From: Minisyncoccota bacterium
GTDB lineage: Bacteria > Patescibacteriota > Microgenomatia > UBA1400 > PJMF01
Direction of reading: 5' to 3'
Length of the DNA: 64,000 bases
NCBI GenBank assembly: GCA_003173865.1
Contig: PJMF01000019.1
Location: 6,381-70,380, forward strand
In this document: in pieces, positions 1-64,000 of the stretch
Position numbering within the stretch: the first letter of the stretch is position 1
Layout: each line of letters starts with the position of its first letter
The notes under the pieces: model-generated
What the model was told of the DNA's origin: nothing
Seen by the model: the letters and a program-made list of their open reading frames with translations, nothing else
Database searches by the model: none
Position numbers and translations under genes: made by a program

Positions 1-1
1 G

Positions 2-349
2 CAAGCTTTTGCTCAATTTAGTTCTGATTTGGACGAACGCACAAAAGCTCAACTTGATCGCGGTGTTCGCGTAAACGCAGTCTTAAAACAAGGGTGGGAT
101 ACTCCCTTGAAAGTTGAAGAGCAAGTCGTCGTCATCTTTGCTGCCGTCAATGGATACTTAGACGTCATTCAGGAAAAATACTTAGTACAGTGGGAAAAAG
201 AATACTTAGAGTATATTCACGGTCAACATCAAGCCATTCTCGTGAGCATGCGCAAAGAACAAAAAATGAGTGATGAAACGATCGCTGCACTCAAGTCAGC
301 GATTGACGTTTTTAACCGTCTGCACGAAGAGTGGATGTTGGAGGCGTAA
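2..349 (+). CDS. atpA: F0F1 ATP synthase alpha subunit, C-terminal fragment (gene starts upstream of window)
   Basis: C-terminal alpha-subunit-like sequence (…VNGYLD…, helical C-terminal domain). The stop overlaps the atpG start (TAATG). Operon context with gamma/beta/epsilon. Confidence 0.85.
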   Translation, partial: QAFAQFSSDLDERTKAQLDRGVRVNAVLKQGWDTPLKVEEQVVVIFAAVNGYLDVIQEKYLVQWEKEYLEYIHGQHQAILVSMRKEQKMSDETIAALKSAIDVFNRLHEEWMLEA

Positions 350-1221
350 TGGCCAACACAAGGCAACTCAAAGGGCGCATCAATACCGCCGCAAACATCT
401 CGAAAATTACTAAAGCAATGGAAATGGTTTCGGCCAGTAAAATGCGTCGTGCTCAGCAACAAGCGATGGCAACCAGACCATACACACGAGCAATTCAAGA
501 ATCTTTGCAAAAAGTGGCTGAGTTTACTGACTCACTGGCTCACCCACTCCTTGCACATCATAAAGATGGAAAAGATATTCTCGTTTTATTTTCAACTGAT
601 CGAGGCCTCTGTGGTGGTTTAAACACAAATCTCTTTAAAAGTACCTGGATGTGGAGTAAAGAACATCCTGATATGGAAGTGATCGTCATCGGCAAAAAAG
701 CAATTGCATTTGCGCGTAAAATGGACTTTCCGATTGCAGCTCAGTTTACTGATCTGCCTGAAAAACTTACTGCGGCAGAGATTCTCCCGATCAGTACCGT
801 GATTACAGAAGGATTCTTAGATCATCGTTACCGCTCAGTTTCGCTCATTTACATGGATTTTATCAACACGCTGACCCAAAAAGTGCGAACTACTCGTCTT
901 TTACCGCTGTCTCTTACAGACGTAGTTGGCGAACAACTTGACGCCCACGCACAAGCTCACGCACTTTATACATTTGAACCAGATGCAAGCTCTATTCTGA
1001 ATGAGCTTCTCCCGTATTATTTAGAAAATACTTTGTATCAAACTCTTCTCGAGGCGAAAGCCAGCGAACACAGTGCGCGTATGGTGGCAATGAAAAATGC
1101 AAGTGATAATGCGAAATCTCTGGTAAGTGAGTTAAAATTAGCATTTAATAAGTCACGTCAAGCCGTGATTACCAACGAAATTCTAGATATTACGACCGCG
1201 ACTATGACAGTCAGTCAATAG
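349..1221 (+). CDS. atpG: F0F1 ATP synthase gamma subunit
   Basis: The N-terminus MANTRQLKGRI…ITKAMEMVSASKMRRAQ is typical of the gamma subunit. About 290 aa, sitting between alpha and beta. The start is chosen at the internal ATG overlapping the atpA stop. Confidence 0.9.
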   Translation: MANTRQLKGRINTAANISKITKAMEMVSASKMRRAQQQAMATRPYTRAIQESLQKVAEFTDSLAHPLLAHHKDGKDILVLFSTDRGLCGGLNTNLFKSTWMWSKEHPDMEVIVIGKKAIAFARKMDFPIAAQFTDLPEKLTAAEILPISTVITEGFLDHRYRSVSLIYMDFINTLTQKVRTTRLLPLSLTDVVGEQLDAHAQAHALYTFEPDASSILNELLPYYLENTLYQTLLEAKASEHSARMVAMKNASDNAKSLVSELKLAFNKSRQAVITNEILDITTATMTVSQ

Positions 1222-1228
1222 TATTTAG

Positions 1229-2644
<1,416 letters not shown>

Positions 2645-2650
2645 GAATTT

Positions 2651-3082
2651 ATGGCACACAAGACACTTCATCTCACGATTGTCACTCAGGATAAGCAACT
2701 GCTTTCGACTGAAGCGGACTCCGTTACCGCTGTAACTTCAGAGGGCGAAATCACGGTGTTACCAGAACATGTTCCGCTTTTTTCTCAGCTGGTGACAGGA
2801 GAACTTGTATATCGTCACGACGGCGAAGAAGATTCACTTGTTGTCTCAAAGGGTTTCATTGATGTGGGTCCTGACAGCACAGTCATAATCATTGTTGATA
2901 GTGCCGTACATGCTCGTGAAATCAGTATTGAAAAAGCAGAAGCAGCAGTAAAGGCTGCCCAGGAAACAATGGCAATGAGTACGACCACCCAACAAGAAAT
3001 GATCATGGCCGAAGCATCTCTGCGCCGTGCGTTGCTCGAAATTAGAGTTGCGCAAAAGACAAAACGAGCTACCCGCGTATAG
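2651..3082 (+). CDS. atpC: F0F1 ATP synthase epsilon subunit
   Basis: 143 aa with N-terminal beta-sandwich-like and C-terminal helical sequence. Immediately downstream of atpD. Confidence 0.85.
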   Translation: MAHKTLHLTIVTQDKQLLSTEADSVTAVTSEGEITVLPEHVPLFSQLVTGELVYRHDGEEDSLVVSKGFIDVGPDSTVIIIVDSAVHAREISIEKAEAAVKAAQETMAMSTTTQQEMIMAEASLRRALLEIRVAQKTKRATRV

Positions 3083-3170
3083 TTCTCTTACAAATTTCTT
3101 ACAATACTCTTACTGGGTATTTGGGAACTCTTGGTAGACTATATCCACGCGTAAATACTCGAAAAATCAT

Positions 3171-3196
3171 CCGCTTTAAGCGGTTCTTTTTTTTAT
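3171..3196 (+). terminator. Rho-independent terminator after the atp operon
   Basis: Hairpin CCGCT-TTA-AGCGG followed by TTCTTTTTTTT. Confidence 0.7.
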
Positions 3197-3321
3197 TTAA
3201 GGAGAGGAGTCTAAACCTATAGAGATAAAAAAAGTGATATTGATTAAAGCAATATCACACTATAGTATTACTGAGCTCACGATCACCCATTCAAGGGTGA
3301 TTTTTTAGAAAGAGATGTTTT

Positions 3322-3813
3322 ATGACAAATTCAATCATCGCACCACACAAAATTCAGTTAACTTCTGAAGGCCTTGCTGAGATCGAAAAAGAGTTAAAAG
3401 AGTTAGAGGAAATCAAATTACCTGAAGTCATCAAACGCGTTGAAACAGCACGTGGATACGGCGACTTAAGTGAAAACGCTGAGTACCACAGCGCCAAAGA
3501 AGACCAAGAATTGATCGAAACCCGCATTGCCGATCTCAAGGGAGTGATTGCAAATGCCACTATTGTGAAACATACACATAAAAACGGCACTGTTGGCATG
3601 GGCTCACAAGTTCAGGTCACTATTAAATCGGGTCGCTCAAAGAGAAAAGCTACGTTTCACATCGTGGGTGAGTTTGAAGCTGCACCAAAAGATGGGAAAG
3701 TTTCCAGCGTTTCACCATTAGGTAAAGCACTTTTAGGGAAGAAAAAAGGTGAAAAAGTCGAGGTTGAAACCCCCGCAGGAATGGTCACGTACGAAATTGT
3801 GGAAATCAAGTAA
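3322..3813 (+). CDS. greA: Transcription elongation factor GreA
   Basis: 163 aa with an N-terminal coiled coil (LTSEGLAEIEKELKELEE) and GYGDLSENAEYHSAKEDQ typical of the GreA/GreB family. GAAAGAGA RBS. Confidence 0.9.
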   Translation: MTNSIIAPHKIQLTSEGLAEIEKELKELEEIKLPEVIKRVETARGYGDLSENAEYHSAKEDQELIETRIADLKGVIANATIVKHTHKNGTVGMGSQVQVTIKSGRSKRKATFHIVGEFEAAPKDGKVSSVSPLGKALLGKKKGEKVEVETPAGMVTYEIVEIK

Positions 3814-3948
3814 AAAACTTGCGGATACCCATTCTTCTCGAGATAATTATTGACTTTTGGCAAAAATTTAGGGATAATATGAGTGTGCTAGTGAGGATAA
3901 CTTCCGTAACCAGCTAAGTATACTACGCCGGAAAAGCTAGCACACACA

Positions 3949-3980
3949 AAAAAGGCTCCTGAGGGAGCTCTTTTTGTATT
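3949..3980. terminator. Bidirectional hairpin terminator (A-tract/hairpin/T-tract)
   Basis: AAAAAG-GCTCC-TGAG-GGAGC-TCTTTTTGTATT. It serves greA (+) and the convergent minus-strand ORF 3979..4365. Confidence 0.7.
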
Positions 3981-4365
3981 AACGAATTGAATAGTAGTGA
4001 TAGGGTCCCTTTTCAAACTTCCTCAGTATCACAACAATATTTTTGTTTCCTAATTTGGTTTTGCATTCATGCCCAATTTCAATATAAATTACATCTCGTG
4101 GATTTTTCTTCAAGTGTATAGTTGCTTGCTCTTTTTCTCCAGCCGTTTTGCAATTTTTGAGAACCTCAACAGCATGCTTAAATAAATGTAATCTTCGACG
4201 TAAATCTTGTTCATTTCTTTTATGACCATGTCCATCAAAGCGCAAATGCTTCCATCCATAGTTATTAAAAATGATGTTCTCTTTTAGAGCTGAACAATAA
4301 ATTGAGCCGATTTTGTGATATTCACGACTGGTTTCAGCGATCATTTCTGTGGTCGATTTTGACAT
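3979..4365 (-). CDS. Hypothetical protein (128 aa, basic, His/Lys-rich), in an AT-rich islet
   Basis: ORF only. No motif I recognise. Local AT-richness differs from the flanking housekeeping genes. Confidence 0.45.
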   Translation of the reverse strand: MSKSTTEMIAETSREYHKIGSIYCSALKENIIFNNYGWKHLRFDGHGHKRNEQDLRRRLHLFKHAVEVLKNCKTAGEKEQATIHLKKNPRDVIYIEIGHECKTKLGNKNIVVILRKFEKGPYHYYSIR

Positions 4366-4495
4366 ATTTCTATTGTACTACTTTATTAGTATTTTTTTCG
4401 TGACTTTAAGATATAAAAATATATCAATTTGAGAGTAATATACTTTTGCAAAAATGGGAGTAAAATTGCCCGTTATATTAAAAATAAGGAGAGAT

Positions 4496-4858
4496 ATGGG
4501 AAAGCCAATAGAAGTACTTATCAAAGGAAGATTAACTGATAAAACAGTAGCTTACTTGAAAAATGAATTGAGAAGCGTTGATTTACATGCCTCTATTGAG
4601 ATTAGACCAGATGATACTAAAAAAAATGAAGTTACTATTACAGTCCGAGAGGATGATGCAAAAACCAGAGAATCTATTTCTTTCAACCTTTATTTAGCAA
4701 ACATTGCAATGTGTCTTTCCAATCCCCAATCTAAAGTAGATAGCTACAGAATTATTTATGAATCTAATGGCAAACGTTACGAGCTTCCGAATGGAGATAT
4801 AAAAAAAGCCACCCTCTTGGAGGATCAGCAACCCGAGCATTCTCATCAAAGCTCGTAA
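4496..4858 (+). CDS. Hypothetical protein (120 aa). An alternative upstream start at 4454 is possible.
   Basis: Strong RBS AAGGAGA 2-6 nt before the ATG at 4496. Divergent from 3979..4365. No recognisable domain. Confidence 0.45.
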   Translation: MGKPIEVLIKGRLTDKTVAYLKNELRSVDLHASIEIRPDDTKKNEVTITVREDDAKTRESISFNLYLANIAMCLSNPQSKVDSYRIIYESNGKRYELPNGDIKKATLLEDQQPEHSHQSS

Positions 4859-4879
4859 CAGCTATAATCGAACAATTCT

Positions 4880-7222
4880 ATGCAACAATCTCAGCACTGG
4901 ATCGACAAGCTTGTTAAGGGTATTTTTTCTTGGCAAGAAAAAACACACATTGACCATCTTCACGTTGATGACATGAAAACGCCTTCAGGCCGGGTGCATA
5001 CTGGCGCGCTCAGAGGCGTGATGTTACATGACATCGTGGCCAAAGCTCTTACAGCCGCATCTGATCAAACTATTACAAGTACATACGTCTTCAATGACAT
5101 GGACTCAATGGATGGTTTACCAAGTTACTTAGACGAGAAAGAATACAGCCAGCACATGGGTAAACCGCTGTATAAAATACCTGCTCCACCACTAGAGAAG
5201 TCTGGAATCGATTTTGTGGGAGCCACTGAAGTGGAAAAAGCAAAGTACCAAGCAGCGAAAAATTTTGCTGAGTTTTATGCTTTGGATTTCATAGATGCGT
5301 TTCACAAACTTGGCAGTACGCAACAAATTATTTGGAGTCACGAGTTGTATGAATCTGGTCAAATGAATGAACACATCCAAACAGCTCTAGATAACATCGA
5401 CACAATTCGCCGCGTTTACCAAGAAGTTGCAGACTATCAATTGCCTAAGCAGTGGTTTCCTTTTCAAGTCATTTGTCCGCAGTGCGGTAAGCTGGGGACC
5501 ACACTTACTACGGGGTGGGATGGAAGAATGGTCACGTTTGAGTGTCAAAAAAATAAAGTAACATGGGCTGAAGGATGTGGCTATTCAGGATCTGTTTCAC
5601 CATTTAATGGCACTGGCAAATTACTCTGGAAAGTTGATTGGCCAGCACACTGGAAGTGTCTTGGCGTCACTATCGAAGGCGCAGGCAAAGATCACACATC
5701 TGCTGGCGGCTCGCGTGACATGGCTAATCAACTTATCGACAAAGTTTTTCATGCACCGGTTCCTTTTGATATTCCATACGAATGGATCCTGATTCGCGGG
5801 GCAAAAATGAGTTCAAGCAAAGGAGTTGGAACTTCTGCGCGCGAGTTTGTGGAGTTGTTTCCCGCTGAAGTGGGTCGCTTTCTCTTTGTCAGCCGACTTT
5901 TTAGCCAAGTGATTGATTTTGACCCCCACACAATGGCTATTCCCAATTTATTTGATGATTATGATGCTGGCGCACGCACATATTGGGGCCAATTAGAAGA
6001 AGACTCACGTGCAGGCCGATCCTTTGAGCTTTCTCAAATTGAAAACATACCGTCAGCACACTTTTTGCCTCGTTTTCGTGATGTGGCAACGTGGATGCAG
6101 TATCCAGAAATTGATTTAGTTGCGAAGTTTGCGGAAATCAAGGGCAGTGCATTAACTGCGCAAGAAAAAGCAGTACTTGCGCAACGCAAACACTATGCTC
6201 AGATCTGGATTAATCGGTATGCGCCAGAAGAGTTTCAACTCGGTCCAACTTTGGAAATACCTGAACTTGCCTACACACTCACCAACGAGCAAAAAAAGTA
6301 CTTAGAAGAAATCGAAGTACTTATGAAACCAAAAGAATGGAATGCTGCAGATCTGCAGCAAGCACTCTTTGAACTCGCAAAACAATCGCTTGGTGCTCGT
6401 AAAGGATTTGAAGCAATTTACATCGCTTATCTTGGGAAAAAAGCTGGTCCGCGTGCCGCTTGGTTGCTGTTATCTATGACTGCAGAGTTTCGTCATAAAA
6501 GAATTGCCGAATTATCCTTATCTTCAACGTCAAAAACACCTACTCATTCTGTAGGATTTATTTCTCAAGAAGTTCACGAACAGTTCCCTGGAATGTTTTT
6601 TGCGCAAGTACTCATTAAAAATGTGACGATCCGAAAAACAGAACCTAAGTTAGAGGCACTCAAAAAAGAAGTCACTCAAGCGCTCAACCTTCCAACTGAA
6701 AATATCGGTCAACTCAAACCAATTGAAGCGTATCGAAAATTATTTAAAGCAACGGGCGTTGATTTTCACAAAAAACGACCTTCACCTGAAGCATTACTGC
6801 GCAGGATTTCGCAAGGCAAAACGCTGTACACCATTAATACTGCAGTCGATGCATATAACTTAGCTGTAATTGAAACCGCAATTGGATTAGGTGGTTTTGA
6901 TGCTGACATGCTCAAGTTTCCGGTTACCTTACGCTTTTCCAAAGAAGGCGAGTCATTACTTCTTTTAGGTGATGAAACACCGACATTCACCCGAGCTGGT
7001 GAACTTGTTTACAGTGATCAAGAAAAATTAATTACGATTGATTTAAATTACCGAGATATTTCAAACACAAAAATTACAGAAAAAACCAAGAATATTCTGC
7101 TTTTTGCAGACGGCGCACCTGGGTTGAGTAAAGATGAGGTAGTTGCTGCCTTGCAAAGGGGTGCTTCATATATTCAACAATTTTGCGGTGGTGAAGTAGG
7201 AAAAATAGAAGTAAAGGAGTAG
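4880..7222 (+). CDS. lysS: Lysine--tRNA ligase, class I (archaeal-type), with a ~220-aa C-terminal extension resembling a B3/4 (PheT-like) tRNA-binding/editing domain
   Basis: HIGH-like PSGRVHTGALRG, a Zn-binding CPQCG…C…C segment, WKVDWPAHW…GKDH and KMSSSKG (KMSKS) match the class I LysRS architecture. The C-terminal TLYTINTAVDAYNLAVIETAIGLGGFDADML resembles the B3/4 domain. Confidence 0.85.
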   Translation: MQQSQHWIDKLVKGIFSWQEKTHIDHLHVDDMKTPSGRVHTGALRGVMLHDIVAKALTAASDQTITSTYVFNDMDSMDGLPSYLDEKEYSQHMGKPLYKIPAPPLEKSGIDFVGATEVEKAKYQAAKNFAEFYALDFIDAFHKLGSTQQIIWSHELYESGQMNEHIQTALDNIDTIRRVYQEVADYQLPKQWFPFQVICPQCGKLGTTLTTGWDGRMVTFECQKNKVTWAEGCGYSGSVSPFNGTGKLLWKVDWPAHWKCLGVTIEGAGKDHTSAGGSRDMANQLIDKVFHAPVPFDIPYEWILIRGAKMSSSKGVGTSAREFVELFPAEVGRFLFVSRLFSQVIDFDPHTMAIPNLFDDYDAGARTYWGQLEEDSRAGRSFELSQIENIPSAHFLPRFRDVATWMQYPEIDLVAKFAEIKGSALTAQEKAVLAQRKHYAQIWINRYAPEEFQLGPTLEIPELAYTLTNEQKKYLEEIEVLMKPKEWNAADLQQALFELAKQSLGARKGFEAIYIAYLGKKAGPRAAWLLLSMTAEFRHKRIAELSLSSTSKTPTHSVGFISQEVHEQFPGMFFAQVLIKNVTIRKTEPKLEALKKEVTQALNLPTENIGQLKPIEAYRKLFKATGVDFHKKRPSPEALLRRISQGKTLYTINTAVDAYNLAVIETAIGLGGFDADMLKFPVTLRFSKEGESLLLLGDETPTFTRAGELVYSDQEKLITIDLNYRDISNTKITEKTKNILLFADGAPGLSKDEVVAALQRGASYIQQFCGGEVGKIEVKE

Positions 7223-7224
7223 TT

Positions 7225-7764
7225 ATGAATCAACTTCCGTCTCGCGGACAAAGCGAGGAATTATTACTAAAGTACATGAAAAATCCTGCGTTGTTGAATC
7301 ATTCACGCATGGTCGCTCTCGCCATGGAAGCATACGCACGTACGTTGCAAGAAGATCCTGAACTTTGGTATCAGGCCGGTTTGCTTCATGATCTCGATTG
7401 GGAAATGTTTCCCGATGAACATCCAAATAAAGCTGTCGCTGAATTTTTGAGTGAGTATCCCGAATCACTGAAGAATGCGATTCTCGCCCACGGTCCTGAC
7501 CGAACTGGTAAGCAACCAGAAACGTTGATTGAAAGATATCTTTTTGCGAATGATGAGTTATCTGGATTTCTGAATGCGGTGTCACTGTTGCGTCCGACAA
7601 AGTTCGAGGGTATGGAAGTGAAGTCTGTAAAAAAGAAGTTAAAAGATAAAAATTTCGCGGCAAACGTCAGTCGTGAAGATATTGAGCGTGGTTTTGAGTT
7701 AATTCACAAAACTCCCGACGAACACATCTCATTTTTAATTACTGTCTTTAGTAAACAATCATGA
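7225..7764 (+). CDS. HD-domain phosphohydrolase, YqeK-like (putative Ap4A hydrolase family)
   Basis: 179 aa. The AGLLHDLD HD motif and overall layout resemble the YqeK-type HD proteins. Confidence 0.7.
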   Translation: MNQLPSRGQSEELLLKYMKNPALLNHSRMVALAMEAYARTLQEDPELWYQAGLLHDLDWEMFPDEHPNKAVAEFLSEYPESLKNAILAHGPDRTGKQPETLIERYLFANDELSGFLNAVSLLRPTKFEGMEVKSVKKKLKDKNFAANVSREDIERGFELIHKTPDEHISFLITVFSKQS

Positions 7765-8210
7765 TCACCGCATCTCGTCTTAACGTTGGCGTTTTTGGCT
7801 TAGCAGTAAATAAACAAAAACAGTTTTTGTTGACACAGCGTAATGCACCTGATTCACCAGCGACACACTTGAAGTGGCAAATCCCTGGTGGCGGTTTAGA
7901 AAGTAACGAATCGCCAGAACAAACCTGTTTACGCGAACTCCGTGAAGAAATTGGAGTACAGGCCCAAATTGCTTTTCCTCACCCAATTGCAAGTAACTAT
8001 ATTTGGAGAAAAGATCAAACAAGTGGACAAGAAGACGTGAATTTAATTATTCTAACGTACATTGTAGACATTGGCGAACAAATTCCTTCTGATAAAAACG
8101 ATGCCGAAACACTGGCTTGGCAATGGTACTCACTTGACGAAGTTGAAAGATTAGACACTTTGCCTAACGTTAAAGCAACTATTCGCGCGGCTTTCACGAT
8201 CATTCAATAA
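7761..8210 (+). CDS. NUDIX hydrolase
   Basis: Nudix box GGGLESNESPEQTCLRELREEIGV (GX5EX7REUXEEXGU). 4-nt overlap with the upstream HD gene. Confidence 0.85.
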   Translation: MITASRLNVGVFGLAVNKQKQFLLTQRNAPDSPATHLKWQIPGGGLESNESPEQTCLRELREEIGVQAQIAFPHPIASNYIWRKDQTSGQEDVNLIILTYIVDIGEQIPSDKNDAETLAWQWYSLDEVERLDTLPNVKATIRAAFTIIQ

Positions 8211-8323
8211 TTTCATTTTTTTCACGATAAAACATCTCTAAACTTCCGTTTGACAAACATTTTACGAAGCAGTACATTGGGTGAATTCTCCTGCCCGTAC
8301 ATACTTTTTTGAAAAGGATTTCT

Positions 8324-9175
8324 ATGCTCAAACGAGTCATGACCTCTCTTTTATTTGCATTTACTTTTTTCTTAGTAAGCAGTAGTAAAACTTCTGCTCA
8401 AACAATTCCTTTTGATACAACTGGCGGCATTCAACTGCACTGGACATATCGATCTGGTAACTGCGATGTGCGTTACACCGAAGTGGAATCAGCGATGTAT
8501 CAATACCACACTACTACAAACTGTGATGCAGGCTCGGTAGTAGTCAATGGTTTACAGCCTGGTCAAAAGTATAAATTTCAAATTAATCAAAATAATGGTG
8601 CGTGGTCTAGAGCAGTAGTGGGCACAGCCAAAGTGCTGCCCACGAGTATGCAACCTTCAACAACTCCTTTTCTCAGCAATGACAACGGAGATGGCTCTGT
8701 CCATTTAATGTGGAGTAATCGCGGCGGCAGTTGCTTTATTAAGTACACCGAAGCAGATCAAAAAAATTACAAGTACAGCACCGTTGCAAATTGTGAGGAT
8801 GGACAGGTATTTATTAACGCATTAGTAACTGGACGCACGTACAAATTTTCTTTGAGTCAAGACAATGTCACTTGGTCTCGTCCAACATTTGCAGTTGCTA
8901 AACATAGTGAAGTCATGAATGCTGCAACTTCTCAGATAACTTCAGGAGCCGCCCGCACTGGTTCTGTCAAGTTAGTGTGGAACTATCGCGGTAGCACATG
9001 CTCAGTGCGCTACAACGAAGCTGGTCTCAAGGGCTATAAATACTCCACCTCAGCTGGTTGTGACGAAGGTCAAGTTGTCATCAATGGTTTGGTCTCAGGT
9101 CATCAATATCGCTTCCAAGTTATGCCTGAAGGTGCAAGCCAATGGTCAAAGGCAGTCGTGGCAACGGCACGTTGA
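8324..9175 (+). CDS. Secreted protein with three tandem ~95-aa FN3-like repeats, each containing a conserved Cys pair
   Basis: Signal peptide MLKRVMTSLLFAFTFFLVSSSKTSAQ. Three repeats of the form …W.YR.G.C.VRY.E……Y.Y.T…C..G.V.I.GL..G..Y.FQ….WS. AAGGA RBS before the ATG at 8324; the ORF also opens at 8309. Confidence 0.7.
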   Translation: MLKRVMTSLLFAFTFFLVSSSKTSAQTIPFDTTGGIQLHWTYRSGNCDVRYTEVESAMYQYHTTTNCDAGSVVVNGLQPGQKYKFQINQNNGAWSRAVVGTAKVLPTSMQPSTTPFLSNDNGDGSVHLMWSNRGGSCFIKYTEADQKNYKYSTVANCEDGQVFINALVTGRTYKFSLSQDNVTWSRPTFAVAKHSEVMNAATSQITSGAARTGSVKLVWNYRGSTCSVRYNEAGLKGYKYSTSAGCDEGQVVINGLVSGHQYRFQVMPEGASQWSKAVVATAR

Positions 9176-9192
9176 TGCTATACTAGCGTGAT

Positions 9193-10467
9193 ATGCTCGA
9201 CATCTCGTTCATTCGTAATAATCAAGCAGCACTTAAGCAAGCTATTGCTGACAAGCAGATGAATCCTCAAGTTGTTGAGGAGGTCATCGCAATGGACGAG
9301 AAGCGGCGAACGCTCATCGTTGAAGTTGAACGCATTCGTCAAGCAATCAATCAAAATACAGAAGCAATTAAAACTTCCGCAACCCAACGTCCAACTGATG
9401 AGCAGCTGCAAAGAGGAAAAGATCTTAAAGAAGAACTCAAAAACATTGAACCAGAACTCAAAAAAACAGAAGAGATGTTTCTGGATTTAATGCTGCAAGT
9501 TCCCAATCCGCCAGCGGCGGACGTACCGGTCGGAGTCGATGAATCTGGTAATCAAGTCATTAAGACGACTGGCACACTTCCCACATTTGCTTTCAAACCA
9601 CGTGCACACGAAGAATTAATGTTAATGAATAACATGCTGGACGTAAAACGTGCAGTCCGGATTGCGGGTTTTCGTTCGTACTTTCTCAAAAATGACGCTG
9701 TATTACTTGAACAAGCAGTGTTGCAGTATGCGATGCAGTCACTTGTTGAACAAGGTTTTACGCCCATGAGTGTACCTTGGCTCGTGAATAAACATGCGCT
9801 ATGGGGCACTGGTTATTACCCCTGGGGAATGGATGATCACTACACTACGCAAGACAATCAGGTCTTAATTGCAACGGCAGAAATTTCGCTCACTGCTTAT
9901 CATCAAGATGAAGTTCTGAATGAAAAAGATTTGCCAATGAAAATGGTCGGAATTTCACCCTGTTTCCGCCGTGAAGTCGGGACATACGGAAAAGACGTCC
10001 AGGGCATTATTCGCGTTCACCAATTTACCAAAGTAGAACAAGTAGTTTACACAATTGCTGACGAAGATTACACCCGCGAATGGCATCAAAAAATGGTTGG
10101 CTTTGCCGAAAAATTGCTCAACGATCTAGAGCTTCCACATCAGACACTTTTAATGTGTACCGGCGATATCGGCGCAGGTCAACGCAAAAAGTTTGACGTT
10201 GAAACCTGGTTCCCAAGTCAACAAAAATATCGTGAAACTCACTCAGCCAGTTACTTTAATGATTTTCAAGCTCGTCGTTTAAACATCAAGTACCGTGCTG
10301 CAGATGGCACTACTAAGTATGTGTATACCTTGAATAACACCATGGCAGCCTCGCCACGTTTGCTTGCCGCAATTATTGAAAACTATCAAAACGAAGACGG
10401 CTCAATTCGTGTTCCAAAAATACTCCAACCATTTATGAAAAAAGAAGTCATCAGGAGGGAAGTATGA
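9193..10467 (+). CDS. serS: Serine--tRNA ligase
   Basis: N-terminal coiled-coil tRNA-binding arm plus a class II core (…FRREVG…, …GQRKKFDVETWFP…). 424 aa. Confidence 0.95.
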   Translation: MLDISFIRNNQAALKQAIADKQMNPQVVEEVIAMDEKRRTLIVEVERIRQAINQNTEAIKTSATQRPTDEQLQRGKDLKEELKNIEPELKKTEEMFLDLMLQVPNPPAADVPVGVDESGNQVIKTTGTLPTFAFKPRAHEELMLMNNMLDVKRAVRIAGFRSYFLKNDAVLLEQAVLQYAMQSLVEQGFTPMSVPWLVNKHALWGTGYYPWGMDDHYTTQDNQVLIATAEISLTAYHQDEVLNEKDLPMKMVGISPCFRREVGTYGKDVQGIIRVHQFTKVEQVVYTIADEDYTREWHQKMVGFAEKLLNDLELPHQTLLMCTGDIGAGQRKKFDVETWFPSQQKYRETHSASYFNDFQARRLNIKYRAADGTTKYVYTLNNTMAASPRLLAAIIENYQNEDGSIRVPKILQPFMKKEVIRREV

Positions 10468-10787
10468 GTTACGAAAAAATGACTGGGTACTCATCAATTT
10501 TCCAAGCAAAGACAACTTCCAAGGAGCTTACTTTCATATTTGGACTCACTGGCAATTCTCTTACCCAACCAGCTGCAAGCGAACAAGCTATATACAACTT
10601 TATTCCCTTAATTCCAACGCTTATCAGTGAGCAGTTCGAAGGAGAAGAAATTGCAGGACCTATTTCTTGTTCTCGGTTTGAGATAGAAGGTGCTATCTTT
10701 GTTCAGTTAGATAATGAAACCATTTTTGATAACCGCAGTCTCTTAGTTCTGAAACTTATTCCGGAACTGGAACTAAAACTTGTTTAG
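10464..10787 (+). CDS. Hypothetical protein (107 aa), translationally coupled to serS (ATGA overlap)
   Basis: ORF only, no recognisable motif. Confidence 0.45.
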   Translation: MSYEKMTGYSSIFQAKTTSKELTFIFGLTGNSLTQPAASEQAIYNFIPLIPTLISEQFEGEEIAGPISCSRFEIEGAIFVQLDNETIFDNRSLLVLKLIPELELKLV

Positions 10788-10840
10788 TCACAAAACACGC
10801 ATTTTTGTGTTAAGATCTAATCCTCTTGGAAAGGCTTTGT

Positions 10841-13744
10841 ATGCTCAAATTTCTGAATACACTCTTCGACGAAAATACCAAAAAAATTAACCAATATAAA
10901 AAAGTGGTTGAACAAATTAATGCGCTTGAGCCAAAACATAAAAAACTCACAGACAAGCAACTTGCGGGAAAGACCGCTGAGTTTAAAAAAAGAATTGCAA
11001 TCGAGCGCCAAGCTAAAAAAACCGATAAGCAAATTCTCGATGAGTTACTTCCAGAAGCATTCGCAACTGTGCGTGAAACTTCCCGCCGCGTGCTCGGCCT
11101 GCGCCACTTTGATGTTCAACTCATTGCGGGAATTGCTTTACATCAGGGCGTTGTCACCGAGCAAAAAACTGGCGAAGGAAAAACGCTGACCGTCTCGGCA
11201 CCTCTTTATCTCAATGCTCTGCTCGGCAAAGGTGCTCATCTTGTAACTGTGAATGATTATCTCGCCGAAGTCGGTGTGGGTTGGATGGGACCAATTTATC
11301 ACTTCTTAGAAATGGAGTGTGCAGTCATCGTTCATGACAAAGCGAAGCGCTACAATCCCGATGTCGATAGTGAGGATCGCGGTGATGAACGTCTCGAACA
11401 TTTTGAAGAAATTACTCGCCAACAGGCGTATACCGCTGATATTACTTACGGGACAAATAATGAGTTTGGTTTTGACTACTTGCGTGACAACATGGTGCAA
11501 CGCCTTGCTGATATGGTGCAACGCCAAGATGCCAACGCCCATACGTACGCAATCGTTGACGAAGCTGACTCAATTTTGATTGATGAAGCCCGCACACCAT
11601 TGATTATCTCTGCTCCTGATACAGAACCGACCAAAAAATACTATGACTATGCCAAAATGGTGATCCCGTTGACCATTGATGTTGACTTTAAACTCGAAGA
11701 AAAACAAAAAACCGTGACGCTGACCGATCTTGGTGTTAAAAGAATTGAGCAGAAGCTGGGCGTTTCAAATTTATACGAAGAGAGTTTTGATGTCATTCAT
11801 CATGTCGAAGCTGCACTCAAAGCCAAAACACTCTACCACCGCGATAAAGAATACATTGTCCGCGAAAATCAAGTCATCATCGTTGACGAGCATACTGGAC
11901 GTTTGATGTATGGCCGCCGCTACTCCGATGGACTGCACCAGGCGATCGAAGCCAAAGAAGGTGTCCCAATTCAACAAGAGTCACGTACACTCGCTACGAT
12001 TTCGCTCCAGAATTACTTCCGCATGTACACAAAACTAGCCGGTATGTCGGGAACAGCAGTGACCGAGGCCGAAGAGTTTCGCAAAATCTACAACATGGAT
12101 GTATTGCCCATTCCGACAAATGTTCCTGCGGTTCGCCAGGATCACTCGGATATTGTGTATAAAACCACTGCGGCAAAGTACAGTGCAATCGTACGTGAAG
12201 TAGAAAAATATGCCCAAACTGGCCAGCCAGTCTTAATTGGTACCCGTTCAATTGAACACAACCAAATTATTTCCAACTTTTTGCGACGCAAAAATATCGA
12301 GCATCAAGTGCTTAATGCGAAGAATAACGAACAAGAAGCATTTATCATTGCCGATGCGGGAAAGAAGGGGAGTATTACTGTTGCCACCAACATTGCCGGT
12401 CGTGGAGTTGACATTGTGCTTGGTGGAGCAAAGCCCGAGTTGAAAGATTTTAGAAAGTCGCAGAGTCGCAAAGTTGCAAAATCAAACAAAGTACTTCCTA
12501 AAAACGTTCAACTCCCGCCTTCAATCAATCCCGAGAACTACAACCTCACCAGTTTTTCCAAAGCACTCGATAAATGGCAACACGCACATGACGAAGTAGT
12601 CAAATCCGGCGGTCTCCACATTATTGGTTCAGAGCGTCACGAGTCACGTCGTATTGATAATCAGCTCCGCGGCCGCGCAGGTCGTCAAGGAGATCCCGGA
12701 TCATCGCAGTTTTTCATTTCACTTGAAGATGAAATCATGCGTCTTTTTGGCGGTGCTCAAATTGCCAAGTTAATGGACTTCTTGAAAATTGATGAAGATC
12801 AACCGATCGAACACGGTATGGTTGGTAACGCCATTCAGTCGGCACAAGTTAAAGTCGAAGGCTTTTTCTTCGACCAAAGAAAGCGTTTAGTCGATTTTGA
12901 TGACGTGATGAATAAACAACGCGAAGTCATTTACAAACGCCGACGACGCATCTTGGAACAAGCTGGCAAACCCGATTCTTCCTTAAAGGACGAAATCCTC
13001 AGTTATATTGATGAAGAAATTCAAAGTATGTCTGGCTCTGAGTCAATTGTCCAAGAATTTACAAAAATTATTCCTTTTGACGATCAATCTCAAGTTGAGT
13101 TGCGCAAAAGCCTCAGTAAAATTACAGATCCTCAGGCAATCATAGAACGTCTTATCGATATTGCTCATCAGACTTATCAATCAAGAGAAGAAACAGTCTC
13201 TTCCCCTGCAATGCGCGAAGTCGAACGTTTCGTGATGCTTTCTACTATTGATGAAAAATGGATGGATCATCTCGATGAGATGGACAACTTACGCGATGGT
13301 ATCTGGATGCGTGGTGACAAAACCACTGTCTTAAGTGAGTACAAAAAAGAAGGTTTTCAGATGTTTGACACACTTGTCAAAAATATTGAAGCCGCTATTG
13401 CTAGCCGTGTGTTCCGCGTTCATGTTCAAGACCAACCAGAAATGATGGCTGCACCAATTCAACTCATTGAACAAAAAGAAGAGGTTTTTGGAGATTTAAG
13501 CGCTGAAGTGAAAGAAGCTGAACCAGGAGCCAAAGCAAGCCCGCAATCACAAAAGGGAAGCATGAATGATCTTGCCGCGGCGATGTCGCGCGCAAAAGCA
13601 ACCAAAAAAGTCGAGCCCGGTGTTGCTCAATCGAAAATTGGTCGCAATGATCCATGTCCTTGCGGCGCCATCAATCCAAGTACCGGGAAAGTATATAAAT
13701 TTAAGCAATGTGGCCTGGTGAATGCACCCTGGCACGGCAAGTAG
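10841..13744 (+). CDS. secA: Preprotein translocase ATPase SecA
   Basis: DEAD-like motor motifs (GEGKTL, DEADSILIDEARTPLIIS, ATNIAGRGVDI, RGRAGRQGDPG) and a C-terminal Zn finger CPCG…CG. The start is chosen at MLKFLN after a GGAAAGG RBS; the ORF opens at 10826. Confidence 0.95.
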   Translation: MLKFLNTLFDENTKKINQYKKVVEQINALEPKHKKLTDKQLAGKTAEFKKRIAIERQAKKTDKQILDELLPEAFATVRETSRRVLGLRHFDVQLIAGIALHQGVVTEQKTGEGKTLTVSAPLYLNALLGKGAHLVTVNDYLAEVGVGWMGPIYHFLEMECAVIVHDKAKRYNPDVDSEDRGDERLEHFEEITRQQAYTADITYGTNNEFGFDYLRDNMVQRLADMVQRQDANAHTYAIVDEADSILIDEARTPLIISAPDTEPTKKYYDYAKMVIPLTIDVDFKLEEKQKTVTLTDLGVKRIEQKLGVSNLYEESFDVIHHVEAALKAKTLYHRDKEYIVRENQVIIVDEHTGRLMYGRRYSDGLHQAIEAKEGVPIQQESRTLATISLQNYFRMYTKLAGMSGTAVTEAEEFRKIYNMDVLPIPTNVPAVRQDHSDIVYKTTAAKYSAIVREVEKYAQTGQPVLIGTRSIEHNQIISNFLRRKNIEHQVLNAKNNEQEAFIIADAGKKGSITVATNIAGRGVDIVLGGAKPELKDFRKSQSRKVAKSNKVLPKNVQLPPSINPENYNLTSFSKALDKWQHAHDEVVKSGGLHIIGSERHESRRIDNQLRGRAGRQGDPGSSQFFISLEDEIMRLFGGAQIAKLMDFLKIDEDQPIEHGMVGNAIQSAQVKVEGFFFDQRKRLVDFDDVMNKQREVIYKRRRRILEQAGKPDSSLKDEILSYIDEEIQSMSGSESIVQEFTKIIPFDDQSQVELRKSLSKITDPQAIIERLIDIAHQTYQSREETVSSPAMREVERFVMLSTIDEKWMDHLDEMDNLRDGIWMRGDKTTVLSEYKKEGFQMFDTLVKNIEAAIASRVFRVHVQDQPEMMAAPIQLIEQKEEVFGDLSAEVKEAEPGAKASPQSQKGSMNDLAAAMSRAKATKKVEPGVAQSKIGRNDPCPCGAINPSTGKVYKFKQCGLVNAPWHGK

Positions 13745-13750
13745 TACATC

Positions 13751-14137
13751 ATGCAGTCTCGATTGAAGTCATTTTCCGGCACAGTTATTCAGGGCGAACA
13801 AGTTGGCCGGACAATGGGTTTTCCTTCTGCGAATTTTGCACAAAGTCCGGCAGATGGCTCGATGGATCCGGGGGTGTATCTGTGCAGTACTCAACTTTCC
13901 GGTCAAACATACTATGGGTTGGCATACTACGGGCCTCGCTTTGTGCACGGCGAGTATCAAAATACATTTGAAGTCTTTTTTTACGATTTTTCGGGAAATT
14001 TATACGGACAAAAAATCACTGTGAATTTGCATGACTTTATTCGTCGTCCAATTAAATTTGAGTCGCTGGAAGATGTTAAACATCAATTAGAAAAGGATAA
14101 AAAGGTAGGATTAAAAATCATTAAAACGATCGGCTAA
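13751..14137 (+). CDS. Riboflavin kinase (standalone RFK domain)
   Basis: GTVIQGEQVGRTMGFPSANF matches the flavokinase motif G.V..G...GR.LGFPTAN. 128 aa. Confidence 0.8.
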   Translation: MQSRLKSFSGTVIQGEQVGRTMGFPSANFAQSPADGSMDPGVYLCSTQLSGQTYYGLAYYGPRFVHGEYQNTFEVFFYDFSGNLYGQKITVNLHDFIRRPIKFESLEDVKHQLEKDKKVGLKIIKTIG

Positions 14138-14155
14138 AGGTACAATATTACACTA

Positions 14156-14854
14156 ATGAAACTGCAAACTTTTTTAGCACATGCCGGTATCGCCTCTCGT
14201 AGGAAAGCAGAAGAATTAATCGCACAAGGATTAGTTCAAGTGAACGGGAAAATAGCTACAATTGGTCTACGCATCGACCCCACCAGTGACAAGATTACCT
14301 ACAAAGGTAGAGTGATCAAATCTGCACAGCCACATATCACGTACCTCATCCACAAGCCAGTTGGCATCGTTTCAACGACCCAAGATGAACTTGGCCGTCA
14401 AACCGTCATCGATTTTCTCAAAAAACAACTTGGGCCAAAAGTAAAGTTACCTCGACTATATCCAGTTGGTCGTCTTGATCTCGACAGCAACGGTTTGATG
14501 ATCCTCACAAATGATGGCAATCTGGCCCAAAGAATGACACATCCTTCTTTTGAAGAAGAAAAAACCTATCGTATTCGGGTTGAAGGCGAACCTTCTGACA
14601 AAGCTATCGCTCATCTTGAACGTGGCGTCTTACTCAAGGAAGGCATGACCAGTCCAGCCAAAATAGAAGTCATTTCCCTTGAGGGAGAAGAAAGTATTCT
14701 CGAGATTACGATTCATGAAGGTCGTTACCATCAGGTCAAACGAATGATGCTACGTGTCGGATATCCCGTCATTCAACTCACCCGAGTTCGAATGGGGAAG
14801 TACTCTTTAGATGATCTGAAGGGTAAGAAATATCAATTAATTGAGCCGAAATGA
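14156..14854 (+). CDS. Pseudouridine synthase, RsuA/RluB family, with N-terminal S4 domain
   Basis: An S4-like LQTFLAHAGIASRRKAEELI and the catalytic GRLDLDSNGLMILTNDG. Confidence 0.9.
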   Translation: MKLQTFLAHAGIASRRKAEELIAQGLVQVNGKIATIGLRIDPTSDKITYKGRVIKSAQPHITYLIHKPVGIVSTTQDELGRQTVIDFLKKQLGPKVKLPRLYPVGRLDLDSNGLMILTNDGNLAQRMTHPSFEEEKTYRIRVEGEPSDKAIAHLERGVLLKEGMTSPAKIEVISLEGEESILEITIHEGRYHQVKRMMLRVGYPVIQLTRVRMGKYSLDDLKGKKYQLIEPK

Positions 14855-14866
14855 TATACTAAGCTC

Positions 14867-15622
14867 ATGTTTCAGCGCCTTACACAGTTTCTCTTTGCGC
14901 CAACTCGACCATATCCGACCACTGCTCCTATTCACTTTCAACTGAAAAATCGTTCGCTTACCAACATTTGGGGGTGGAAACCGTTTTCAACAGTAATGTA
15001 TGCATCTTCGCCACTGCGCAGTCAGCATACCGACCTCGATGTCAATGAACGCATCATCGAGATCCCTTGGATCATTCATCAACTCAGTTTTAAAAAGAAA
15101 GGCAATGTACTCGACGTAGGCTACTTAGAAAGTTCACTAGGCATTTCATTAGCAACGGCAGGTTTTTCAGTTACAGGCATCGACATTCGGCCAGCAGATC
15201 TTTCTCATCCCAACTTCACCGCACTACACGCCGATATTTGCAAAAATACTTTACCGAGCAATCATTTTCACTATGTTATTTTACTTTCAACTCTGGAACA
15301 TATTGGTCTAGAGACGCTATATGGAAAAGTTGACTCCAAAAGCAGTGACCAGAAAGCAATTCAGGAATGCCTACGCGTTCTCAAACCAGGAGGTACGTTG
15401 CTGATTACTACCCCAGTCGCTAAAAAATTTCGCAAAGATAGCTTCATGCGGGTGTATACACCTGGTCGCTTAAAAAAATTATTAACACGAGCCCAAGTAA
15501 AGTCTCTGCAATTTTTCGCTCCCGACACAAAGAGACAGTTCTGGTCAGAAGTCACTGAACAAAAGCTGCCCAATCTTCCACAGTTTGGTGTAGCGTTAAT
15601 AAGTGCAACTAAGGTAAAGTAG
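14867..15622 (+). CDS. Class I SAM-dependent methyltransferase
   Basis: Motif I VLDVGY…G and the post-I/II segments LSTLEHIG and LKPGGTLLITTP. Confidence 0.75.
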   Translation: MFQRLTQFLFAPTRPYPTTAPIHFQLKNRSLTNIWGWKPFSTVMYASSPLRSQHTDLDVNERIIEIPWIIHQLSFKKKGNVLDVGYLESSLGISLATAGFSVTGIDIRPADLSHPNFTALHADICKNTLPSNHFHYVILLSTLEHIGLETLYGKVDSKSSDQKAIQECLRVLKPGGTLLITTPVAKKFRKDSFMRVYTPGRLKKLLTRAQVKSLQFFAPDTKRQFWSEVTEQKLPNLPQFGVALISATKVK

Positions 15623-15628
15623 TACTAT

Positions 15629-16534
15629 ATGAAAATCATCTCCGGCTCATCAAACCTCGAATTTGCAGCGGCAATTGCAAAAAAACTTGATCTCCAACTT
15701 GGAGAAGTCGAGATTAGTCAGTTTCCTAACGGGGAAAAACGCGTCTGGGTCAAGGAAAATGTCAAAGGCCACAACGTGGTGCTCGTTCAGTCGTTTTGCG
15801 AACCAGTTGATGAACACGTCATTGAGTCACTCCTTTTGGTCGACGCACTTGAGCGCGCTGGCGCGCGCCACATCAACGTCGTTCTTCCCTGGATGGGGTA
15901 CTCAATTCAAGATAAAGTCTTTCGGGAAGGCGAACCAATTGCGGCTAAAGTTATTGCGAGTCTTGTCTCACATGGATATGTGAAACGTGTTTTTTTACTT
16001 GATCTGCACAATAGTAGTATCCCGGGATTTTTCTCGATTCCAACTCAGCATCTTTCGGCAATTGATTTGTTTATCGACTACGCGCATCAAAACTTCAACT
16101 TAGCCGAGTGTCTCGTTGCAAGTCCCGACTTCGGGGGATTAAAGCGCGCACGCACGTTTGCCGAAAAGCTTGGAGTTGAGTTGACGAATATCGATAAGTT
16201 CCGTGACTTGCATACCGGCAAAGTCGAAACAAAAGGGATGTATGGCAATGTAGAAGGCAAAATCGTTTTGCTTTTTGATGACTTTATTAATTCTGGAAGC
16301 ACAGTCCAAAGTTGCTCGGAATTGTTAAAAAACAATGGCGCCAAAGAAGTTCACTTTTTTGTCACGCACGGGCCCCTCTCTGCTGGCGCCTATGACCGCA
16401 TTTCAGCATCACAAATTAATTCCGTCGTCTTGACAAACTCAATTCCTCATCTCGAGCAAAATCCCAGAATTCACATTCTTGATGTCAGTCAATTATTTGC
16501 TGACGCACTCTCGGCTTGGGCAGGAAATAGATAG
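15629..16534 (+). CDS. prs: Ribose-phosphate pyrophosphokinase
   Basis: The N-terminus MKIISGSSN…EISQFPNGE and a PRPP-binding loop DDFINSGSTV. Confidence 0.95.
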   Translation: MKIISGSSNLEFAAAIAKKLDLQLGEVEISQFPNGEKRVWVKENVKGHNVVLVQSFCEPVDEHVIESLLLVDALERAGARHINVVLPWMGYSIQDKVFREGEPIAAKVIASLVSHGYVKRVFLLDLHNSSIPGFFSIPTQHLSAIDLFIDYAHQNFNLAECLVASPDFGGLKRARTFAEKLGVELTNIDKFRDLHTGKVETKGMYGNVEGKIVLLFDDFINSGSTVQSCSELLKNNGAKEVHFFVTHGPLSAGAYDRISASQINSVVLTNSIPHLEQNPRIHILDVSQLFADALSAWAGNR

Positions 16535-16535
16535 C

Positions 16536-17729
16536 ATGAAACCAGTCATCTTCTCGCTGCTTGATACCCCAGCGTTTGGCGGGGCAGAGCAGTACATGTT
16601 TCAGACTTTGTCTTTTTTGAATGAACAGGGATATCCGATCGTTCTAGGAACAAACAACCAGCATGTCGCTGCTGAGTTTAAAAAACGTGTACAGCTCAAC
16701 TCTGCTGCCACTTTCACAATCATCCACGCTCCATACCGACTTGATTTAATTGGCAACTGGAAAGGATTTCTTAAGTATTTTGTCGGAGCACCCATTGGTA
16801 TAGCTTGGTTGATCTGGACTCTCTGGCACCTCCAACGGAAGCACGGCAAAATTATCTGCTTATTACCAGGTTTTACCGATCGATTAACGTTTTCACCTTT
16901 TATTAAACTTTTCTCACTTCCCCTGATCTGGATTGAGTTCGGTCCGCTGGAACCAGTTTTTTCGCGGAATTTTGGAGTCCCACGTGTGGTGTATCACTTC
17001 TCTCGAAAGTTTGCAGATTCATTTATCACCATCTCTGAGTGGACCAAGAAAAGCATGGTGACCACGGGAAATATACCTGCTGAGAAAATTGAAATTATTT
17101 ATCCAGGGGTACACATTGTGGAGTCTACAGAGATTGCAAAGCTACAGAGTAAGGGGCGTCACATATTGAAAAAAATCGGATGGGAAAATCACTTCGTGAT
17201 AAGTTACGTTGGCCGTCTCGCATCAGAAAATCAGGTTGAGCTAGTCATTAAAGCAGTAGCACTTCTCTCAAAAACACAAAACGTTCATTTACTCATTATT
17301 GGTGATGGTCCAGAGAGAGAAATGTACCAGAAATTAGTTACCAAGTTACAACTGCAAAATCGTGTGCACTTTACCGGCTTCATTGACGAAACAGAAAAAT
17401 TTGCTTTGCTCGCTGCTTCGGATATTTTTACGTATACACGTACTTGGCCGCTCGACGGATTTGGGATCACCAGCACAGAAGCCATGTCTCTCGGCGTTCC
17501 CGTCATCACACCGGACTATGGTCCCCAAAAAGAAATCATTGTTGATGGCGAATCTGGGCTACACTTTCAGCCAAATAGTGTACAGGATTTGCAAACAAAA
17601 ATTAGATTACTCATAGTCAAACAAACTTTGCGAAAAAAAATTGGGCAAAATGGCAAAGAGCGAGTAAAAAAATTTACCAACAAAATACAAGAATCAAAAC
17701 TACTCTCTATAATTCAGAATGGATATTAA
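16536..17729 (+). CDS. Glycosyltransferase family 4 (GT-B, RfaB-like)
   Basis: A C-terminal EGFGITSTEAMSLGVPVI block (E.…E motif of GT4). The ATG lies 2 nt after the prs stop; the ORF frame opens at 16479. Confidence 0.85.
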   Translation: MKPVIFSLLDTPAFGGAEQYMFQTLSFLNEQGYPIVLGTNNQHVAAEFKKRVQLNSAATFTIIHAPYRLDLIGNWKGFLKYFVGAPIGIAWLIWTLWHLQRKHGKIICLLPGFTDRLTFSPFIKLFSLPLIWIEFGPLEPVFSRNFGVPRVVYHFSRKFADSFITISEWTKKSMVTTGNIPAEKIEIIYPGVHIVESTEIAKLQSKGRHILKKIGWENHFVISYVGRLASENQVELVIKAVALLSKTQNVHLLIIGDGPEREMYQKLVTKLQLQNRVHFTGFIDETEKFALLAASDIFTYTRTWPLDGFGITSTEAMSLGVPVITPDYGPQKEIIVDGESGLHFQPNSVQDLQTKIRLLIVKQTLRKKIGQNGKERVKKFTNKIQESKLLSIIQNGY

Positions 17730-18228
17730 CAAATATACAATCACTGCAAGTAAAATACCATTTTCCAGTGCGAGTAAACCTAAAGAACTTGCATCAAAAT
17801 TTAAAGAAAGTGTCATTAGATCATATCCTTTCGTAAACGATTTCTTAGAGAAGTTTGTTTAAAAAGAAGTGATGTAAGTATAGTGGCTATTGTTATAAGA
17901 ATAAAAAATAATCCTACTAAAATTAGACCGAGTAGATTTGCATCAAATGTCATAAGACCTCCTTTGTATATTTTAATGAGAGTTGGAGAAAAAATAAAGA
18001 CATACAGCAAAGTAAAAAACCGTTAATGAGTTTAGCCATAAGGAATTCAAATTGAAAGCCAAATACTTGATTCCCAATTGCACCGAGCAAACATCCCTTT
18101 GCAACGTCGTTATAAAAGTTTGAAAGTATTTCGCGTTGTTTTCGATTGAGTAACATTCGCCGAGTATAAACATCAAAGATGACAAAAACTGTAACAAAAT
18201 TGATTTTGCTTCGTGTACAATACGGTCT

Positions 18229-19938
18229 ATGAGATTTTCCCAAAATCCTTTTAGAACTATTAAAACCGTGAGTAGCGAGCTCGTTTCTAAGAATGCACGT
18301 TTGCTCACTCAAGCGGGTTTTATTCATCAAGAAGTAGCTGGTGTCTATACTTTTTTACCCATTGGTTTGCGCGTCCTCAATAAAATCGAGCAAATTATTC
18401 GCGAAGAAATGGACAAAGTTGCCGTTGAAATTTTGATGACATCGCTTGCTCCGCAAGAAGTCTGGCAAACCACTGGCCGCATCGCCACTGTTGATGTCCT
18501 CATGAAGACAGTTGGCGCGAATCCTCTTTCGCAAGCTAAAAATGATACTTCTTATGTGTTAGGCTCCACACATGAAGAAGTCGTGACCCCGTTGGTACAG
18601 TCGTTCACCCGCAGTTATAAAGAACTTCCAATCGGTGTCTATCAAATTCAAACCAAGTTCCGCAATGAACCACGTGCGAAGTCCGGTCTGCTTCGCTGCC
18701 GCGAGTTCCGTATGAAAGATGCATATAGCTTTCATACTTCAGAAGCAGACTTAAAAAAATACTATGAAGTAATGAAGCAGGCATACACCAACATATTTGA
18801 ACGCGTTGGTCTAGGAAAAGATACCATCATTGCACTCGCCTCCGGCGGAGATTTTACGCCAGATTTTTCACATGAGTTTCAAACCATTTGTGAAGCAGGC
18901 GAAGATATAATTTTTCGAGCACGTTCAGCAAACATTAACTTCAATCGAGAAGTGACGCCGAGTCAAGCGCCTGCCTTAAATGATCAAGATGAAGAGATGA
19001 AACCTCGCGAAGACGTTTTTGGTGAAAACATTATTGGGGTTGAAGAACTCGCAGCTTTTTTACACATACCCGTCGCCAAAACGACCAAAACAATTCTCTT
19101 TGAAAATGAAAAAGGCGAAGTCATCGCAGCTGCTGTACGTGGTGGCTATGACATTAACGAAGAAAAACTCAAGAAAATCGCTGCGTGCAAAGAACTAAAA
19201 CTTGCTGCGGCAGAAACTGTCAAACGTGTCACCCACGCAGAAGTTGGTTATGCCGGTGTCCTCAACCTGCCTCCAGAAGTCAAAGTATTTTTTGACGAAT
19301 CAACCAGTAATCGCAAAAATTTCGAGTGCGGTGCAAATAAAACGCATTACCACAGCATCAACATCAACTTTGATCGGGATATTCCTATGCCGGAGAAGTT
19401 TTATGACTTCAAAGTTGCACAGGAAGGGGATATATATCCGGAAACCAGCGAGGTCTACGAAGTTGTCAAAGCGTGTGAAGTCGGAAATATTTTTCCGCTG
19501 AATACAAAGTTTTCGAAGGCGTTTGGCTTCCACTACACCGATGAACAAGGACAGGAAAAACCGGTGTACATGGGTTGCTACGGCATTGGCCCTTCTCGTC
19601 TCGTCGGAGTTTTGGTGGAACGATTTGCTGACGCAAACGGCATGGTGTGGCCAGAATCTGTGGCACCTTTTCAAGTACACTTAATTGACATCAACGCACA
19701 TGACAAAGGTCAAGCAATCTACGATGCACTCAAACAGCAAGGCATTGAAGTTCTCTGGGATGATCGAGATGTTCGGGCCGGCGAGAAATTCGCCGATGCT
19801 GACTTAATCGGCATTCCCCATCGTCTTGTTGTTTCAGCCAAAACTGGTGAAAAAGTTGAGTGGAAACGGCGCACAGAAAATCAGGCACAAATTGTCGACG
19901 TTGATGCAGCGATTAAACAAATTCTCGGTAACTCGTAA
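18229..19938 (+). CDS. proS: Proline--tRNA ligase (bacterial-type)
   Basis: N-terminal LLTQAGFIHQEVAGVYTFLPIGLRVLNKIE, a class II core and a C-terminal anticodon-binding domain. 569 aa. Confidence 0.95.
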   Translation: MRFSQNPFRTIKTVSSELVSKNARLLTQAGFIHQEVAGVYTFLPIGLRVLNKIEQIIREEMDKVAVEILMTSLAPQEVWQTTGRIATVDVLMKTVGANPLSQAKNDTSYVLGSTHEEVVTPLVQSFTRSYKELPIGVYQIQTKFRNEPRAKSGLLRCREFRMKDAYSFHTSEADLKKYYEVMKQAYTNIFERVGLGKDTIIALASGGDFTPDFSHEFQTICEAGEDIIFRARSANINFNREVTPSQAPALNDQDEEMKPREDVFGENIIGVEELAAFLHIPVAKTTKTILFENEKGEVIAAAVRGGYDINEEKLKKIAACKELKLAAAETVKRVTHAEVGYAGVLNLPPEVKVFFDESTSNRKNFECGANKTHYHSININFDRDIPMPEKFYDFKVAQEGDIYPETSEVYEVVKACEVGNIFPLNTKFSKAFGFHYTDEQGQEKPVYMGCYGIGPSRLVGVLVERFADANGMVWPESVAPFQVHLIDINAHDKGQAIYDALKQQGIEVLWDDRDVRAGEKFADADLIGIPHRLVVSAKTGEKVEWKRRTENQAQIVDVDAAIKQILGNS

Positions 19939-19945
19939 GGCTACT

Positions 19946-20275
19946 ATGCCTGGCTCTATCTTTACCACTCATGCCCATCAGCGTCTGCAAGAACGTTCAA
20001 TTCCTCTAAGCGACGCCGAACTTGCACTCAGCAAACCCGACCGCACTGTCCCAGGAAAAAAACCCCATACCGTCAAGTTCATCAAGCAAGTGCATGGAAG
20101 GAATATCCAGCTAGTCGCCACTTATCTCCAAGATCAAGACAAATGGTTAGTCGTGTCTGTTTGGGTGAGGGGAGAGGATGATAAGGTACCCTTGACGTGG
20201 CTGGTCATCACAGCACCGTTTAAATTACTTTGGTGGTTGATAAAAAAAGCCGCAAAAACTGCCAGAAATATTTAG
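19946..20275 (+). CDS. Hypothetical protein, DUF4258-like (HAxxRLxERxI motif) with hydrophobic C-terminus
   Basis: HAHQRLQERSI near the N-terminus. Start chosen 8 nt after the proS stop; the ORF opens inside proS at 19826. Confidence 0.45.
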   Translation: MPGSIFTTHAHQRLQERSIPLSDAELALSKPDRTVPGKKPHTVKFIKQVHGRNIQLVATYLQDQDKWLVVSVWVRGEDDKVPLTWLVITAPFKLLWWLIKKAAKTARNI

Positions 20276-20481
20276 TCCTATAATATTATTTTCTTATATC
20301 TGAACAACTAGTTATACACTCTCTTATCGCACTATTTTGTCTATGGGTTTTTTCTGTATCAAAGCGTAAAGTAGTGACTATCCCGGTGAGGGCACCCACG
20401 GCGACATTCCTCTTAACCTCAAGTTATGATGGCTGTTGCGGTGGGTCCTTTGTTGGGAGATCTGATATACTTCTCAGGATG

Positions 20482-21348
20482 GTAAAACACTTAATCGTCA
20501 CTCATCACGCACCCGACCTGGATGCCATTGGCGCAGTGTGGTTGCTCAAACGTTTTGACGCCCAGCACTTTGCCGATGCCCAACTCAGTTTCGTTGACCC
20601 GGGAAACACGATTCATCCCAGCGAAGCAGAAAAATTAGGCTTCCAAATGCACGAGGTCACTCATGTGGATACTGGTCAAGGTGAGTTCGATCATCATCAG
20701 GCCGAGCGCGGTCATCTCCGGATTTGTGCGAGCTCACTTGTTTTTGATCATATTTGTCAACTTCACCCAGAAGAAAAAGAAAACGAAGCACTCAAGTATC
20801 TTGTCAACTTTATTACCGAGATCGATCACTTTGGCGAAATTAACTGGCCAGAAGCAAACTCACCTCGCTACTGCTTCATGATTCACGAACTTTTGGAAGG
20901 ATTTGAAGGAGTTGACCCGCACGATGATGACTCACAACTCAACTTTGGGATGCGTTGTCTTGACTGCGCATACTCTTCACTGCGTGACAACTTTCATGCG
21001 GAAGCGGTACTGAAAGAAGGCCAAGACTTTTCCCTTGCCCAAGGAAAATCGCTGGCAATCGAGACACGTGACGATCACATCATCAAGTACGCTCAAAAAA
21101 AAGGATATGTCTTAGTCATTCGTCGAGATCCTAAATTGGGGGAGATGCGGATTAAAGCCCGTCCAGATGTAGATCTTGACCTCAAACCACTTGCTGAGGC
21201 AATTCAAGCAATTGATCACAAAGGCACGTGGTATTACCACCCCAGTGGGAAAATGCTGCTCAATGGCTCGAAAAAACATCGCCATCAAAGACCAACAACC
21301 CTTTCCATCCAACAAGTTGTTGAGTTAGTCAAAGGAATTTATGAGTGA
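20482..21348 (+). CDS. DHH-family phosphoesterase (NrnA/pAp-phosphatase-like). An alternative start at 20374 is possible.
   Basis: The DHH motif block HHAPDLDAIGAVW, then …THVDTGQGEFDHHQ…. Confidence 0.7.
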   Translation, partial: VKHLIVTHHAPDLDAIGAVWLLKRFDAQHFADAQLSFVDPGNTIHPSEAEKLGFQMHEVTHVDTGQGEFDHHQAERGHLRICASSLVFDHICQLHPEEKENEALKYLVNFITEIDHFGEINWPEANSPRYCFMIHELLEGFEGVDPHDDDSQLNFGMRCLDCAYSSLRDNFHAEAVLKEGQDFSLAQGKSLAIETRDDHIIKYAQKKGYVLVIRRDPKLGEMRIKARPDVDLDLKPLAEAIQAIDHKGTWYYHPSGKMLLNGSKKHRHQRPTTLSIQQVVELVKGIYE

Positions 21349-21676
21349 CACCTCAAGTATTGACTCAATTTTTACCAAAATCATTAAGCGCGAAATTCCT
21401 GGCAAGATCCAGTATGAAGATGATCAGTTTATTGTCTTCAATGACATTCATCCCCAGGCGCCAGTGCATGTGCTTATCGTCTCCAAAGAACCACATGAAT
21501 CACTCGAAAAGATAAGTACAGAAGACATTCACTTCCACGCCGAGCTTCTCCTGGTGGCTCGGAAAGTCGCCAAGTTGCTGGGTATTCAAAAGAGCTACAA
21601 ACTCATGATGAACGTGGGCGCTCCTGCCCAAGAAGTTATGCATCTGCATCTCCATTTGATGGGTGGCTGGAAATAG
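21341..21676 (+). CDS. HIT-family (histidine triad) nucleotide hydrolase
   Basis: HIT motif HLHLHLMGG. 111 aa. Confidence 0.9.
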   Translation: MSDTSSIDSIFTKIIKREIPGKIQYEDDQFIVFNDIHPQAPVHVLIVSKEPHESLEKISTEDIHFHAELLLVARKVAKLLGIQKSYKLMMNVGAPAQEVMHLHLHLMGGWK

Positions 21677-21718
21677 GCTATAATTCCAGGCATTATATCC
21701 GAGGGGAGGTGTTCTTAA

Positions 21719-21997
21719 GTGCCTATTATTCTTAAAGCACGCAGCGATGATCACACAGGTGATTTAATTAAGAAATTCAAAAAAATCATTGCAGCTACCG
21801 ACATTATTCAAATCGTCAAAGATCGACGTTACTACCAGAAACCTTCCGAAATTCGTACGGTTCGCCAAAACGAAATTCGTCGGATGAAAAAACGACAGAA
21901 ATCAATTAAACGTTTAAAAAATGCCCCAATTCCAAAGCCTCCCAAACGCTTTGCAAACAAGTTCGATAACAAATTTGAAAAAAAGAGTTACGAATAA
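21719..21997 (+). CDS. rpsU: 30S ribosomal protein S21 with a Lys/Arg-rich C-terminal extension
   Basis: GTG start after a GAGGGGAGG RBS. MPIILKARSDDHTGDLIKKFKK…RRYYQKPSEIR matches the S21 consensus (MPxIxVrenE…ALRRFKR…YEKPTxxRK). Confidence 0.85.
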   Translation: MPIILKARSDDHTGDLIKKFKKIIAATDIIQIVKDRRYYQKPSEIRTVRQNEIRRMKKRQKSIKRLKNAPIPKPPKRFANKFDNKFEKKSYE

Positions 21998-22012
21998 AAA
22001 AACGTCATTTTT

Positions 22013-22042
22013 AAAAAGCTCCCTTTTACAGGGAGCTTTTTG
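22013..22042. terminator. Bidirectional rho-independent terminator
   Basis: A perfect hairpin AAAAAGCTCCC-TTTTACA-GGGAGCTTTTT between the convergent rpsU (+) and ORF 22048..22533 (-). Confidence 0.8.
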
Positions 22043-22047
22043 ATTCA

Positions 22048-22533
22048 TCAAGCTGCTTTCTTCGCGCCTTTCATACTCGCCCGTATATCAAACTCGCGCT
22101 GCTCACCCGTACTCGTATCAAACATTTTACTGCCCGTCATTTGATAGTAATTCAAGAGATGATTGTTGAGCGCCTCTTGAACCTCTTTCTTTTGCGTACT
22201 TAAATCAGTAATGTCGGACTGCAGCTGATTTGCCTCTAAGCTGTTCTTTAACTCTGACTTACGTTCTTTTACTTTTTGCGTTACTTCCTGAGCTTGATGT
22301 TCAGCTGCTGCTAAGTTTTCATCATTCTCAAAAATATTTTTTAAACTTTGGCGTTGGATCTTTAACTCTTCGTTAATACGATCCAACTCATTTGCATTGC
22401 GTTCTATGACATTTTGTAATGATACTAACGTTGTGGCAACATCACTTCCTTGATTTGTTTCTTCCAGCGCTTGACGTGCAAGATCGTCACCAGTTTGGAT
22501 TTGAGATGATTGAGTATTTTGAGTATTTGACAT
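22048..22533 (-). CDS. Hypothetical coiled-coil protein (Gln/Glu/Asn-rich, 161 aa)
   Basis: ORF with heptad-like composition. No catalytic motif. Confidence 0.5.
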   Translation of the reverse strand: MSNTQNTQSSQIQTGDDLARQALEETNQGSDVATTLVSLQNVIERNANELDRINEELKIQRQSLKNIFENDENLAAAEHQAQEVTQKVKERKSELKNSLEANQLQSDITDLSTQKKEVQEALNNHLLNYYQMTGSKMFDTSTGEQREFDIRASMKGAKKAA

Positions 22534-22604
22534 AGTTCTCCTTTAAAGGAGAACACCATATCGCATTTTGCTCCTTCTTGCAAGCTGCCATACAGCCGTC
22601 CATA

Positions 22605-24050
22605 ATGAAGAAAATGAATACAAGTGATTTGAGTATATTTTCTGCTCTCGATTTCCGAAAAACCAAAATTGTTGCCACTATTGGACCTGCAACCGAATCT
22701 GAAGATCGAATTCGTCAACTCATCACTGCTGGTGTAAACGTGATGCGCTTTAACACCAAGCATAATCAACCCGAGTGGCATCTCCAAGCAATTGAACGCG
22801 TCCAAGCAATTGCATATGAGATGCGCGTTCCTATCGGTATTTTGCTTGATCTACAGGGTCCTGAAATTCGCATCACTTTGAGCAAAGGAGACTGCTTTGC
22901 GGCGGCGAAAGACAGTACGGTAATCTTTACTTCCACTCCTCTCCAATCGGCTGATATGGTTATTCAAATTCCACAGCAAGTAATTGAAAGTCTTGAAGTG
23001 GGCAACCATATCATTCTGGACGATGGAAATTGTGAGATGGTAATTACTGCGAAGCAGCGAGATCACTTCGAAGTCAAAATACTGGACGACTGCACGATTA
23101 ACACTCGCAAAACGATGAACACTCCCGGCGTAGTCATGGACATGCCATCGCTTTTGCCGACTGACCTCCATTACCTTGATGTACTTAAAAAAAGTCAAAT
23201 TGGATTTGTGGCACTTTCTTTCGTTCGCGATGAACATGACATTCAGCTACTCAAAGATGAACTCATCAAGCGAGATATGCACGCTGAGGTGATTGCCAAG
23301 ATAGAAAATCAAAAGGCTCTCGACAATCTTGATTCTATTATTGCCAAAAGTGACGGGGTGATGGTGGCCCGCGGAGATCTCGCAGTTGAAGTAAATTTCG
23401 AAGAACTCGCCTTCTGGCAAAAGAAAATCATTAAAAAATGCCAACAAATTGGCAAACCCGTTATCACAGCAACTCAAATGCTTGCATCGATGGCAGAAAG
23501 CTCCCACCCCACCCGCGCCGAGATTTGTGACGTGGCCAATTCAGTATATGACGGCACAGATGCCGTGATGCTCTCTGAAGAAACCACATATGGCAAGTAT
23601 CCGATTAAAACAGTTCTCACCCAAGCAAAAATCGTCAGTTTTTACGAGAAGCAACCCATCGTCTTTAATGTGCCTTTGCAACCACCCAGTGATGTCATTG
23701 CTCTTTCTCAAAAAATAATTGAGTTGCTTCATAACCAACCAGAACCAATCCAAAAAATGATTGTAAGCTGTGATGATGAGACGCTCGTCCATCAACTTAC
23801 TCGTTATCGATCGGCCGTGCCACTTCTTGCCGTTCTGACGAATCTAGAACTGGCACAAAAACTTAGCCTTTCCTATGGCGTAGTTCCTTTTTGTGTCGTT
23901 GGTAAAAATCTTGCCGATTTGAGTACTGAAGACGTCGTCGCACTGCTTCGTCAACAAGAAAAAGTGGCCTCCGGAGAAAAAGTGATCTTCGCAAGCTGTC
24001 TTTCTGCTACTGCAAGTTACAAACAAAGTCCAGTAATTTTCGATGTATAA
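22605..24050 (+). CDS. pyk: Pyruvate kinase
   Basis: TKIVATIGPATESEDRIRQLITAGVNVMRFN, …MVARGDLAVE…, and a C-terminal regulatory domain. Start chosen at MKKMNTSD; the ORF opens at 22578. Confidence 0.9.
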   Translation: MKKMNTSDLSIFSALDFRKTKIVATIGPATESEDRIRQLITAGVNVMRFNTKHNQPEWHLQAIERVQAIAYEMRVPIGILLDLQGPEIRITLSKGDCFAAAKDSTVIFTSTPLQSADMVIQIPQQVIESLEVGNHIILDDGNCEMVITAKQRDHFEVKILDDCTINTRKTMNTPGVVMDMPSLLPTDLHYLDVLKKSQIGFVALSFVRDEHDIQLLKDELIKRDMHAEVIAKIENQKALDNLDSIIAKSDGVMVARGDLAVEVNFEELAFWQKKIIKKCQQIGKPVITATQMLASMAESSHPTRAEICDVANSVYDGTDAVMLSEETTYGKYPIKTVLTQAKIVSFYEKQPIVFNVPLQPPSDVIALSQKIIELLHNQPEPIQKMIVSCDDETLVHQLTRYRSAVPLLAVLTNLELAQKLSLSYGVVPFCVVGKNLADLSTEDVVALLRQQEKVASGEKVIFASCLSATASYKQSPVIFDV

Positions 24051-24089
24051 TAAGGTACGTAGTATTTATTCCGATCAAAAAAGGAACGT

Positions 24090-24404
24090 ATGGCACAAAA
24101 AAATAACGGTGGGGGATTACTCGCTTTACTCGCAGGAATCGCAGCCGGAGCTGCTGCAGTTTTTCTCTCCAAAGAAGAAAATCGTAAAAAAACTCAAGTT
24201 GTCTTGAAAAAAGCAGAAAAACAAATCGTTAAGGCATCGAAGCAAGCAAAGAAAAATCCTAAAAAATTTGCTAAAAAAGTGATGAAAGAAGCCACTCAAG
24301 AGGCGGCGAAGGTAGAAACAGCCGCGGCTAAAGTTGAGAAAAAAGTGGTTGCTAAGGTTAAAAAATCACCCGTACTCAAAGCTGTCGGCAAAAAAACTGC
24401 TTAA
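24090..24404 (+). CDS. Small membrane-anchored Lys/Ala-rich protein (104 aa)
   Basis: An N-terminal hydrophobic anchor GGLLALLAGIAAGAAAVFL, followed by highly basic KKA/KKV repeats. Confidence 0.5.
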   Translation: MAQKNNGGGLLALLAGIAAGAAAVFLSKEENRKKTQVVLKKAEKQIVKASKQAKKNPKKFAKKVMKEATQEAAKVETAAAKVEKKVVAKVKKSPVLKAVGKKTA

Positions 24405-24425
24405 AAATCTCATTGGGAAGCTGAT

Positions 24426-26168
24426 ATGCATGTTGTGCGAAAGCTTTTTCTTTCTGATTGGGTAGTTTGGGTGCTATCTTTGTTGTGTTGTTGGATCATC
24501 GCGGCTTTCCTGTGTATTCCTTGGTTTGGACACTTACCCAACGGTTTAAATCGTGATGAAGCTGCACTTGGATATAACGCGTATAGTTTGCTCAAAACTG
24601 GTCGTGACGAGTTTGGGGTGAAGTGGCCAGTGAGCATTACTTCATTTGGCGACCAAAAACTCCCCGTCTATGTCTATACGTTAATTCCATTCATTGCGGC
24701 ATTTGGATTAAAGTCAGAAGTGATTCGTTTGCCGTCACTCATGGCAGGTTTTGTTGTGATCGCAGGGATGGGTCTACTGGCCTTGCGAATTTCCACGTCT
24801 CTTCAACTCAAGCGCAACCAGCGGCTATTACTCAGTTTTCTCACGATGTTATTTATTGCAGTCAGTCCGTGGTCGACTCATTTTTCGCGTGTTGCGTATG
24901 AGGCACATCTCTCAATGGCACTTTTTATTTTGGGTTTCTTGAGTTATATCAGCGCAATCGCTTCCAAACACACTCGCCCGCAGCGAATGCTCCTCATCTT
25001 CGCGGGAGCCGCTTGGTCACTTACTTTGCTTACTTATCACAGTTACCAGATCTTGACACCTTTATTTATTTGTGGACTAGCGGTACTCGACTTTGCGCGC
25101 ATCAAAAAACTCGATAAAGTTGGCGTCGGAACTGCCTGCTTAATTGGAGTAATTACCGTTATCCTTCTTTACAAAGGGGGAGTGTGGCAAGCAAATCAAG
25201 TCAAAAATAGTGGAATTACACCCTTTCGTAAAGAAGAACTCCTGGAAAAAGCAAATGAGTACAGAGCTGTTTTGCCTGGAGATAACGCATGGTACGAACG
25301 AGTATTTACTAATCCCGCGGTGGAAGGCGTCACTGTTCTTTCGCAAAATTTGACTAAAACTATTTCTGGCGACTTTTTCTTTGTACACGGGAGTGGCCAC
25401 GGTGATCATAACCCCGGTAACATGAATAACTTTCATCTGTATGTAGCGCCGCTCTTATTATTTGGTCTGCTCGAGTTATGGGAGTATCGCAAAGATCATA
25501 ATATGAGACGAATTTCCCTCTGGCTTTGTTTTGGTTTGCTTGCACCAGCATTGACGATCCAACCCAATCATGAAGTCCGCATGTCTCCCATCTTTCCACT
25601 GCTTGAGTTTGTGGGAGCATTCGGTGCTGTTATGTTCGTGACACATATTCGCCAAAAATGGATTCAAGTTGTAGTGTGTCTTGGCTTCCTTTTCGTGGTT
25701 TTTATTTCGAGTGCTCGGTTTTTTATTCAGTATGCGTACATTATTCCCAGTCGCATTGAGTCACACTATAGTTATGAAGTCCTTGCTCATGCATTGCAGA
25801 AGTATCAATCTCCACAAGTATCGGTGATTACGAATGCTCCCAATACTTCGCCGTATATCTGGTATCTTGTTGATAGCTCCTTTGATCCAGCTTTGCTGCA
25901 AAGTCAAATCGAAAGATATCCGGCCGATAAAGAAGGATTTTTACACGTTAAAAGAATCGGCAAGCTCTACTTCATTACACCAAATTGGGATGACTTATTG
26001 ACTTGGTCAAAAGAAGAACCATTGATTATCATCTTAAATCCAAAAGAAATTCCAACTGACAAACGCAAAGATCCACACATGACGAAGCTTGACACCTTTA
26101 CCAATGAACACGGTGAAGTGATCTATGAGGTATGGAAACTGAACTACGTAAATAAAATTGCACGATAA
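24426..26168 (+). CDS. GT-C fold glycosyltransferase, family 39/83-like (PMT/ArnT-like; polyprenyl-phosphate-sugar-dependent)
   Basis: A multi-TM N-terminus with NRDEAALGYNAYSLLKTGRDEFG…WPVSITSFGDQKLPVY (the DE-loop typical of the PMT_2/ArnT family), then a large C-terminal soluble domain. Confidence 0.75.
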   Translation: MHVVRKLFLSDWVVWVLSLLCCWIIAAFLCIPWFGHLPNGLNRDEAALGYNAYSLLKTGRDEFGVKWPVSITSFGDQKLPVYVYTLIPFIAAFGLKSEVIRLPSLMAGFVVIAGMGLLALRISTSLQLKRNQRLLLSFLTMLFIAVSPWSTHFSRVAYEAHLSMALFILGFLSYISAIASKHTRPQRMLLIFAGAAWSLTLLTYHSYQILTPLFICGLAVLDFARIKKLDKVGVGTACLIGVITVILLYKGGVWQANQVKNSGITPFRKEELLEKANEYRAVLPGDNAWYERVFTNPAVEGVTVLSQNLTKTISGDFFFVHGSGHGDHNPGNMNNFHLYVAPLLLFGLLELWEYRKDHNMRRISLWLCFGLLAPALTIQPNHEVRMSPIFPLLEFVGAFGAVMFVTHIRQKWIQVVVCLGFLFVVFISSARFFIQYAYIIPSRIESHYSYEVLAHALQKYQSPQVSVITNAPNTSPYIWYLVDSSFDPALLQSQIERYPADKEGFLHVKRIGKLYFITPNWDDLLTWSKEEPLIIILNPKEIPTDKRKDPHMTKLDTFTNEHGEVIYEVWKLNYVNKIAR

Positions 26169-26204
26169 TTGACTTGCAGTTTTGCGACTGTTACGCTGAG
26201 CATC

Positions 26205-27290
26205 ATGATGATGAAGATTTTTTACTACTGTTTTCTTTTTGCGATGTTTACCGCTTTTAGCATAGGTGTCACGAACATTCATCAACGAGTAATTGACCTC
26301 CCCAACAAAGACGCGCGGATTCAGATTCACACAGATATCATTACATCTCAGGCAAAATCTCCGTATCGTTACCGTGTCCTTTTTCCGTACGTGACGGAAT
26401 GGATTGTGGACTCGATTATTCCCGTCAATGTCATTGATATAAATACGAAACTAGACCCCAATTTTCCCGCCACTTCACTTCCGGCGCGAGAGTTTAAATT
26501 TGTCCAAACGTGGTATTTACTTGAAGTGATTATTTTATTTTTCGTTTTTGCAAATACTTTTTTGTTTTTAAATCGCTTTCCGTTAATGTATAGGATAGCG
26601 GGTTGTCTGTTTTTATACACGGCGCTCAACGCTGCATTTATCGGTCATGCGTATCAACCGTGGTCGATGATTGAAGCCGCTCTTTTTCCACTTGCTTTCT
26701 TCGTCATGTCAAAAATCAAAAGTCCTAAAGACTTTTGGTGGTTACTTGCCTATCTCGTCATTCTCGTTACTGCTTGCTTTAACCGAGAAACTGGTATTTT
26801 TATCGCCGCATTTTTTGTTATTACAGTATTACTGAGAAAAGAAATATGGAAATTTAAGGTCCCTGTTATTCTCGTTACTTTCATTGGTTTAGCCATCTTG
26901 GGGGGACTGCGAATCTGGAAAGGCTACGCTGAATCGGAGCTGAGTATTCCTCAAATTTATCAAATGAATCTCGCTGGATCAAACACCAATCTGATGATGT
27001 ATGAACTAAAAAATATGTTCTCCATATTTTGGCTTGGGATCATCATCGGACTTTTGAAGTTTAAAAAAGAATGGTGGAACTATCTTCTTCTGATTATACT
27101 GTATTTACCATTTTATGTTGTGTTTGGGTTATGGGCAGAGACGCGTCTTTTACTGCCAATCTTATCCATTTTAATTTTTGCGCTCCTTTATTTCTTCGAA
27201 CAAATGGAGATGTTACTTCAACATCACACTCTGACCAATCACTCGTCTCCAAACGTAGTAAAAGAGCACCGCAAAAGAATTCGAGATTGA
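26205..27290 (+). CDS. Polytopic integral membrane protein (possible GT-C-like or flippase-like partner)
   Basis: About 10 predicted hydrophobic helices. Sits between the GT39-like gene and the Dpm1-like GT2. The ORF opens at 26169. Confidence 0.5.
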   Translation: MMMKIFYYCFLFAMFTAFSIGVTNIHQRVIDLPNKDARIQIHTDIITSQAKSPYRYRVLFPYVTEWIVDSIIPVNVIDINTKLDPNFPATSLPAREFKFVQTWYLLEVIILFFVFANTFLFLNRFPLMYRIAGCLFLYTALNAAFIGHAYQPWSMIEAALFPLAFFVMSKIKSPKDFWWLLAYLVILVTACFNRETGIFIAAFFVITVLLRKEIWKFKVPVILVTFIGLAILGGLRIWKGYAESELSIPQIYQMNLAGSNTNLMMYELKNMFSIFWLGIIIGLLKFKKEWWNYLLLIILYLPFYVVFGLWAETRLLLPILSILIFALLYFFEQMEMLLQHHTLTNHSSPNVVKEHRKRIRD

Positions 27291-27989
27291 CTTTGAAGAA
27301 ACACTCGGTGAAGGAGCTCGATAGTGAATTGGCACTTCAGCAAATCGTTTTTTGCGAAGTAAGTATCTCAACTCGGTTTGATAAAAATGAGCCTTTGACA
27401 AAAAGTCGTGTTTTAAAAACTGACCCACTACCTCTGAGTGAAAACCTTGATAGCCAGAAGTCGCGTCATACATCTTTGTACCCAAAAGCATATTGCTCAA
27501 TAACGTGCCGCCTTTAGATAAAATCGTGCGCCGCAGATCTGAGTTTTGAATCGAGCCACCATTAATGAAACGACTCCCAAATGCACACTCGTTTCCTTCA
27601 TTAAGTACTCGCAAAAATAACGGAATTGCCCGAGGATCATGCGAGAGTCCGGCATCCATCTCGATGATGATTTTGTGACCTTTTTTATATGCTGCTCGAT
27701 AGCCCGCCAAGTATGCATCAACGACATTTCGATTTTGGGGAGACCAAACCGTTACAAATCGCTTATCTTGACGAGATAACTGTCGACAGAGTTGGAGCGT
27801 TTTATCTTTCGAGACCTTATCTACCACCAAGTAACATGTTCCAGCGCCTAAGTAATCAAATGTGTCCTTAAGCTGAGTAATGAAGGGCTTAAACTCTTTT
27901 TCTTCATTGGCCATTGGAACGACGATCGCAAAGTTTAAACTAAAGTAATACCCATTCGGTTCTCGTGTAGATTTTTTCATGTTTGTCAA
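27213..27989 (-). CDS. Glycosyltransferase family 2, Dpm1-like (polyprenyl-phosphate sugar synthase)
   Basis: FAIVVPMANEE…, a DAY…G block, EMDAGLSHDPRAIP (the DxD/DAD region) and a C-terminal amphipathic tail. 258 aa. Confidence 0.85.
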   Translation of the reverse strand: MTNMKKSTREPNGYYFSLNFAIVVPMANEEKEFKPFITQLKDTFDYLGAGTCYLVVDKVSKDKTLQLCRQLSRQDKRFVTVWSPQNRNVVDAYLAGYRAAYKKGHKIIIEMDAGLSHDPRAIPLFLRVLNEGNECAFGSRFINGGSIQNSDLRRTILSKGGTLLSNMLLGTKMYDATSGYQGFHSEVVGQFLKHDFLSKAHFYQTELRYLLRKKRFAEVPIHYRAPSPSVSSKSISNSFAVLFYYVWRRVIGQSVMLK

Positions 27990-28059
27990 TCTAGTCTCGT
28001 GTTCTTAAAAGTGGTACTCTTTGTGATATTTTATATCACGATGTATACGAAAGAGCCCT

Positions 28060-28539
28060 ATGCAAAATACCACTGAGATCTGTCCAAAGTGTGGTTCACC
28101 ACTGAAAGAACCAGAAGAAACTAGAACTGGTAAGAAACTTCAACGCTGTTCAACTGGTTCTTGGAACGCTCAAACGCGCCAAACTGAAGGCTGTGATTAT
28201 GTCAAATGGCTAACTGATGAGCCAAAACTCCTCGACGAAATGTGTCCAAAATGCGGCTCACCGCTCGTCTTGCAAGTCACACGCACAGGCAAGAAAATGA
28301 AAAAATGTAGCACCGGCGGGTGGGACAGAGAACAACGCGTCGCAACTGGCTGCGACTATGTAGAATGGATGAATGGTTCGACGAAACCGCTCGACGAAGA
28401 CTGTCCTCTTTGCGGCGAGAAACTCGTCTTATTTACCACTGCAAATGGTAAACGAATGAAAAAATGTTCTACGGCAGGCTGGGATCGTGAAATGCGCATC
28501 CCCACTGGCTGCACGTATATCGAATGGCAGAAGGATTAA
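28060..28539 (+). CDS. Protein built of three tandem topoisomerase-type C4 zinc-ribbon repeats
   Basis: Three ~50-aa repeats of the form CP.CGS.L……TG.K..KCSTG.W…….GC.Y.EW, resembling the zf-C4_Topoisom arrangement (CPxCG…C…C). Confidence 0.65.
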   Translation: MQNTTEICPKCGSPLKEPEETRTGKKLQRCSTGSWNAQTRQTEGCDYVKWLTDEPKLLDEMCPKCGSPLVLQVTRTGKKMKKCSTGGWDREQRVATGCDYVEWMNGSTKPLDEDCPLCGEKLVLFTTANGKRMKKCSTAGWDREMRIPTGCTYIEWQKD

Positions 28540-28548
28540 AAATGAAGA

Positions 28549-28649
28549 TTTGCGGGGAGCTTGTGTGTGAAGTCACACTAACAGGCTGAGAGGATAGTGA
28601 AACTATCGACCCATTGAACCTGTTCGGATAATGCCGACGTAGGGAAAAT
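28549..28649 (+). ncRNA. TPP (THI-box) riboswitch
   Basis: GCGGGGAGC…GGCTGAGAGG…ACCC…GAACCTGTTCGGATAATGCCGACGTAGGGAAAAT matches the THI element consensus (GGGG.GC.…CUGAGA…ACCC..GAACCUGAUC.GGAUAAUGCC.GCG.AGGGA). The 3' AGGGA doubles as the RBS for the ATG at 28650. Confidence 0.8.
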
Positions 28650-29516
28650 ATGGGTCAACCTCACGAAGTTTTTGTAGATCGTTTCAATGCTGCGCTCTGC
28701 AAACCACCACTCGCTCATATTCTTTATAACGTAGAAAAAAAGCGTTGGTCAGCACCTTTTTTGAAAGGAATTGTTCATACCAGTCTCCTTTGTGAGCAGC
28801 AACAGATCTGCACACATAACGAAGATCATCTCTTACGCGTGGGGCAAAATACTTTGTTTCTTCATGATCTCTGGCAAAAGCGCCTTGAAAACCTTCTTGC
28901 AGACGAGCTACTGCTCTTTGGCGTCCTCTTACACGATATAGGGTATATTTCGCAAGGATTGATTTGGCAAAATAAATCGGCAATCAATCATCCTGAAAAA
29001 GGAGCTGAGTTACTGGATTTATTGCGGTCGAGTCATTGGATCAAGACTCCAGGACGCGCCGAAGCTCGGGCTATTATTGAAGAGTATGCACACCTTTTCT
29101 TTTTTATTATCTCTTCCGATACCGAGCTCTCTTTAAAATTCGCCCAACATCTACTTGCGTACAAAAAAAACGGATTTCCGATTGGGGAACCCAGTTACAT
29201 CGCCGCACTCAGCATATCACTGGGCGATAAGCTTGATTATTTTCTAGCAGAGAGAGTAAAAAACGTCCCCACACCACCAACTTATCAAGAAAATCCTTAC
29301 TACTTCTTGTGTAAAGCAGTCAAAAATTATCGTTTGCAGGTCGCCAATAATAAGTTGAAGTATATTGCTACTCTGGATACCGATGGTCTGCAATTTAGTA
29401 AGAGAGGAGAGTGGCACGCTAAAACTATTCAAGCAGGCTTTGAAAATATATGGCAACTTGCACACACGTATAGTGAATTACTGGGGATGACGTTTGAAGT
29501 AGTTGAATACAGTTAA
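28650..29516 (+). CDS. HD-domain metal-dependent phosphohydrolase of unknown specificity, TPP-riboswitch-controlled
   Basis: His…HD…His…Asp layout with GVLLHDIGY and INHPEKGAELL. Soluble, 288 aa. Directly preceded by the THI element. Confidence 0.7.
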   Translation: MGQPHEVFVDRFNAALCKPPLAHILYNVEKKRWSAPFLKGIVHTSLLCEQQQICTHNEDHLLRVGQNTLFLHDLWQKRLENLLADELLLFGVLLHDIGYISQGLIWQNKSAINHPEKGAELLDLLRSSHWIKTPGRAEARAIIEEYAHLFFFIISSDTELSLKFAQHLLAYKKNGFPIGEPSYIAALSISLGDKLDYFLAERVKNVPTPPTYQENPYYFLCKAVKNYRLQVANNKLKYIATLDTDGLQFSKRGEWHAKTIQAGFENIWQLAHTYSELLGMTFEVVEYS

Positions 29517-30346
29517 TCCAGATTAAAACTTTCTCTGTCTTTTATTTCTTGAACAATCTTATCGATAATTTCTCGATATGAATACTGCGGCAACTTCAAT
29601 TTTTTTAATCGACCAAGGTCTCCTTCAATAATTGGAGTTGTATCATGAGCATCGAATGGTACAACGCTAACTCCAAACTGGCTTAAAATATCACTAGCAA
29701 TATCAAAACGAGATTTCAGTTCTTGAACTGCAATAGAAATAATTTCATTCCAAATTTCTTTTTGAATAATTATTCTAATCACTTCTGAGATATGACCTAA
29801 ATGAGAAGGTTGGAACTTCCACGATGTATCATATTCAGCCTTCGTTCCCTGATCAAGATTTTTGAGAATACGATTAAACGGGCGATCATTTATCGTGTTG
29901 GGACTCATTCCTATGATCAGTGAAGGACGCAAAACTGCAAATCCGGCTGAAGTACTTTCCACATACTCTTCACTTTGTGCTTTGGTTTTTCCATAAACAT
30001 TAATAGGATTAATAGCCGCGTAAGAAGAAATTAAAATTATTTTTTCTTTGTGTTTGTTTGCCACTGAGACTAAATTTTGTGTGGCTGTTTGGTTTAAAGA
30101 AATTGCTAGCTCTGGATTTGCTTCACACCAGCGCGCATTTGCATTAGCGGCGGCATGAATAATTATTTCAGGTTGAAATTGGCGAACGATATCTTCTAAT
30201 GCTGCAGCATCAGTAATATCTAACTCAACAAAACTTGAGCTAAGCTTGGTACTATGACAAGTTCCAATAACTTCAAAGTCTCTACTTAAATCAAGATAAA
30301 GCCGAGCACCCACGTAGCTACTTGCGCCGGTCAAAAGAATTTTCAT
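29513..30346 (-). CDS. NAD(P)-dependent sugar epimerase/reductase, RmlD-like (dTDP-4-dehydrorhamnose reductase family)
   Basis: A Rossmann GxxGxxG-like MKILLTGASSYVGARL, the catalytic YGKTK (YxxxK) and ~277 aa. 4-nt overlap with the upstream ATP-grasp gene. Confidence 0.75.
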   Translation of the reverse strand: MKILLTGASSYVGARLYLDLSRDFEVIGTCHSTKLSSSFVELDITDAAALEDIVRQFQPEIIIHAAANANARWCEANPELAISLNQTATQNLVSVANKHKEKIILISSYAAINPINVYGKTKAQSEEYVESTSAGFAVLRPSLIIGMSPNTINDRPFNRILKNLDQGTKAEYDTSWKFQPSHLGHISEVIRIIIQKEIWNEIISIAVQELKSRFDIASDILSQFGVSVVPFDAHDTTPIIEGDLGRLKKLKLPQYSYREIIDKIVQEIKDRESFNLD

Positions 30347-31743
30347 GCCAGCAACCTTTCCATCTCTTCTTCGATTTTGAGGGCACGTTGTTTATTTTTG
30401 CCAAAAACTACATATCCAAATTGGTGACGCGCCAGCAAGTTCGCAGATCCCACAATGACCCCTTCTTCAGTTTTTTTATCAAAAAGGACTGGCACTAATC
30501 GTTGCAATAAACCGTCGAACGTCTTGAGAGATGTGTCAGTAATTTGGTACATATTATTAGAAAGTGTAAATGTCTCATGCATGAAGTCCTCACCAAAAAG
30601 TTCTTTTGCGACGTGATAGACATGAGTCCCACCTGTACGGCGAACATTTGACTCTGTGACGTAAATCTCACCATTTTTAGCAGCCACAAAATCGACATCA
30701 TAGTATCCACGATAACCTTGAGTCGCGTACTGCTCACCAATATAAAATCCCGTATCAATCATTTGCGTCGCCACTTTTTCGGGTAAAACGTCTTTATGAA
30801 TTTCGACACCTTTAAAAACACCATCTTTCGTCACGCGCATTCCACAAAAATAAAGCAACTTCACTTCACCAGTTTTCAAAATTTTAAACTCTACATTCGG
30901 GCACCCACCACCCAGAGATGAATTGATATTTACCAACTCTTCCACCACAATGGAAAACTTATCCCAGTACCCATCTTTTTTGAGGTGAGCCAAAATCGCT
31001 TGCTCACACTCCGCAAACGTCGCAGGTAAATCGCCCTCACGCCAAATAAACATACCTGCACCCGAGTGACCTTTATTGATTTTGAGCACAACCCCTTTTT
31101 CTTTGACATACATCTTGGCAGCAATCTTGGCTGTATCAATCATTTCCGAACTCACCATTCCGTATGACATCTTGAAGTCAGGCTCTTTCGCTACACTCTG
31201 CTGCGCAAGTTGGCGGATACCAGATTTACTCCCATAAAAATTGACAGTCCAGGAGTCTGGTTCTTCCGGCGCTTGCGGAGTAGAGACGATAATTCCCATC
31301 TCGCGTAATTTTTTCACTAATTCTAGAAATTGATAACTCGTTGAGTAACTGATTACAGTAAGCTTCTTGCTCGTGTGTGCAAACGCACAAATTTTCTCTA
31401 GAAGCTTCTCATCAGCCAAAATATCTTTACAAATCTGTCCTGTATTTTGTTTGGGTACCCACACGTCTGCATTTTTTTTGCCGAATAATTTTGTATTGTA
31501 CTCCCAAAAAAGCGGCTCAATACTCTGCGGCAAAATCATCCGAATATTATCTTTGCCCGCAAATGAAAGAAGATCGCGATCTGACAGTAAAGAGTTTTCG
31601 TTAATTTCTCTTAGGCGCGCTTCCAGATCTGAAATTTCCGAAATAAACGACCACACATCTTCGGAAAGATTTGATATGTAGAGAGTGTTTGTAGAAGCTA
31701 AAGGAAGAGAAGTGGGATCAGGTTCAGAATGTTTTTCTGACAT
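30343..31743 (-). CDS. ATP-grasp family carboxylate-amine ligase (about 200-aa N-terminal domain plus ATP-grasp core)
   Basis: ATP-grasp signatures KINKGHSGAGMFIW, …EELV…, DVDFVAAKNGEIYVTESNVRRTGGTH. Start chosen at MSEKHSEP (ATG at 31743, AT-rich promoter upstream). The longer ORF to 32070 would overlap the divergent ABC gene by about 300 nt. Confidence 0.75.
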   Translation of the reverse strand: MSEKHSEPDPTSLPLASTNTLYISNLSEDVWSFISEISDLEARLREINENSLLSDRDLLSFAGKDNIRMILPQSIEPLFWEYNTKLFGKKNADVWVPKQNTGQICKDILADEKLLEKICAFAHTSKKLTVISYSTSYQFLELVKKLREMGIIVSTPQAPEEPDSWTVNFYGSKSGIRQLAQQSVAKEPDFKMSYGMVSSEMIDTAKIAAKMYVKEKGVVLKINKGHSGAGMFIWREGDLPATFAECEQAILAHLKKDGYWDKFSIVVEELVNINSSLGGGCPNVEFKILKTGEVKLLYFCGMRVTKDGVFKGVEIHKDVLPEKVATQMIDTGFYIGEQYATQGYRGYYDVDFVAAKNGEIYVTESNVRRTGGTHVYHVAKELFGEDFMHETFTLSNNMYQITDTSLKTFDGLLQRLVPVLFDKKTEEGVIVGSANLLARHQFGYVVFGKNKQRALKIEEEMERLLA

Positions 31744-31773
31744 AGAAAACACAGTATAACATATAATGTATAT

Positions 31774-33513
31774 ATGTCTTTTCCGATACTTCTCTGGCAG
31801 TACATTCGTCCATATAAAATAAAATTTTTCTTCGCTGTTTTTTGTCGTCTCACAAGCGACATTGCTCAACTCTATCCCATTTGGGCGTTGGGACAAATCG
31901 TGTCTCTGCTTACTCAAGGTTTCACTTCTCCTTTTCCGTTCCTGATGATTCTCATCGGATGGCTTTTTACGGTGGTGTATCAAGGCATAGTCAGAGAAGG
32001 TGCGAAGTTCTTTGGTTTTCAAGTTGCCGAACAAAGTTCTCTTGATTTTCTCAATGACTGTCTGGAGCACATTTTTTTACTTGATTTTGCGTGGCAAGAA
32101 AAAGAAAACAGTGGCAATAAAATGAAACGCATTGATAAAGCCAAAGATGCGATGAATGATCTGATTCGTCAATTTTTTGTGGTTTTAATTGAAGTAAGTG
32201 TAAATACTGGAGGAATTATCCTCTTTTTATTTTCACTCGAGAGATCACTCAGCCTTGCGCTGTGTGTCTTTATCGTCATCTATTATTGGCTTGGCATTAA
32301 ACTTTTGAAAAAAGCTATTTATCAAGCTAATATCGTCAATCAACACACCGAAGAAATGTATGGATTTATGTTTGAACTACTCAATAACATTCGTACTGTG
32401 AAGTCACTTGCATTAAATCATCAAATGACACAACGGATTCGCCAGCAAGCAACGCTCTTAATGGACGCGATCAAAAAGAGAATTTTTTGGTATCGAACTC
32501 AAAGCGGTACGCTCAATACATTCGAGATGGTTTTTGAGTTTGTTATGGTGTGTGTCATTTGTTGGGGCATCATCCACAAATACTACGATATTAGTTTACT
32601 CATTGTTTTTGTAGGCTTCTATCAGAAAGTTACTGAATCAACTCGAGAACTTACCGAAGTTACTCAAAATATTGTGGAAGATAAAATTACGATTCTGCGT
32701 GCACTTGCTGTCTTACGTACACCAGCCCATATTGAAGATCCGCAGAAACTATCCAAGCAAGTTACTTATCCACACAACTGGCAAAAATTAAGTATCCGAA
32801 ACGTGAGCTTCCAGTATCATAATGCTCAAGTCCTAAAGAACATTAACTTAACAATTCACCGGGGAGAAAAAGTCGGCATTGTGGGTTTATCTGGAGCAGG
32901 GAAGTCGACATTGTTTAAACTTTTACTTGATTTATACGAAGATTACGAGGGAGACATTTTACTTGATGACATTTCCCTCCGAGATATTCGACGGCAGTCA
33001 TATATTGAACATGTTTCTGCCGTACTTCAAGAAACTGAACTCTTTAACATGTCAATTAAAGACAATATTCTTTTGGCTGGAGTAGAAGGAAAAGAAATAA
33101 GTGATCAACAATTTGCAGATGTGCTTCGTGTCTCACACCTAAATGAATTTATTGAAAAGCTCCCCCTTCAACTTCAAACAGTTATTGGTGAAAAAGGAAT
33201 TAAACTTTCTGGTGGACAACGGCAACGTCTCGGCATCGCACGTGCACTATATCGCCAGCCTGATCTACTTTTATTTGATGAAGCGACTTCGCATTTAGAC
33301 GTTCTCTCAGAGAAATATATTCAGTCTTCTCTTGATTCCATTTCCAAACATTTAACCACTATCGTCATTGCTCACCGCCTCTCGACCATTAAACATATGG
33401 ATAAAATTGTGGTTCTCGAAAAAGGTCACATCATTGAGGAAGGCAGTTTTGACGAGTTAATCAAAATTAAGGGTCACTTCGCACACATGTGGCACTCTAC
33501 ATTGGCGAGTTGA
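31774..33513 (+). CDS. ABC exporter, fused permease-ATPase (type I exporter, no N-terminal peptidase domain)
   Basis: Six-TM N-terminal half, Walker A GLSGAGKST, signature LSGGQRQRLGIARAL and Walker B LLLFDEATSHLD. Confidence 0.9.
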   Translation: MSFPILLWQYIRPYKIKFFFAVFCRLTSDIAQLYPIWALGQIVSLLTQGFTSPFPFLMILIGWLFTVVYQGIVREGAKFFGFQVAEQSSLDFLNDCLEHIFLLDFAWQEKENSGNKMKRIDKAKDAMNDLIRQFFVVLIEVSVNTGGIILFLFSLERSLSLALCVFIVIYYWLGIKLLKKAIYQANIVNQHTEEMYGFMFELLNNIRTVKSLALNHQMTQRIRQQATLLMDAIKKRIFWYRTQSGTLNTFEMVFEFVMVCVICWGIIHKYYDISLLIVFVGFYQKVTESTRELTEVTQNIVEDKITILRALAVLRTPAHIEDPQKLSKQVTYPHNWQKLSIRNVSFQYHNAQVLKNINLTIHRGEKVGIVGLSGAGKSTLFKLLLDLYEDYEGDILLDDISLRDIRRQSYIEHVSAVLQETELFNMSIKDNILLAGVEGKEISDQQFADVLRVSHLNEFIEKLPLQLQTVIGEKGIKLSGGQRQRLGIARALYRQPDLLLFDEATSHLDVLSEKYIQSSLDSISKHLTTIVIAHRLSTIKHMDKIVVLEKGHIIEEGSFDELIKIKGHFAHMWHSTLAS

Positions 33514-34615
33514 CGACGCTCAAATCGAAGTGTGTACCCTTAAAGTCTTGCAAACCCTTGTCGTAATCAACTGACCAGGCATTTCCTTCTGGTAATGGAA
33601 TTTTGCCATACCCTTGAGCGATATCAATGACAAATCGTGCAGTGGCAGCTACACCTGAGAGACGAGGTCGAAGTTCTTGCCAAATTTTAATTGCACGCGG
33701 TAGAGGCACTGTGAAGTGTTTCGCCCAGCACACATCATCGTTCTGAAAAACGTAGTACGGACGAATTCCTTCGCGTGCGAGTTTGGTAAATAAACTGTAT
33801 AACGTCTCAACCTTGTCATTCACCCCTTTCAAAAGAACTGTTTGCGACATTTCAGTTGCTCCAGACTCACGACGGAAACGTTCGAGCACGTTGAGCGCGA
33901 TCGGCGTCAGTTCAGCGGGGTGATTAATGTGCACCATCAAGTAGGGATTACGTAACCGTCCCACTTGTTGGTAGTGCCAATCTTTAATTCCAATAGGATT
34001 ATGAATCGGAAAACGTGAACCAATTCGCACGATGTCGAGTTTTCCCTCAGCTTGCCGACGTGATAAACGATCAATAATTTTCGTAAAGTAGGGCTGGGGA
34101 GTAGTGAGAGGATCACCACCAGAAGTAATAATCTCATTAATTTCTGGATGAGCATCTAGGTACGCTTCCACTTTATCCAAATCTTCATCACTCAGATATG
34201 CTTTTTGAGCTAACGTTGCATTTTTATTAATTGCCGATGAGCCCATGTAACCAACTTCTCGACCTCGAGTACAGAAACGACAGTAACTTGCACAAAAACG
34301 TGTGACTGTCCACAGTGCTCGGCCGTAGTACTCGATTTCACCGTTTTTTTTGATTTTTCCACGATATTTGTAGACTAAGCCAGGCGCAACTTCGTGGTGA
34401 TCTTCATTCAGCGGATCCATGCTACCCGTACCTGCTTCAGTATTTACAAAGTATTTTTTTTCCTTCCGTGGTTGCGCCACAAACTGCAAACCAATTGGTC
34501 CAAGTGGACCACCAGTTTCTTCAATGAGCGTGCGCAGATACGTAGAAAAAATTTCTGGCAGGCCACCATGTGGCAAACTGACTGTATTTCCGCGAGGCAG
34601 CAAGGTATTACTCAT
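33497..34615 (-). CDS. Radical-SAM aminomutase of the KamA/EpmB family (lysine 2,3-aminomutase-like)
   Basis: Cluster motif CASYCRFCTRG (CxxxCxxC), ITSGGDPL and the KamA-family C-terminal region. Start chosen at the internal ATG (34615). The ORF opens at 34798 but would then overlap the divergent GNAT gene. Confidence 0.8.
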   Translation of the reverse strand: MSNTLLPRGNTVSLPHGGLPEIFSTYLRTLIEETGGPLGPIGLQFVAQPRKEKKYFVNTEAGTGSMDPLNEDHHEVAPGLVYKYRGKIKKNGEIEYYGRALWTVTRFCASYCRFCTRGREVGYMGSSAINKNATLAQKAYLSDEDLDKVEAYLDAHPEINEIITSGGDPLTTPQPYFTKIIDRLSRRQAEGKLDIVRIGSRFPIHNPIGIKDWHYQQVGRLRNPYLMVHINHPAELTPIALNVLERFRRESGATEMSQTVLLKGVNDKVETLYSLFTKLAREGIRPYYVFQNDDVCWAKHFTVPLPRAIKIWQELRPRLSGVAATARFVIDIAQGYGKIPLPEGNAWSVDYDKGLQDFKGTHFDLSVVNSPM

Positions 34616-34662
34616 ACAAACTAAATATGATACTGATTTTTGATAAAAATAATACGAGGAAA

Positions 34663-35481
34663 ATGGCAAAAAGAGCAACACAGAAACCTTTTCGTTATTT
34701 CGCGACAAGTCTAATGTATACTGAGTATATGTTTCGCCGCCCTCTTCATCCCCAGCCTTTTTATGTACCTGAGGATATTTCTTTACCGCGTTCTTCAATC
34801 ATGGATCTCGAAAATGTTTATCACACGCCTGGTCAAAACGCTGCCATTCGTTTCTTTGAACCCTACTCAGAAGAAGACTTGCAAGCAATGCAAGAAATTT
34901 TACGTGGCAAACAAGTGCGCAAATGGATGGACGATGCACGCATTACGCCTTCTGATTATCGTGACTGGGCCGGCGCTGAAAACAACGAATCTTTTTTGTT
35001 TGCGGTTTTAGATGCCCGAGCTACCGAAACCACTCAACAAAAACACGTTCGTGGTTTTGTATACATATACTCTGAGAGAGAAGAGAAATTCCGTGTCAAG
35101 CGGATGGAGAAGCTTGGTTTCCTCGAGCCAGTTCAGGGAAAGAGATACGCACTCGAAATCAGCTTCGCAATGCGCCCTCTGCCAGATGGGATGCAGTCAG
35201 GTTCTGGACTTATGTCAAGCGCGATCCGCCAATGCTGTCTCCAGGTCCAAACCCTTCTCGAGTTCCCGCAACAGCCCGAAGTTGAGATATTTGCCTTTGT
35301 CGATCAAGAGAATTTCCCAGCTCAACGCACACTGGAGTCCGCAGGATTCGTAAAAAAGGGCTTAATGAAGTACGACTGGGATTCTGAGGATGAAACCTGT
35401 CTTTATATCCTGGATTGGGCCATGTTGCATCAAAAAATTCGCCAAAAGCTACTCGAGGTGATCGAAAAAGACAGCCCGTAA
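34663..35481 (+). CDS. GNAT-family N-acetyltransferase (AblB/YodP-like candidate beta-lysine acetyltransferase); start uncertain (34627/34663/34717)
   Basis: Acetyl-CoA motif A region MQSGSGLMSSAIRQ and a C-terminal FVDQENFPAQRTLESAGFVKKG, consistent with the GNAT fold. Divergent from the KamA-like gene. Confidence 0.65.
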   Translation: MAKRATQKPFRYFATSLMYTEYMFRRPLHPQPFYVPEDISLPRSSIMDLENVYHTPGQNAAIRFFEPYSEEDLQAMQEILRGKQVRKWMDDARITPSDYRDWAGAENNESFLFAVLDARATETTQQKHVRGFVYIYSEREEKFRVKRMEKLGFLEPVQGKRYALEISFAMRPLPDGMQSGSGLMSSAIRQCCLQVQTLLEFPQQPEVEIFAFVDQENFPAQRTLESAGFVKKGLMKYDWDSEDETCLYILDWAMLHQKIRQKLLEVIEKDSP

Positions 35482-35523
35482 AACTGGTCTAGACAACTTT
35501 CAAAATGGGGTATAATCCCTCGT

Positions 35524-36210
35524 ATGAACTTGCTCCGGCGTTTCCAAAGAACTATTCATTTGCCTCAAGTAAAGCAAGAAACTGACTCCCATTGCGGGCC
35601 AGCAGTGATACAGATGCTTTTGGCATATGTCGGGAAAAAGGTCACTCAAGAAGACGTCGTGAGCGCCGCTCGCATCAAGGGCAGACTCAAGGTTCACGGG
35701 GCACGCCCAGACCAACTTGCGCGAGCTGTTGAGATACTCGCTCCTGACCTGCAATTCTGGTTTAAACAACACGCAACCAGTGCCGATCTGGATACGCTGA
35801 CTCATGAATATCGTTGGCCAGTGGGCATTAATTGGCAAGGACTTTTTTACGACACACTTGAAGAAGAGAAAAAAGAAGATCCAGAAGGGGACCACGGCCA
35901 TTACAGCGTCGTGATTGATGTGAACAAAAAAAATAAAACCGTCACGATAGCTGATACATACGAAGAGTATTACTCAAAAGAACCCCGCACGTTTGCGCTG
36001 CAATGGTTCCACAAACGTTGGTGGGATGTTGATCATATTAAAGACAAAAAAACCGGAAAGATGGACTCCATCGCGACTAAAAAATTGATTTTTATCATCA
36101 CGCACAAAGATGCCGATTTTCCTAAAAAATTAGGTATGCAGCCGCCGGAGAAATTGGATGTGCTGACGGTGCAGACTACGAACTCTACACACCTTCGTCA
36201 GCATGCCTAG
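35524..36210 (+). CDS. Standalone papain-like peptidase of the C39 (bacteriocin-processing) type
   Basis: Q-x5-C with CGPAVIQMLLAYVG (C39: Q…..CG.A.L.M….YG), the His motif GDHGHYSVVID (HFVVL) and a downstream IADT (IADP). 228 aa, no ABC domain attached. Confidence 0.7.
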   Translation: MNLLRRFQRTIHLPQVKQETDSHCGPAVIQMLLAYVGKKVTQEDVVSAARIKGRLKVHGARPDQLARAVEILAPDLQFWFKQHATSADLDTLTHEYRWPVGINWQGLFYDTLEEEKKEDPEGDHGHYSVVIDVNKKNKTVTIADTYEEYYSKEPRTFALQWFHKRWWDVDHIKDKKTGKMDSIATKKLIFIITHKDADFPKKLGMQPPEKLDVLTVQTTNSTHLRQHA

Positions 36211-36547
36211 CAAGAATAGTGATAAGTTTGACAATTCCCCAAGCCAATGCAGCGTACACAACCATGCCAATGATCGCCGCTGGTTCTAGTATCGAGCGCA
36301 CCTCAACGCCAGAATTGACGGCAACAGGGAAGATGCCACGAAACGGCATCACGAGCGGCTCTGTCAGCATATATATTCCAGAGACAAATGCGCTTCCAGG
36401 GTTTGCGCCCATCATTTTGAAAATCAAGCGAAAAAGAAGGGTAATCTCAATTACTCCAGCAATAAAGTAAATGATGTTCACTGTTGTTCGGGTTGGTGTG
36501 TCATTTGCATTTACCTGAACAACTGTTTCTTTAGTGACATTTTGCAT
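36185..36547 (-). CDS. YggT-family small membrane protein
   Basis: ITLLFRLIFKMMGANPGSAFVSGIYMLTEPLVMPFRGIFP matches the YGGT repeat (…R.…ANP…F…T.P.L.P.R). 120 aa, two hydrophobic halves. Confidence 0.65.
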   Translation of the reverse strand: MQNVTKETVVQVNANDTPTRTTVNIIYFIAGVIEITLLFRLIFKMMGANPGSAFVSGIYMLTEPLVMPFRGIFPVAVNSGVEVRSILEPAAIIGMVVYAALAWGIVKLITILARHADEGV

Positions 36548-36664
36548 AAATCGATTTTGTCTTACAAAAAGAAGATTGTTATATGAACTTTGTAAGAGTT
36601 GAGAAAGAGAGGGAATATGTCATTGCCCCTTTGCTGTCTCGCTTGGTGACGTGTAAGGTGCCAA

Positions 36665-37321
36665 CTAATTGTAGTTAACTACGTTGTATTTCCTTTTCAC
36701 TGGAACAGACTGCGAAATCTCGGCAATCATAACTTTACTTTGCCCAGGAGGAATGTACGCTTTTTCATTGAGTATTGCCACTTTATTACCCCCCAGTTTA
36801 GACATCAAATCGGGTACTTTGTTAGGGTCATTCCACATATGACCAGCGCCAATTAACAGAATCTTTATTGGCTCTGTCCCTTTATCAATTTGAGCTTTCC
36901 AATGTGTCATTCTTTCTGCTGACTCTGAGTCAACTCGTTTATCCAAATCTATTCCGTAAACGGGCACACTACAGTTAATTGCTTTTTGAATAGTGTTTCT
37001 ATAATCTGTCCTATCGTCCTCGTTCATATCGCAGTCATCCCAAGCGATCACATTTCCACTGAAATCACCTGTTTCAGGATGCGCATAGTCATACAACGCT
37101 TCAACGTAGAAACCAATATCTCCAGGCTTGTATGTGGGTAACTGAGTAAGCGCCTCTATTAAACTTGCAGATACATTTTGTGCTTCAGCAGTTACATGAG
37201 TGTCAGGAATCAGAACATACGCAGGCTTTTCATCCAATATGGCTTGAGCGACTGCACTCAAGCCTTTTAATTCTGGGATTGGAAGTTCAGGTGGACGTTC
37301 GTTTTTATTGACTTCAAACAT
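36665..37321 (-). CDS. Hypothetical protein, possibly of the Tiki/TraB/ChaN superfamily (weak)
   Basis: An N-terminal LIPDTHV and a C-terminal IGAGHMW are reminiscent of the paired GxxH motifs of that superfamily. This is low-confidence pattern matching only. Confidence 0.4.
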   Translation of the reverse strand: MFEVNKNERPPELPIPELKGLSAVAQAILDEKPAYVLIPDTHVTAEAQNVSASLIEALTQLPTYKPGDIGFYVEALYDYAHPETGDFSGNVIAWDDCDMNEDDRTDYRNTIQKAINCSVPVYGIDLDKRVDSESAERMTHWKAQIDKGTEPIKILLIGAGHMWNDPNKVPDLMSKLGGNKVAILNEKAYIPPGQSKVMIAEISQSVPVKRKYNVVNYN

Positions 37322-37398
37322 ATCCTAATTTTTTTAATAAAGTGATCGATGGAGGCGTTAATTTATACTTACCTAGGTCTTCCAACTTCACCTCATAT

Positions 37399-37475
37399 GG
37401 GTGATATACGGGACTCGAACCCGCGACCTCCGCTTTCACAGAGCGGCGCTCTAAACCAACTGAGCTAATACCACC
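37399..37475 (-). tRNA. tRNA-His (anticodon GTG), with genomically encoded G-1
   Basis: Manual fold: G(-1)-GTGGTAT acceptor, TA, D-arm GCTC/GAGC, anticodon arm CCGCT-CTGTGAA-AGCGG, T-arm GCGGG-TTCGAGT-CCCGT, 3' ATATCAC-C-CA. It resembles the E. coli tRNA-His architecture. Confidence 0.85.
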
Positions 37476-37551
37476 AAGATGTACCTGGAAAGTAGAAGCT
37501 TATTATAACTTACACTTCAAATATTGTGTTGCTCGATTCGGATGAAATGAG

Positions 37552-38223
37552 TTAAAAAATCAATTTCTGAAACGTAATCCAAATTAACTCAGTTTTTTGC
37601 TCAGATGTGAGCGAGCTCGGAATCTCGATCGTCAAAGACTGGGGAGTTAGACCGCTTAACACAATCCACGTCTCTAATTGACCATCCCGTCCTGGATGAG
37701 AAATATGGTTGTATCCATCCACAAATACGTGCTGCAGTTCCGGATCATTCGGATCATCCAGACCGTTCAGTAATGGAATTCCTAACTGCTGGACTTCGTA
37801 ACGCCAATCTATCACTTTGCTCAGAGGCAGTTGTCTTCCCGTATCATAAACATATGTTTCTGGATAATCCACATCTTCGTGAAAGGAAACCACCAAGTCA
37901 TAAGGTGCGTGTTGGTCGATCGTCTCAACAACTCCATTGTGTTCTGGATCATCTTGCTTTCGACCAAATAAGCGATTGCTATCGTGTCCAGAGTCGTTGA
38001 GTCTTCTCCCGCTTCGCAGTGCTGAGGGACTCATTCGGGGAATAAAGACAATTGAGTCAGAAATGCCTTCAAACTCAAACAAAAAATCTTCCAAAAGGGG
38101 AATAATACTTCCTTCGTCACCGTGTAAACCAGCTGTAATTAAGATACGCCGATCACTTGAAGCAATTTCGCGAATAAAGCAATCAATTCCAGCATGGTGG
38201 ATTTTTTGAAATTTGTTGATCAT
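37552..38223 (-). CDS. Zn-dependent deacylase/peptidase of the AstE-AspA / M14-like family
   Basis: ITAGLHGDEGS (a G.HG.E zinc-ligand motif) and a downstream H.D/E block. 223 aa. Confidence 0.65.
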   Translation of the reverse strand: MINKFQKIHHAGIDCFIREIASSDRRILITAGLHGDEGSIIPLLEDFLFEFEGISDSIVFIPRMSPSALRSGRRLNDSGHDSNRLFGRKQDDPEHNGVVETIDQHAPYDLVVSFHEDVDYPETYVYDTGRQLPLSKVIDWRYEVQQLGIPLLNGLDDPNDPELQHVFVDGYNHISHPGRDGQLETWIVLSGLTPQSLTIEIPSSLTSEQKTELIWITFQKLIF

Positions 38224-38232
38224 AACAGTTAG

Positions 38233-38306
38233 TGTGCCAGGTGCGACTCGAACGCACGACCTGCGGCTTAGAAGGCAGCTGCTCTATCCAGCTGAGCTAC
38301 TGGCAC
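38233..38306 (-). tRNA. tRNA-Arg (anticodon TCT)
   Basis: Manual fold: acceptor GTGCCAG/CTGGCAC, D-arm GCTC-AGCTGGATA-GAGC, anticodon arm GCTGC-CTTCTAA-GCCGC (one U-C mismatch), T-arm GTGCG-TTCGAGT-CGCAC, discriminator A. Confidence 0.8.
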
Positions 38307-38347
38307 AAGTAAAATCACATCAATTGGGTATTATAAAGCACTCGGCG

Positions 38348-41300
38348 TTACTTCAAATCCTCATCTTCGTTTCTGTACCATGTGTAGTAGACCGCCGGGA
38401 TGAAAAGCAACATAATCGTACTAGAAATCAACAGTCCAGAAATGATCGCACCACCCAAACCGCGCCAAAGAGGATCAGACAGCGTAATAGGTAAAAGCCC
38501 CAAGACTGTACACAGTTTCGTTAAAATAATCGGCTCCAAACGACTTGCTCCTGCGTCGGCAATAGCTTCTTTCAACTTCATTCCTTGACGTTTGTTAATA
38601 TTAATTTTGTCCACGATAAACATCGAGTTCGTCACGACAATACCAAAGAGGGACAGTACACCAATTAATGCAGGAAACGAGAGCGGCGTCCCCGTAATCG
38701 CAAAGAGCAAGAACACACTTGAAACAGCCAGTGGAATCACCATCAACACGATAATTGCTTGACGGAATGATCCGAACTGCACCACCATCGTAATTAAAAT
38801 CAAGATAAACGCGAGGACCATAGCCTGCAAAATCGAGTTGACTGACTTGGCATTTTCCTCGTTCACACCACCGGTTTGCCAGGAGTATCCATTATCCAAG
38901 TGCAAAGAATCGGCGTATTTTTCTAAACCCTTATTTAGCTCAACAGAAGAGTATCCTTTTGTCACAGTCGCGCTCACGGACATCGTGCGATTGCCATTTT
39001 CGCGTGTGATAACCGTTGGATTATATTTGGCTTGAAAACTTCCCAAAGAGAGTAACGGATATGAAGTTCCATTTGGAGAGACCACGTTGAGTTCACCCAA
39101 CTTCTTTGGATCTGGGTAATTTGTATCGACTTTAAACATAATATCTGTTTTGTCAGGTCGCGATTTATCAAAATTAAATGAGTCAAGCGTGAAGCCACTC
39201 GCATACATACGCATCGTCGCACCGATTTGATCGACAGAAATGCCAGTGTCCGCTAATTTTGCATAATCAGGCACAAAAACAAGACGACTCGTACCAGATT
39301 TAATCGATTTCTCGACATTCGTGACACCAGCTTGTTTTTGTAAATAACCCACAATTTGATTGGCATAACCATCTAATCTACTCAAGTCATCACCTTTGAG
39401 TTTGATCTGTAAGTCTGCACCTGCTGGAGGTCCGCCACTTTGTTCAATGACAGAGAGTTTCCCAACAGAATACTGGGCAAACTTATCGCGCAAGTTCTGC
39501 GCAATCGTCATGGACTTCACATTTCGGTCTTCTTTTGGTTTCAAATGCAACGAAAAGAGCACTATACTGTCTGCATTTGCTGAGGCACCAAACCCACCTG
39601 GAGCACCTTGACCCACTTCCATAATGACAAACTCAGTTTCTGGTGTTTGGGCAATTTGGGCGACGAGTTTTTGTGCCTCAACTTCACTTTTTTGAGCTGG
39701 AGTTCCGGCTGGATAATCGACTGTAATATAAATCACGTCTTGATCAGATTTAGGAAAGAACTCTCCAGTCACGAAACCTAACGGCAGTAAGGAAAAACTC
39801 ATGACCGCATACAAAACAATCGCGATAATGACTTTCATGCGAGCGGCTCGACTATTAAGAATGCGTAAAATTAAGTTGTGGTACCACCGGCTAAAACCTT
39901 CTACATCAATCACACCATGATCAGTAAAACGAATCAGCAGCTGTCGACCTCGATTAAGAAATGAACGTTTCGTGATAAAACTTCCAACTCGCTGAGTAAT
40001 GATCGGGAATACGTGATATAGGACGAACAAAAATGCTACATACAGGACTCCAATGAGGGGCAACAAAGGATTCTTGGAAAAAAACATGAACAAAAAAATA
40101 AATGAAACAATCAATAACGCAACTTGAGCTATCATCTTGACTCGGGGTGGGAAGCTCGGTTTCAACAACACAATCATCAACGGCAGTGTAATTAACACCG
40201 CAATAGCAGTTGACGAAATCATCGTAATTGTCACCACAATTGGAATCGGTTTGATAAACTCACCGATAATACCCGTACTTAAAAGGAGCGGTACAAAGGA
40301 CCAAATCGTAGTAATTGTTGTTGACCAAATCGGCACGATCGTATCTCGCCATACGAGTAAACCAGTTTCTTGTGGCGTAAATTTTCCGGTTCCGTAGTAC
40401 GTCGTCATTGCGGAAACAGTCACGATCGTGTCATCAACCAACAAACCCAACGCGAGCAAAAAAGCAAATAACGACAAAAAGTTAATTGTCATGCCAAAAA
40501 ACTGCATGAAGAAAAATGCGCTCAAGAAAGTTAACGGGACGGTAAACGAAGAAATAATCGCTTGACGTAAACCTAAAAACAGAAATAAACAAATGAACAC
40601 CAGAAGAATGGTCGAACGAAATTCGCGTAACAAATCACTAAATTGTTTCGTAATTTTGTCACTCGTATTGATCAGTGTCACGATCTCAAATTGATTGGGA
40701 TACTTTTGTTTGAACTCATCGACAGCAGTCTTGATTTGATTCCCAGCTTCATCAATATTTGAGGAACTCGATTTATAGACATTAAACGTCACGGCACGCT
40801 GGGGTGTTTGCTGTGAAGTAAAAACAAATGAGCGCTGCGCGTCGATTTTAGTGCGTTGTTCAACTTGAGCAATATCAGCTAAGTTCACTGTTTTTCCTTG
40901 GACAGTTAACTTGATGTTTCGAATATCACTTACTTTATCAACACTGGGATCAATGCTGACCGCAAACGTGTTATTGGCATCTTGAACTGAGCCAGCGGGA
41001 TAAGAAGAGAGCGCCTTCTTTAAAGTCTGTGACAAGAGAAGGGGATTCAGACCGAACTGTTGAAGTTTTTCGGCATCCACAGAGACTACAATTTCTTGAT
41101 CATTGAAACCCGATGTAACGACACGATCTACTTTTGAAAGATCAGTGATTTTTTTCTTCAACTCATCAGCAATCGCCATCAACGAACTTTCATCACTCTT
41201 CCCAACAACGGCAAACGTCCAAATTGGCTGATCTTCAAAGTCGAGAGCAGTGACTTTTGGTTTCTTGGAGTTATCTGGCAGATCTGTAAATGAATCGATA

Positions 41301-41698
41301 ATCGACTGCACATCTTTTTTCGCGTTTTCGCGATCTATACTGGAAAGAAACTGCATACTGATAAACGAGACGTTATCTTGTGACGAAGAAGTCATCGTAT
41401 CGAGACCTTTTACAGTACGCAAACTGTTCTCCAGCGGAATCGTCAACAACGACTCAACATCTTGTGGCGAAGCACCCGGGAGCACAGTTGACACTGTCAC
41501 AATGGGGATCTTCACCTCTGGATTAAGACGTTTCGGCAAGTTAATATACGTCACCACACCTAACAAAGTAATCGCAATGGCGAGCAAAATCACAATTCGA
41601 ATGTTTTGAATATACTTCGAGACCACAGTAGTCATCAGTTTGGGATCAAACCGGAGACGATCGAGGTAGGAGAGTGATTGTTCCTGCTTTTTTTTCAT
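38348..41698 (-). CDS. RND-superfamily efflux transporter permease (AcrB/HAE-like, 12-TM with two large periplasmic loops)
   Basis: 1116 aa with an N-terminal TM, then IPIVTVSTVLPGASPQDVESLLTIPLENSL typical of the AcrB porter domain, and a duplicated 6-TM architecture. Confidence 0.9.
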   Translation of the reverse strand: MKKKQEQSLSYLDRLRFDPKLMTTVVSKYIQNIRIVILLAIAITLLGVVTYINLPKRLNPEVKIPIVTVSTVLPGASPQDVESLLTIPLENSLRTVKGLDTMTSSSQDNVSFISMQFLSSIDRENAKKDVQSIIDSFTDLPDNSKKPKVTALDFEDQPIWTFAVVGKSDESSLMAIADELKKKITDLSKVDRVVTSGFNDQEIVVSVDAEKLQQFGLNPLLLSQTLKKALSSYPAGSVQDANNTFAVSIDPSVDKVSDIRNIKLTVQGKTVNLADIAQVEQRTKIDAQRSFVFTSQQTPQRAVTFNVYKSSSSNIDEAGNQIKTAVDEFKQKYPNQFEIVTLINTSDKITKQFSDLLREFRSTILLVFICLFLFLGLRQAIISSFTVPLTFLSAFFFMQFFGMTINFLSLFAFLLALGLLVDDTIVTVSAMTTYYGTGKFTPQETGLLVWRDTIVPIWSTTITTIWSFVPLLLSTGIIGEFIKPIPIVVTITMISSTAIAVLITLPLMIVLLKPSFPPRVKMIAQVALLIVSFIFLFMFFSKNPLLPLIGVLYVAFLFVLYHVFPIITQRVGSFITKRSFLNRGRQLLIRFTDHGVIDVEGFSRWYHNLILRILNSRAARMKVIIAIVLYAVMSFSLLPLGFVTGEFFPKSDQDVIYITVDYPAGTPAQKSEVEAQKLVAQIAQTPETEFVIMEVGQGAPGGFGASANADSIVLFSLHLKPKEDRNVKSMTIAQNLRDKFAQYSVGKLSVIEQSGGPPAGADLQIKLKGDDLSRLDGYANQIVGYLQKQAGVTNVEKSIKSGTSRLVFVPDYAKLADTGISVDQIGATMRMYASGFTLDSFNFDKSRPDKTDIMFKVDTNYPDPKKLGELNVVSPNGTSYPLLSLGSFQAKYNPTVITRENGNRTMSVSATVTKGYSSVELNKGLEKYADSLHLDNGYSWQTGGVNEENAKSVNSILQAMVLAFILILITMVVQFGSFRQAIIVLMVIPLAVSSVFLLFAITGTPLSFPALIGVLSLFGIVVTNSMFIVDKININKRQGMKLKEAIADAGASRLEPIILTKLCTVLGLLPITLSDPLWRGLGGAIISGLLISSTIMLLFIPAVYYTWYRNEDEDLK

Positions 41699-41726
41699 GG
41701 AAACTCTTCGCTTTATTACTTGAGTG

Positions 41727-43160
41727 TTATGACTTGAAGGCTACTTTTTCTTTTTCAATAACGTTGCGGTCAAGAATGACCTGATCATTCGTTTGAAGAC
41801 CGTCGATCACTTCAACGTACTCACCATACACATTGCCCAGTTTGACTGCACGAGATTTCGCAACGGTATCGTTGCCATCTTTTTCAGCGACAAACACTGA
41901 CGCACTGGTCGGAGTTTGATAAACCGCATCTAACGGAATGAATGGATAGGATGAATTGGCGTAGTTTACTCCTACTGGCACGTCAATTTGAACAAAACTA
42001 TTATTCGAAAGCTCAGCTGCATATGTTTGAGGAATTGGATAAATCACTGAAAATAAACCCCCATCAGTGGGTTCACTAGAAATAGATCGCGGCATGGCTG
42101 CTACTTTCTGGTCATTAATTTTCAAGTAACTTGGCTCTGTCTTCGACAATTGCCCAGCAATTTCCTGAGAAACAAGCAAAACGGCAGTCGCCATATTGAC
42201 GTCGTTACGAATGCTGGCAAGCGGGGTACCTGGTGTCACTGCTTGGCCAACTTTTACGTAAATCCGCTCAATTGTGCCGGCCGAGGGAGCAACTGGGTAC
42301 ATTAATGACTCATTGACTTGATTAATCCGCACATTCAACTCTGCAAGATCGCGATTCAGATCAAGAGTGCGCTCTTGCAAATCGAGCTGCTTCAATGTTA
42401 GGTCACGTTGAGTAATGGCAATTTGAGCAGGTTCCTTCGAGTCATCTGCCAAATATTGATTACTCCGGAGAGCTTGTTTGGCAGCATTAAAACCAGCCAA
42501 AATCTGTGCTTTAAGCTGCTTTGTCTGCAGGAGGGAAGCACTTGCCGTCGCGCCAGGTGTATCCGAGAGGGTATTAATCTGGGCATCCATACTGGCGATA
42601 ATGTCGTTATCTAAGTTAATGAGGGAACTGGTTTCGTCAAATGACTGACGAGTAATTGAGCGAAGCTGACTTGCTTGCGTTTCCCCCAGTTGGGCAATAC
42701 TGCGCTGCTTGTTGAGCATATCTTTTTGATCAGCTAAGTTCTGGTCAAGAAAATTAAAGTTACGTTGGGCGACCTGACGATTCAAACTCGCGATATTGCC
42801 CCCTTGATAGTTTGTCGAAAGATTGAAAAGAGTTACCCCACGCTTGACGTGAGCCCCCTCGGAAAAACGAATTTTTTGGACAATACCACTACTCTGAGCA
42901 ACGAGTTGGATAACACCAGATTTCTCAATTTTGGCTTCCATCTCAATTTGGGGAGTGGATCCAAGGGGAAACACTTGTACAACCTTTGGCGCTGCTTCCG
43001 CCTGGGGGACAGTTGCGGGAGGTTTGCGAAGCTGGTTACCAATCGCGACGATAACGACTAAAAGAATGAGTAGCCCAATAAAACTGCTAAAAGGACGCGC
43101 AGTAACGAATTTTTTGACCTTTTGAGATACCTGAAGAAAGGAGGATTTGATTCTATTCAT
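41727..43160 (-). CDS. Efflux periplasmic adaptor (membrane fusion protein, HlyD/AcrA-like). An alternative start at 43205 is possible.
   Basis: An N-terminal TM anchor, a long coiled-coil hairpin (LKAQILAGF…LDLQERTLDLNRDLAELN), flanking biotinyl-lipoyl-like and beta-barrel segments. 28-nt spacing to the RND gene. Confidence 0.8.
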   Translation of the reverse strand: MNRIKSSFLQVSQKVKKFVTARPFSSFIGLLILLVVIVAIGNQLRKPPATVPQAEAAPKVVQVFPLGSTPQIEMEAKIEKSGVIQLVAQSSGIVQKIRFSEGAHVKRGVTLFNLSTNYQGGNIASLNRQVAQRNFNFLDQNLADQKDMLNKQRSIAQLGETQASQLRSITRQSFDETSSLINLDNDIIASMDAQINTLSDTPGATASASLLQTKQLKAQILAGFNAAKQALRSNQYLADDSKEPAQIAITQRDLTLKQLDLQERTLDLNRDLAELNVRINQVNESLMYPVAPSAGTIERIYVKVGQAVTPGTPLASIRNDVNMATAVLLVSQEIAGQLSKTEPSYLKINDQKVAAMPRSISSEPTDGGLFSVIYPIPQTYAAELSNNSFVQIDVPVGVNYANSSYPFIPLDAVYQTPTSASVFVAEKDGNDTVAKSRAVKLGNVYGEYVEVIDGLQTNDQVILDRNVIEKEKVAFKS

Positions 43161-43258
43161 GAAGATCTTATTATACCCGAATTCTTGAAATAATTCAAGA
43201 CCCATAATGATATTATTTGAGTCTTTGTATCGAGTGAGAACTGAGCGCTATAATATAG

Positions 43259-44962
43259 ATGATTATGAGAAAAATATCTAGCATGAGAATTCATCGCCAG
43301 CAGGTGTTTTTGGTGTTGATTGGGCTTTTTTTTGTGCTTTTGATCGACTCGGCACTTTTCTTCCATAATATTCAATTAATTATCCGTTCTGACCAAAACT
43401 CAAAAAAAACACAAGCGGCACTCACAAATTTTGACGCTCTTTCCGCTGCATTGAAGGACGAAGAACGCAACCAAAGAAATTACCTGATTACACACAATCC
43501 AGCCTACCTAGCTGACTATACATCCAGTCTCCATAACACAAGCGACCAAATTGCTCAATTAAGTCAGCATTTTACCGATAATCCCGATAAGAAAGCTACT
43601 TTTGACCAGCTTGTTGAAAAAGTAAACTTCCGTACTGAGATGTTAAATCAAGTGCTCAATACCTTTGAGCAAGCCGGCCGTGAAGCCGCATTTCAAAAAA
43701 TCACTCAAGGTGACGGCAAGAAAAGAATGGATTCTGTCACTGTCTTCCTCAACTCGATCAAAGCTGACGAACAGCACGAGCTAGAGATCGAAAACTCACA
43801 ATACGAGGCAAGTATTCAACAAACCGAACTCACGTTCATTGCGCTCTCAGTAGCAGGCCTGCTGCTTTTGATAAGTGCAGCAGTGCTTTTCCGAAACGCA
43901 CTTGCTCAAAAGAGAGAAATTCAGCGAAGAGAAGAAAAGATTGGTGTTTTGATTAACGCGAGTATTATTGGGATCATCGTGGCTGACATGACTGGCAAGA
44001 TTTTGGATGCCAATCAAGCATTCCTTGATATGCTCGGATACACAGAAGCAGAACTTCTGAGTGGTAAAATTTGGTGGCAAACTATCTCAATTGATGAATT
44101 TGAAAAATTGAAAGATGAAAAACGTGAAGAACTACGAAAAAATGGGCAAACCCTGCCTTTCGAACAAGACTACCTTTGTAAAAATGGCAAAGTAATTTCT
44201 ACAATTGTGGGAGCAGCCATGCTCGATACTGTCCGGAATGAAGTTGTGTGCTTCATAATTGATATCACTTCAGTCAAAGAACTCGAAAAAAGAAAACAAG
44301 AGTTTTTAAGTATCGCCAGTCATGAGCTGAAAACACCCCTGACAACTATCCAGGCATACTCTCAGTTACTCGAAAAACAACTCATGAAGATCAATGACCA
44401 AAAATCGCTTTTTTATGCGCAAAAGGTCAGAAACTACGTTCAAAAACTCGCTGGTCTAATTGGGGATTTACTCGATATCTCAAAGATCGACTCAGGGAAA
44501 ATTAATCTGAATATCTCTGCATTTAACTTCGATGAATTTATCACAGAGTGCATCAATAACATCCAACCGACAACTACCAATCACGTTATTTTGCTCAAAG
44601 GCAAGACAGATCAAATCATTCATGGAGATCCTGTGCGTATGGAACAAGTGGTGAACAATCTTTTGATTAACGCCATCAAGTACTCACCCAAAGGGGGAAA
44701 AATTGAGGTCCGCTTGCGCAAAGAGCCCAAGCAAATCGTTTGCTCTATCCGAGATCAAGGAATAGGCATTCCCCCTGGAAAACAAAAGAAAATTTTCGAA
44801 AAATTTTATCGAGCTTCCGAGGTGGATCAAGGGTTTTCTGGTCTTGGTATTGGTCTCTTTCTGGCATCCGATATTATTCAACGCCACTACGGTAAAATTT
44901 GGGTGGAAAGTAAGAAAGGAAAAGGTTCAACGTTCTTCTTTAGCTTGCCTATAGACGAATAA
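43259..44962 (+). CDS. Sensor histidine kinase (N-terminal TM plus CHASE3-like sensor, PAS, HisKA, HATPase_c)
   Basis: H-box LSIASHELKTPLTTI, an N-box region NLLINAIKYSP and a G-box GLGIGLFLASDI. A PAS-like region sits around …GKILDANQAFLDMLGYTEAEL… No response regulator gene is adjacent. Confidence 0.85.
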   Translation: MIMRKISSMRIHRQQVFLVLIGLFFVLLIDSALFFHNIQLIIRSDQNSKKTQAALTNFDALSAALKDEERNQRNYLITHNPAYLADYTSSLHNTSDQIAQLSQHFTDNPDKKATFDQLVEKVNFRTEMLNQVLNTFEQAGREAAFQKITQGDGKKRMDSVTVFLNSIKADEQHELEIENSQYEASIQQTELTFIALSVAGLLLLISAAVLFRNALAQKREIQRREEKIGVLINASIIGIIVADMTGKILDANQAFLDMLGYTEAELLSGKIWWQTISIDEFEKLKDEKREELRKNGQTLPFEQDYLCKNGKVISTIVGAAMLDTVRNEVVCFIIDITSVKELEKRKQEFLSIASHELKTPLTTIQAYSQLLEKQLMKINDQKSLFYAQKVRNYVQKLAGLIGDLLDISKIDSGKINLNISAFNFDEFITECINNIQPTTTNHVILLKGKTDQIIHGDPVRMEQVVNNLLINAIKYSPKGGKIEVRLRKEPKQIVCSIRDQGIGIPPGKQKKIFEKFYRASEVDQGFSGLGIGLFLASDIIQRHYGKIWVESKKGKGSTFFFSLPIDE

Positions 44963-45088
44963 GTATACGAGGCGTAAAATTTACTCAACTCATAAGAATT
45001 TTTTATTTATTTCTTACATTAGCGTGTTTTTTTCTACAATATCTTTTGTTTATTTAATTATTAATTATTTATTACTCATGTTTTGTTT

Positions 45089-46699
45089 ATGAAAAAGAAT
45101 CTTTCTAAAAAACCAATTGTGAATAACGAAGAAGAGTATATTCCAGAGGAATCCACTTCACACACTGATGAAATAGCTGCTGATCATGCCCATGGAGGCC
45201 ACGGCAGTCGTCCCCGTAATCTTGGTGTTTTAGAGGCGTTATTTCACCTCGACGCCGACTGGGGTACATCACTTGCATATATTCTTCCACTTGGCTTAGC
45301 GTTAACTGGTCGCCTCGCACCTGTCTACATGTTGATCATTGCCTTCATTATGTTTTTGGTGGCAAATGGTTACAAGATTGTGTGTCGTCACAACCCAGAT
45401 GGTGGTGGCGTGTATTCTTCTTTAAAGAAAGTAAATAAATTTTTAGCTGTGGTTGGTGCCTTGCTTTTAGTCACCGACTACGTAGTCACCGAAGCATTGA
45501 GTGTTTCCGATGCGTATCACTACTTACACATCGATCAAATCGTTCCTCCAAGTGTAGCTCATGCATTTCCTTCATTTTTGCCAACTAGCTCGTTGTGGAC
45601 GATCTTGATCATTATCTTCCTGACTATTATCAACTGGCGTGGTCCACACTTTAGTGCAAAATTTGCTGGCATTGCTTCAAGTGCCACTTTTTTCTTGGCC
45701 GGTTTACTTGCAGTGTTAGCACTCCCACTCGTTCCCGCTGGTTTAGCAAATATTGGTCACTTTAACCAATCAATTTGGGATATTTTGCGCAACACAACAG
45801 GTGTGCTCTTAGCACTTTCCGGTGTCGAGGCAATCTCAAACATGACGGGTATTATGAAAGATCCAGTGGGCACAAGTCGCCGCGCGATTAACTTAGAGTT
45901 AGTTAAAGTGATTTTCACCACTGTCATTCTTGGTATTGCCATGAATGGCTTGCCAAATAGCGTTGTGTATGAAGGTCACCAAGTCGGTGGCCAATTTGTT
46001 GTTGACACTGCTCAACGCGAAGTGACTGATCTTGGCTGCGTCATGAACGTCGTCAAAGCCAAAGTAGTTGGATCAAACTTTGAGTGTGTGAAACGAACTG
46101 AAAACGTTGCTCGCGCAGACATGCTCGTGGCGATGGGTGAGTATTTAGCCCCCGGAATTATTGGTAAAGGGTATGGCTGGTTAATTGGGGTTGCTTATGG
46201 ACTCTTGCTCATTTTTGCTGGCAACACAGCCTTAATTGACATTACGAACGTCACATACGCCCTCGCACGTGATGAAGAACTGCCTCACGGCTACACCAAA
46301 TTGAATAAAAAATATGGTGTCCCGATTTGGGGTCTTTTCACTGCTTGTTTCATGCCAATCGCAACTGTTCTCGTGGTCGGTTCAAGTATTGAAGCTCTTG
46401 CTGCCTTATACGCAATTGGTGTCGTCGGTGCAGTCACTATGAACTTAGCGGGCACCGCCTTGCAAGTAAAGGGTGGAGAACGAGTCATTGCTGCCGTTGG
46501 TGCATCCGTCATGGCAGTCTTGTTCGTCACTTTAGTGGTCACGAAGATGGAAGCAACGCTCTTTGCTTCAGTGGTGTTAGTACTTGGTTTATCTGCGCGC
46601 GCAATTCAAAAGAAGTTTGCAAGCAATGATAGCAACTCAGCAGGAGACGACCAAACTTCATCAAACTTGGAGTACGCAACAGCTCCAGTCAAAGAGTAA
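45089..46699 (+). CDS. APC-superfamily amino acid/polyamine permease with a hydrophilic N-terminal extension
   Basis: About 12 hydrophobic segments and glycine-rich helices typical of the APC fold. The ORF opens at 45083. Confidence 0.7.
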   Translation: MKKNLSKKPIVNNEEEYIPEESTSHTDEIAADHAHGGHGSRPRNLGVLEALFHLDADWGTSLAYILPLGLALTGRLAPVYMLIIAFIMFLVANGYKIVCRHNPDGGGVYSSLKKVNKFLAVVGALLLVTDYVVTEALSVSDAYHYLHIDQIVPPSVAHAFPSFLPTSSLWTILIIIFLTIINWRGPHFSAKFAGIASSATFFLAGLLAVLALPLVPAGLANIGHFNQSIWDILRNTTGVLLALSGVEAISNMTGIMKDPVGTSRRAINLELVKVIFTTVILGIAMNGLPNSVVYEGHQVGGQFVVDTAQREVTDLGCVMNVVKAKVVGSNFECVKRTENVARADMLVAMGEYLAPGIIGKGYGWLIGVAYGLLLIFAGNTALIDITNVTYALARDEELPHGYTKLNKKYGVPIWGLFTACFMPIATVLVVGSSIEALAALYAIGVVGAVTMNLAGTALQVKGGERVIAAVGASVMAVLFVTLVVTKMEATLFASVVLVLGLSARAIQKKFASNDSNSAGDDQTSSNLEYATAPVKE

Positions 46700-46706
46700 G
46701 CGAGAA

Positions 46707-47672
46707 CTAGTCAAGATGTTTGCGGTGAAATGCTTTCAAAGCGGCATGAACGATGTGAGGGACATCCATTCCGTACTTGATGAGCAGCTCCTCAGGTTTT
46801 CCTGATTCCCCAAAATGGTCAGGCATACCAACAAACTCAATTGGCACAGGACAGTTTTGAGCTGTGAACTCTGCCACCGTGCTACCTACACCGCCGTACA
46901 TTTGATGTTCTTCAACAGTGACAACAGCCTTTGTCTTATTTAACGAAGTAAGCAACGTCTTTTCATCTAACGGTTTAATTGTGTGGAGATTAATGACTTC
47001 TGCACTGACATTCTTTTTTGCGAGCACTGCTGCCGCTTGTAAAACCTTGCCCAGAAGTGGTCCACTTGCAATAAGAGTCACATCTTTACCTTTTTTCATG
47101 ACCTGAGCTCGACCAACTTCAAATGGTGTGTCACGAGTTGTAATAAGTGGGGAGGGAAAACGAGAAAGGCGAATATACACAGGTCCTACGTATTCAGCTG
47201 AAGCTACAGTAGCCTTTTCTGCTTCAAGCGCATCACACGGATAAATGACCGTGAGATTTGGTAAAACCCGCGTCATCGCAATATCCTCTAAGGCTTGATG
47301 GGTCGCACCATCTTCGCCAACGGTTAAACCGGTGTGCCCACCAATAATTTTGACGTTTGCCTGCGAGTAACACACACTCACTCTGAGTTGATCCCAGCTG
47401 CGGCCAGGGCTAAACACCGCATAACTGGCCACAAATGGCACTTTCCCAGCAAGTGCTAACCCCGCACCGATCCCCATGAGATTCTGCTCTGCCACACCAA
47501 CTTCAATGAAGCGGTCCGGAAATTCTTGTGCGAAAAGGCGAGACCTTGTCGATTCAGCAAGGTCAGCAGTGAGAACTACAACATTCCGATTCTTCCGTCC
47601 TGCTTTGACAACTCCTTCCCCGTAGCCATCTCGCGTTGCTTTGTGTGGTTGTGAAACATTATCCTTCTGCAC
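46707..47672 (-). CDS. Transketolase, C-terminal subunit (pyrimidine-binding and C-terminal domains) of a split transketolase
   Basis: …EFPDRFIEVGVAEQNLMGIGAGLALAGK…, 321 aa. Overlaps the N-terminal subunit gene by 14 nt. Confidence 0.9.
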   Translation of the reverse strand: MQKDNVSQPHKATRDGYGEGVVKAGRKNRNVVVLTADLAESTRSRLFAQEFPDRFIEVGVAEQNLMGIGAGLALAGKVPFVASYAVFSPGRSWDQLRVSVCYSQANVKIIGGHTGLTVGEDGATHQALEDIAMTRVLPNLTVIYPCDALEAEKATVASAEYVGPVYIRLSRFPSPLITTRDTPFEVGRAQVMKKGKDVTLIASGPLLGKVLQAAAVLAKKNVSAEVINLHTIKPLDEKTLLTSLNKTKAVVTVEEHQMYGGVGSTVAEFTAQNCPVPIEFVGMPDHFGESGKPEELLIKYGMDVPHIVHAALKAFHRKHLD

Positions 47673-48510
47673 GAATTTTTCCTCCCAAACTACGTAACTC
47701 TTGTAAAGCTAATTGGGCTTGTGCCGGGTCGGGCGCTTTACCATGCCATTCTGGTTTCCACTGCATAAACTCAACTCCCTTTCCCGGAATGGTGTGCGCA
47801 ATGATTGCCACTGGTTGCTCGAAAATCGCCACAGCTTGATGACAGGCACCAATAATGGCTTGCATGTTATGTCCATCGATTTCGATCACATGCCAACCAA
47901 AAGCTTCATACTTCTTGCGAAACGGTTCCAGTGGCATCACGTCTTCTGTGTAGCCGTCAATTTGAATATTATTTCGATCAATAATCGCAGTGAGATTGGC
48001 AATTTTCTTTTTGCCGGCAAATAAAATAGCTTCCCAAGTTTGTCCTTCGTCATGTTCACCATCACTCATCATGCAGTAGATTTGGTTATTTTTTCCATCT
48101 ATTTTTGCTGCCAATGCCATGCCAATTGCTTGGGATAATCCTTGACCCAATGGACCACTTGAGTTTTCTAGTCCTGGCAATGCCAAGCGATGTGGATGGC
48201 CTTGGAGAGGAGAACCGAGTTTGCGAAGCGTTAATAACAGTGATCGCGAGAAGTATCCTGCGTGTGCGAGCGCCGCATACAGTACTGGACAAATATGACC
48301 ATTGGATAAAACCAATTTATCGCGGTCTGACCATTGAGGATTGTGGGGATCGTGTTTTAACACTGCAAAGTACAGCGCCGTAAAAACATCAGCCATTCCC
48401 AGTGCACCTGCCGCGTGTCCCGACCCTGCCAAACTAAGCATTTTGACAATATCTTCACGAATCAAAAGGGCGCGCTGTTCTAGGTCAGTAAGAGATAATG
48501 GTGCAGTCAT
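47659..48510 (-). CDS. Transketolase, N-terminal subunit (TPP-binding domain)
   Basis: The TPP-binding GDG motif region …CMMSDGEHDEGQTWEA… and …GHPHRL…GPLGQGLS…. Confidence 0.9.
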   Translation of the reverse strand: MTAPLSLTDLEQRALLIREDIVKMLSLAGSGHAAGALGMADVFTALYFAVLKHDPHNPQWSDRDKLVLSNGHICPVLYAALAHAGYFSRSLLLTLRKLGSPLQGHPHRLALPGLENSSGPLGQGLSQAIGMALAAKIDGKNNQIYCMMSDGEHDEGQTWEAILFAGKKKIANLTAIIDRNNIQIDGYTEDVMPLEPFRKKYEAFGWHVIEIDGHNMQAIIGACHQAVAIFEQPVAIIAHTIPGKGVEFMQWKPEWHGKAPDPAQAQLALQELRSLGGKIRAEG

Positions 48511-48534
48511 TATCTTAATCGTAACATGCCAGGA

Positions 48535-51500
48535 TTACCCTTGTCTCTCCAACTTATTCCACCCTACGTAATTGCCTTGAACTGCATTCATCACTGACTT
48601 CACGACGACGTAGTACATGAGTTGTCTGTAGAGAAGACGCTGCCAAAACAACCACAGTAACAATCGATAGTCTTCTTTTTTTTCTAACAAAAACGCTAGG
48701 AGCGCCGCACCAAAATCAATTCCCACGAACAACAAATAAAAGAAAAGGATACGTTGAAAGCCACCATATGCCCAATCTTCAGGATGTTGCAGCTGGGTTA
48801 AAAATCCAGTCACCAAGGAAGACACCACCAGAAAGTCCATGAGAGGCGAAATAAATGGAAAGAAAACTTGGAAAATCAGCACGTTTGGTAACGCAATGTA
48901 TCCCAGTTTTTTATTCTTGCTCGTTAAAAACGAAAACCGATGTTTCCACACAACTTGCAAGGTGCCAAATGTCCACCGGAAACGCTGTTTTAAGAAACTT
49001 CCTATCGTAACTGGCGCTTCTGTGTACGCAATCGCTTCATCCTCATATTCTACAAGGTATCCACGCTCTAAAATACGTAACGTCAAGTCAGTATCTTCCG
49101 CCAAGGTATCTCCCACAAAGCCACCACTTTGTTTGACTAAAGTAGTATGCCAAGCCCCAATTGCGCCGGGAACCACAGTAATACAATTTAAAAAGGCAAA
49201 TGCCTGACGATCAAGATTTTGACTGGTAATATACTCAAGCGCTTGCCACTTCGTCAAAAAATTTTGACGATTTCCGACTTTTGCATTTCCCGCCACTGCG
49301 CCAATGCGCGGATTCACAAAGTGTCGCACTAACTTGGCAATCGCATCTTTATGCAAGCGTGTGTCAGCATCCATCGCAACGATAATTTCTGACTTCGCTT
49401 TGCTCAACGCAAAGTTCAAGGCAGCAGCTTTGCCCTCATTATGAATTTTATATAACTGGACTAGAGGATGCTGGCTAAATGTGTGTTGCAATCTTTGATA
49501 CGTGCGATCACTCGAACCATCATCTACGACAATCACTTTATACTTTGCGTACGTTGAACGTAAAACAGAGTGGACAGTTGCCACAATTACTTTTTCCTCG
49601 TTGAATGCTGGAATTAAGACCGTGACAGTCGGCTGATAGCAATCATCAAATTTTTTCAAGGAATTCCGTCGTGTATTCACTACTGCTAAGGCACCCAAAA
49701 AGAGTAAGCGCGTCGTTCCTAAAACAATACCCAGTAAAAAGAGTACCGGAATTAAAATTCCCACCCAGCGAAAAACGTTGAAACCAATTGTAAATGTTTG
49801 CGCTTGGAGTTTTTGATCTGAAGTTGCTAGGGGCATCACGTCACTGCGTTTTAAACCAATTAAGTCTGCAATATTCACAAACGTATAGCCATCTTCACGG
49901 AGTTTGTCGATAATTTGCGGTAAAGCTGCTACCGTCTGTGAACGATCGCCGCCGCCATCATGCAACAAAACAATATTTCCCTCACCATTTTCAACTTCGT
50001 CGATCGTTGTTTGCACAATTTGATCGACACCTGGGCGCTTATAATCCTTGGGATCAATATTCATTCCCACCGTGTAGTAACCCAACTTACTGGTATATAC
50101 AAGCGGCCTAACTTGGTCAGATGTTTCCGGTTCCACATCTTCGGCATAGGGTGGACGGAATAATAGAGTGTCACGACCCAAGCGGCTTTCGAATAAACGC
50201 TCGGTTGAGTTAATTTCTAATGCCCATTGCTGCGAGGGAATGGAAGAAAGATTCGGATGCGTAAACGTATGATTCCCAACTTCATGATTTTCGTCAAACA
50301 TCCGTTGCAGTATCTGTGGATATAAATCCGCCTGAGAACCAATCACAAAAAAAGTCGCAGGGACTTGCTTTTCTTTCAAAACATCTAAAATGCGCGGCGA
50401 GTAGTAAGGATCGGGACCATCATCAAAAGTTAACACTACTTTTTTTTCTTGCTGGCCGCCCCAACGAGTGATGATATATGGTAGCGGCGGAGAAGTTAAT
50501 GTGCTCGTCATGATTAAGCCTAAGGCATTGTCGTATCCCACTTGGCGAGTTCCGTCTTGGGGAGTAGCCGTGACTTGCAAAATCTCTCCTTTGCCTTGAT
50601 AGTGCACATCGTAACCATAATGCATTTGTTGCAGTTGCTGAGCCAAGTTACTGTCGATTTTTGTTCGACCAGCCGTCACATTCCAAATCGAGGGATCTTC
50701 GGTACCCAGCCGCCAAATAGCCCATCCACGAGGCTTGTAAAGCCGACTGGTTTGTAGTTGATTAAAAAACGTTACACCATCGAGATACCACACCGTATGC
50801 TGGGTTCCATTCGCATCTTTATACTGAAAACTCGGGTTGAGCAGAGTAGAGTCAAGAGCTGGCTCGAGACTCGCACTTTGCACGCGCTGCATGACTTGTT
50901 GAAAAGAAAGTACTTCGGCGCGTGAACCTTTATCTATCCAGTCATACCCATATGTGCCCAGTGCAATAACGTATTTATTAGGCGGCAAATCAGCTAAATC
51001 TTTTTGCAACTGCGCATTAAACCAACCTTGGGAGGCAACCGGACCAGCTTCACTCGCATCCCAATGTTCGTCGTACATCATGAAAATCAAGTAATCCACC
51101 GTTTGGCTCAACTCTTTGTAGTTGAAGTCGTCATCGTCCGCTGGGACAGCCTCAGTAACCTGCAGATGTGCAGCATGAAAATTTGCCGCCAGTTCTTGCA
51201 TGTAGATCTGAAGAAAAGGTTGATCTTGGGGAGCGACATTTTCATAATCGATCGTGATACCACCTGCGTTACGCGCTAAAACATATTGCTTAAGGAAAAA
51301 AATATTTTGAAATCGACTTTGCGGATCGCGTAACATTTTACTTAATCGTTTTTGATCCCAGTCTTGGGTTTCCCTATTGAAGTTATTTACTAATGGAAGA
51401 ATTTGCAGTGTCGGTTTACGCTGTTGAACCAGATCAAGTACCTGCTTTTCTCTATCAAGGTCATCAATCGTCAATTGATCGGGTTGATCACTCAAGTGCA

Positions 51501-51933
51501 ACCACTCGGGCATGAGGATATCAAGCTCTCCGATATTTCTTTTGAGTGAAGTAAAACTTGTGTCGTCCCAGTTGACGTAAAAACCGATGATCTGAGAGTT
51601 TGTTTGTGTAGATGAAGCAGAAGTCCCCCACTTTTTGCGTTGATTGGTTTTAAGGTAAGTGAGCAGTTGCTCTTTGGTTTGTTGATACGTCACTTCCTTC
51701 CGCTGAGAGGTATTTTTGGGTTGCACGGCAATCAAGTGATGGGTTTGACTGAATGTCTGTACGGATTGTAAAGCAAGGCTAGGCAACTGCGGATTTTTAA
51801 TTAAGTTGTAAAGAAATACTGCACCGACCACACACGCCCATGCCCCCAAACTCTTGAGGAACCAGGAAATCCACCACCATCTTCGCTTGTGAGGGTCGTA
51901 AAAGACTGGCTTTGTCTCAAGCTTTTTCTTCAT
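48535..51933 (-). CDS. Tri-domain membrane enzyme: N-terminal TM, GH18-like domain, CE4 (NodB) polysaccharide deacetylase, then a processive GT2 synthase with C-terminal TM helices
   Basis: GH18-like GGITIDYE (D.D.E-type) and MMYDEHW. CE4 VVLTFDDGPDPYYSPRILDVLKEK…HTFTHP. GT2 LIPAFNEE, DDGSSD, DAD, GDTLAEDTDLT (T/AED) and QRFRW (QxxRW). Start chosen at the ATG with an AGGA RBS (51933); the ORF opens at 51954 with TTG. Confidence 0.8.
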   Translation of the reverse strand: MKKKLETKPVFYDPHKRRWWWISWFLKSLGAWACVVGAVFLYNLIKNPQLPSLALQSVQTFSQTHHLIAVQPKNTSQRKEVTYQQTKEQLLTYLKTNQRKKWGTSASSTQTNSQIIGFYVNWDDTSFTSLKRNIGELDILMPEWLHLSDQPDQLTIDDLDREKQVLDLVQQRKPTLQILPLVNNFNRETQDWDQKRLSKMLRDPQSRFQNIFFLKQYVLARNAGGITIDYENVAPQDQPFLQIYMQELAANFHAAHLQVTEAVPADDDDFNYKELSQTVDYLIFMMYDEHWDASEAGPVASQGWFNAQLQKDLADLPPNKYVIALGTYGYDWIDKGSRAEVLSFQQVMQRVQSASLEPALDSTLLNPSFQYKDANGTQHTVWYLDGVTFFNQLQTSRLYKPRGWAIWRLGTEDPSIWNVTAGRTKIDSNLAQQLQQMHYGYDVHYQGKGEILQVTATPQDGTRQVGYDNALGLIMTSTLTSPPLPYIITRWGGQQEKKVVLTFDDGPDPYYSPRILDVLKEKQVPATFFVIGSQADLYPQILQRMFDENHEVGNHTFTHPNLSSIPSQQWALEINSTERLFESRLGRDTLLFRPPYAEDVEPETSDQVRPLVYTSKLGYYTVGMNIDPKDYKRPGVDQIVQTTIDEVENGEGNIVLLHDGGGDRSQTVAALPQIIDKLREDGYTFVNIADLIGLKRSDVMPLATSDQKLQAQTFTIGFNVFRWVGILIPVLFLLGIVLGTTRLLFLGALAVVNTRRNSLKKFDDCYQPTVTVLIPAFNEEKVIVATVHSVLRSTYAKYKVIVVDDGSSDRTYQRLQHTFSQHPLVQLYKIHNEGKAAALNFALSKAKSEIIVAMDADTRLHKDAIAKLVRHFVNPRIGAVAGNAKVGNRQNFLTKWQALEYITSQNLDRQAFAFLNCITVVPGAIGAWHTTLVKQSGGFVGDTLAEDTDLTLRILERGYLVEYEDEAIAYTEAPVTIGSFLKQRFRWTFGTLQVVWKHRFSFLTSKNKKLGYIALPNVLIFQVFFPFISPLMDFLVVSSLVTGFLTQLQHPEDWAYGGFQRILFFYLLFVGIDFGAALLAFLLEKKEDYRLLLWLFWQRLLYRQLMYYVVVKSVMNAVQGNYVGWNKLERQG

Positions 51934-52044
51934 AAACATCCTATAAGTGTTCAAGTATTATACCGCAAAAAAGCCTAGAATAGGGTAATCTAAAATGTCC
52001 CTTCACGTCCAGATGCTTATGACTTATACTCAAGGCACGTCTGT

Positions 52045-52842
52045 ATGGCAGTACAAGCCACTTCTTCCCCAACCATTCGTATTCCCACTAAGAATAACCC
52101 TTTTCTCGCCACCGCCACCGAAGTGATCAATAGCGATGAAGAAATTTTAACCTTATGGAAAGTTGCCAATGTGAACGCCATTAACCGAATGGGGTTTAGC
52201 GATCATGGGCCGGTGCATGTCCAGATCGTGGCGAATATTGCCCTTCGTCTGGCGCGCTTATTATTAAAGCACAATGTTGAGATGTCTATTGTCAAGGATT
52301 TTGAGTTAACAAACCATCACGCTGAGCTGGTGATTTTCCTTGCGAGTTTATTTCATGATTTAGGTATGTCAGTGCATCGTGCAAACCACGAGGAATTCAG
52401 TCTCTTTATTGCTAACTCGTTGTTACATAAAATTGTTGATTTCTTGCCAACGGTCGAACGGACCATTGTTATTTCAGAAGTTCTCCACGCCATTATCAGT
52501 CATCGTCGGGCTGGTCATCCGGTGACGATTGAAGGCGGAATTGTCCGTGTTGCCGATGCCCTTGACATGAGTAGTGGCCGTTCACGAATTCCGTTCACAC
52601 AAGGACAAGTAAACATTCACTCTGTATCGGCACTCGCGATTGAAAAAGTTGAGATTAAAGAAGGCAATGTCAAACCAATCGAAATTAATATTATTATGAC
52701 CAACACCGCCGGAATTTTTCAAGTAGACGAACTTCTCAAAGAGAAACTTTCCGAGTCTCACATCGAGAAATATCTGCAAGTAAAAGCCTTCTTAAAAGAA
52801 GCAAAAAGAACAAAGTTGATTACCGAGTTTATAGTTGGCTAA
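52045..52842 (+). CDS. HD-domain phosphohydrolase (265 aa)
   Basis: HGPVHVQIVANIALRLA…LASLFHDLGMSVHR…, an HD-domain metal-ligand pattern. Confidence 0.7.
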   Translation: MAVQATSSPTIRIPTKNNPFLATATEVINSDEEILTLWKVANVNAINRMGFSDHGPVHVQIVANIALRLARLLLKHNVEMSIVKDFELTNHHAELVIFLASLFHDLGMSVHRANHEEFSLFIANSLLHKIVDFLPTVERTIVISEVLHAIISHRRAGHPVTIEGGIVRVADALDMSSGRSRIPFTQGQVNIHSVSALAIEKVEIKEGNVKPIEINIIMTNTAGIFQVDELLKEKLSESHIEKYLQVKAFLKEAKRTKLITEFIVG

Positions 52843-53260
52843 TAATTGTCTTAGTCCAGTCTTCAATTGCCGTCGTATCGTCTGGAAATCCATCAACGCG
52901 CAGCAAGGGAACAACTAAGTTGCCCTGTTGCTTCTTGACCCACTCCTCTAAAAAGTCGGCTGCTGTGCAAAATTGAGGGTACGCACTATTGCCCAAGCCA
53001 AACACCGCAACTTTCAAGTGGGAAAGATCGGGATGAAATTGATCAATACACTCTTTCATGTTTTTTTCCAAGTAACCATCATCATATGTCGGTGCACCGA
53101 AAATCACTACGTCGACACCTGACAAATCAGGCTGCATCCCTTTGTACTTCACGCTATGAAGCTCAACAGTGTAATCTGATTGTTGGAAAACTTTTTGAAT
53201 AACTTCAGCGACGTACTGCGTGGTACCTGTTTGTGTCTCGAAAATGATTTTAACAGTCAT
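52829..53260 (-). CDS. Flavodoxin (short-chain)
   Basis: An FMN-binding loop TQTGTTQYVAE and GAPTYDDG. 143 aa. Confidence 0.85.
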   Translation of the reverse strand: MTVKIIFETQTGTTQYVAEVIQKVFQQSDYTVELHSVKYKGMQPDLSGVDVVIFGAPTYDDGYLEKNMKECIDQFHPDLSHLKVAVFGLGNSAYPQFCTAADFLEEWVKKQQGNLVVPLLRVDGFPDDTTAIEDWTKTIISQL

Positions 53261-53303
53261 ACGGTGTGAACCTCACGCAATTACTATGACACAAACAGGA
53301 GTG

Positions 53304-53374
53304 AGCGGGTAGCGGGAATCGGACCCGCGTCCTCTCCTTGGAAGGGAGAAATTCTACCATTGAACCATACCCGC
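53304..53374 (-). tRNA. tRNA-Gly (anticodon TCC)
   Basis: Manual fold: acceptor GCGGGTA/TACCCGC, anticodon arm TCTCC-CTTCCAA-GGAGA, T-arm GCGGG-TCCGATT-CCCGC, discriminator T. Confidence 0.85.
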
Positions 53375-53416
53375 ACTCGGGCACCATTTTACCTTAGTCC
53401 TGCTTCGTGAACAAGT

Positions 53417-54604
53417 TTAAAAATCAAACTTCTTCTGATGAGACGCTCCAAGCCAATTACCTGCAACACCACCAAGGAAAAGAAAGCCTGCTGCTAAAAT
53501 AAAAATACTAGAAATAGAAAAACGCCCTGCGAAAAAACCAGCTAACAGCGGCCCCACGATTTGCCCAATTGACGTATAGGATTGATTGATTCCGAGAATA
53601 ATCCCCTGATCTTCACCTTTCGTACGCTCAGAGAGTAAACCCGTTACAATTGGAACAATTGGCGAGAGAAACAAGCCAAAACTTAGTGTCACCAAAACAA
53701 AGAGCAAAACACTGTGCATTTGTGAAACAAGCAAAAGACTTAAACCCGCCAGCAAAGATGAAACAATAATAATGAGGCTTTTCGAGTGAACTTTATTCAA
53801 GAGAATCCTTACTCCAAAAGCTTGAGTCAAAATATTCAAAAGGCCAAACCCAGCAAACATAAGCCCAACCTCGGTTGGAGTCATCCGTAAAACGTCGTTT
53901 GAGAATGATTGCAAACCAATAATAAACGCGTTTTGCGCGATTGAACAAAAGAGACCAACGACGAGCACAATCCCCGTGAGCGGAGCAAAAAGCGCCAATA
54001 CCAAAGACTTGAAATGAAAAATAGGTTGATTTGAAGGCTGTCTTTTTGACGGAGGCAAGGTTTCTTTCAAGATAAAAATGCCGAGAATCGTTCCTACCAA
54101 TGCCAATACAGAACCAAACCAAAATGGGGCAGATAAACTAATGTTACTCATCACTGCACCTAGCGCTGGTCCAACTAAAAATCCAAAACCAAACGCCGCG
54201 CCCAGCAAAGCAAATGATTTCGCCCGCTCATGACCTTTCGTACTATCTGCAATCACTGCTTGTGCCACCGAAATATTTCCGCCGGTAATTCCGTCCACAA
54301 TTCTGGCAAAGAAGAGCATGGCCACAGAGGTCGCTGAAGCGAAAAGAGCCAAAGAAATACTCGTCCCAAGTAAACAAAGAAGCAGTACCGGTTTTCTGCC
54401 AAATTTATCTGATAAACGGCCCAAAATTGGAGTAGCAATAAATTGGGCCAACGAAAACGACGCAAAAAGAAAACTTAACCCTGTGGGATTAATTCCATAA
54501 TGTTGCGCGTACGGATAGAGAAGAGGAACAATTGTCCCATATGCCAATGCGTTAATAAGCATGATGAAGGCAAGAACAAAAAGAGTAGGGTTTTTCGATT
54601 TCAT
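53417..54604 (-). CDS. MFS transporter
   Basis: 12-TM pattern with the MFS motif GRLSDKFGRKP. Start chosen at MKSKNPTLF (ATG 54604); the ORF opens at 54775. Confidence 0.8.
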   Translation of the reverse strand: MKSKNPTLFVLAFIMLINALAYGTIVPLLYPYAQHYGINPTGLSFLFASFSLAQFIATPILGRLSDKFGRKPVLLLCLLGTSISLALFASATSVAMLFFARIVDGITGGNISVAQAVIADSTKGHERAKSFALLGAAFGFGFLVGPALGAVMSNISLSAPFWFGSVLALVGTILGIFILKETLPPSKRQPSNQPIFHFKSLVLALFAPLTGIVLVVGLFCSIAQNAFIIGLQSFSNDVLRMTPTEVGLMFAGFGLLNILTQAFGVRILLNKVHSKSLIIIVSSLLAGLSLLLVSQMHSVLLFVLVTLSFGLFLSPIVPIVTGLLSERTKGEDQGIILGINQSYTSIGQIVGPLLAGFFAGRFSISSIFILAAGFLFLGGVAGNWLGASHQKKFDF

Positions 54605-54663
54605 AGGCAAGCGATGTGGAAATGATAGAAGAAAAGGAGCGAATTTGCAAGTTTGGGCGTTTT

Positions 54664-55155
54664 TTATTTTAACTTTATATTGTTCATGCTTAAAAGCATT
54701 TTCAGATCCAGAAGTTGTTGATGTTGTTGCTCTGACTCGGCCTGGGTAAATATCGTGTATGCGGCAGCAGGACACTCCGGTGGAATTGTCATAATGACCC
54801 CTAATGCTCCTCGAAAGAGGTAAACGACTTGACGGATATTTCTAATGATGTTGTCCCTTGCCTGAACATTTCCTGTAACACTATTGACCATCTCTCGAAG
54901 TTCTGGTTGAGGTAAAGGACTGTTTTTAATGATTAGAACAGGTGCGTACTCGACAAGTTCGAGACCTAAACTCACTGCTCTATCGAGGGCGGCAGTGACA
55001 AGTTGTTGCCTTTGTTCCTCGCTAATATTCGCTATCGTATCCCAATATTTTTGATCAAGTGGAGGGAGCTCATTGCCTTTTAAAATCCAGCAACTCACGT
55101 CACTCCCTTGTTCCGGTCGAGGTTGAGTTTCGATCATAGGGAGAGAAGAGTACAT
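54664..55155 (-). CDS. Hypothetical protein (163 aa)
   Basis: ORF only. Confidence 0.45.
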   Translation of the reverse strand: MYSSLPMIETQPRPEQGSDVSCWILKGNELPPLDQKYWDTIANISEEQRQQLVTAALDRAVSLGLELVEYAPVLIIKNSPLPQPELREMVNSVTGNVQARDNIIRNIRQVVYLFRGALGVIMTIPPECPAAAYTIFTQAESEQQHQQLLDLKMLLSMNNIKLK

Positions 55156-55283
55156 CTATTTTTGGATAAGATCATTAAAGTAAGTATCATTGTTGGATCT
55201 AGTGATGTCTGGTTTTCAATTACCATAGGACTTTCCTCGTTGGAGGATATTATCAGCTTTTTACTTATTTGGTAGGGGAAAGT

Positions 55284-55754
55284 TTATACTCCTCTTCGCT
55301 GATCCACTAGACCGCCTCGATAGTTGGCTTGATAGATGAGCTTATTATTTTGGGTGATTTTTTCTATGCCCTCATATCTTTCAATAGTACCAGTCCAGTC
55401 GTTCGTATATAGGAAATCACCTTCTGTATATGTGGCTGGGCCACGAAAAGGAGCTTCTGGAGGCATTTTCTTCAAGGCATTACGTAAGATTGGATAGACC
55501 ATGGTCGGCTCAATACCTGAAGCCACCCAGCCATAGTACACCATTATCCAGATAGCTTTTCCTGCATGAGAAACTACTAACCTACCTCCATATGGTTCAC
55601 CACCAAAGAAGTTGTCATGTGAGCTAAATTCGCCTTTTTTATAAGGAATTGTAGTAGAGCCATCTGATTCTTTGATCCATTGTTTTTCTTCGCCAGTGAC
55701 ATAGCCAGCTTGATTTGCATCAATTAAGAATTGGCGGAGTTGTTCTAGATTCAT
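55284..55754 (-). CDS. Hypothetical protein (156 aa)
   Basis: ORF only. Aromatic and glycine-rich; no motif recognised. Confidence 0.45.
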   Translation of the reverse strand: MNLEQLRQFLIDANQAGYVTGEEKQWIKESDGSTTIPYKKGEFSSHDNFFGGEPYGGRLVVSHAGKAIWIMVYYGWVASGIEPTMVYPILRNALKKMPPEAPFRGPATYTEGDFLYTNDWTGTIERYEGIEKITQNNKLIYQANYRGGLVDQRRGV

Positions 55755-55762
55755 TCAGAAGG

Positions 55763-56392
55763 TTAATTCTTTTTAGGATGATACTTGGACTGGTCTTCCA
55801 TGTCTTCTTGTTTGAATGTTCCCGAACCGTTTAATACTTTTCCTTGCGGGACAGTAATTCCCCGAGCTAAACCAGAACCCTTTAATAAGCCAGCCCGCAG
55901 ATCTGCATCAGAGGAACGGTAATCTCCTCCTTCTTCAAGTGTGCAGTTTTGCACTGTAACAGGACCAATAACCTGAGATCCCGAACCAAGTGTTGTTTTA
56001 CCTATAATTTGAGCTCCATTAATATATCTTCCATGATCACCAATATGAATTTCTGCATCTGGCATGTTTGCTTTTATGCTACAACCCCCATCACCAAATT
56101 GATTTTCATTTCCAATAGATACTTTGCCTTTTTCGGCAAGTATAAGGGTGTTCGGATAAAACACATTGCCATCACCGACGGATAATTCACCGCCATCTTT
56201 AGCCTGAACAATGACATTGGGAAAAAAAAGATTATTTTCTCCTAAAATAACAGAAATACTTATCAATACGGAAAATGGATCGAGAATTGTATTTCCTTGA
56301 TCAACTAAATTCAAAAGATCAGAAACTCCTCGGAACCCTTGAGCTGCTCTTTGCTGATCAATTTTACTTAAAACGTCTTTTTCAACAGGCAT
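55763..56392 (-). CDS. Left-handed beta-helix (hexapeptide-repeat / bactofilin-like) protein
   Basis: A repetitive [LIV]-G-x-x-x-x hexapeptide periodicity (…VSIGNENQFGDGGCSIKANMPDAEIHIGDHGRYINGAQIIGKTTLGSGSQVIGPV…). Confidence 0.5.
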   Translation of the reverse strand: MPVEKDVLSKIDQQRAAQGFRGVSDLLNLVDQGNTILDPFSVLISISVILGENNLFFPNVIVQAKDGGELSVGDGNVFYPNTLILAEKGKVSIGNENQFGDGGCSIKANMPDAEIHIGDHGRYINGAQIIGKTTLGSGSQVIGPVTVQNCTLEEGGDYRSSDADLRAGLLKGSGLARGITVPQGKVLNGSGTFKQEDMEDQSKYHPKKN

Positions 56393-56412
56393 ATTTCTCC
56401 TCTTTTAATTTA

Positions 56413-57537
56413 TTAAATTGTATCCATTGGTCGCAAAGCAATCAAATCGTCATTTATTTTTTCATACACCATTCGCGTGACAAAATCGGTCACATAAGGT
56501 GATTCAGTCATTTTACCAGGTAAAACGCAAATGTGATTAGGTAAGGGTTCTGATACAGAAATATTTAACGATCGAGCAGCTGCTGATTTTTCAGCTAAAT
56601 CTGTTTTTATGCAAGCTACTGGCATATTTCTACTTTTGTCAAAATTATAAAAAAGTCGCCTCATTGCTTCATGAATATTTTTAATACCTTGTTCGAGACA
56701 TTCATAGTCTGGGTTATCACACACAAAAGCATCTTCATTCAGACCAACAATGCTGTACTCACCATGATTCATCATGGCTGCTTCTCGCGGGTCAAGATAG
56801 AAGATGCTCGATCGAGTTAATCTGGGAACTACCATTAGATGACTTTTCCAGTATCGCAAGGGAACGGAAATATTAAAACTCGATTCAAGAAGCTGCTTTA
56901 CACCATAACCAGCCGTATAAACAAAAAGCTTAGACTCAAAAGGTTGGGTTTCACCATCTCTTTTCATTTCAGCTTCTTCAGGACTACGGAAAACCAAATC
57001 AGTTCCTGCAAATATCCTTGCTCCGGCTTTTTCACTAGAGGTTAAAAGTTTTCGATAAAGGAGTCTTGTGTTAATGCCGACATCATTTACCTGAAATGCC
57101 TCTGCAACTTCCTCTGTTCGTACATTTGGCTCCAAGTTGGAGAGATGTTTGAGCAACACGCTTTTGTAAAGAACGTTAGCTTCGTCCCATCTTGAGACAA
57201 CTTCATTTACTTTATCAAGATTTCTCACTAAAGCGAATGAAGGAAGATCAACATCTTCAACTGCTTCTGGAGCAAACTTTTTAATTTGCTCGTGACCGTA
57301 AATACATCTTCGTGCAACTTGGATAGCATTTGATCTATCTTTAATTGAAGTGGCGTGATAAGTACCCCTATGGAGCCAACCTTCATTTCGAGTTGACGGA
57401 CCACCAGCTAGTTTGCTTTGCTTTTCTACCAGTGCAGTTGAAAGTCCTAATTCAGAAAGTTTTTTAGTTAACATCAATCCAGCAACTCCAGCCCCAACTA
57501 CTGTCACATCGAATGATTGTTTCGATTCTTTTGCCAT
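56413..57537 (-). CDS. FAD-dependent oxidoreductase (DAO family; L-2-hydroxyglutarate oxidase/G3P-oxidase-like)
   Basis: An N-terminal dinucleotide fold VTVVGAGVAGLMLTKKL…VEK. 374 aa. Confidence 0.8.
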   Translation of the reverse strand: MAKESKQSFDVTVVGAGVAGLMLTKKLSELGLSTALVEKQSKLAGGPSTRNEGWLHRGTYHATSIKDRSNAIQVARRCIYGHEQIKKFAPEAVEDVDLPSFALVRNLDKVNEVVSRWDEANVLYKSVLLKHLSNLEPNVRTEEVAEAFQVNDVGINTRLLYRKLLTSSEKAGARIFAGTDLVFRSPEEAEMKRDGETQPFESKLFVYTAGYGVKQLLESSFNISVPLRYWKSHLMVVPRLTRSSIFYLDPREAAMMNHGEYSIVGLNEDAFVCDNPDYECLEQGIKNIHEAMRRLFYNFDKSRNMPVACIKTDLAEKSAAARSLNISVSEPLPNHICVLPGKMTESPYVTDFVTRMVYEKINDDLIALRPMDTI

Positions 57538-57639
57538 AGCAACTTATTAACGAAATATATTTTGAGATCAAAATGTATCATAAGTTCATCAACAATCAAA
57601 TCTTCAATTTTTATAAAATAGTAGTGTAATATTGGGATT

Positions 57640-58434
57640 ATGCAAAACAGTAATATTGAATTAGCTTGTGGTCTTATTGGAATTGGTCGGGTGTGGGGAT
57701 TCAAAGAGACAGCTGTCCCTTCAGAGGCAGAAGCAATCGCTTTTCTTGATTCTGCTCTAGTCCAATCAATTGGATATTACGACACAGCTCCCTCGTACGG
57801 ACTAAGTGAGGCTAGACTCGGGAAATGGCTGAGAACTTTAACAAAAGAACAAAGATCTAAAATTACAATTGCCACTAAATTTGGTGAACATTGGTCTGAG
57901 CCAGAAGGTAAAGCTTTTGTTGATCACACCTATGAAGCTTTAAGAACAAGTTTGGATCAAAGCATTTTGCGATTAGGGCAAATTGATATTCTGCAACTTC
58001 ATAAAACGAATCCAGCTGTATTGAAAAGCGATGATTTGAAAAGGGCTTGGGACTATGCAAGGGAAAAAGGTGTAAAAAAGCTAGGACTTAGTGTGAGTGA
58101 TATAGAATCTGGAGAAATGGCTTGTCAAGACGATCAATACGAAGTGATACAGCTACCATTCAATCAGCAAAACACTATTTTTGCCCCCATTATTCAAGAA
58201 GCAACCCGCAGGGGAAAGACTGTAGTGACAAATAGACCTTTTAATATGGGTGAAGCAGTCCATAAAGACCCCACAAAAACTAAAGAGTATTTAGAACAAG
58301 AAGCTTTTGAATTTGTCTTGCGACAATTTTTTAACGGTTTCATCCTTACGGGGACTAAATCTAGAGATCACCTTGTAGAAAACGTTGCTACTTTTAAGAA
58401 AGCCGTAGCTGCAATCGAAGAGAAGCCACTATAA
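57640..58434 (+). CDS. Aldo/keto reductase
   Basis: The AKR signature …GIGRVWGF…, DTAPSYGLSEARLG and a C-terminal …LPFN… 264 aa. Confidence 0.85.
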   Translation: MQNSNIELACGLIGIGRVWGFKETAVPSEAEAIAFLDSALVQSIGYYDTAPSYGLSEARLGKWLRTLTKEQRSKITIATKFGEHWSEPEGKAFVDHTYEALRTSLDQSILRLGQIDILQLHKTNPAVLKSDDLKRAWDYAREKGVKKLGLSVSDIESGEMACQDDQYEVIQLPFNQQNTIFAPIIQEATRRGKTVVTNRPFNMGEAVHKDPTKTKEYLEQEAFEFVLRQFFNGFILTGTKSRDHLVENVATFKKAVAAIEEKPL

Positions 58435-58742
58435 CACTGCTATATAGTTCGAGCAGAAACACCTTACTGTATTTCAATTATGGTTTTTCGAGTCCTAACG
58501 TGACTGACTCACCGCTATCAGTTGTCACAAGTTATAAACCCGTTCATTGTTGGCACTACGTCACACACTAAGCTGTAATCCAGTTCGAGAATAGAATCGG
58601 TTTGTCGCGAAGCGGAGACAAAACTTCAACTTTTTGAGCCGCTGGTTGTCTCTATTCTTCGCAATTGGGATTATACCAAGTTTGATGAGAAGTTGCTTTA
58701 CGCTAACTATCAACGACCTCAAGTTTATGCGGATTATGTTTA

Positions 58743-59444
58743 CTAAACTCCAAAGATACGACTAATAAAGTCTCTATTTTTTATTTTGTCTTCGGGATGC
58801 TCACCGGCTAGTTCCTTTAATTTTATGCCTGCGGGGGCATCCAAAATAAAGGTAATGTTTTTCAAATGATTATCAAGCATTGTGAGAAAGCCTATTGGAG
58901 AATAATGAAATGGACTGTCTTTAGCATAAAATTTATCAGAAAACTTTTTTATTTCTTTTGCTAAATCTTTTTCATTAGTCTTATCAATAATGTCTATGAC
59001 CTTCAAATGTGCGGCCTCTGTGCGGTATTTTATATTCGTTAAAAATAAATCTAAGGTATTACCACGATTTACTATGTAATTTGCTCTTTCTGCGTCAAAG
59101 TAAAATCTATTGATGCTATCTATCTGATCAGGGTCTAAATCTTTAATAAATAAGTGAGAGTATTTAACCCAGCTGTTTTGAGGCAAAATAATTATTTCAG
59201 GGATTTCAGTAGCTTGAGAGCGTATTTTAAGTGCTTGGATGGCCTGTTCAGCATTTCTGACTTCATTTACTAACAATGCAGCTATTTGTTGTTTTTCAGC
59301 GTTTTTCTGACGAGTGTATATCCAAACAGCACCAAAAACAGTCGCCACAGTCGCAAAGCCAACGAAGAAATTTGAGTTAAAAAAAGTTAAGAGAAATGTT
59401 CCGACACCTGAGAACACTACCCCTAAAGCTGTCCAAAAATTCAT
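58743..59444 (-). CDS. Hypothetical membrane protein (2 N-terminal TM helices plus a cytoplasmic domain), on the putative element
   Basis: ORF only. Confidence 0.45.
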   Translation of the reverse strand: MNFWTALGVVFSGVGTFLLTFFNSNFFVGFATVATVFGAVWIYTRQKNAEKQQIAALLVNEVRNAEQAIQALKIRSQATEIPEIIILPQNSWVKYSHLFIKDLDPDQIDSINRFYFDAERANYIVNRGNTLDLFLTNIKYRTEAAHLKVIDIIDKTNEKDLAKEIKKFSDKFYAKDSPFHYSPIGFLTMLDNHLKNITFILDAPAGIKLKELAGEHPEDKIKNRDFISRIFGV

Positions 59445-59536
59445 AATCTGGGGCAGATAGGAGATATCCTATCAGGAAAATTTTTTATTTTCACAATCCT
59501 TTTTATAGTGATTGTTTTTTGATAAAATGCAAACGT

Positions 59537-60046
59537 ATGAAAATTACTCTTTACATGGCGATAACCATAGATGGATTTATTGCGAAAAGTGATGGAAATT
59601 CTGATTGGGTTTCGCCGGTTGATACAAAAAATTTTGAAACTGCTATCTCAGAACATAGGAACATCATTTTAGGAAGTAGGACTTATAAACAGTATTTAGG
59701 TGAACTGTATCCGGTAAAAGGAGTCAACAATATTGTTATTTCGTCTGATAACACCTCAGTTAAACCAGCAGAAGGTGTTTTTGTTTTGCCTCCAAACCCA
59801 GATCTGGTAATTTCTTTCTTGGAAGAAAAAAGACAAGAAAAAGCACTGCTAATAGGGGGTGGCAAAACAAATGGAATGTTTTTTCAAGCAAACCTTATTG
59901 ACGAAATACGATTAGTGGTACACCCCATTGCTTTTGGGTCAGGAATTAAGCTCTTTGATGGTGTTGAGGTAGAAAGAAATTTTGAACTGACTGATGTCCA
60001 AAAACTTCAAGAAGGGCTAGTCCAATTAAAATATAAAAAATCATAG
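59537..60046 (+). CDS. Dihydrofolate-reductase-like (RibD C-terminal domain family) protein
   Basis: KITLYMAITIDGFIA…D and …LLIGGGKTNGMFFQANLIDEIRLVVHPIAFGSGIKLF match the RibD_C/DHFR-like pattern. Confidence 0.75.
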   Translation: MKITLYMAITIDGFIAKSDGNSDWVSPVDTKNFETAISEHRNIILGSRTYKQYLGELYPVKGVNNIVISSDNTSVKPAEGVFVLPPNPDLVISFLEEKRQEKALLIGGGKTNGMFFQANLIDEIRLVVHPIAFGSGIKLFDGVEVERNFELTDVQKLQEGLVQLKYKKS

Positions 60047-60048
60047 AT

Positions 60049-60759
60049 ATGGTTAGCACCAACAAACAAGAAAGACAATTTTTGCCAGCAAAAGAAGTTA
60101 TCTTTCAAGGAAAACAGATAATTATCACTGGTGGTGGTTCAGGGATCGGCAAAGCGTTAGCTGAACGCTTTTCTCAGCTCGGAGCAAATGTCACTACTTT
60201 AGATATTGTACGAACGGATCAATTGCCCGTTAGTATTTCTCAAATTCTTGCTGATGTGAGAGATAAAGACCAGCTAGCATCTCAGATAAATAATCAAAAT
60301 GTTGATATTTTGGTTATAGCAGCAGGTGTTACGTCCCAAACAAGTGAACCCACAAATGACGAACAACAATTGATGGAATCAGTCAACGTCACTGGTGTGC
60401 AAAATACTCTTGATGCTTTTGGTAGACTTTTACCCGAAGGTAGCAAAGTTATCTATATTGGTTCCGATGATCCTCCCAAGGCCTTTTATGCAGACACAAA
60501 AAAAAGAGGCGCTCAACTAGTAAAGAATTTTTCTGCCACTCATCCAGAACTAAGCGTTAGATTAGTATATTTAGGCCCTGTAAGAACACCTCTATTTGAG
60601 AAAGGTAAACCTCCTGAGGTGATTGAGAGGATAGCCATGAATGTTGGTCTTTACGAACCGTCTGAATTTGCAGAAGAACTCGTTGATGATCTTGCAGATC
60701 AATCAAATGCCGACAGCAATCTGCAAGAAAAAGTCATGTATAAAAAAATAAAAAAGTAA
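60049..60759 (+). CDS. Short-chain dehydrogenase/reductase (SDR)
   Basis: TGGGSGIGKALAERF cofactor motif. 236 aa. Confidence 0.8.
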   Translation: MVSTNKQERQFLPAKEVIFQGKQIIITGGGSGIGKALAERFSQLGANVTTLDIVRTDQLPVSISQILADVRDKDQLASQINNQNVDILVIAAGVTSQTSEPTNDEQQLMESVNVTGVQNTLDAFGRLLPEGSKVIYIGSDDPPKAFYADTKKRGAQLVKNFSATHPELSVRLVYLGPVRTPLFEKGKPPEVIERIAMNVGLYEPSEFAEELVDDLADQSNADSNLQEKVMYKKIKK

Positions 60760-60785
60760 TGTTGCTAAAACGAAATAAATGAAAA

Positions 60786-61214
60786 TTACTTCCAAAGAGA
60801 AAATTTCTTAGTCAATTCTCGTAGTTGATCGTTTTCTCCAAAAAAACAAATGCCATAATATTCTAATTCTGCCTCTGGTGTTTCTTTTGTTCTTTGTTTT
60901 TGTTCGGCAAAGGTACCAACTGTCATTGTGCTTGTAAAATCATTAAAAGTGATGTTGTTTTCAATCAGGGTGTTGCGCAACGTGCGAATTTTATTTGAAT
61001 TGTCAGCAGCGAGTACGATAAATGGGTTATCTGAAATGCTTTTATGTTCTCCACCATCTTTGTCAAAATAACTATCAAACCTCAAGGGTTCTTTATCGGT
61101 AAACAATGCCGTAAAGCCTGCTGACATATGTGCTAAAGCGTTCATCAATTTACCGGTTTCAATTTTTTTGTTTAATACAGCTACAAATCTATGGGTAGTT
61201 GGTTGATTGTTCAT
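60786..61214 (-). CDS. Hypothetical protein, DUF2000-like
   Basis: HRFVAVLNKKIETGKLMNALAHMSAGF resembles the DUF2000 N-terminus. 142 aa. Confidence 0.45.
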   Translation of the reverse strand: MNNQPTTHRFVAVLNKKIETGKLMNALAHMSAGFTALFTDKEPLRFDSYFDKDGGEHKSISDNPFIVLAADNSNKIRTLRNTLIENNITFNDFTSTMTVGTFAEQKQRTKETPEAELEYYGICFFGENDQLRELTKKFSLWK

Positions 61215-61304
61215 ATTGGCTATTTTACCAAATTTAGAGGCGTTTTTGGAACAAAAAGCTCATAAATGTATAAGTTCTGCGGGTTTTTATGAAACAATAA
61301 GCAT

Positions 61305-61826
61305 ATGGAAAACCAGCCAAAACCTACCAATACCGACCTTTTGCCTAATGCATACGAACTCTTAGAAGAAAATGACCAACTGTACGTTGATATGCGGGTG
61401 CAAGGCTTTATGTGTAGCAAAATTGCCATTGCAGCCAAAAGACAGCATAGTACTGTTAAAGAATGGTTTGCAAAAGAGGGTCGTCTGTATCGCGCATATC
61501 AGCTTAAAAAAGCAGAGCATAGATATGAGTACAATAAAACACTAAAGGACATGGATAGATTGGTTAAGGAAGGTGCTGTAGATGCCATTTTGAAGCTCTT
61601 AGAGGCCGTCAGATCTCCTGGTATCTCCCGTCCCCAAATACAAGCCGCAACTGACCTGTTAGACCGTGCCGGCTTTCAATCAGTACAAAAAGTTGAAACA
61701 AATCTGAGCTATGATTTAAGTCCAGACCAGAAAGTGGCATTGGATAAACTTCAAGCATATGTGGAATCACTTCCTCTAACTGTACCTGATGCACAGGCCG
61801 GTGGAGTTGCCGGCATTACTGTCTAA
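61305..61826 (+). CDS. Hypothetical protein with a probable HTH region (element-associated)
   Basis: ORF only. …GFMCSKIAIAAKRQHSTVKEWF… looks helix-turn-helix-like. Confidence 0.4.
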   Translation: MENQPKPTNTDLLPNAYELLEENDQLYVDMRVQGFMCSKIAIAAKRQHSTVKEWFAKEGRLYRAYQLKKAEHRYEYNKTLKDMDRLVKEGAVDAILKLLEAVRSPGISRPQIQAATDLLDRAGFQSVQKVETNLSYDLSPDQKVALDKLQAYVESLPLTVPDAQAGGVAGITV

Positions 61827-62224
61827 GCCTGAACTAACGCTTCGTTGAGTCTACAAAATTCAGGTTTTTTCCAAAATGTATAAAGAATCTTCAAATCAGA
61901 GATAATATGTTAAGTATGTACCTGAAAACCAGCAGAGCAAGGCAGTTCCGAGTGAACACCAAGCCATATTGGAGCTGATTACCTGGCTTTTGAAGGTTGA
62001 TCTCTCATCTCCCGAAGCAAAATTGAATGAAACAAGCATCTCTGACAATAATGGTGGTCGGATTTACCTCTAGTTTTTTCCATTTTCTTTATAAGAAGAT
62101 AACTTTTGAACTTTTTTTGTGGTTCGTTGTTTGATATGTCTTTTGAGACCGAGTAATACCGAATAAAACTGAGTGTTGTCTAAAGAAAATAAGATTGGCC
62201 AAAATGATAAAATAAAGTTTAGTT

Positions 62225-63805
62225 ATGGATACTGATGAACCAAAACTTCGCTATGTTATTTATGCTCGCAAGTCTACTGATGATCCTCAACGGCAACTCA
62301 AATCTACGGATGACCAAATAGACGAGTGCCAAAAAATGGCAACGAGATTAAATCTCCATGTTATTGGTAATCCGATTATTGAAAAAAGATCAGCCAAAAA
62401 ACCTGGGAGACGACCTCTCTTTAGAAAAATGCTCGCAGATATTCAGCAAGGCAAGATTGATGGCATTATTGCGTGGCATCCTGATCGGTTAGCCAGAAAT
62501 ATGAAGGAGGGAGGCGAAATTATTGATATGGTAGATGAAGGCTATATCAAGGACATGCAGTTTGTTATGCACCATTTTTCAACAGATGCCAACGGCAAAA
62601 TGCTTTTGGGAATGGCTTTTGTATTATCCAAGCAATACTCCGACAAACTGTCAGATGATGTGACCAGAGGTGTGAGGCATCACCATCAAGACCAAGGTCA
62701 GTCACCGGCCGCAAAGCATGGTTATATCAGAGACGAAAATGGCCAGTATCAACCAGATGGGAAAAACTTTGAATTGATTTGCGATGCTTGGCAAATGCGA
62801 AAATCTGGCACATCCCTTGAAGATATTGTGTTGTACATGAATTCCAACGGGTATGGCCGAAAAGTGAAGTCATCAGGAAAAGTTGTTCGGATGACCAAAC
62901 AAATTTTAAGTGGCATCTTCAAAGATCCTTTTTACTATGGCATTCTCATTCAAGCTGGCCAGCCAGCAGATTTGAGACTTATTTATGATAATTTCATTGC
63001 GGCGATAACTGAGCAAGACTATTTAGAAGTTCAAGCACTATCTGGCAGGAGAATAAATCCATACAAAGGCAAACGCCACACCTATTTACCGCTCCGAATG
63101 ATGGTCAACTGTGACTTTTGTGGCATGCACATGTATGCGGGTGTTTCTGTTGGACATAGTAAAAAGTATCTTTTCTACCGATGTGGCAACAAGTTTTGTA
63201 CACGAAAGAAGAAATCGGTTCGCGCAAAAGTCATTTTTGACTTTATTTACGAGTTTTTTGACGAAGGGTTACACTTTACCGAGGCTGACTACCATAAATA
63301 CTACGGTAGCCTGACAAAAATTACTCAACAAAAAAGAGACCAGTTACAGTTTGATCTGTACAGCAAGCAAGCGTTACTTAAAGACATCCGTGGCAAAATT
63401 AAAGATCTCTCTTTCAAATTACTGGACAATCCAAACTTATCAGAAACCACAATTAAGGTTGCAAATGAGAAACAAGTTGAGCTTCAAGAACAAGAAATAG
63501 AGTTAGAAGCTGAAATAGATAAACTTAAGCAAAAAATGAAAGACCCAGAAGCAGAAAAAATCAGCATTACCCAGTTTTTGAACTTATCAAAAAATGCCGC
63601 TACGATCGTCAAATCAGGCGATGTGGTGGTCAAAGATGCTATTTCCCGAATTATCTTTTTGAACTTTTCTGTAGATGAAGAAAAAGTGGCTTCGTATCGG
63701 CTTAAACCACCATTTGATGAACTGCTCAAAACCCGCTCTGTCCTACTTAGTCGGGGAAACAGGACTCGAACCTGCGGCCTTACGCTCCCAAAGCGTACGC
63801 TCTAG
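62225..63805 (+). CDS. Large serine recombinase (resolvase-type catalytic domain, recombinase domain, Zn ribbon, coiled coil)
   Basis: RYVIYARKSTDDPQ (catalytic Ser region), …GIIAWHPDRLARN…, a Cys cluster CDFCGMHMY…YRCGNKFC and a C-terminal coiled coil. The last ~18 codons are read out of the convergent tRNA-Pro sequence, so the true stop may lie earlier. Confidence 0.85.
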   Translation: MDTDEPKLRYVIYARKSTDDPQRQLKSTDDQIDECQKMATRLNLHVIGNPIIEKRSAKKPGRRPLFRKMLADIQQGKIDGIIAWHPDRLARNMKEGGEIIDMVDEGYIKDMQFVMHHFSTDANGKMLLGMAFVLSKQYSDKLSDDVTRGVRHHHQDQGQSPAAKHGYIRDENGQYQPDGKNFELICDAWQMRKSGTSLEDIVLYMNSNGYGRKVKSSGKVVRMTKQILSGIFKDPFYYGILIQAGQPADLRLIYDNFIAAITEQDYLEVQALSGRRINPYKGKRHTYLPLRMMVNCDFCGMHMYAGVSVGHSKKYLFYRCGNKFCTRKKKSVRAKVIFDFIYEFFDEGLHFTEADYHKYYGSLTKITQQKRDQLQFDLYSKQALLKDIRGKIKDLSFKLLDNPNLSETTIKVANEKQVELQEQEIELEAEIDKLKQKMKDPEAEKISITQFLNLSKNAATIVKSGDVVVKDAISRIIFLNFSVDEEKVASYRLKPPFDELLKTRSVLLSRGNRTRTCGLTLPKRTL

Positions 63806-63824
63806 CCATCTGAGCTATTCCCCG
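63751..63824 (-). tRNA. tRNA-Pro (anticodon TGG)
   Basis: Manual fold: acceptor CGGGGAA/TTCCCCG, D-arm GCTC-AGATGGCTA-GAGC, anticodon arm TACGC-TTTGGGA-GCGTA, T-arm GCAGG-TTCGAGT-CCTGT, discriminator A. Confidence 0.85.
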
Positions 63825-63858
63825 AAGCTTTATTTATTTTTGTCAATGTCAATGATCG

Positions 63859-63940
63859 TGGCCCGGGAGGGACTCGAACCCTCATGTCCAGAGGACGCAA
63901 CATTTTAAGTGTTGTGCGTCTACCATTCCGCCACCGAGCC
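63859..63940 (-). tRNA. tRNA-Leu (anticodon TAA), type II with long variable arm
   Basis: Manual fold: acceptor GGCTCGG/CCGGGCC, a 3-bp D-stem GCG-GAATGGTAGA-CGC, anticodon arm CAACA-CTTAAAA-TGTTG, variable arm GTCC-TCT-GGAC, T-arm GAGGG-TTCGAGT-CCCTC. Confidence 0.8.
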
Positions 63941-64000
63941 TCTGCGGAATTTTACCATTAACAAACTTTTCTGCCCATCCACACAATTTTTAGTCCACAA

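Follow-up and report, generated by a model that had tools for sequence, protein, structure and literature searches.

The window, a 64-kb stretch of DNA, contains a TPP riboswitch that immediately precedes the gene of a 288-aa protein. We favour, with some confidence, as the best explanation that this is a one-gene TPP riboswitch whose target, from a small and unnamed branch of the HD superfamily, is dedicated to the TPP regulon. The features on which this reading draws are listed below (helices according to the Rfam alignment, conservation in 25 family sequences).

28543-28663, + strand: TPP riboswitch aptamer (THI element) with model flanks, defined by the RF00059 match and by covariation
28548-28552, + strand: P1 5' strand AUUUG, pairing weakly with 28647-28651; two of the five P1 pairs are non-canonical in the Rfam alignment
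28553-28613, + strand: P2-P3 arm (pyrimidine-sensor helix)
28554-56 and 28610-12, + strand: P2, GGG/CCC
28559-63 and 28582-86, + strand: P3, with an additional GUGUG/CACAC extension
28593-97 and 28603-07, + strand: second hairpin of the P2-P3 arm, GAUAG/CUAUC
28608-28614, + strand: GACCCAU, including the P2 3' strand; complementary at all 7 nt to AUGGGUC, 28650-28656, which consists of the start codon and the next 4 nt, and paired with it in the ligand-free minimum free energy (MFE) fold
28619-28643, + strand: P4-P5 arm (pyrophosphate-sensor helix)
28619-22 and 28640-43, + strand: P4, CCUG/UAGG
28624-27 and 28634-37, + strand: P5, UCGG/CCGA
28641-28645, + strand: AGGGA of the aptamer core, in which AGG belongs to the P4 3' strand and GA to the junction
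28647-28651, + strand: P1 3' strand AAUAU, overlapping the first two nucleotides (AU) of the start codon
28650-28652, + strand: start codon ATG, 4 nt past the aptamer GGGA (ORF listing)
28650-29516, + strand: sole gene controlled by the riboswitch, encoding a 288-aa HD-superfamily protein (ORF, Pfam HD, AlphaFold2)
28809-28829, + strand: codons of C54, H56 and H60 (C-x-H-x3-H), each at least 90% conserved; H60 is the first HD metal-binding His
28932-28937, + strand: CAC GAT, codons of the H95-D96 dyad; H95 conserved in at least 90% of the sequences and D96 in all
28989-28991, + strand: codon of H114 ('NH-x-E/K' motif), invariant; in PhnZ and TmpB, the second-metal His occupies the aligned position
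29226-29237, + strand: codons of D193-K-L-D196 (motif ADKxDYF), at the distal-Asp position of the HD site; conservation of at least 90% for both Asp residues

The Rfam covariance models returned a sole riboswitch match across the 64 kb, to the TPP family RF00059 at 28543-28663 on the + strand, covering the full model (positions 1-105) with 61.4 bits (E 1.3e-9) against a gathering score of 54.3 bits. This Rfam check had been proposed in an earlier note on this DNA, and its outcome agrees with the canonical THI element described there from the CUGAGA and ACCC motifs. The sequence and the Rfam alignment place CUGAGA at 28586-28591, ACCC at 28609-28612 and GAACCUGUUCGGAUAAUGCCGACGUAGGGA at 28616-28645. 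The ligand-contact core is present in the pyrophosphate-sensor arm (GAACCUG...CGUAGGGA at 28616-45), as is CUGAGA in J3-2. Across ten loci, the window and nine homologous ones, CUGAGA and GAACCUG are invariant, and AGGGA/GGGA is kept in nine; the exception is L008, whose sub-threshold aptamer has GGAAA in place of AGGGA. In the same comparison, helices P2-P5 are paired in 94.7% of cells and 10 of the 23 helix pairs show double changes. The covariation score is 0.449, compared with 0.172 in shuffles (none of the 500 reached 0.449) and at most 0.153 in slid-alignment controls. Compensatory changes occur in all six pairs of the second hairpin of the P2-P3 arm, and covariation was detected in two of the four P5 pairs. 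P1 consists of three to four A-U pairs at most in the window, with non-canonical pairs marked by Rfam; another register (AUUU/AAAU, 28548-51 with 28646-49) would provide four A-U pairs, and P1 is likewise weak or unclear in L010, L012 and L016. The motifs and helices leave hardly any doubt that the riboswitch predicted at 28543-28663 is genuine.

The ATG at 28650 is the only possible start of the downstream gene, because an in-frame TAA is located at 28629-28631 and no other start codon follows it; the conserved motif of the family begins at residue 8 of the resulting protein. The next gene (29513-30346) is encoded on the minus strand and is convergent, so that the HD gene is monocistronic. 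Its product should be soluble (maximum 19-residue hydropathy of 1.57) and matches the Pfam HD profile (PF01966) with 22.0 bits (E 2e-4), exactly at the cut-off of 22, profile positions 3-76 being aligned to residues 59-140. These results fit the soluble HD-domain protein that the earlier note had recognized right after the aptamer. The HD match is recovered at E<=0.01 in 9 of 25 family members. Neither Pfam nor NCBIfam contains a family specific to the protein, no HAD family match was obtained in either database, and its predicted fold resembles the HD type, though weakly. A word-indexed protein search retrieved only the query itself, or three proteins when performed with the family alignment. 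The family was recovered only by exhaustive phmmer, which detected 31 cluster representatives among 1.84 billion, including 23 at E<1e-10; a cluster look-up of the family yielded no protein names. Judged from its sequences, the family evolves fast and forms a rare, unnamed branch among the metal-dependent phosphohydrolases of the HD superfamily.

In the alignment of 25 family sequences, H60, H95-D96 and D193/D196 are conserved at 90-100%; they match the H...HD...D positions with which HD-superfamily proteins bind metal. AlphaFold2 modelled the protein with high confidence (pLDDT 91.9, pTM 0.91), and the model shows, from about residue 224 to 286, a C-terminal alpha/beta subdomain peculiar to the family. 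When solved structures were compared by Foldseek, the first eight ranks went without exception to phosphohydrolase folds of the HD type (PPX C-terminal domain, PDEs), with weak scores (E of at least 9e-3, TM 0.3-0.4), and the lower ranks comprise SAMHD1, OxsA and YfbR, with a few unrelated folds (zinc transporters, phospholipase C) interspersed. Sequence and profile searches of the PDB with the HD protein gave nothing significant and no close solved structure; the profile search returned three weak matches only, among them TmpB (E 0.27) and PhnZ (E 0.48), aligned over the HD...H segment. The HD assignment thus appears real, if marginal by sequence and weak by structure.

The key finding comes from the homologous loci. 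A TPP aptamer is located directly upstream of the HD gene, on the same strand, in all nine homologues with readable DNA, i.e., at 10 of 10 loci when the window is included. Eight of the homologous aptamers score 55-70 bits, above the gathering score, and that of L008 scores 47.1 bits (E 1.3e-6). The ten HD proteins are 22-42% identical to each other, and the nine homologues together with the window indicate that riboswitch linkage is very probably a property of the whole family. In L010, L013 and L016, a gene for thiamine pyrophosphokinase (TPK; PF04263 and PF04265) is present immediately upstream of the riboswitch, and the HD proteins of these three loci are 23-24% identical to each other. 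A thiamine gene is absent from the other seven loci, and no ThiD, ThiM or ThiE appeared at any of the loci or among the scanned window ORFs. The survey of homologues for THI-element linkage, suggested in the earlier note, hence strengthens the proposal made there that this uncharacterised HD protein is a guilt-by-association candidate for thiamine salvage. Two more distant members of the family outside this set, P0021 and P0027, have upstream gaps of riboswitch size. The only organism label among the homologues is that of one MAG, 'uncultured Gammaproteobacteria bacterium'.

The wider context of the gene is also as previously reported. A split transketolase, a TPP-dependent enzyme, is encoded at 46707-48510 (46.7-48.5 kb in the earlier note). 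We found no thi or thiamine-transporter family among the Pfam matches of 50 window ORFs of at least 120 aa (all those listed except 60786-61214 and 54664-55155), and tblastn with three TPK sequences detected nothing in the 64-kb window.

The regulatory scheme that the earlier note had derived, in which the P1 3' strand sequesters AGGGA acting as a Shine-Dalgarno site, is not supported. AGG pairs in P4, P1 is limited to its few A-U pairs, and AGGGA (28641-28645) is an invariant part of the aptamer core in the above-threshold loci. A Shine-Dalgarno-like 4-mer was observed for 9 of 52 window ORFs, against a background of 9.7%, and a -10-like hexamer abuts the start codon in 18 of the 52. The genome hardly uses Shine-Dalgarno sites, their frequency in these 52 ORFs being near background, and it is doubtful that AGGGA acts as one. 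Since the host genome is poor in such sites, the Shine-Dalgarno/anti-Shine-Dalgarno exchange of the thiM type cannot apply in the window, and the ribosome likely needs a single-stranded initiation region.

Repression, which the same scheme implied, is not predicted by secondary-structure modelling of the window alone. In this modelling, the unpaired probability of the start codon rises from 0.05 in the ligand-free leader to 0.54 when the aptamer is enforced, because of the 7-nt complementarity between the P2 3' strand region and AUGGGUC. This trend is opposite to repression. The direction of the change is inconsistent across the ten leaders when the aptamer is enforced, and start-codon accessibility was discarded as a criterion for ON or OFF control. 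For this reason, our assignment relies on the anatomy of the L004 and L010 leaders, which carry intrinsic terminators past the aptamer; in folds of their partial transcripts, the 3' strand of aptamer P4/P5 is predicted to pair with the 5' strand of the terminator, as in a classical antiterminator. These two platforms suggest that the switch is likely of the OFF type, with the enzyme made at low TPP. The window could be read in the reverse sense: GACCCAU would hide the start codon without TPP, TPP would free it, and the enzyme would be a TPP/TMP hydrolase limiting excess cofactor. The perfect complement in the ligand-free MFE fold and the shift in start-codon accessibility speak for such an ON switch. 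However, the complement is not conserved in L012 or L016 despite their having the same architecture as the window, L004 and L010 carry classical OFF platforms, and the aptamer is transcribed and folded before AUGGGUC emerges. To our knowledge, no ON-type TPP riboswitch has been established in bacteria, and we consider this possibility very improbable. With OFF control, the leader, whose predicted fold is that of a TPP aptamer, would operate in the window without a separate expression platform, the start codon being located in the P1 3' strand, 4 nt past the aptamer core. Binding of TPP would lock the three-way junction, occlude the translation-initiation region and repress translation; when TPP is scarce, the enzyme would be produced, as the terminator/antiterminator platforms of the two homologues suggest.

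Genes for thiamine biosynthesis or transport essentially make up the known TPP regulons (PMC3766115), so that a gene linked to this riboswitch is very likely thiamine-related. The term 'phosphohydrolase' does not occur among the TPP regulon members surveyed there. The linkage at 10 of 10 loci and the OFF platforms argue for a dedicated regulon member that would be expressed at low TPP. HD chemistry, OFF regulation and TPK adjacency at 3 of 10 loci together suggest a thiamine-salvage enzyme that hydrolyses a phosphate ester, the likeliest reaction being the conversion of TMP (or another thiamine phosphate ester) into free thiamine, from which TPK would then produce TPP. From these comparisons of sequences and loci, the HD protein is probably a thiamine-related phosphohydrolase, and its narrower identification as a TMP phosphatase can be put forward tentatively. 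TMP phosphatases known to us from bacteria and plants are HAD enzymes; they reportedly include TH2 of Arabidopsis and bacterial proteins clustered or fused with thiamine genes. An HD-type TMP phosphatase would thus be a non-homologous replacement. The complete scenario, which we regard as conceivable rather than probable, is that the HD family is an unrecognised salvage phosphatase, converting TMP or other imported thiamine phosphates into thiamine in TPK-only bacteria, non-homologous to the HAD type and controlled by a riboswitch that buries the start codon in a largely leaderless system poor in Shine-Dalgarno sites. Full-text searches retrieved no paper that connects HD-domain proteins with TPP riboswitches, and we found no description of the HD family in the literature on TPP riboswitches, TMP phosphatases or the candidate phyla radiation.

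Three other functions were weighed against that of a salvage phosphatase releasing thiamine. The riboswitch and regulon could be the same and the substrate a different thiamine-related phosphate ester, an alternative based on the same linkage evidence. The enzyme might clear damaged or antivitamin thiamine diphosphates (oxy-, oxo- or methoxy-thiamine-PP), convert ThTP or adenosine-ThTP into usable TPP, or dephosphorylate imported HMP-P or thiazole-P. The HD superfamily includes pyrophosphohydrolases and triphosphohydrolases, with SAMHD1 and OxsA among the fold matches, and Nudix enzymes are said to carry out damage pre-emption in thiamine metabolism. However, the adjacency of TPK in L010, L013 and L016 suggests that free thiamine is the needed product, ThTP pools are tiny, and salvage of HMP-P or THZ-P requires ThiD, ThiM and ThiE, none of which was detected at any locus or in the window; another ester is therefore an unlikely substrate. 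We give still less credit to a non-phosphohydrolase HD enzyme, for example a mixed-valent di-iron oxygenase (as PhnZ, TmpB and MIOX) or a hydrolase whose substrate is a product of thiamine breakdown, that would regenerate a usable thiamine moiety. TmpB and PhnZ are among the only three weak profile matches, C54, H56 and H114 are additional conserved potential ligands, and the C-terminal alpha/beta subdomain is specific to the family, yet these matches are not significant, and the six-ligand H, HD, H, H, D site of such enzymes is incomplete, since the 25 sequences have no conserved His between H114 and D193; the fold matches at ranks 1-8, and most of the lower ones, are phosphohydrolases. Finally, most HD proteins are nucleotide-directed and seven of the ten loci lack a thiamine gene, as would be expected of a function unrelated to thiamine (hydrolysis of nucleotides or signalling nucleotides) for which TPP status serves as a growth or energy signal. 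This last option seems highly improbable, considering that linkage is complete despite 22-42% protein identity, that the TPK-riboswitch-HD arrangement recurs and that the surveyed TPP regulons are devoted essentially to thiamine biosynthesis and transport (PMC3766115).

Riboswitch-guided gene discovery has been the source of most non-obvious thiamine transporters and salvage enzymes, and the present enzyme family, rare and unannotated, was linked to a TPP riboswitch wherever the DNA was readable, and in three cases to TPK as well. If the protein is a thiamine-phosphate phosphatase, it would fill a pathway hole in thiamine auxotrophs without TMP kinase, improve the metabolic reconstruction of uncultivated, cofactor-scavenging bacteria and extend the HD superfamily to a new class of substrates. 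The window leader itself would represent compact riboswitch control without an expression platform, in a genome barely using Shine-Dalgarno sites.

The window riboswitch shares P2-P5, CUGAGA and the CG...AGGGA arm with well-known THI elements, such as those of E. coli thiM (translational) and B. subtilis tenA (transcriptional). It differs from them by its very weak P1 and by a start codon placed inside the P1 3' strand, with no separate expression platform, whereas terminator/antiterminator control as in Bacillus is predicted for two homologous leaders (L004 and L010). Unlike the usual targets of THI elements, the gene controlled here does not encode a biosynthetic enzyme or a transporter. Its product has the H...HD...D ligands of HD phosphohydrolases (PF01966: YfbR, OxsA, SAMHD1, PPX C-terminal domain) and a helical predicted fold whose best, if weak, matches are of this type, but exhibits an extra C-x-H-x3-H motif, its own C-terminal alpha/beta subdomain and a threshold Pfam score; hydrolysis of TMP would be chemically analogous to the action of YfbR on dNMPs (a phosphomonoester of a heterocycle-bearing alcohol). 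The role proposed for it is that of the HAD TMP phosphatases (TH2), which supply thiamine from TMP to TPK in organisms without TMP kinase, and the line of evidence, clustering with thiamine genes, is also the same; the analogy is functional only, the HD superfamily and fold being unrelated to theirs. The discovery logic, an uncharacterised family found consistently behind a TPP riboswitch, is that of ThiT/YuaJ, YkoEDC, ThiXYZ, PnuT, CytX, ThiW and TenA, whose THI-element-linked regulons are summarised in PMC3766115; unlike the HD protein, these are transporters or pyrimidine/thiazole salvage enzymes.

The Rfam scan of the whole window returned a single riboswitch, a TPP element (RF00059) at 28543-28663 on the + strand, which spans the full model (positions 1-105) and scores 61.4 bits (E 1.3e-9), above the gathering score of 54.3. 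The three motifs quoted in the earlier note are present, and the element is a well-supported, ordinary member of RF00059. The motifs (sequence and Rfam alignment) and the genes that follow (ORF calls) are:

28586-91, + strand: CUGAGA
28609-12, + strand: ACCC
28616-45, + strand: GAACCUG...CGUAGGGA
28650-29516, + strand: 288-aa ORF (HD protein)
29513-30346, - strand: next gene, convergent

ATG 28650 is the sole possible start of the HD protein, because an in-frame TAA at 28629-31 is followed by no other start codon; the conserved stretch of the family begins at residue 8 of its alignment. The start codon therefore sits 4 nt past the aptamer GGGA, and in the Rfam alignment its A and U form part of the 3' strand of helix P1. 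Since the next gene is convergent, the riboswitch governs a single gene. On the other side, a 159-aa protein (28060-28539, +) with three repeats of a Topoisomerase-I-type C4 zinc ribbon (CPxCG...C..GC) ends just 8 nt 5' of P1, and no promoter of the strict sigma-70 type was detected from the end of this ORF to the aptamer.

Pfam assigns the 288-aa protein only to the HD family (PF01966), at 22.0 bits, exactly the cut-off; NCBIfam gave no match above cut-off, PDB sequence searches no significant match, and a word-indexed search of 5.8 billion proteins only the query itself. A small family emerged when phmmer was run exhaustively against 1.84 billion cluster representatives: 31 matches at E<=1e-3, 23 of them at E<=1e-10. 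In an alignment of 25 members, D96, Y99, H114, R202, P209 and Y217 are invariant, and C54, H56, H60, N67, H95, G98, D193, D196, N215, Y227 and W255 are at least 90% conserved. Judged by sequence, these residues make up the H...HD...(H)...D pattern typical of HD metal sites, with an additional C-x-H-x3-H motif specific to the riboswitch-linked family. The AlphaFold2 model built from the family alignment is confident (pLDDT 91.9, pTM 0.91) and predicts a core of helices with an alpha/beta subdomain at the C-terminal end. Its Foldseek matches among PDB structures are weak (E>=8.7e-3, TM-scores 0.3-0.4); HD-type phosphohydrolase folds (PPX C-terminal domain, PDEs) take ranks 1-8, and SAMHD1, OxsA and YfbR come further down the list, a small number of unrelated folds lying in between. 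Conservation, model and fold matches together point to a genuine, folded protein that is a divergent member of the HD superfamily and belongs to an unnamed family. It has no membrane-like segment, in line with its earlier description as soluble.

Two other HD-domain proteins are encoded in the window. The first (52045-52842, +; 265 aa, Pfam HD 29.4 bits) is distantly related to the riboswitch-linked family (hhalign E 1e-4, probability 56%, 151 columns) and has the motifs H-G-x-x-H, HDxG...NH-E and ADxxD in common with it; no upstream riboswitch, NCBIfam relative or PDB relative was found for it. The second, an HDIG-type protein (179 aa) unrelated to the riboswitch-linked family, overlaps a NUDIX hydrolase gene (149 aa) by 4 nt at 7225-8210 (+), which suggests a small nucleotide-housekeeping operon.

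DNA was retrieved for nine homologues (P0003, P0004, P0005, P0006, P0008, P0009, P0010, P0012 and P0017), and a TPP aptamer lies directly 5' on the same strand in 9/9, an outcome in favour of the linkage that the earlier note had proposed to check.

RF00059 scores at the loci around the homologues
L002: 69.6 bits
L004: 68.0 bits
L011: 64.7 bits
L013: 62.8 bits
L016: 61.9 bits
L010: 60.4 bits
L012: 59.2 bits
L005 / L007: 55.1 bits
L008 / L009: 47.1 bits (under the gathering score; E 1.3e-6)

The ten HD proteins, the window's included, are just 22-42% identical pairwise (mean 29%), and the linkage has therefore been preserved through long divergence. Helices P2-P5 of the ten aligned aptamers are 94.7% paired, with compensatory double changes in 10/23 pairs; they reach a covariation score of 0.449, compared with 0.172 for shuffles (0/500 as high) and a maximum of 0.153 for slid controls.

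Intrinsic terminators lie between aptamer and gene in two leaders (L004, 1308-1325; L010, 879-902). When these transcripts were folded up to the terminator loop, the P4/P5 3' strand paired with the terminator 5' strand, a predicted classical antiterminator; it could form only while the aptamer is not ligand-locked, which implies an OFF switch. An expression platform is lacking in the window, L012 and L016, where the AUG lies 2-4 nt past the GGGA, and P1 in the window consists of just 3-4 A-U pairs. The earlier proposal that P1 sequesters an AGGGA Shine-Dalgarno (SD) is not supported: AGGGA belongs to the core of the aptamer, as 3' strand of P4 and junction. SD-like 4-mers precede 9/52 ORFs in the window (background 9.7%), and a -10-like hexamer ends 3-12 nt 5' of the start codon in 18/52 (background 10%); examples of the starts surveyed are 4880, 9193, 18229, 31774, 43259 and 48535-51954 (minus strand). 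The genome thus appears SD-poor, which suggests that leaderless or very short-leader mRNAs are widespread. By eye, such hexamers also occur near start codons in the homologous loci. In the window, direct occlusion is most likely: the TPP-locked three-way junction would end at the start codon, so that the ribosome would lack the single-stranded stretch on which it depends.

The ligand-free MFE structure of the window leader pairs GACCCAU (28608-14) with AUGGGUC (28650-56), hiding the start codon, and two-dimensional modelling gives a probability of 0.05 that this codon is unpaired without ligand and 0.54 with the aptamer enforced. Taken alone this would point to an ON switch, a reading of low probability because such a complement is missing in L012 and L016 and the two orthologous leaders with terminators are clearly OFF. 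The change in modelled accessibility goes in differing directions among the ten leaders. Of secondary interest is a riboswitch that would act without expression platform in an SD-poor genome.

A CCCC run occurs 6-12 nt 5' of the start codon, the usual SD position, in 5/6 leaders with an aptamer-AUG spacer, and is absent before other genes of the same loci:

L002, 2970-3000: CCCC
L004, 1355-1380: CCCC
L005, 2975-3000: CCCC
L010, 905-920: CCCC
L013, 2160-2185: CCCC
L011, about 1828-1831: CUCC

In MFE structures the run pairs with the aptamer 5' GGGG (P2 strand) in L004, L005, L010 and L013, not in L002. It may act as a sequestor/anti-sequestor for G-rich start regions (L002 AUGGGG, L010 AUGG), a role modelled inconsistently across leaders.

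Thiamine pyrophosphokinase (TPK), with both TPK_catalytic and TPK_B1_binding domains, is encoded immediately 5' of the riboswitch in three loci (L010, L013, L016). These TPKs share 47-48% identity but the adjacent HD proteins just 23-24%, so the TPK-riboswitch-HD order is old. The slot is held in L012 (2152-2715, +) by a 187-aa P-loop kinase of the PRK/uridine-kinase family. In another locus, L002 / L014 (contig CAZIZQ010000003.1 of a MAG labelled 'uncultured Gammaproteobacteria bacterium'), genes for RibD_C and a short-chain dehydrogenase are neighbours, as they are in the window (59519-60759).

TPK turns free thiamine into TPP, and a step from thiamine monophosphate (TMP) to free thiamine is required where TPK replaces TMP kinase; HAD enzymes reportedly carry it out in plants and some bacteria. 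In line with the earlier note, neither a thiamine biosynthesis gene nor a thiamine transporter family appears among the Pfam matches of the 50 window ORFs (at least 120 aa) scanned; no thiamine biosynthesis gene was seen in the homologous loci either, and tblastn found no TPK in the window. The split transketolase that the note reported was recovered at 46707-48510, so a TPP-dependent enzyme is encoded in the window. Given the HD site, the predicted expression at low TPP, repeated TPK adjacency and the lack of thiamine biosynthesis genes at these loci, the protein is most simply read as a phosphatase releasing free thiamine from thiamine phosphates, TMP foremost. We regard a thiamine-related phosphohydrolase in general as probable, and a TMP phosphatase specifically as a tentative assignment. 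Rival readings are that the protein acts on other thiamine phosphates, or that its function has no thiamine connection. Non-phosphatase HD chemistry, to which weak, non-significant profile matches to TmpB and PhnZ would point, is a weak alternative, the six-ligand di-iron set being incomplete in the family.

Several other genes of the window deserve mention:

4880-7222, + strand: class I lysyl-tRNA synthetase (tRNA-synt_1f) with fused C-terminal B3_4 domain, 780 aa, an unusual architecture
13751-14137, + strand: 128-aa stand-alone riboflavin kinase whose sole domain is Flavokinase, with no FAD-synthetase domain, a further sign of a cofactor-salvage lifestyle
48535-51954, - strand: 1139-aa fusion of glycoside hydrolase family 18, polysaccharide deacetylase and family-2 glycosyltransferase (chitin-synthase-like)
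62225-63805, + strand: large serine recombinase (Resolvase and Recombinase domains), adjoining two tRNA genes at the window edge
63751-63824 and 63859-63940, - strand: the two tRNA genes, which with the recombinase may mark the boundary of an integrated element

The earlier idea that a TPP riboswitch precedes an uncharacterised thiamine-salvage candidate thus gains from the 9/9 linkage and the three TPK neighbours, and this role is cheap to test. Full-text searches returned nothing relevant linking an HD or phosphohydrolase protein to a TPP riboswitch. In a survey of riboswitch regulons, TPP-regulated genes are essentially those of thiamine biosynthesis (>65% in most lineages) plus transporters (~30% on average), and phosphohydrolases go unmentioned (PMC3766115). 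Against this background the novelty is the controlled gene: it belongs to a rare HD family without a name, which is consistently part of the TPP regulon, has TPK as neighbour and is therefore a good candidate for a thiamine-salvage enzyme not yet described.

Follow-up and report, generated by a model that had tools for sequence, protein, structure and literature searches.

A GH18, CE4, and GT2 domain fusion in one membrane protein of a Patescibacteria genome

The gene and its surroundings

On the reverse strand of the window, the whole 64,000-nucleotide stretch of DNA analysed here, an open reading frame at 48535..51954 opens at TTG according to the ORF list and its translation. The probable start codon is the ATG at 51933 (MKKK...), which is preceded by AGGA 5 nt upstream when read directly, and translation from this codon gives 1132 aa followed by a stop at 48535-48537, in agreement with the extent given in an earlier note on this DNA. 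The protein is colinear and gap-free when aligned with 40 full-length homologues, with no gap where the homologues have residues and with one query-specific residue, at position 3. A frameshift or an assembly join, either of which the earlier note had named as grounds for refutation, is rejected on this colinearity and on the absence of family-occupied gaps, and the single uninterrupted frame of 1.13k aa (48535-51933, reverse strand) is upheld. The features of the gene are as follows.

48535..51933, reverse strand: whole coding sequence of the GH18-CE4-GT2 membrane protein, 1132 aa plus stop (ORF list, translation, ATG with AGGA, colinearity with 40 homologues)
51871..51933, reverse strand: cytoplasmic N-terminal tail, residues 1-21, MKKKLETKPVFYDPHKRRWWW, with a conserved PVFYDP..RRW motif and 7 K/R per 21 residues
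51796..51870, reverse strand: TM1, signal-anchor helix, residues 22-46 (hydropathy peak 22-40; AlphaFold helix 17-46)
51601..51795, reverse strand: extracytoplasmic linker, residues 47-111, mostly disordered (pLDDT <50 at 48-80 and 96-111)
50659..51600, reverse strand: GH18 (beta/alpha)8 domain, residues 112-425 (PF00704, Foldseek, invariant residues)
51241-51264, reverse strand: GH18 motif GGITIDYE, with invariant D229 and E231
50458..50628, reverse strand: small all-beta module between GH18 and CE4, residues 436-492 (AlphaFold strands 451-491)
49834..50451, reverse strand: CE4/NodB deacetylase domain, residues 495-700 (PF01522, Foldseek, motifs)
49660..49821, reverse strand: TM2, long helix, residues 705-758, returning the chain to the cytoplasm (AlphaFold helix 705-758; hydropathy peak 2.48 at 720-738)
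48925..49641, reverse strand: cytoplasmic GT2 (GT-A) catalytic domain, residues 765-1003 (PF13641, PF00535, PF13632, TIGR03937)
48577..48924, reverse strand: C-terminal membrane and interface helices, residues 1004-1119, putative translocation channel (hydropathy, AlphaFold, Foldseek)
48538..48576, reverse strand: conserved C-terminal tail GNYVGWNKLERQG, W-x4-R, family consensus GWGKLERK (invariant residues)

The neighbours of the gene in the window are a split transketolase, an HD protein, a flavodoxin, and an MFS transporter, with no operon partner of the PgaD/IcaD/MatA-like, IcaC-like, or PgaA-like/porin kind beside it there. The gene also stands alone on two other metagenomic/MAG contigs (one from Moraniibacteria, CPR) and on Bacillus and Deinococcus plasmids. 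When the ORFs from 80 related loci were clustered, the only neighbour to recur was a divergent PMT_2/GT-C membrane protein, seen at 34 loci, mainly in Acidobacteriota, and absent from the window. Linkage to c-di-GMP was rejected as a family trait, with a GGDEF gene in the flanks (~2 kb away) at one of 69 loci, plus the Deinococcus plasmid. A scan for promoters and terminators gave matches not commoner than in shuffled sequence; a TATAAT at 51962-51957 was spotted by eye only.

Domains and topology

The window protein is confirmed to be one intact polypeptide that fuses GH18 hydrolase and CE4 deacetylase domains with a processive GT2 sugar-polymer synthase, all three domains passing the curated cut-offs by which the Pfam search was judged, as the profile check proposed in the earlier note called for. 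The catalytic motifs named in that note (GGITIDYE, MMYDEH, TFDDG, HTFTHP, DDGS, DAD, TLAEDTD, and QRFRW) all lie where it had placed them, and the catalytic residues are invariant across 41 full-length sequences, comprising the D-x-E, MxYD, and W of GH18, MT1-MT5 of CE4, and the D, DxD, ED, and QxxRW of GT2. The mean pairwise identities of GH18, CE4, and GT2 are 0.54, 0.62, and 0.65 respectively; given this about equal conservation, none of the three resembles a decayed relic.

Hydropathy, the K/R charge bias read by the positive-inside rule, and the helices of the AlphaFold model (pLDDT 82.5) agree on an N-terminus inside, TM1, GH18 and CE4 outside, TM2, and GT2 inside, which is the arrangement predicted previously. 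Four K/R follow TM2. In the N-terminal tail F11, D13, and R18 do not vary among the 41 sequences, with a pLDDT of 88-89 over residues 11-30, and the linker of residues 47-111 is weakly conserved (mean pairwise identity 0.22).

The PF00704 Glyco_hydro_18 match covers residues 114-409 at 50.9 bits (cut-off 29.6) and profile positions 1-314 of 317, with Foldseek matches to 5jh8 (TMt 0.88), SleL 4s3j, and YdhD 3cz8. D229, E231, M285, D288, and W407 are invariant in the 41 sequences, with the MxYD Tyr/Asp (M285-x-Y287-D288) likewise kept in all of them; further motifs are MMYD (Y287/D288), YGYDW, and W407. The chitinase motif DxxDxDxE is reduced to D229-x-E231; the places of its two upstream Asp are taken by G224 and T227 here and by A/S/G and S/N/T family-wide. 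The last Asp and the Glu of this motif are essential for substrate-assisted catalysis in GH18. The earlier description of the N-terminal domain as GH18-like agrees with its profile and (beta/alpha)8 fold, the catalytic motif being present in reduced form, with D-x-E, MxYD, and W invariant and the rest of DxxDxDxE absent, and by its sequence the domain belongs in the YdhD/SleL spore-cortex hydrolase branch. The beta module which follows has a mean pairwise identity of 0.57, with Y439, G440, Y445, G447, G449, E450, P458, G461, R463, and R490 invariant in the 41 sequences.

The NodB/CE4 signature reported earlier (TFDDG...HTFTHP) is borne out by a PF01522 Polysacc_deac_1 match over residues 494-598, at 121.9 bits (cut-off 23.1), and by all five CE4 motifs (TFDDG, HTFTHP, FRPPY, DPKDY, and VLLHD, answering to TFDD, H(S/T)xxH, RxPY, DxxD(W/Y), and LxH), each of which is invariant. 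The PDB sequence matches of the domain are chitin and peptidoglycan GlcNAc deacetylases, several of the best being peptidoglycan deacetylases, its nearest NCBIfam model is PdaB, and Foldseek likens its fold to the Bc1960 deacetylase, with matches to 5o6y (TMt 0.84) and 7fbw (TMt 0.90).

The GT2 domain matches PF13641 (109 bits) and PF00535 (107 bits) over residues 768-990, and also PF13632, and carries DDGS, DAD, VPGAIGAW, TLAEDTD, and QRFRW, the motif residues being invariant. The protein thus has the D, DxD, ED, and QxxRW followed by membrane helices of a processive membrane GT2 synthase, and the processive signature first noted as DDG, DAD, GDTLAEDTD, and QRFRW is present and invariant in the 41 sequences. 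The best NCBIfam match of the domain is TIGR03937 PgaC_IcaA at 186.9 bits, below the equivalog cut-off of 422.3 bits, compared with 105.9 bits for NodC and 69 for CelA; the NodC and NodB models (TIGR04242 and TIGR04243) have equivalog cut-offs of 550 and 240 bits, which are missed at 105.9 and 147.2 bits. Identity to E. coli PgaC is 27% over ~350 residues (E = 5e-41), with an ED motif of EDTD in the window protein and EDID in PgaC. In NodC and chitin synthases the ED motif is EDR.

Hydropathy peaks at 1010-1046 and 1059-1085 follow the GT2 domain, with AlphaFold helices at 1008-1049, 1057-1083, and 1089-1119, and ~450 columns of GT2 plus membrane part align by Foldseek to hyaluronan synthases and BcsA. 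In the C-terminal tail G1120, W1125, and R1130 are invariant in the 41 sequences, and PgaC ends in ...RARWVSPDRG with the same W-to-R spacing; the tail may have an active-site role.

Distribution of the fusion

The database search suggested in the earlier note for the same tri-domain architecture recovers it in at least 120 full-length homologues, with 120 of 120 among the matches listed carrying PF00704, PF01522, and GT2 at a query coverage of 88-100%, mostly 99-100%. The top full-length matches have E = 0 and 45-52% identity, far past chance, and identity to the window protein across the family is 37-52% over 99-100% of the length, with a size of ~1130 aa, domain order, and invariant residues in common. 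Full-length colinearity with members bearing the same three Pfam domains places the window protein among the tri-domain proteins, and on alignment it is simply a divergent member of the same kind as these relatives (best listed match 52% identity). The fusion is carried by at least 590 species genomes in about ten phyla, other Patescibacteria included, and is also found on plasmids of Bacillus mycoides and Deinococcus, adjoining IS elements; a search with the GH18 domain plus beta module picks up 435 clusters (50% identity) at E <= 1e-30. Since hundreds of bacterial species carry this fusion, the window protein is one ordinary representative of a widespread family, and the earlier impression of something out of the ordinary does not survive.

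Members are named only "glycosyltransferase" in RefSeq and carry the JGI label 'cellulose synthase/PNAG synthase-like glycosyltransferase/peptidoglycan...deacetylase', and we take the family to be NCBI CDD cd06549 'GH18_trifunctional'; as databases already list it, the fusion itself is no discovery. In the literature searched, the cd06549 model appears once, in an unrelated context, as a glycosyl-hydrolase-like CDD model. A literature search on the tri-domain family found no specific paper and no experimental work on any member, which, in a large, mobile, and partner-free family, makes for an attractive minimal system in which to study coupled polymerisation, deacetylation, and hydrolysis.

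Probable activity and comparison with known systems

We consider it probable (about 0.68) that the single polypeptide made from this gene is, on its own, a complete machine for synthase-dependent exopolysaccharide production. The domain identities, invariant catalytic residues, and topology make the all-in-one synthesis and deacetylation proposed earlier the best in-silico reading, with the protein most likely making, partly de-N-acetylating, and trimming a GlcNAc polymer. The cytoplasmic GT2 would polymerise an N-acetylhexosamine, most likely GlcNAc from UDP-GlcNAc, with its own membrane helices forming a channel through which the chain would be pushed outward, as in PgaC, BcsA, and hyaluronan synthase. 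Outside, the tethered CE4 would strip some N-acetyl groups, leaving the polymer cationic and adhesive, and the tethered GH18, as a retaining, substrate-assisted N-acetylglucosaminidase or chitinase-type enzyme, would cut or remodel still-acetylated stretches, for example in length control, chain release, or re-attachment. No partner genes would be required. The family also includes diderm bacteria, whose loci show no conserved outer-membrane exporter by which a polymer might reach the surface, and this counts against the reading.

Regarding the trimming proposed in the earlier note, the domain and its D-x-E are present, and action on its own product is what we infer for a GH18 of the YdhD/SleL branch with D-x-E only, for which peptidoglycan is an alternative substrate. 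Of the products suggested there, a PNAG-like polymer agrees with a GT2 nearest to PgaC/IcaA; on the other side, the PgaC_IcaA, NodC, and NodB equivalog cut-offs are all missed. The cues to linkage conflict, with GT2 resembling PgaC/IcaA (β-1,6), and GH18 and CE4 resembling enzymes of β-1,4 GlcNAc or peptidoglycan. GH18 and canonical NodB-type CE4 enzymes have β-1,4-GlcNAc, N-glycans, or peptidoglycan as substrates, and we know of no GH18 that cuts β-1,6 PNAG. The sugar, probably GlcNAc, may thus be joined in β-1,6 PNAG-like or β-1,4 chitin/chitosan-like fashion, and the exodomains may act on this product. An epibiotic lifestyle is plausible given membership of the Patescibacteria, with which the AtpD of the genome agrees, and the polymer may serve as matrix, in adhesion, or as a surface layer of the cell. 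A Patescibacteria genome would then have a module of a single gene by which a GlcNAc-type surface polymer could be both made and tailored, and for adhesion or the formation of a matrix this module is a sensible candidate.

It is conceivable, though we hold it only tentatively, that the family is a bacterial one-polypeptide synthase of the chitin/chitosan type (β-1,4-GlcNAc/GlcN), with GH18 working mainly by transglycosylation to cross-link the nascent chain to the wall or anchor it there, comparable to fungal chitin synthase, chitin deacetylase, and Crh-type remodelling. Both exodomains come from families with β-1,4 substrates, and the catalytic residues are retained. If so, one gene would furnish an adhesive surface layer for the attachment of Patescibacteria to host cells. 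The family as a whole could also settle whether bacteria make chitosan-like polymers.

The nearness of GH18 and CE4 to peptidoglycan enzymes raises the possibility that the substrate of the exodomains is the cell wall, with CE4 de-N-acetylating peptidoglycan GlcNAc and GH18 serving as an N-acetylglucosaminidase on peptidoglycan, so that the wall is opened or modified where GT2 extrudes the polymer, or the polymer is anchored by transglycosylation. The best GH18 relatives, YdhD, SleL, and YaaH, are indeed spore-cortex peptidoglycan hydrolases with G-G-[IV]-T-I-D-[FY]-E in common, and the best CE4 matches include PdaB, PgdA, and PdaA in NCBIfam, and Bc1960, PgdA, and PdaC in the PDB, all of them peptidoglycan deacetylases. 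We nevertheless regard this as unlikely, since a lasting covalent tether to a processive synthase, in about ten phyla with very unlike walls, better fits the nascent product. Furthermore, the scores of the CE4 against NodB and chitin deacetylases are as good, and the CE4 of MatB is also 'peptidoglycan/chitin-like' yet forms part of a PNAG system (PMC5972031).

The loss of all but D-x-E from DxxDxDxE, with A/S/G and S/N/T at the upstream Asp positions, could instead point to a non-catalytic, lectin-like GH18 that binds or guides the polymer in the manner of a chitinase-like protein, leaving two activities rather than three. This appears quite improbable, given that E231 (the catalytic acid), D229 (its partner), the Tyr and Asp of MxYD, and the Trp are invariant in 41 of 41 sequences. 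Chitinase-like lectins have typically lost the catalytic Glu, and SleL, with the same reduced motif, reportedly has measured N-acetylglucosaminidase activity. Short chito-oligosaccharides from a fused NodC/NodB-like system, with GH18 setting or degrading oligomer length, would suit the matches to both NodB (147 bits) and NodC (106 bits) and the few membrane helices (one before GT2, two or three after), in which NodC is alike, but are very improbable, as both scores fall far under the equivalog cut-offs with PgaC_IcaA above NodC, the ED motif is EDTD and not EDR, NodB is cytoplasmic whereas the CE4 here is extracytoplasmic, and the fold aligns over ~450 columns to channel-forming hyaluronan synthases and BcsA.

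The reading of a self-contained exopolysaccharide machine has its parallels in known systems. The best sequence and fold matches of the GH18, Bacillus YdhD, SleL, and YaaH, share its reduced catalytic motif (GGVTIDFE in YdhD, GGITIDYE here); they are, however, soluble or LysM-bearing sporulation and germination enzymes which act on cortex peptidoglycan and lack a synthase, in contrast to the synthase-fused GH18 of the window protein. PgaC with PgaB (plus PgaD and PgaA) of E. coli and Bordetella, and staphylococcal IcaA/IcaB, follow the same logic of synthesis, deacetylation, and hydrolysis, with deacetylation by PgaB coupled to limited hydrolysis of the same polymer (PMC5933820). The counterpart of the window GH18 is the C-terminal GH153 of PgaB, a (beta/alpha)8 glycoside hydrolase which acts after deacetylation. 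These PNAG systems consist of separate proteins, and PgaB runs from CE4 to GH153 whereas the window protein runs from GH18 to CE4. The ectodomain was also considered as a PgaB homologue and rejected, with BLASTP giving a 41-residue match around TFDDG only (E = 3e-6) and none in the GH domain.

The nearest studied protein is Streptomyces MatB (SCO2962), in which the CE4 and GT2 fusion is already characterised, an extracellular CE4, a TM helix, and an intracellular GT2 making PNAG for aggregation and adhesion (PMC5972031). Compared with the published MatB architecture alone, the window protein has the same layout of CE4 (495-700), one TM helix (705-758), and PgaC-like GT2 (765-1003), and both proteins present the same ambiguity, with a CE4 like chitin or peptidoglycan deacetylases and a GT2 like PgaC. 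MatB, however, has no GH18 and has MatA and an IcaC-like neighbour as partners, whereas the window protein adds an N-terminal anchor, GH18, and the beta module, and does so without partners.

Gene model, domains and predicted topology

The tri-domain gene lies within an ORF that the ORF list gives as 48535..51954 on the minus strand, with an upstream TTG as first codon. An ATG at 51933 has AGGA 5 bases 5' to it and yields a product beginning MKKKLETKPVFYDP..., in agreement with the N-termini of homologues, and the coordinates 48535-51933 (1132 aa plus stop) proposed in the earlier note, which was made from the sequence alone, are thus right. Neither a frameshift nor an assembly join was found, with the protein showing no gap at homologue-occupied columns and a single private residue when aligned to 40 full-length homologues, which argues against a chimeric origin. 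Each of the GH18, CE4 and GT2 domains named in that note passes its curated Pfam cut-off, and the motifs GGITIDYE, MMYDEH, TFDDG, HTFTHP, DDGS, DAD, TLAEDTD, and QRFRW are all present in window coordinates.

Domains and helices of the tri-domain protein (its own residue numbers)
17-46: TM1 helix (AlphaFold2 model)
48-111: disordered linker (AlphaFold2 model)
114-409: Glyco_hydro_18 (Pfam, 50.9 bits, cut-off 29.6, nearly the entire profile)
114-420: GH18 (beta/alpha)8 domain (AlphaFold2 model)
451-491: small all-beta module (AlphaFold2 model)
494-598: Polysacc_deac_1 (Pfam, 121.9 bits, above curated cut-off)
498-700: CE4 domain (AlphaFold2 model)
705-758: TM2, one very long helix (AlphaFold2 model)
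768-1045: GT2, several Pfam models (up to 109 bits, above curated cut-offs)
770-1003: GT2 GT-A domain (AlphaFold2 model)
1008-1049, 1057-1083, 1089-1119: three long C-terminal helices (AlphaFold2 model)

The AlphaFold2 model, built from the alignment of 41 sequences, has a mean pLDDT of 82.5. Kyte-Doolittle hydropathy peaks fall at residues 22-42, 713-754, 1010-1046, and 1059-1085, and the distribution of Lys and Arg (7 in the 21 residues of the N-terminal tail, 1 after TM1, 4 after TM2) fits an N-terminus inside, an ectodomain outside and GT2 inside. Hydropathy, charge bias and modelled helices therefore agree on the predicted topology, with GH18 and CE4 outside and GT2 inside, as had been proposed; an incompatible placement of CE4 and GT2, which the earlier note gave as a ground for refutation, was not seen. 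Foldseek comparison with the PDB matches the GH18 model to Chromobacterium chitinase 5jh8 (TMt 0.88), SleL (4s3j/4s3k), and YdhD (3cz8), the CE4 model to the Bacillus cereus peptidoglycan deacetylase Bc1960 (TMt 0.84) and 7fbw (TMt 0.90), and GT2 with its membrane helices to Chlorella-virus and Xenopus hyaluronan synthases and BcsA over ~450 aligned columns.

Distribution and genomic setting

The fusion of three activities in one polypeptide was described correctly in the earlier note, but it is not special, with a large family already in databases and a two-domain version (CE4 and GT2) already characterised. A search of 5.8 billion proteins returned 263 matches at E ≤ 1e-10, and all 120 of the matches listed carry the same three Pfam domains at 88-100% query coverage (most 99-100%), nearly all at ~1130-1150 aa, with a few truncated or N-terminally extended. 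These listed matches derive from Acidobacteriota, Bacillota, Cyanobacteria (Calothrix, Fischerella, Brasilonema), and Patescibacteria (Moraniibacteria and unclassified). When each GTDB species was represented by a single genome, a scan gave at least 590 confirmed relatives, the best 80 of which are nearly full-length, most spanning almost the entire query, and include Granulicella, Bryocella, Sphingomonas, Phenylobacterium, Gemmatimonadota, Verrucomicrobiia, Anoxybacillus, Armatimonadota, and one cyanobacterium. The architecture is thus very common, and the CDD holds a glycosyl-hydrolase-like model, cd06549, which we take to be 'GH18_trifunctional' and to cover this family; a literature search brought up no paper that treats the tri-domain family. 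The window copy is simply a divergent member (best match 52% identity) in a CPR-like genome.

With the GH18 domain and beta module as query, 435 clusters at 50% identity were recovered at E ≤ 1e-30, the matches nearly always beginning at residue ~100-130 of a ~1130-aa protein or lying in a truncated metagenomic fragment, and this GH18 branch is therefore essentially confined to the fusion. Some members are extended at the N-terminus, with a Ser/Thr protein kinase domain (PF00069/PF07714) in the homologue P0057 (1555 aa), a PF07335 domain in P0067 (1383 aa), and a further ~540 residues in P0245 and P0252 (~1545 aa); the additions in P0057 and P0067 hint at regulated variants.

Full-length copies also occur on 32 plasmids or secondary replicons in PLSDB, annotated only as 'glycosyltransferase', in Deinococcus, Sphingobium, Novosphingobium, Prevotella nigrescens, Sulfitobacter, and on many Bacillus mycoides plasmids. 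On B. mycoides plasmid p322 (L082), IS6-family transposases at 5565-6272 and 12263-12949 flank the gene on both sides in a composite-transposon-like arrangement. The copy on a Deinococcus plasmid (L083) has an IS630 transposase ~2 kb upstream and is directly followed by a gene for a sensor diguanylate cyclase, GGDEF neighbours being rare otherwise. Exopolysaccharide accessory genes were absent around the tri-domain gene in the window, on an unassigned metagenomic contig that encodes the closest homologue, in a Moraniibacteria (CPR) MAG, and on the Bacillus and Deinococcus plasmids. Clustering of all ORFs flanking the best 80 loci revealed one recurrent neighbour, a polytopic ArnT/PMT-like PMT_2 (GT-C) membrane protein of ~470-520 aa (e.g. 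L010, 6522-7964; L036, 6164-7693), at 34 loci within L002-L076, mostly of Acidobacteriota with a few other lineages. Its gene, nearly always immediately upstream and divergent, is absent from the window, and the protein may be a lineage-specific partner. The tri-domain gene is scattered patchily over the phylogeny, is associated with plasmids and insertion sequences, and lacks partners, as would fit a module that is self-sufficient and moves horizontally.

In the window a split transketolase begins 24 bp downstream on the same strand, and co-transcription is possible. A divergent HD-domain gene lies upstream, and the neighbourhood also includes flavodoxin, MFS, RND-pump, and CHASE3-kinase genes. 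The window AtpD shares 82-86% identity with proteins labelled as Patescibacteria or Woesebacteria, so the host is probably a CPR bacterium, which makes the epibiotic life mentioned in the earlier note plausible.

Other features of the window
4880-7222 (+): class-I (archaeal-type) lysyl-tRNA synthetase, 780 aa; TIGR00467 covers residues 6-543 only, leaving a C-terminal extension of ~240 residues
24426-26168 (+), 580 aa, and 30343-32070 (-), 575 aa: ORFs with no family match in an NCBIfam scan
31774-33513 (+): MsbA-like ABC transporter ORF, overlapping the 575-aa ORF on the opposite strand by ~300 nt (31774-32070); probably one of these ORFs extends too far or is no real gene
38348-43205 (-): AcrB-type RND transporter (1116 aa) and HlyD-like adaptor (492 aa), with no outer-membrane factor seen near them; such a tripartite-pump core is unexpected in a CPR cell, and the AtpD of this genome is closest to Patescibacteria/Woesebacteria
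45083-46699 (+): ORF of 538 aa with no family match in a Pfam scan, resembling by eye a polytopic membrane permease
46707-47672 and 47659-48510 (-): transketolase halves overlapping by 14 nt, one N-terminal TPP-binding, the other pyrimidine-binding plus C-terminal
55284-55754 (-): small DUF5680 protein, 156 aa, with unannotated neighbours around it

Catalytic residues and the predicted polymer

Across 41 family members, 45-52% identical to the query, the GH18 residues D229, E231, M285, D288, and W407 are invariant (Y287 in 40), as are D504/D505, H555/H559, R593-P-P, D627/D630, and H658 of CE4, and D804/D805, D855/D857, E946/D947, and Q983/R984/R986/W987 of GT2. With mean pairwise identities alike in GH18 (0.54), CE4 (0.62), and GT2 (0.65), none of the three looks like a decaying relic. 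The GH18 domain keeps the D-x-E end of the chitinase signature DxxDxDxE, but the rest is missing, the family consensus being G-[IV]-[SNT]-[IV]-D-[FY]-E. Exactly this pattern is found in B. subtilis YdhD (GGVTIDFE), with close versions in YaaH and in SleL, an active N-acetylglucosaminidase on spore cortex, and the reduced motif therefore need not mean inactivity. Also conserved are the cytoplasmic N-terminal motif PVFYDP..RRW (F11, D13, and R18 invariant; pLDDT ~88), the beta module that separates GH18 from CE4, two arginines of the last helix (R1099-x3-R1103), and a C-terminal GW-x4-R tail with the W-to-R spacing of the E. coli PgaC end; any roles for these four elements are inferred only.

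The reading best supported, to which we give a probability of about 0.68, is that of the earlier note, namely synthesis, deacetylation, and trimming of a GlcNAc polymer by one polypeptide. The processive GT2 would polymerise N-acetylhexosamine in the cytoplasm and extrude the chain, which the tethered CE4 would partially de-N-acetylate outside, with the tethered GH18 cutting or remodelling acetylated stretches. That the exodomains act instead on peptidoglycan is unlikely, their closest relatives nevertheless including spore-cortex hydrolases and peptidoglycan deacetylases.

For synthesis by GT2, PgaC/IcaA is the best-scoring model (186.9 bits, less than half its equivalog cut-off), followed by NodC (105.9), CelA (69), and Pfam Chitin_synth_2 (34.9). 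The domain is 27% identical to PgaC and its ED motif, EDTD, is similar to the EDID of PgaC; the motif is EDR in NodC, chitin synthases, and HAS. Scores, identity, and motif together favour a PgaC-like enzyme. To our knowledge, the established substrates of GH18 enzymes and of canonical five-motif NodB domains are of the β-1,4-GlcNAc type, namely chitin, Nod factors, N-glycans, and peptidoglycan. Known PNAG hydrolases belong to GH20 and GH153 (PMC5933820). The authors of the MatB study faced the same conflict of linkage, which experiments decided for PNAG (PMC5972031). With a PgaC-like GT2 set against β-1,4-type GH18 and CE4 domains, and the MatB conflict having ended as PNAG, β-1,6 and β-1,4 linkages are roughly even. 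The product of the family could prove to be a bacterial chitosan-like polymer.

Comparison with known systems

Descent of the ectodomain from PgaB was considered and rejected, with the BLASTP match limited to the TFDDG neighbourhood and the domain order reversed (GH18 then CE4 in the tri-domain protein), so that the likeness to PgaB is one of functional analogy, not homology. MatB and PgaB offer experimentally supported precedents for the proposed logic. In Streptomyces MatB a single TM helix links an extracellular CE4 to an intracellular PgaC-like GT2, and the protein produces PNAG required for aggregation and adhesion (PMC5972031). PgaB couples deacetylation to limited hydrolysis, the latter carried out by a (beta/alpha)8 GH153 domain resembling GH18/GH20 folds (PMC5933820).
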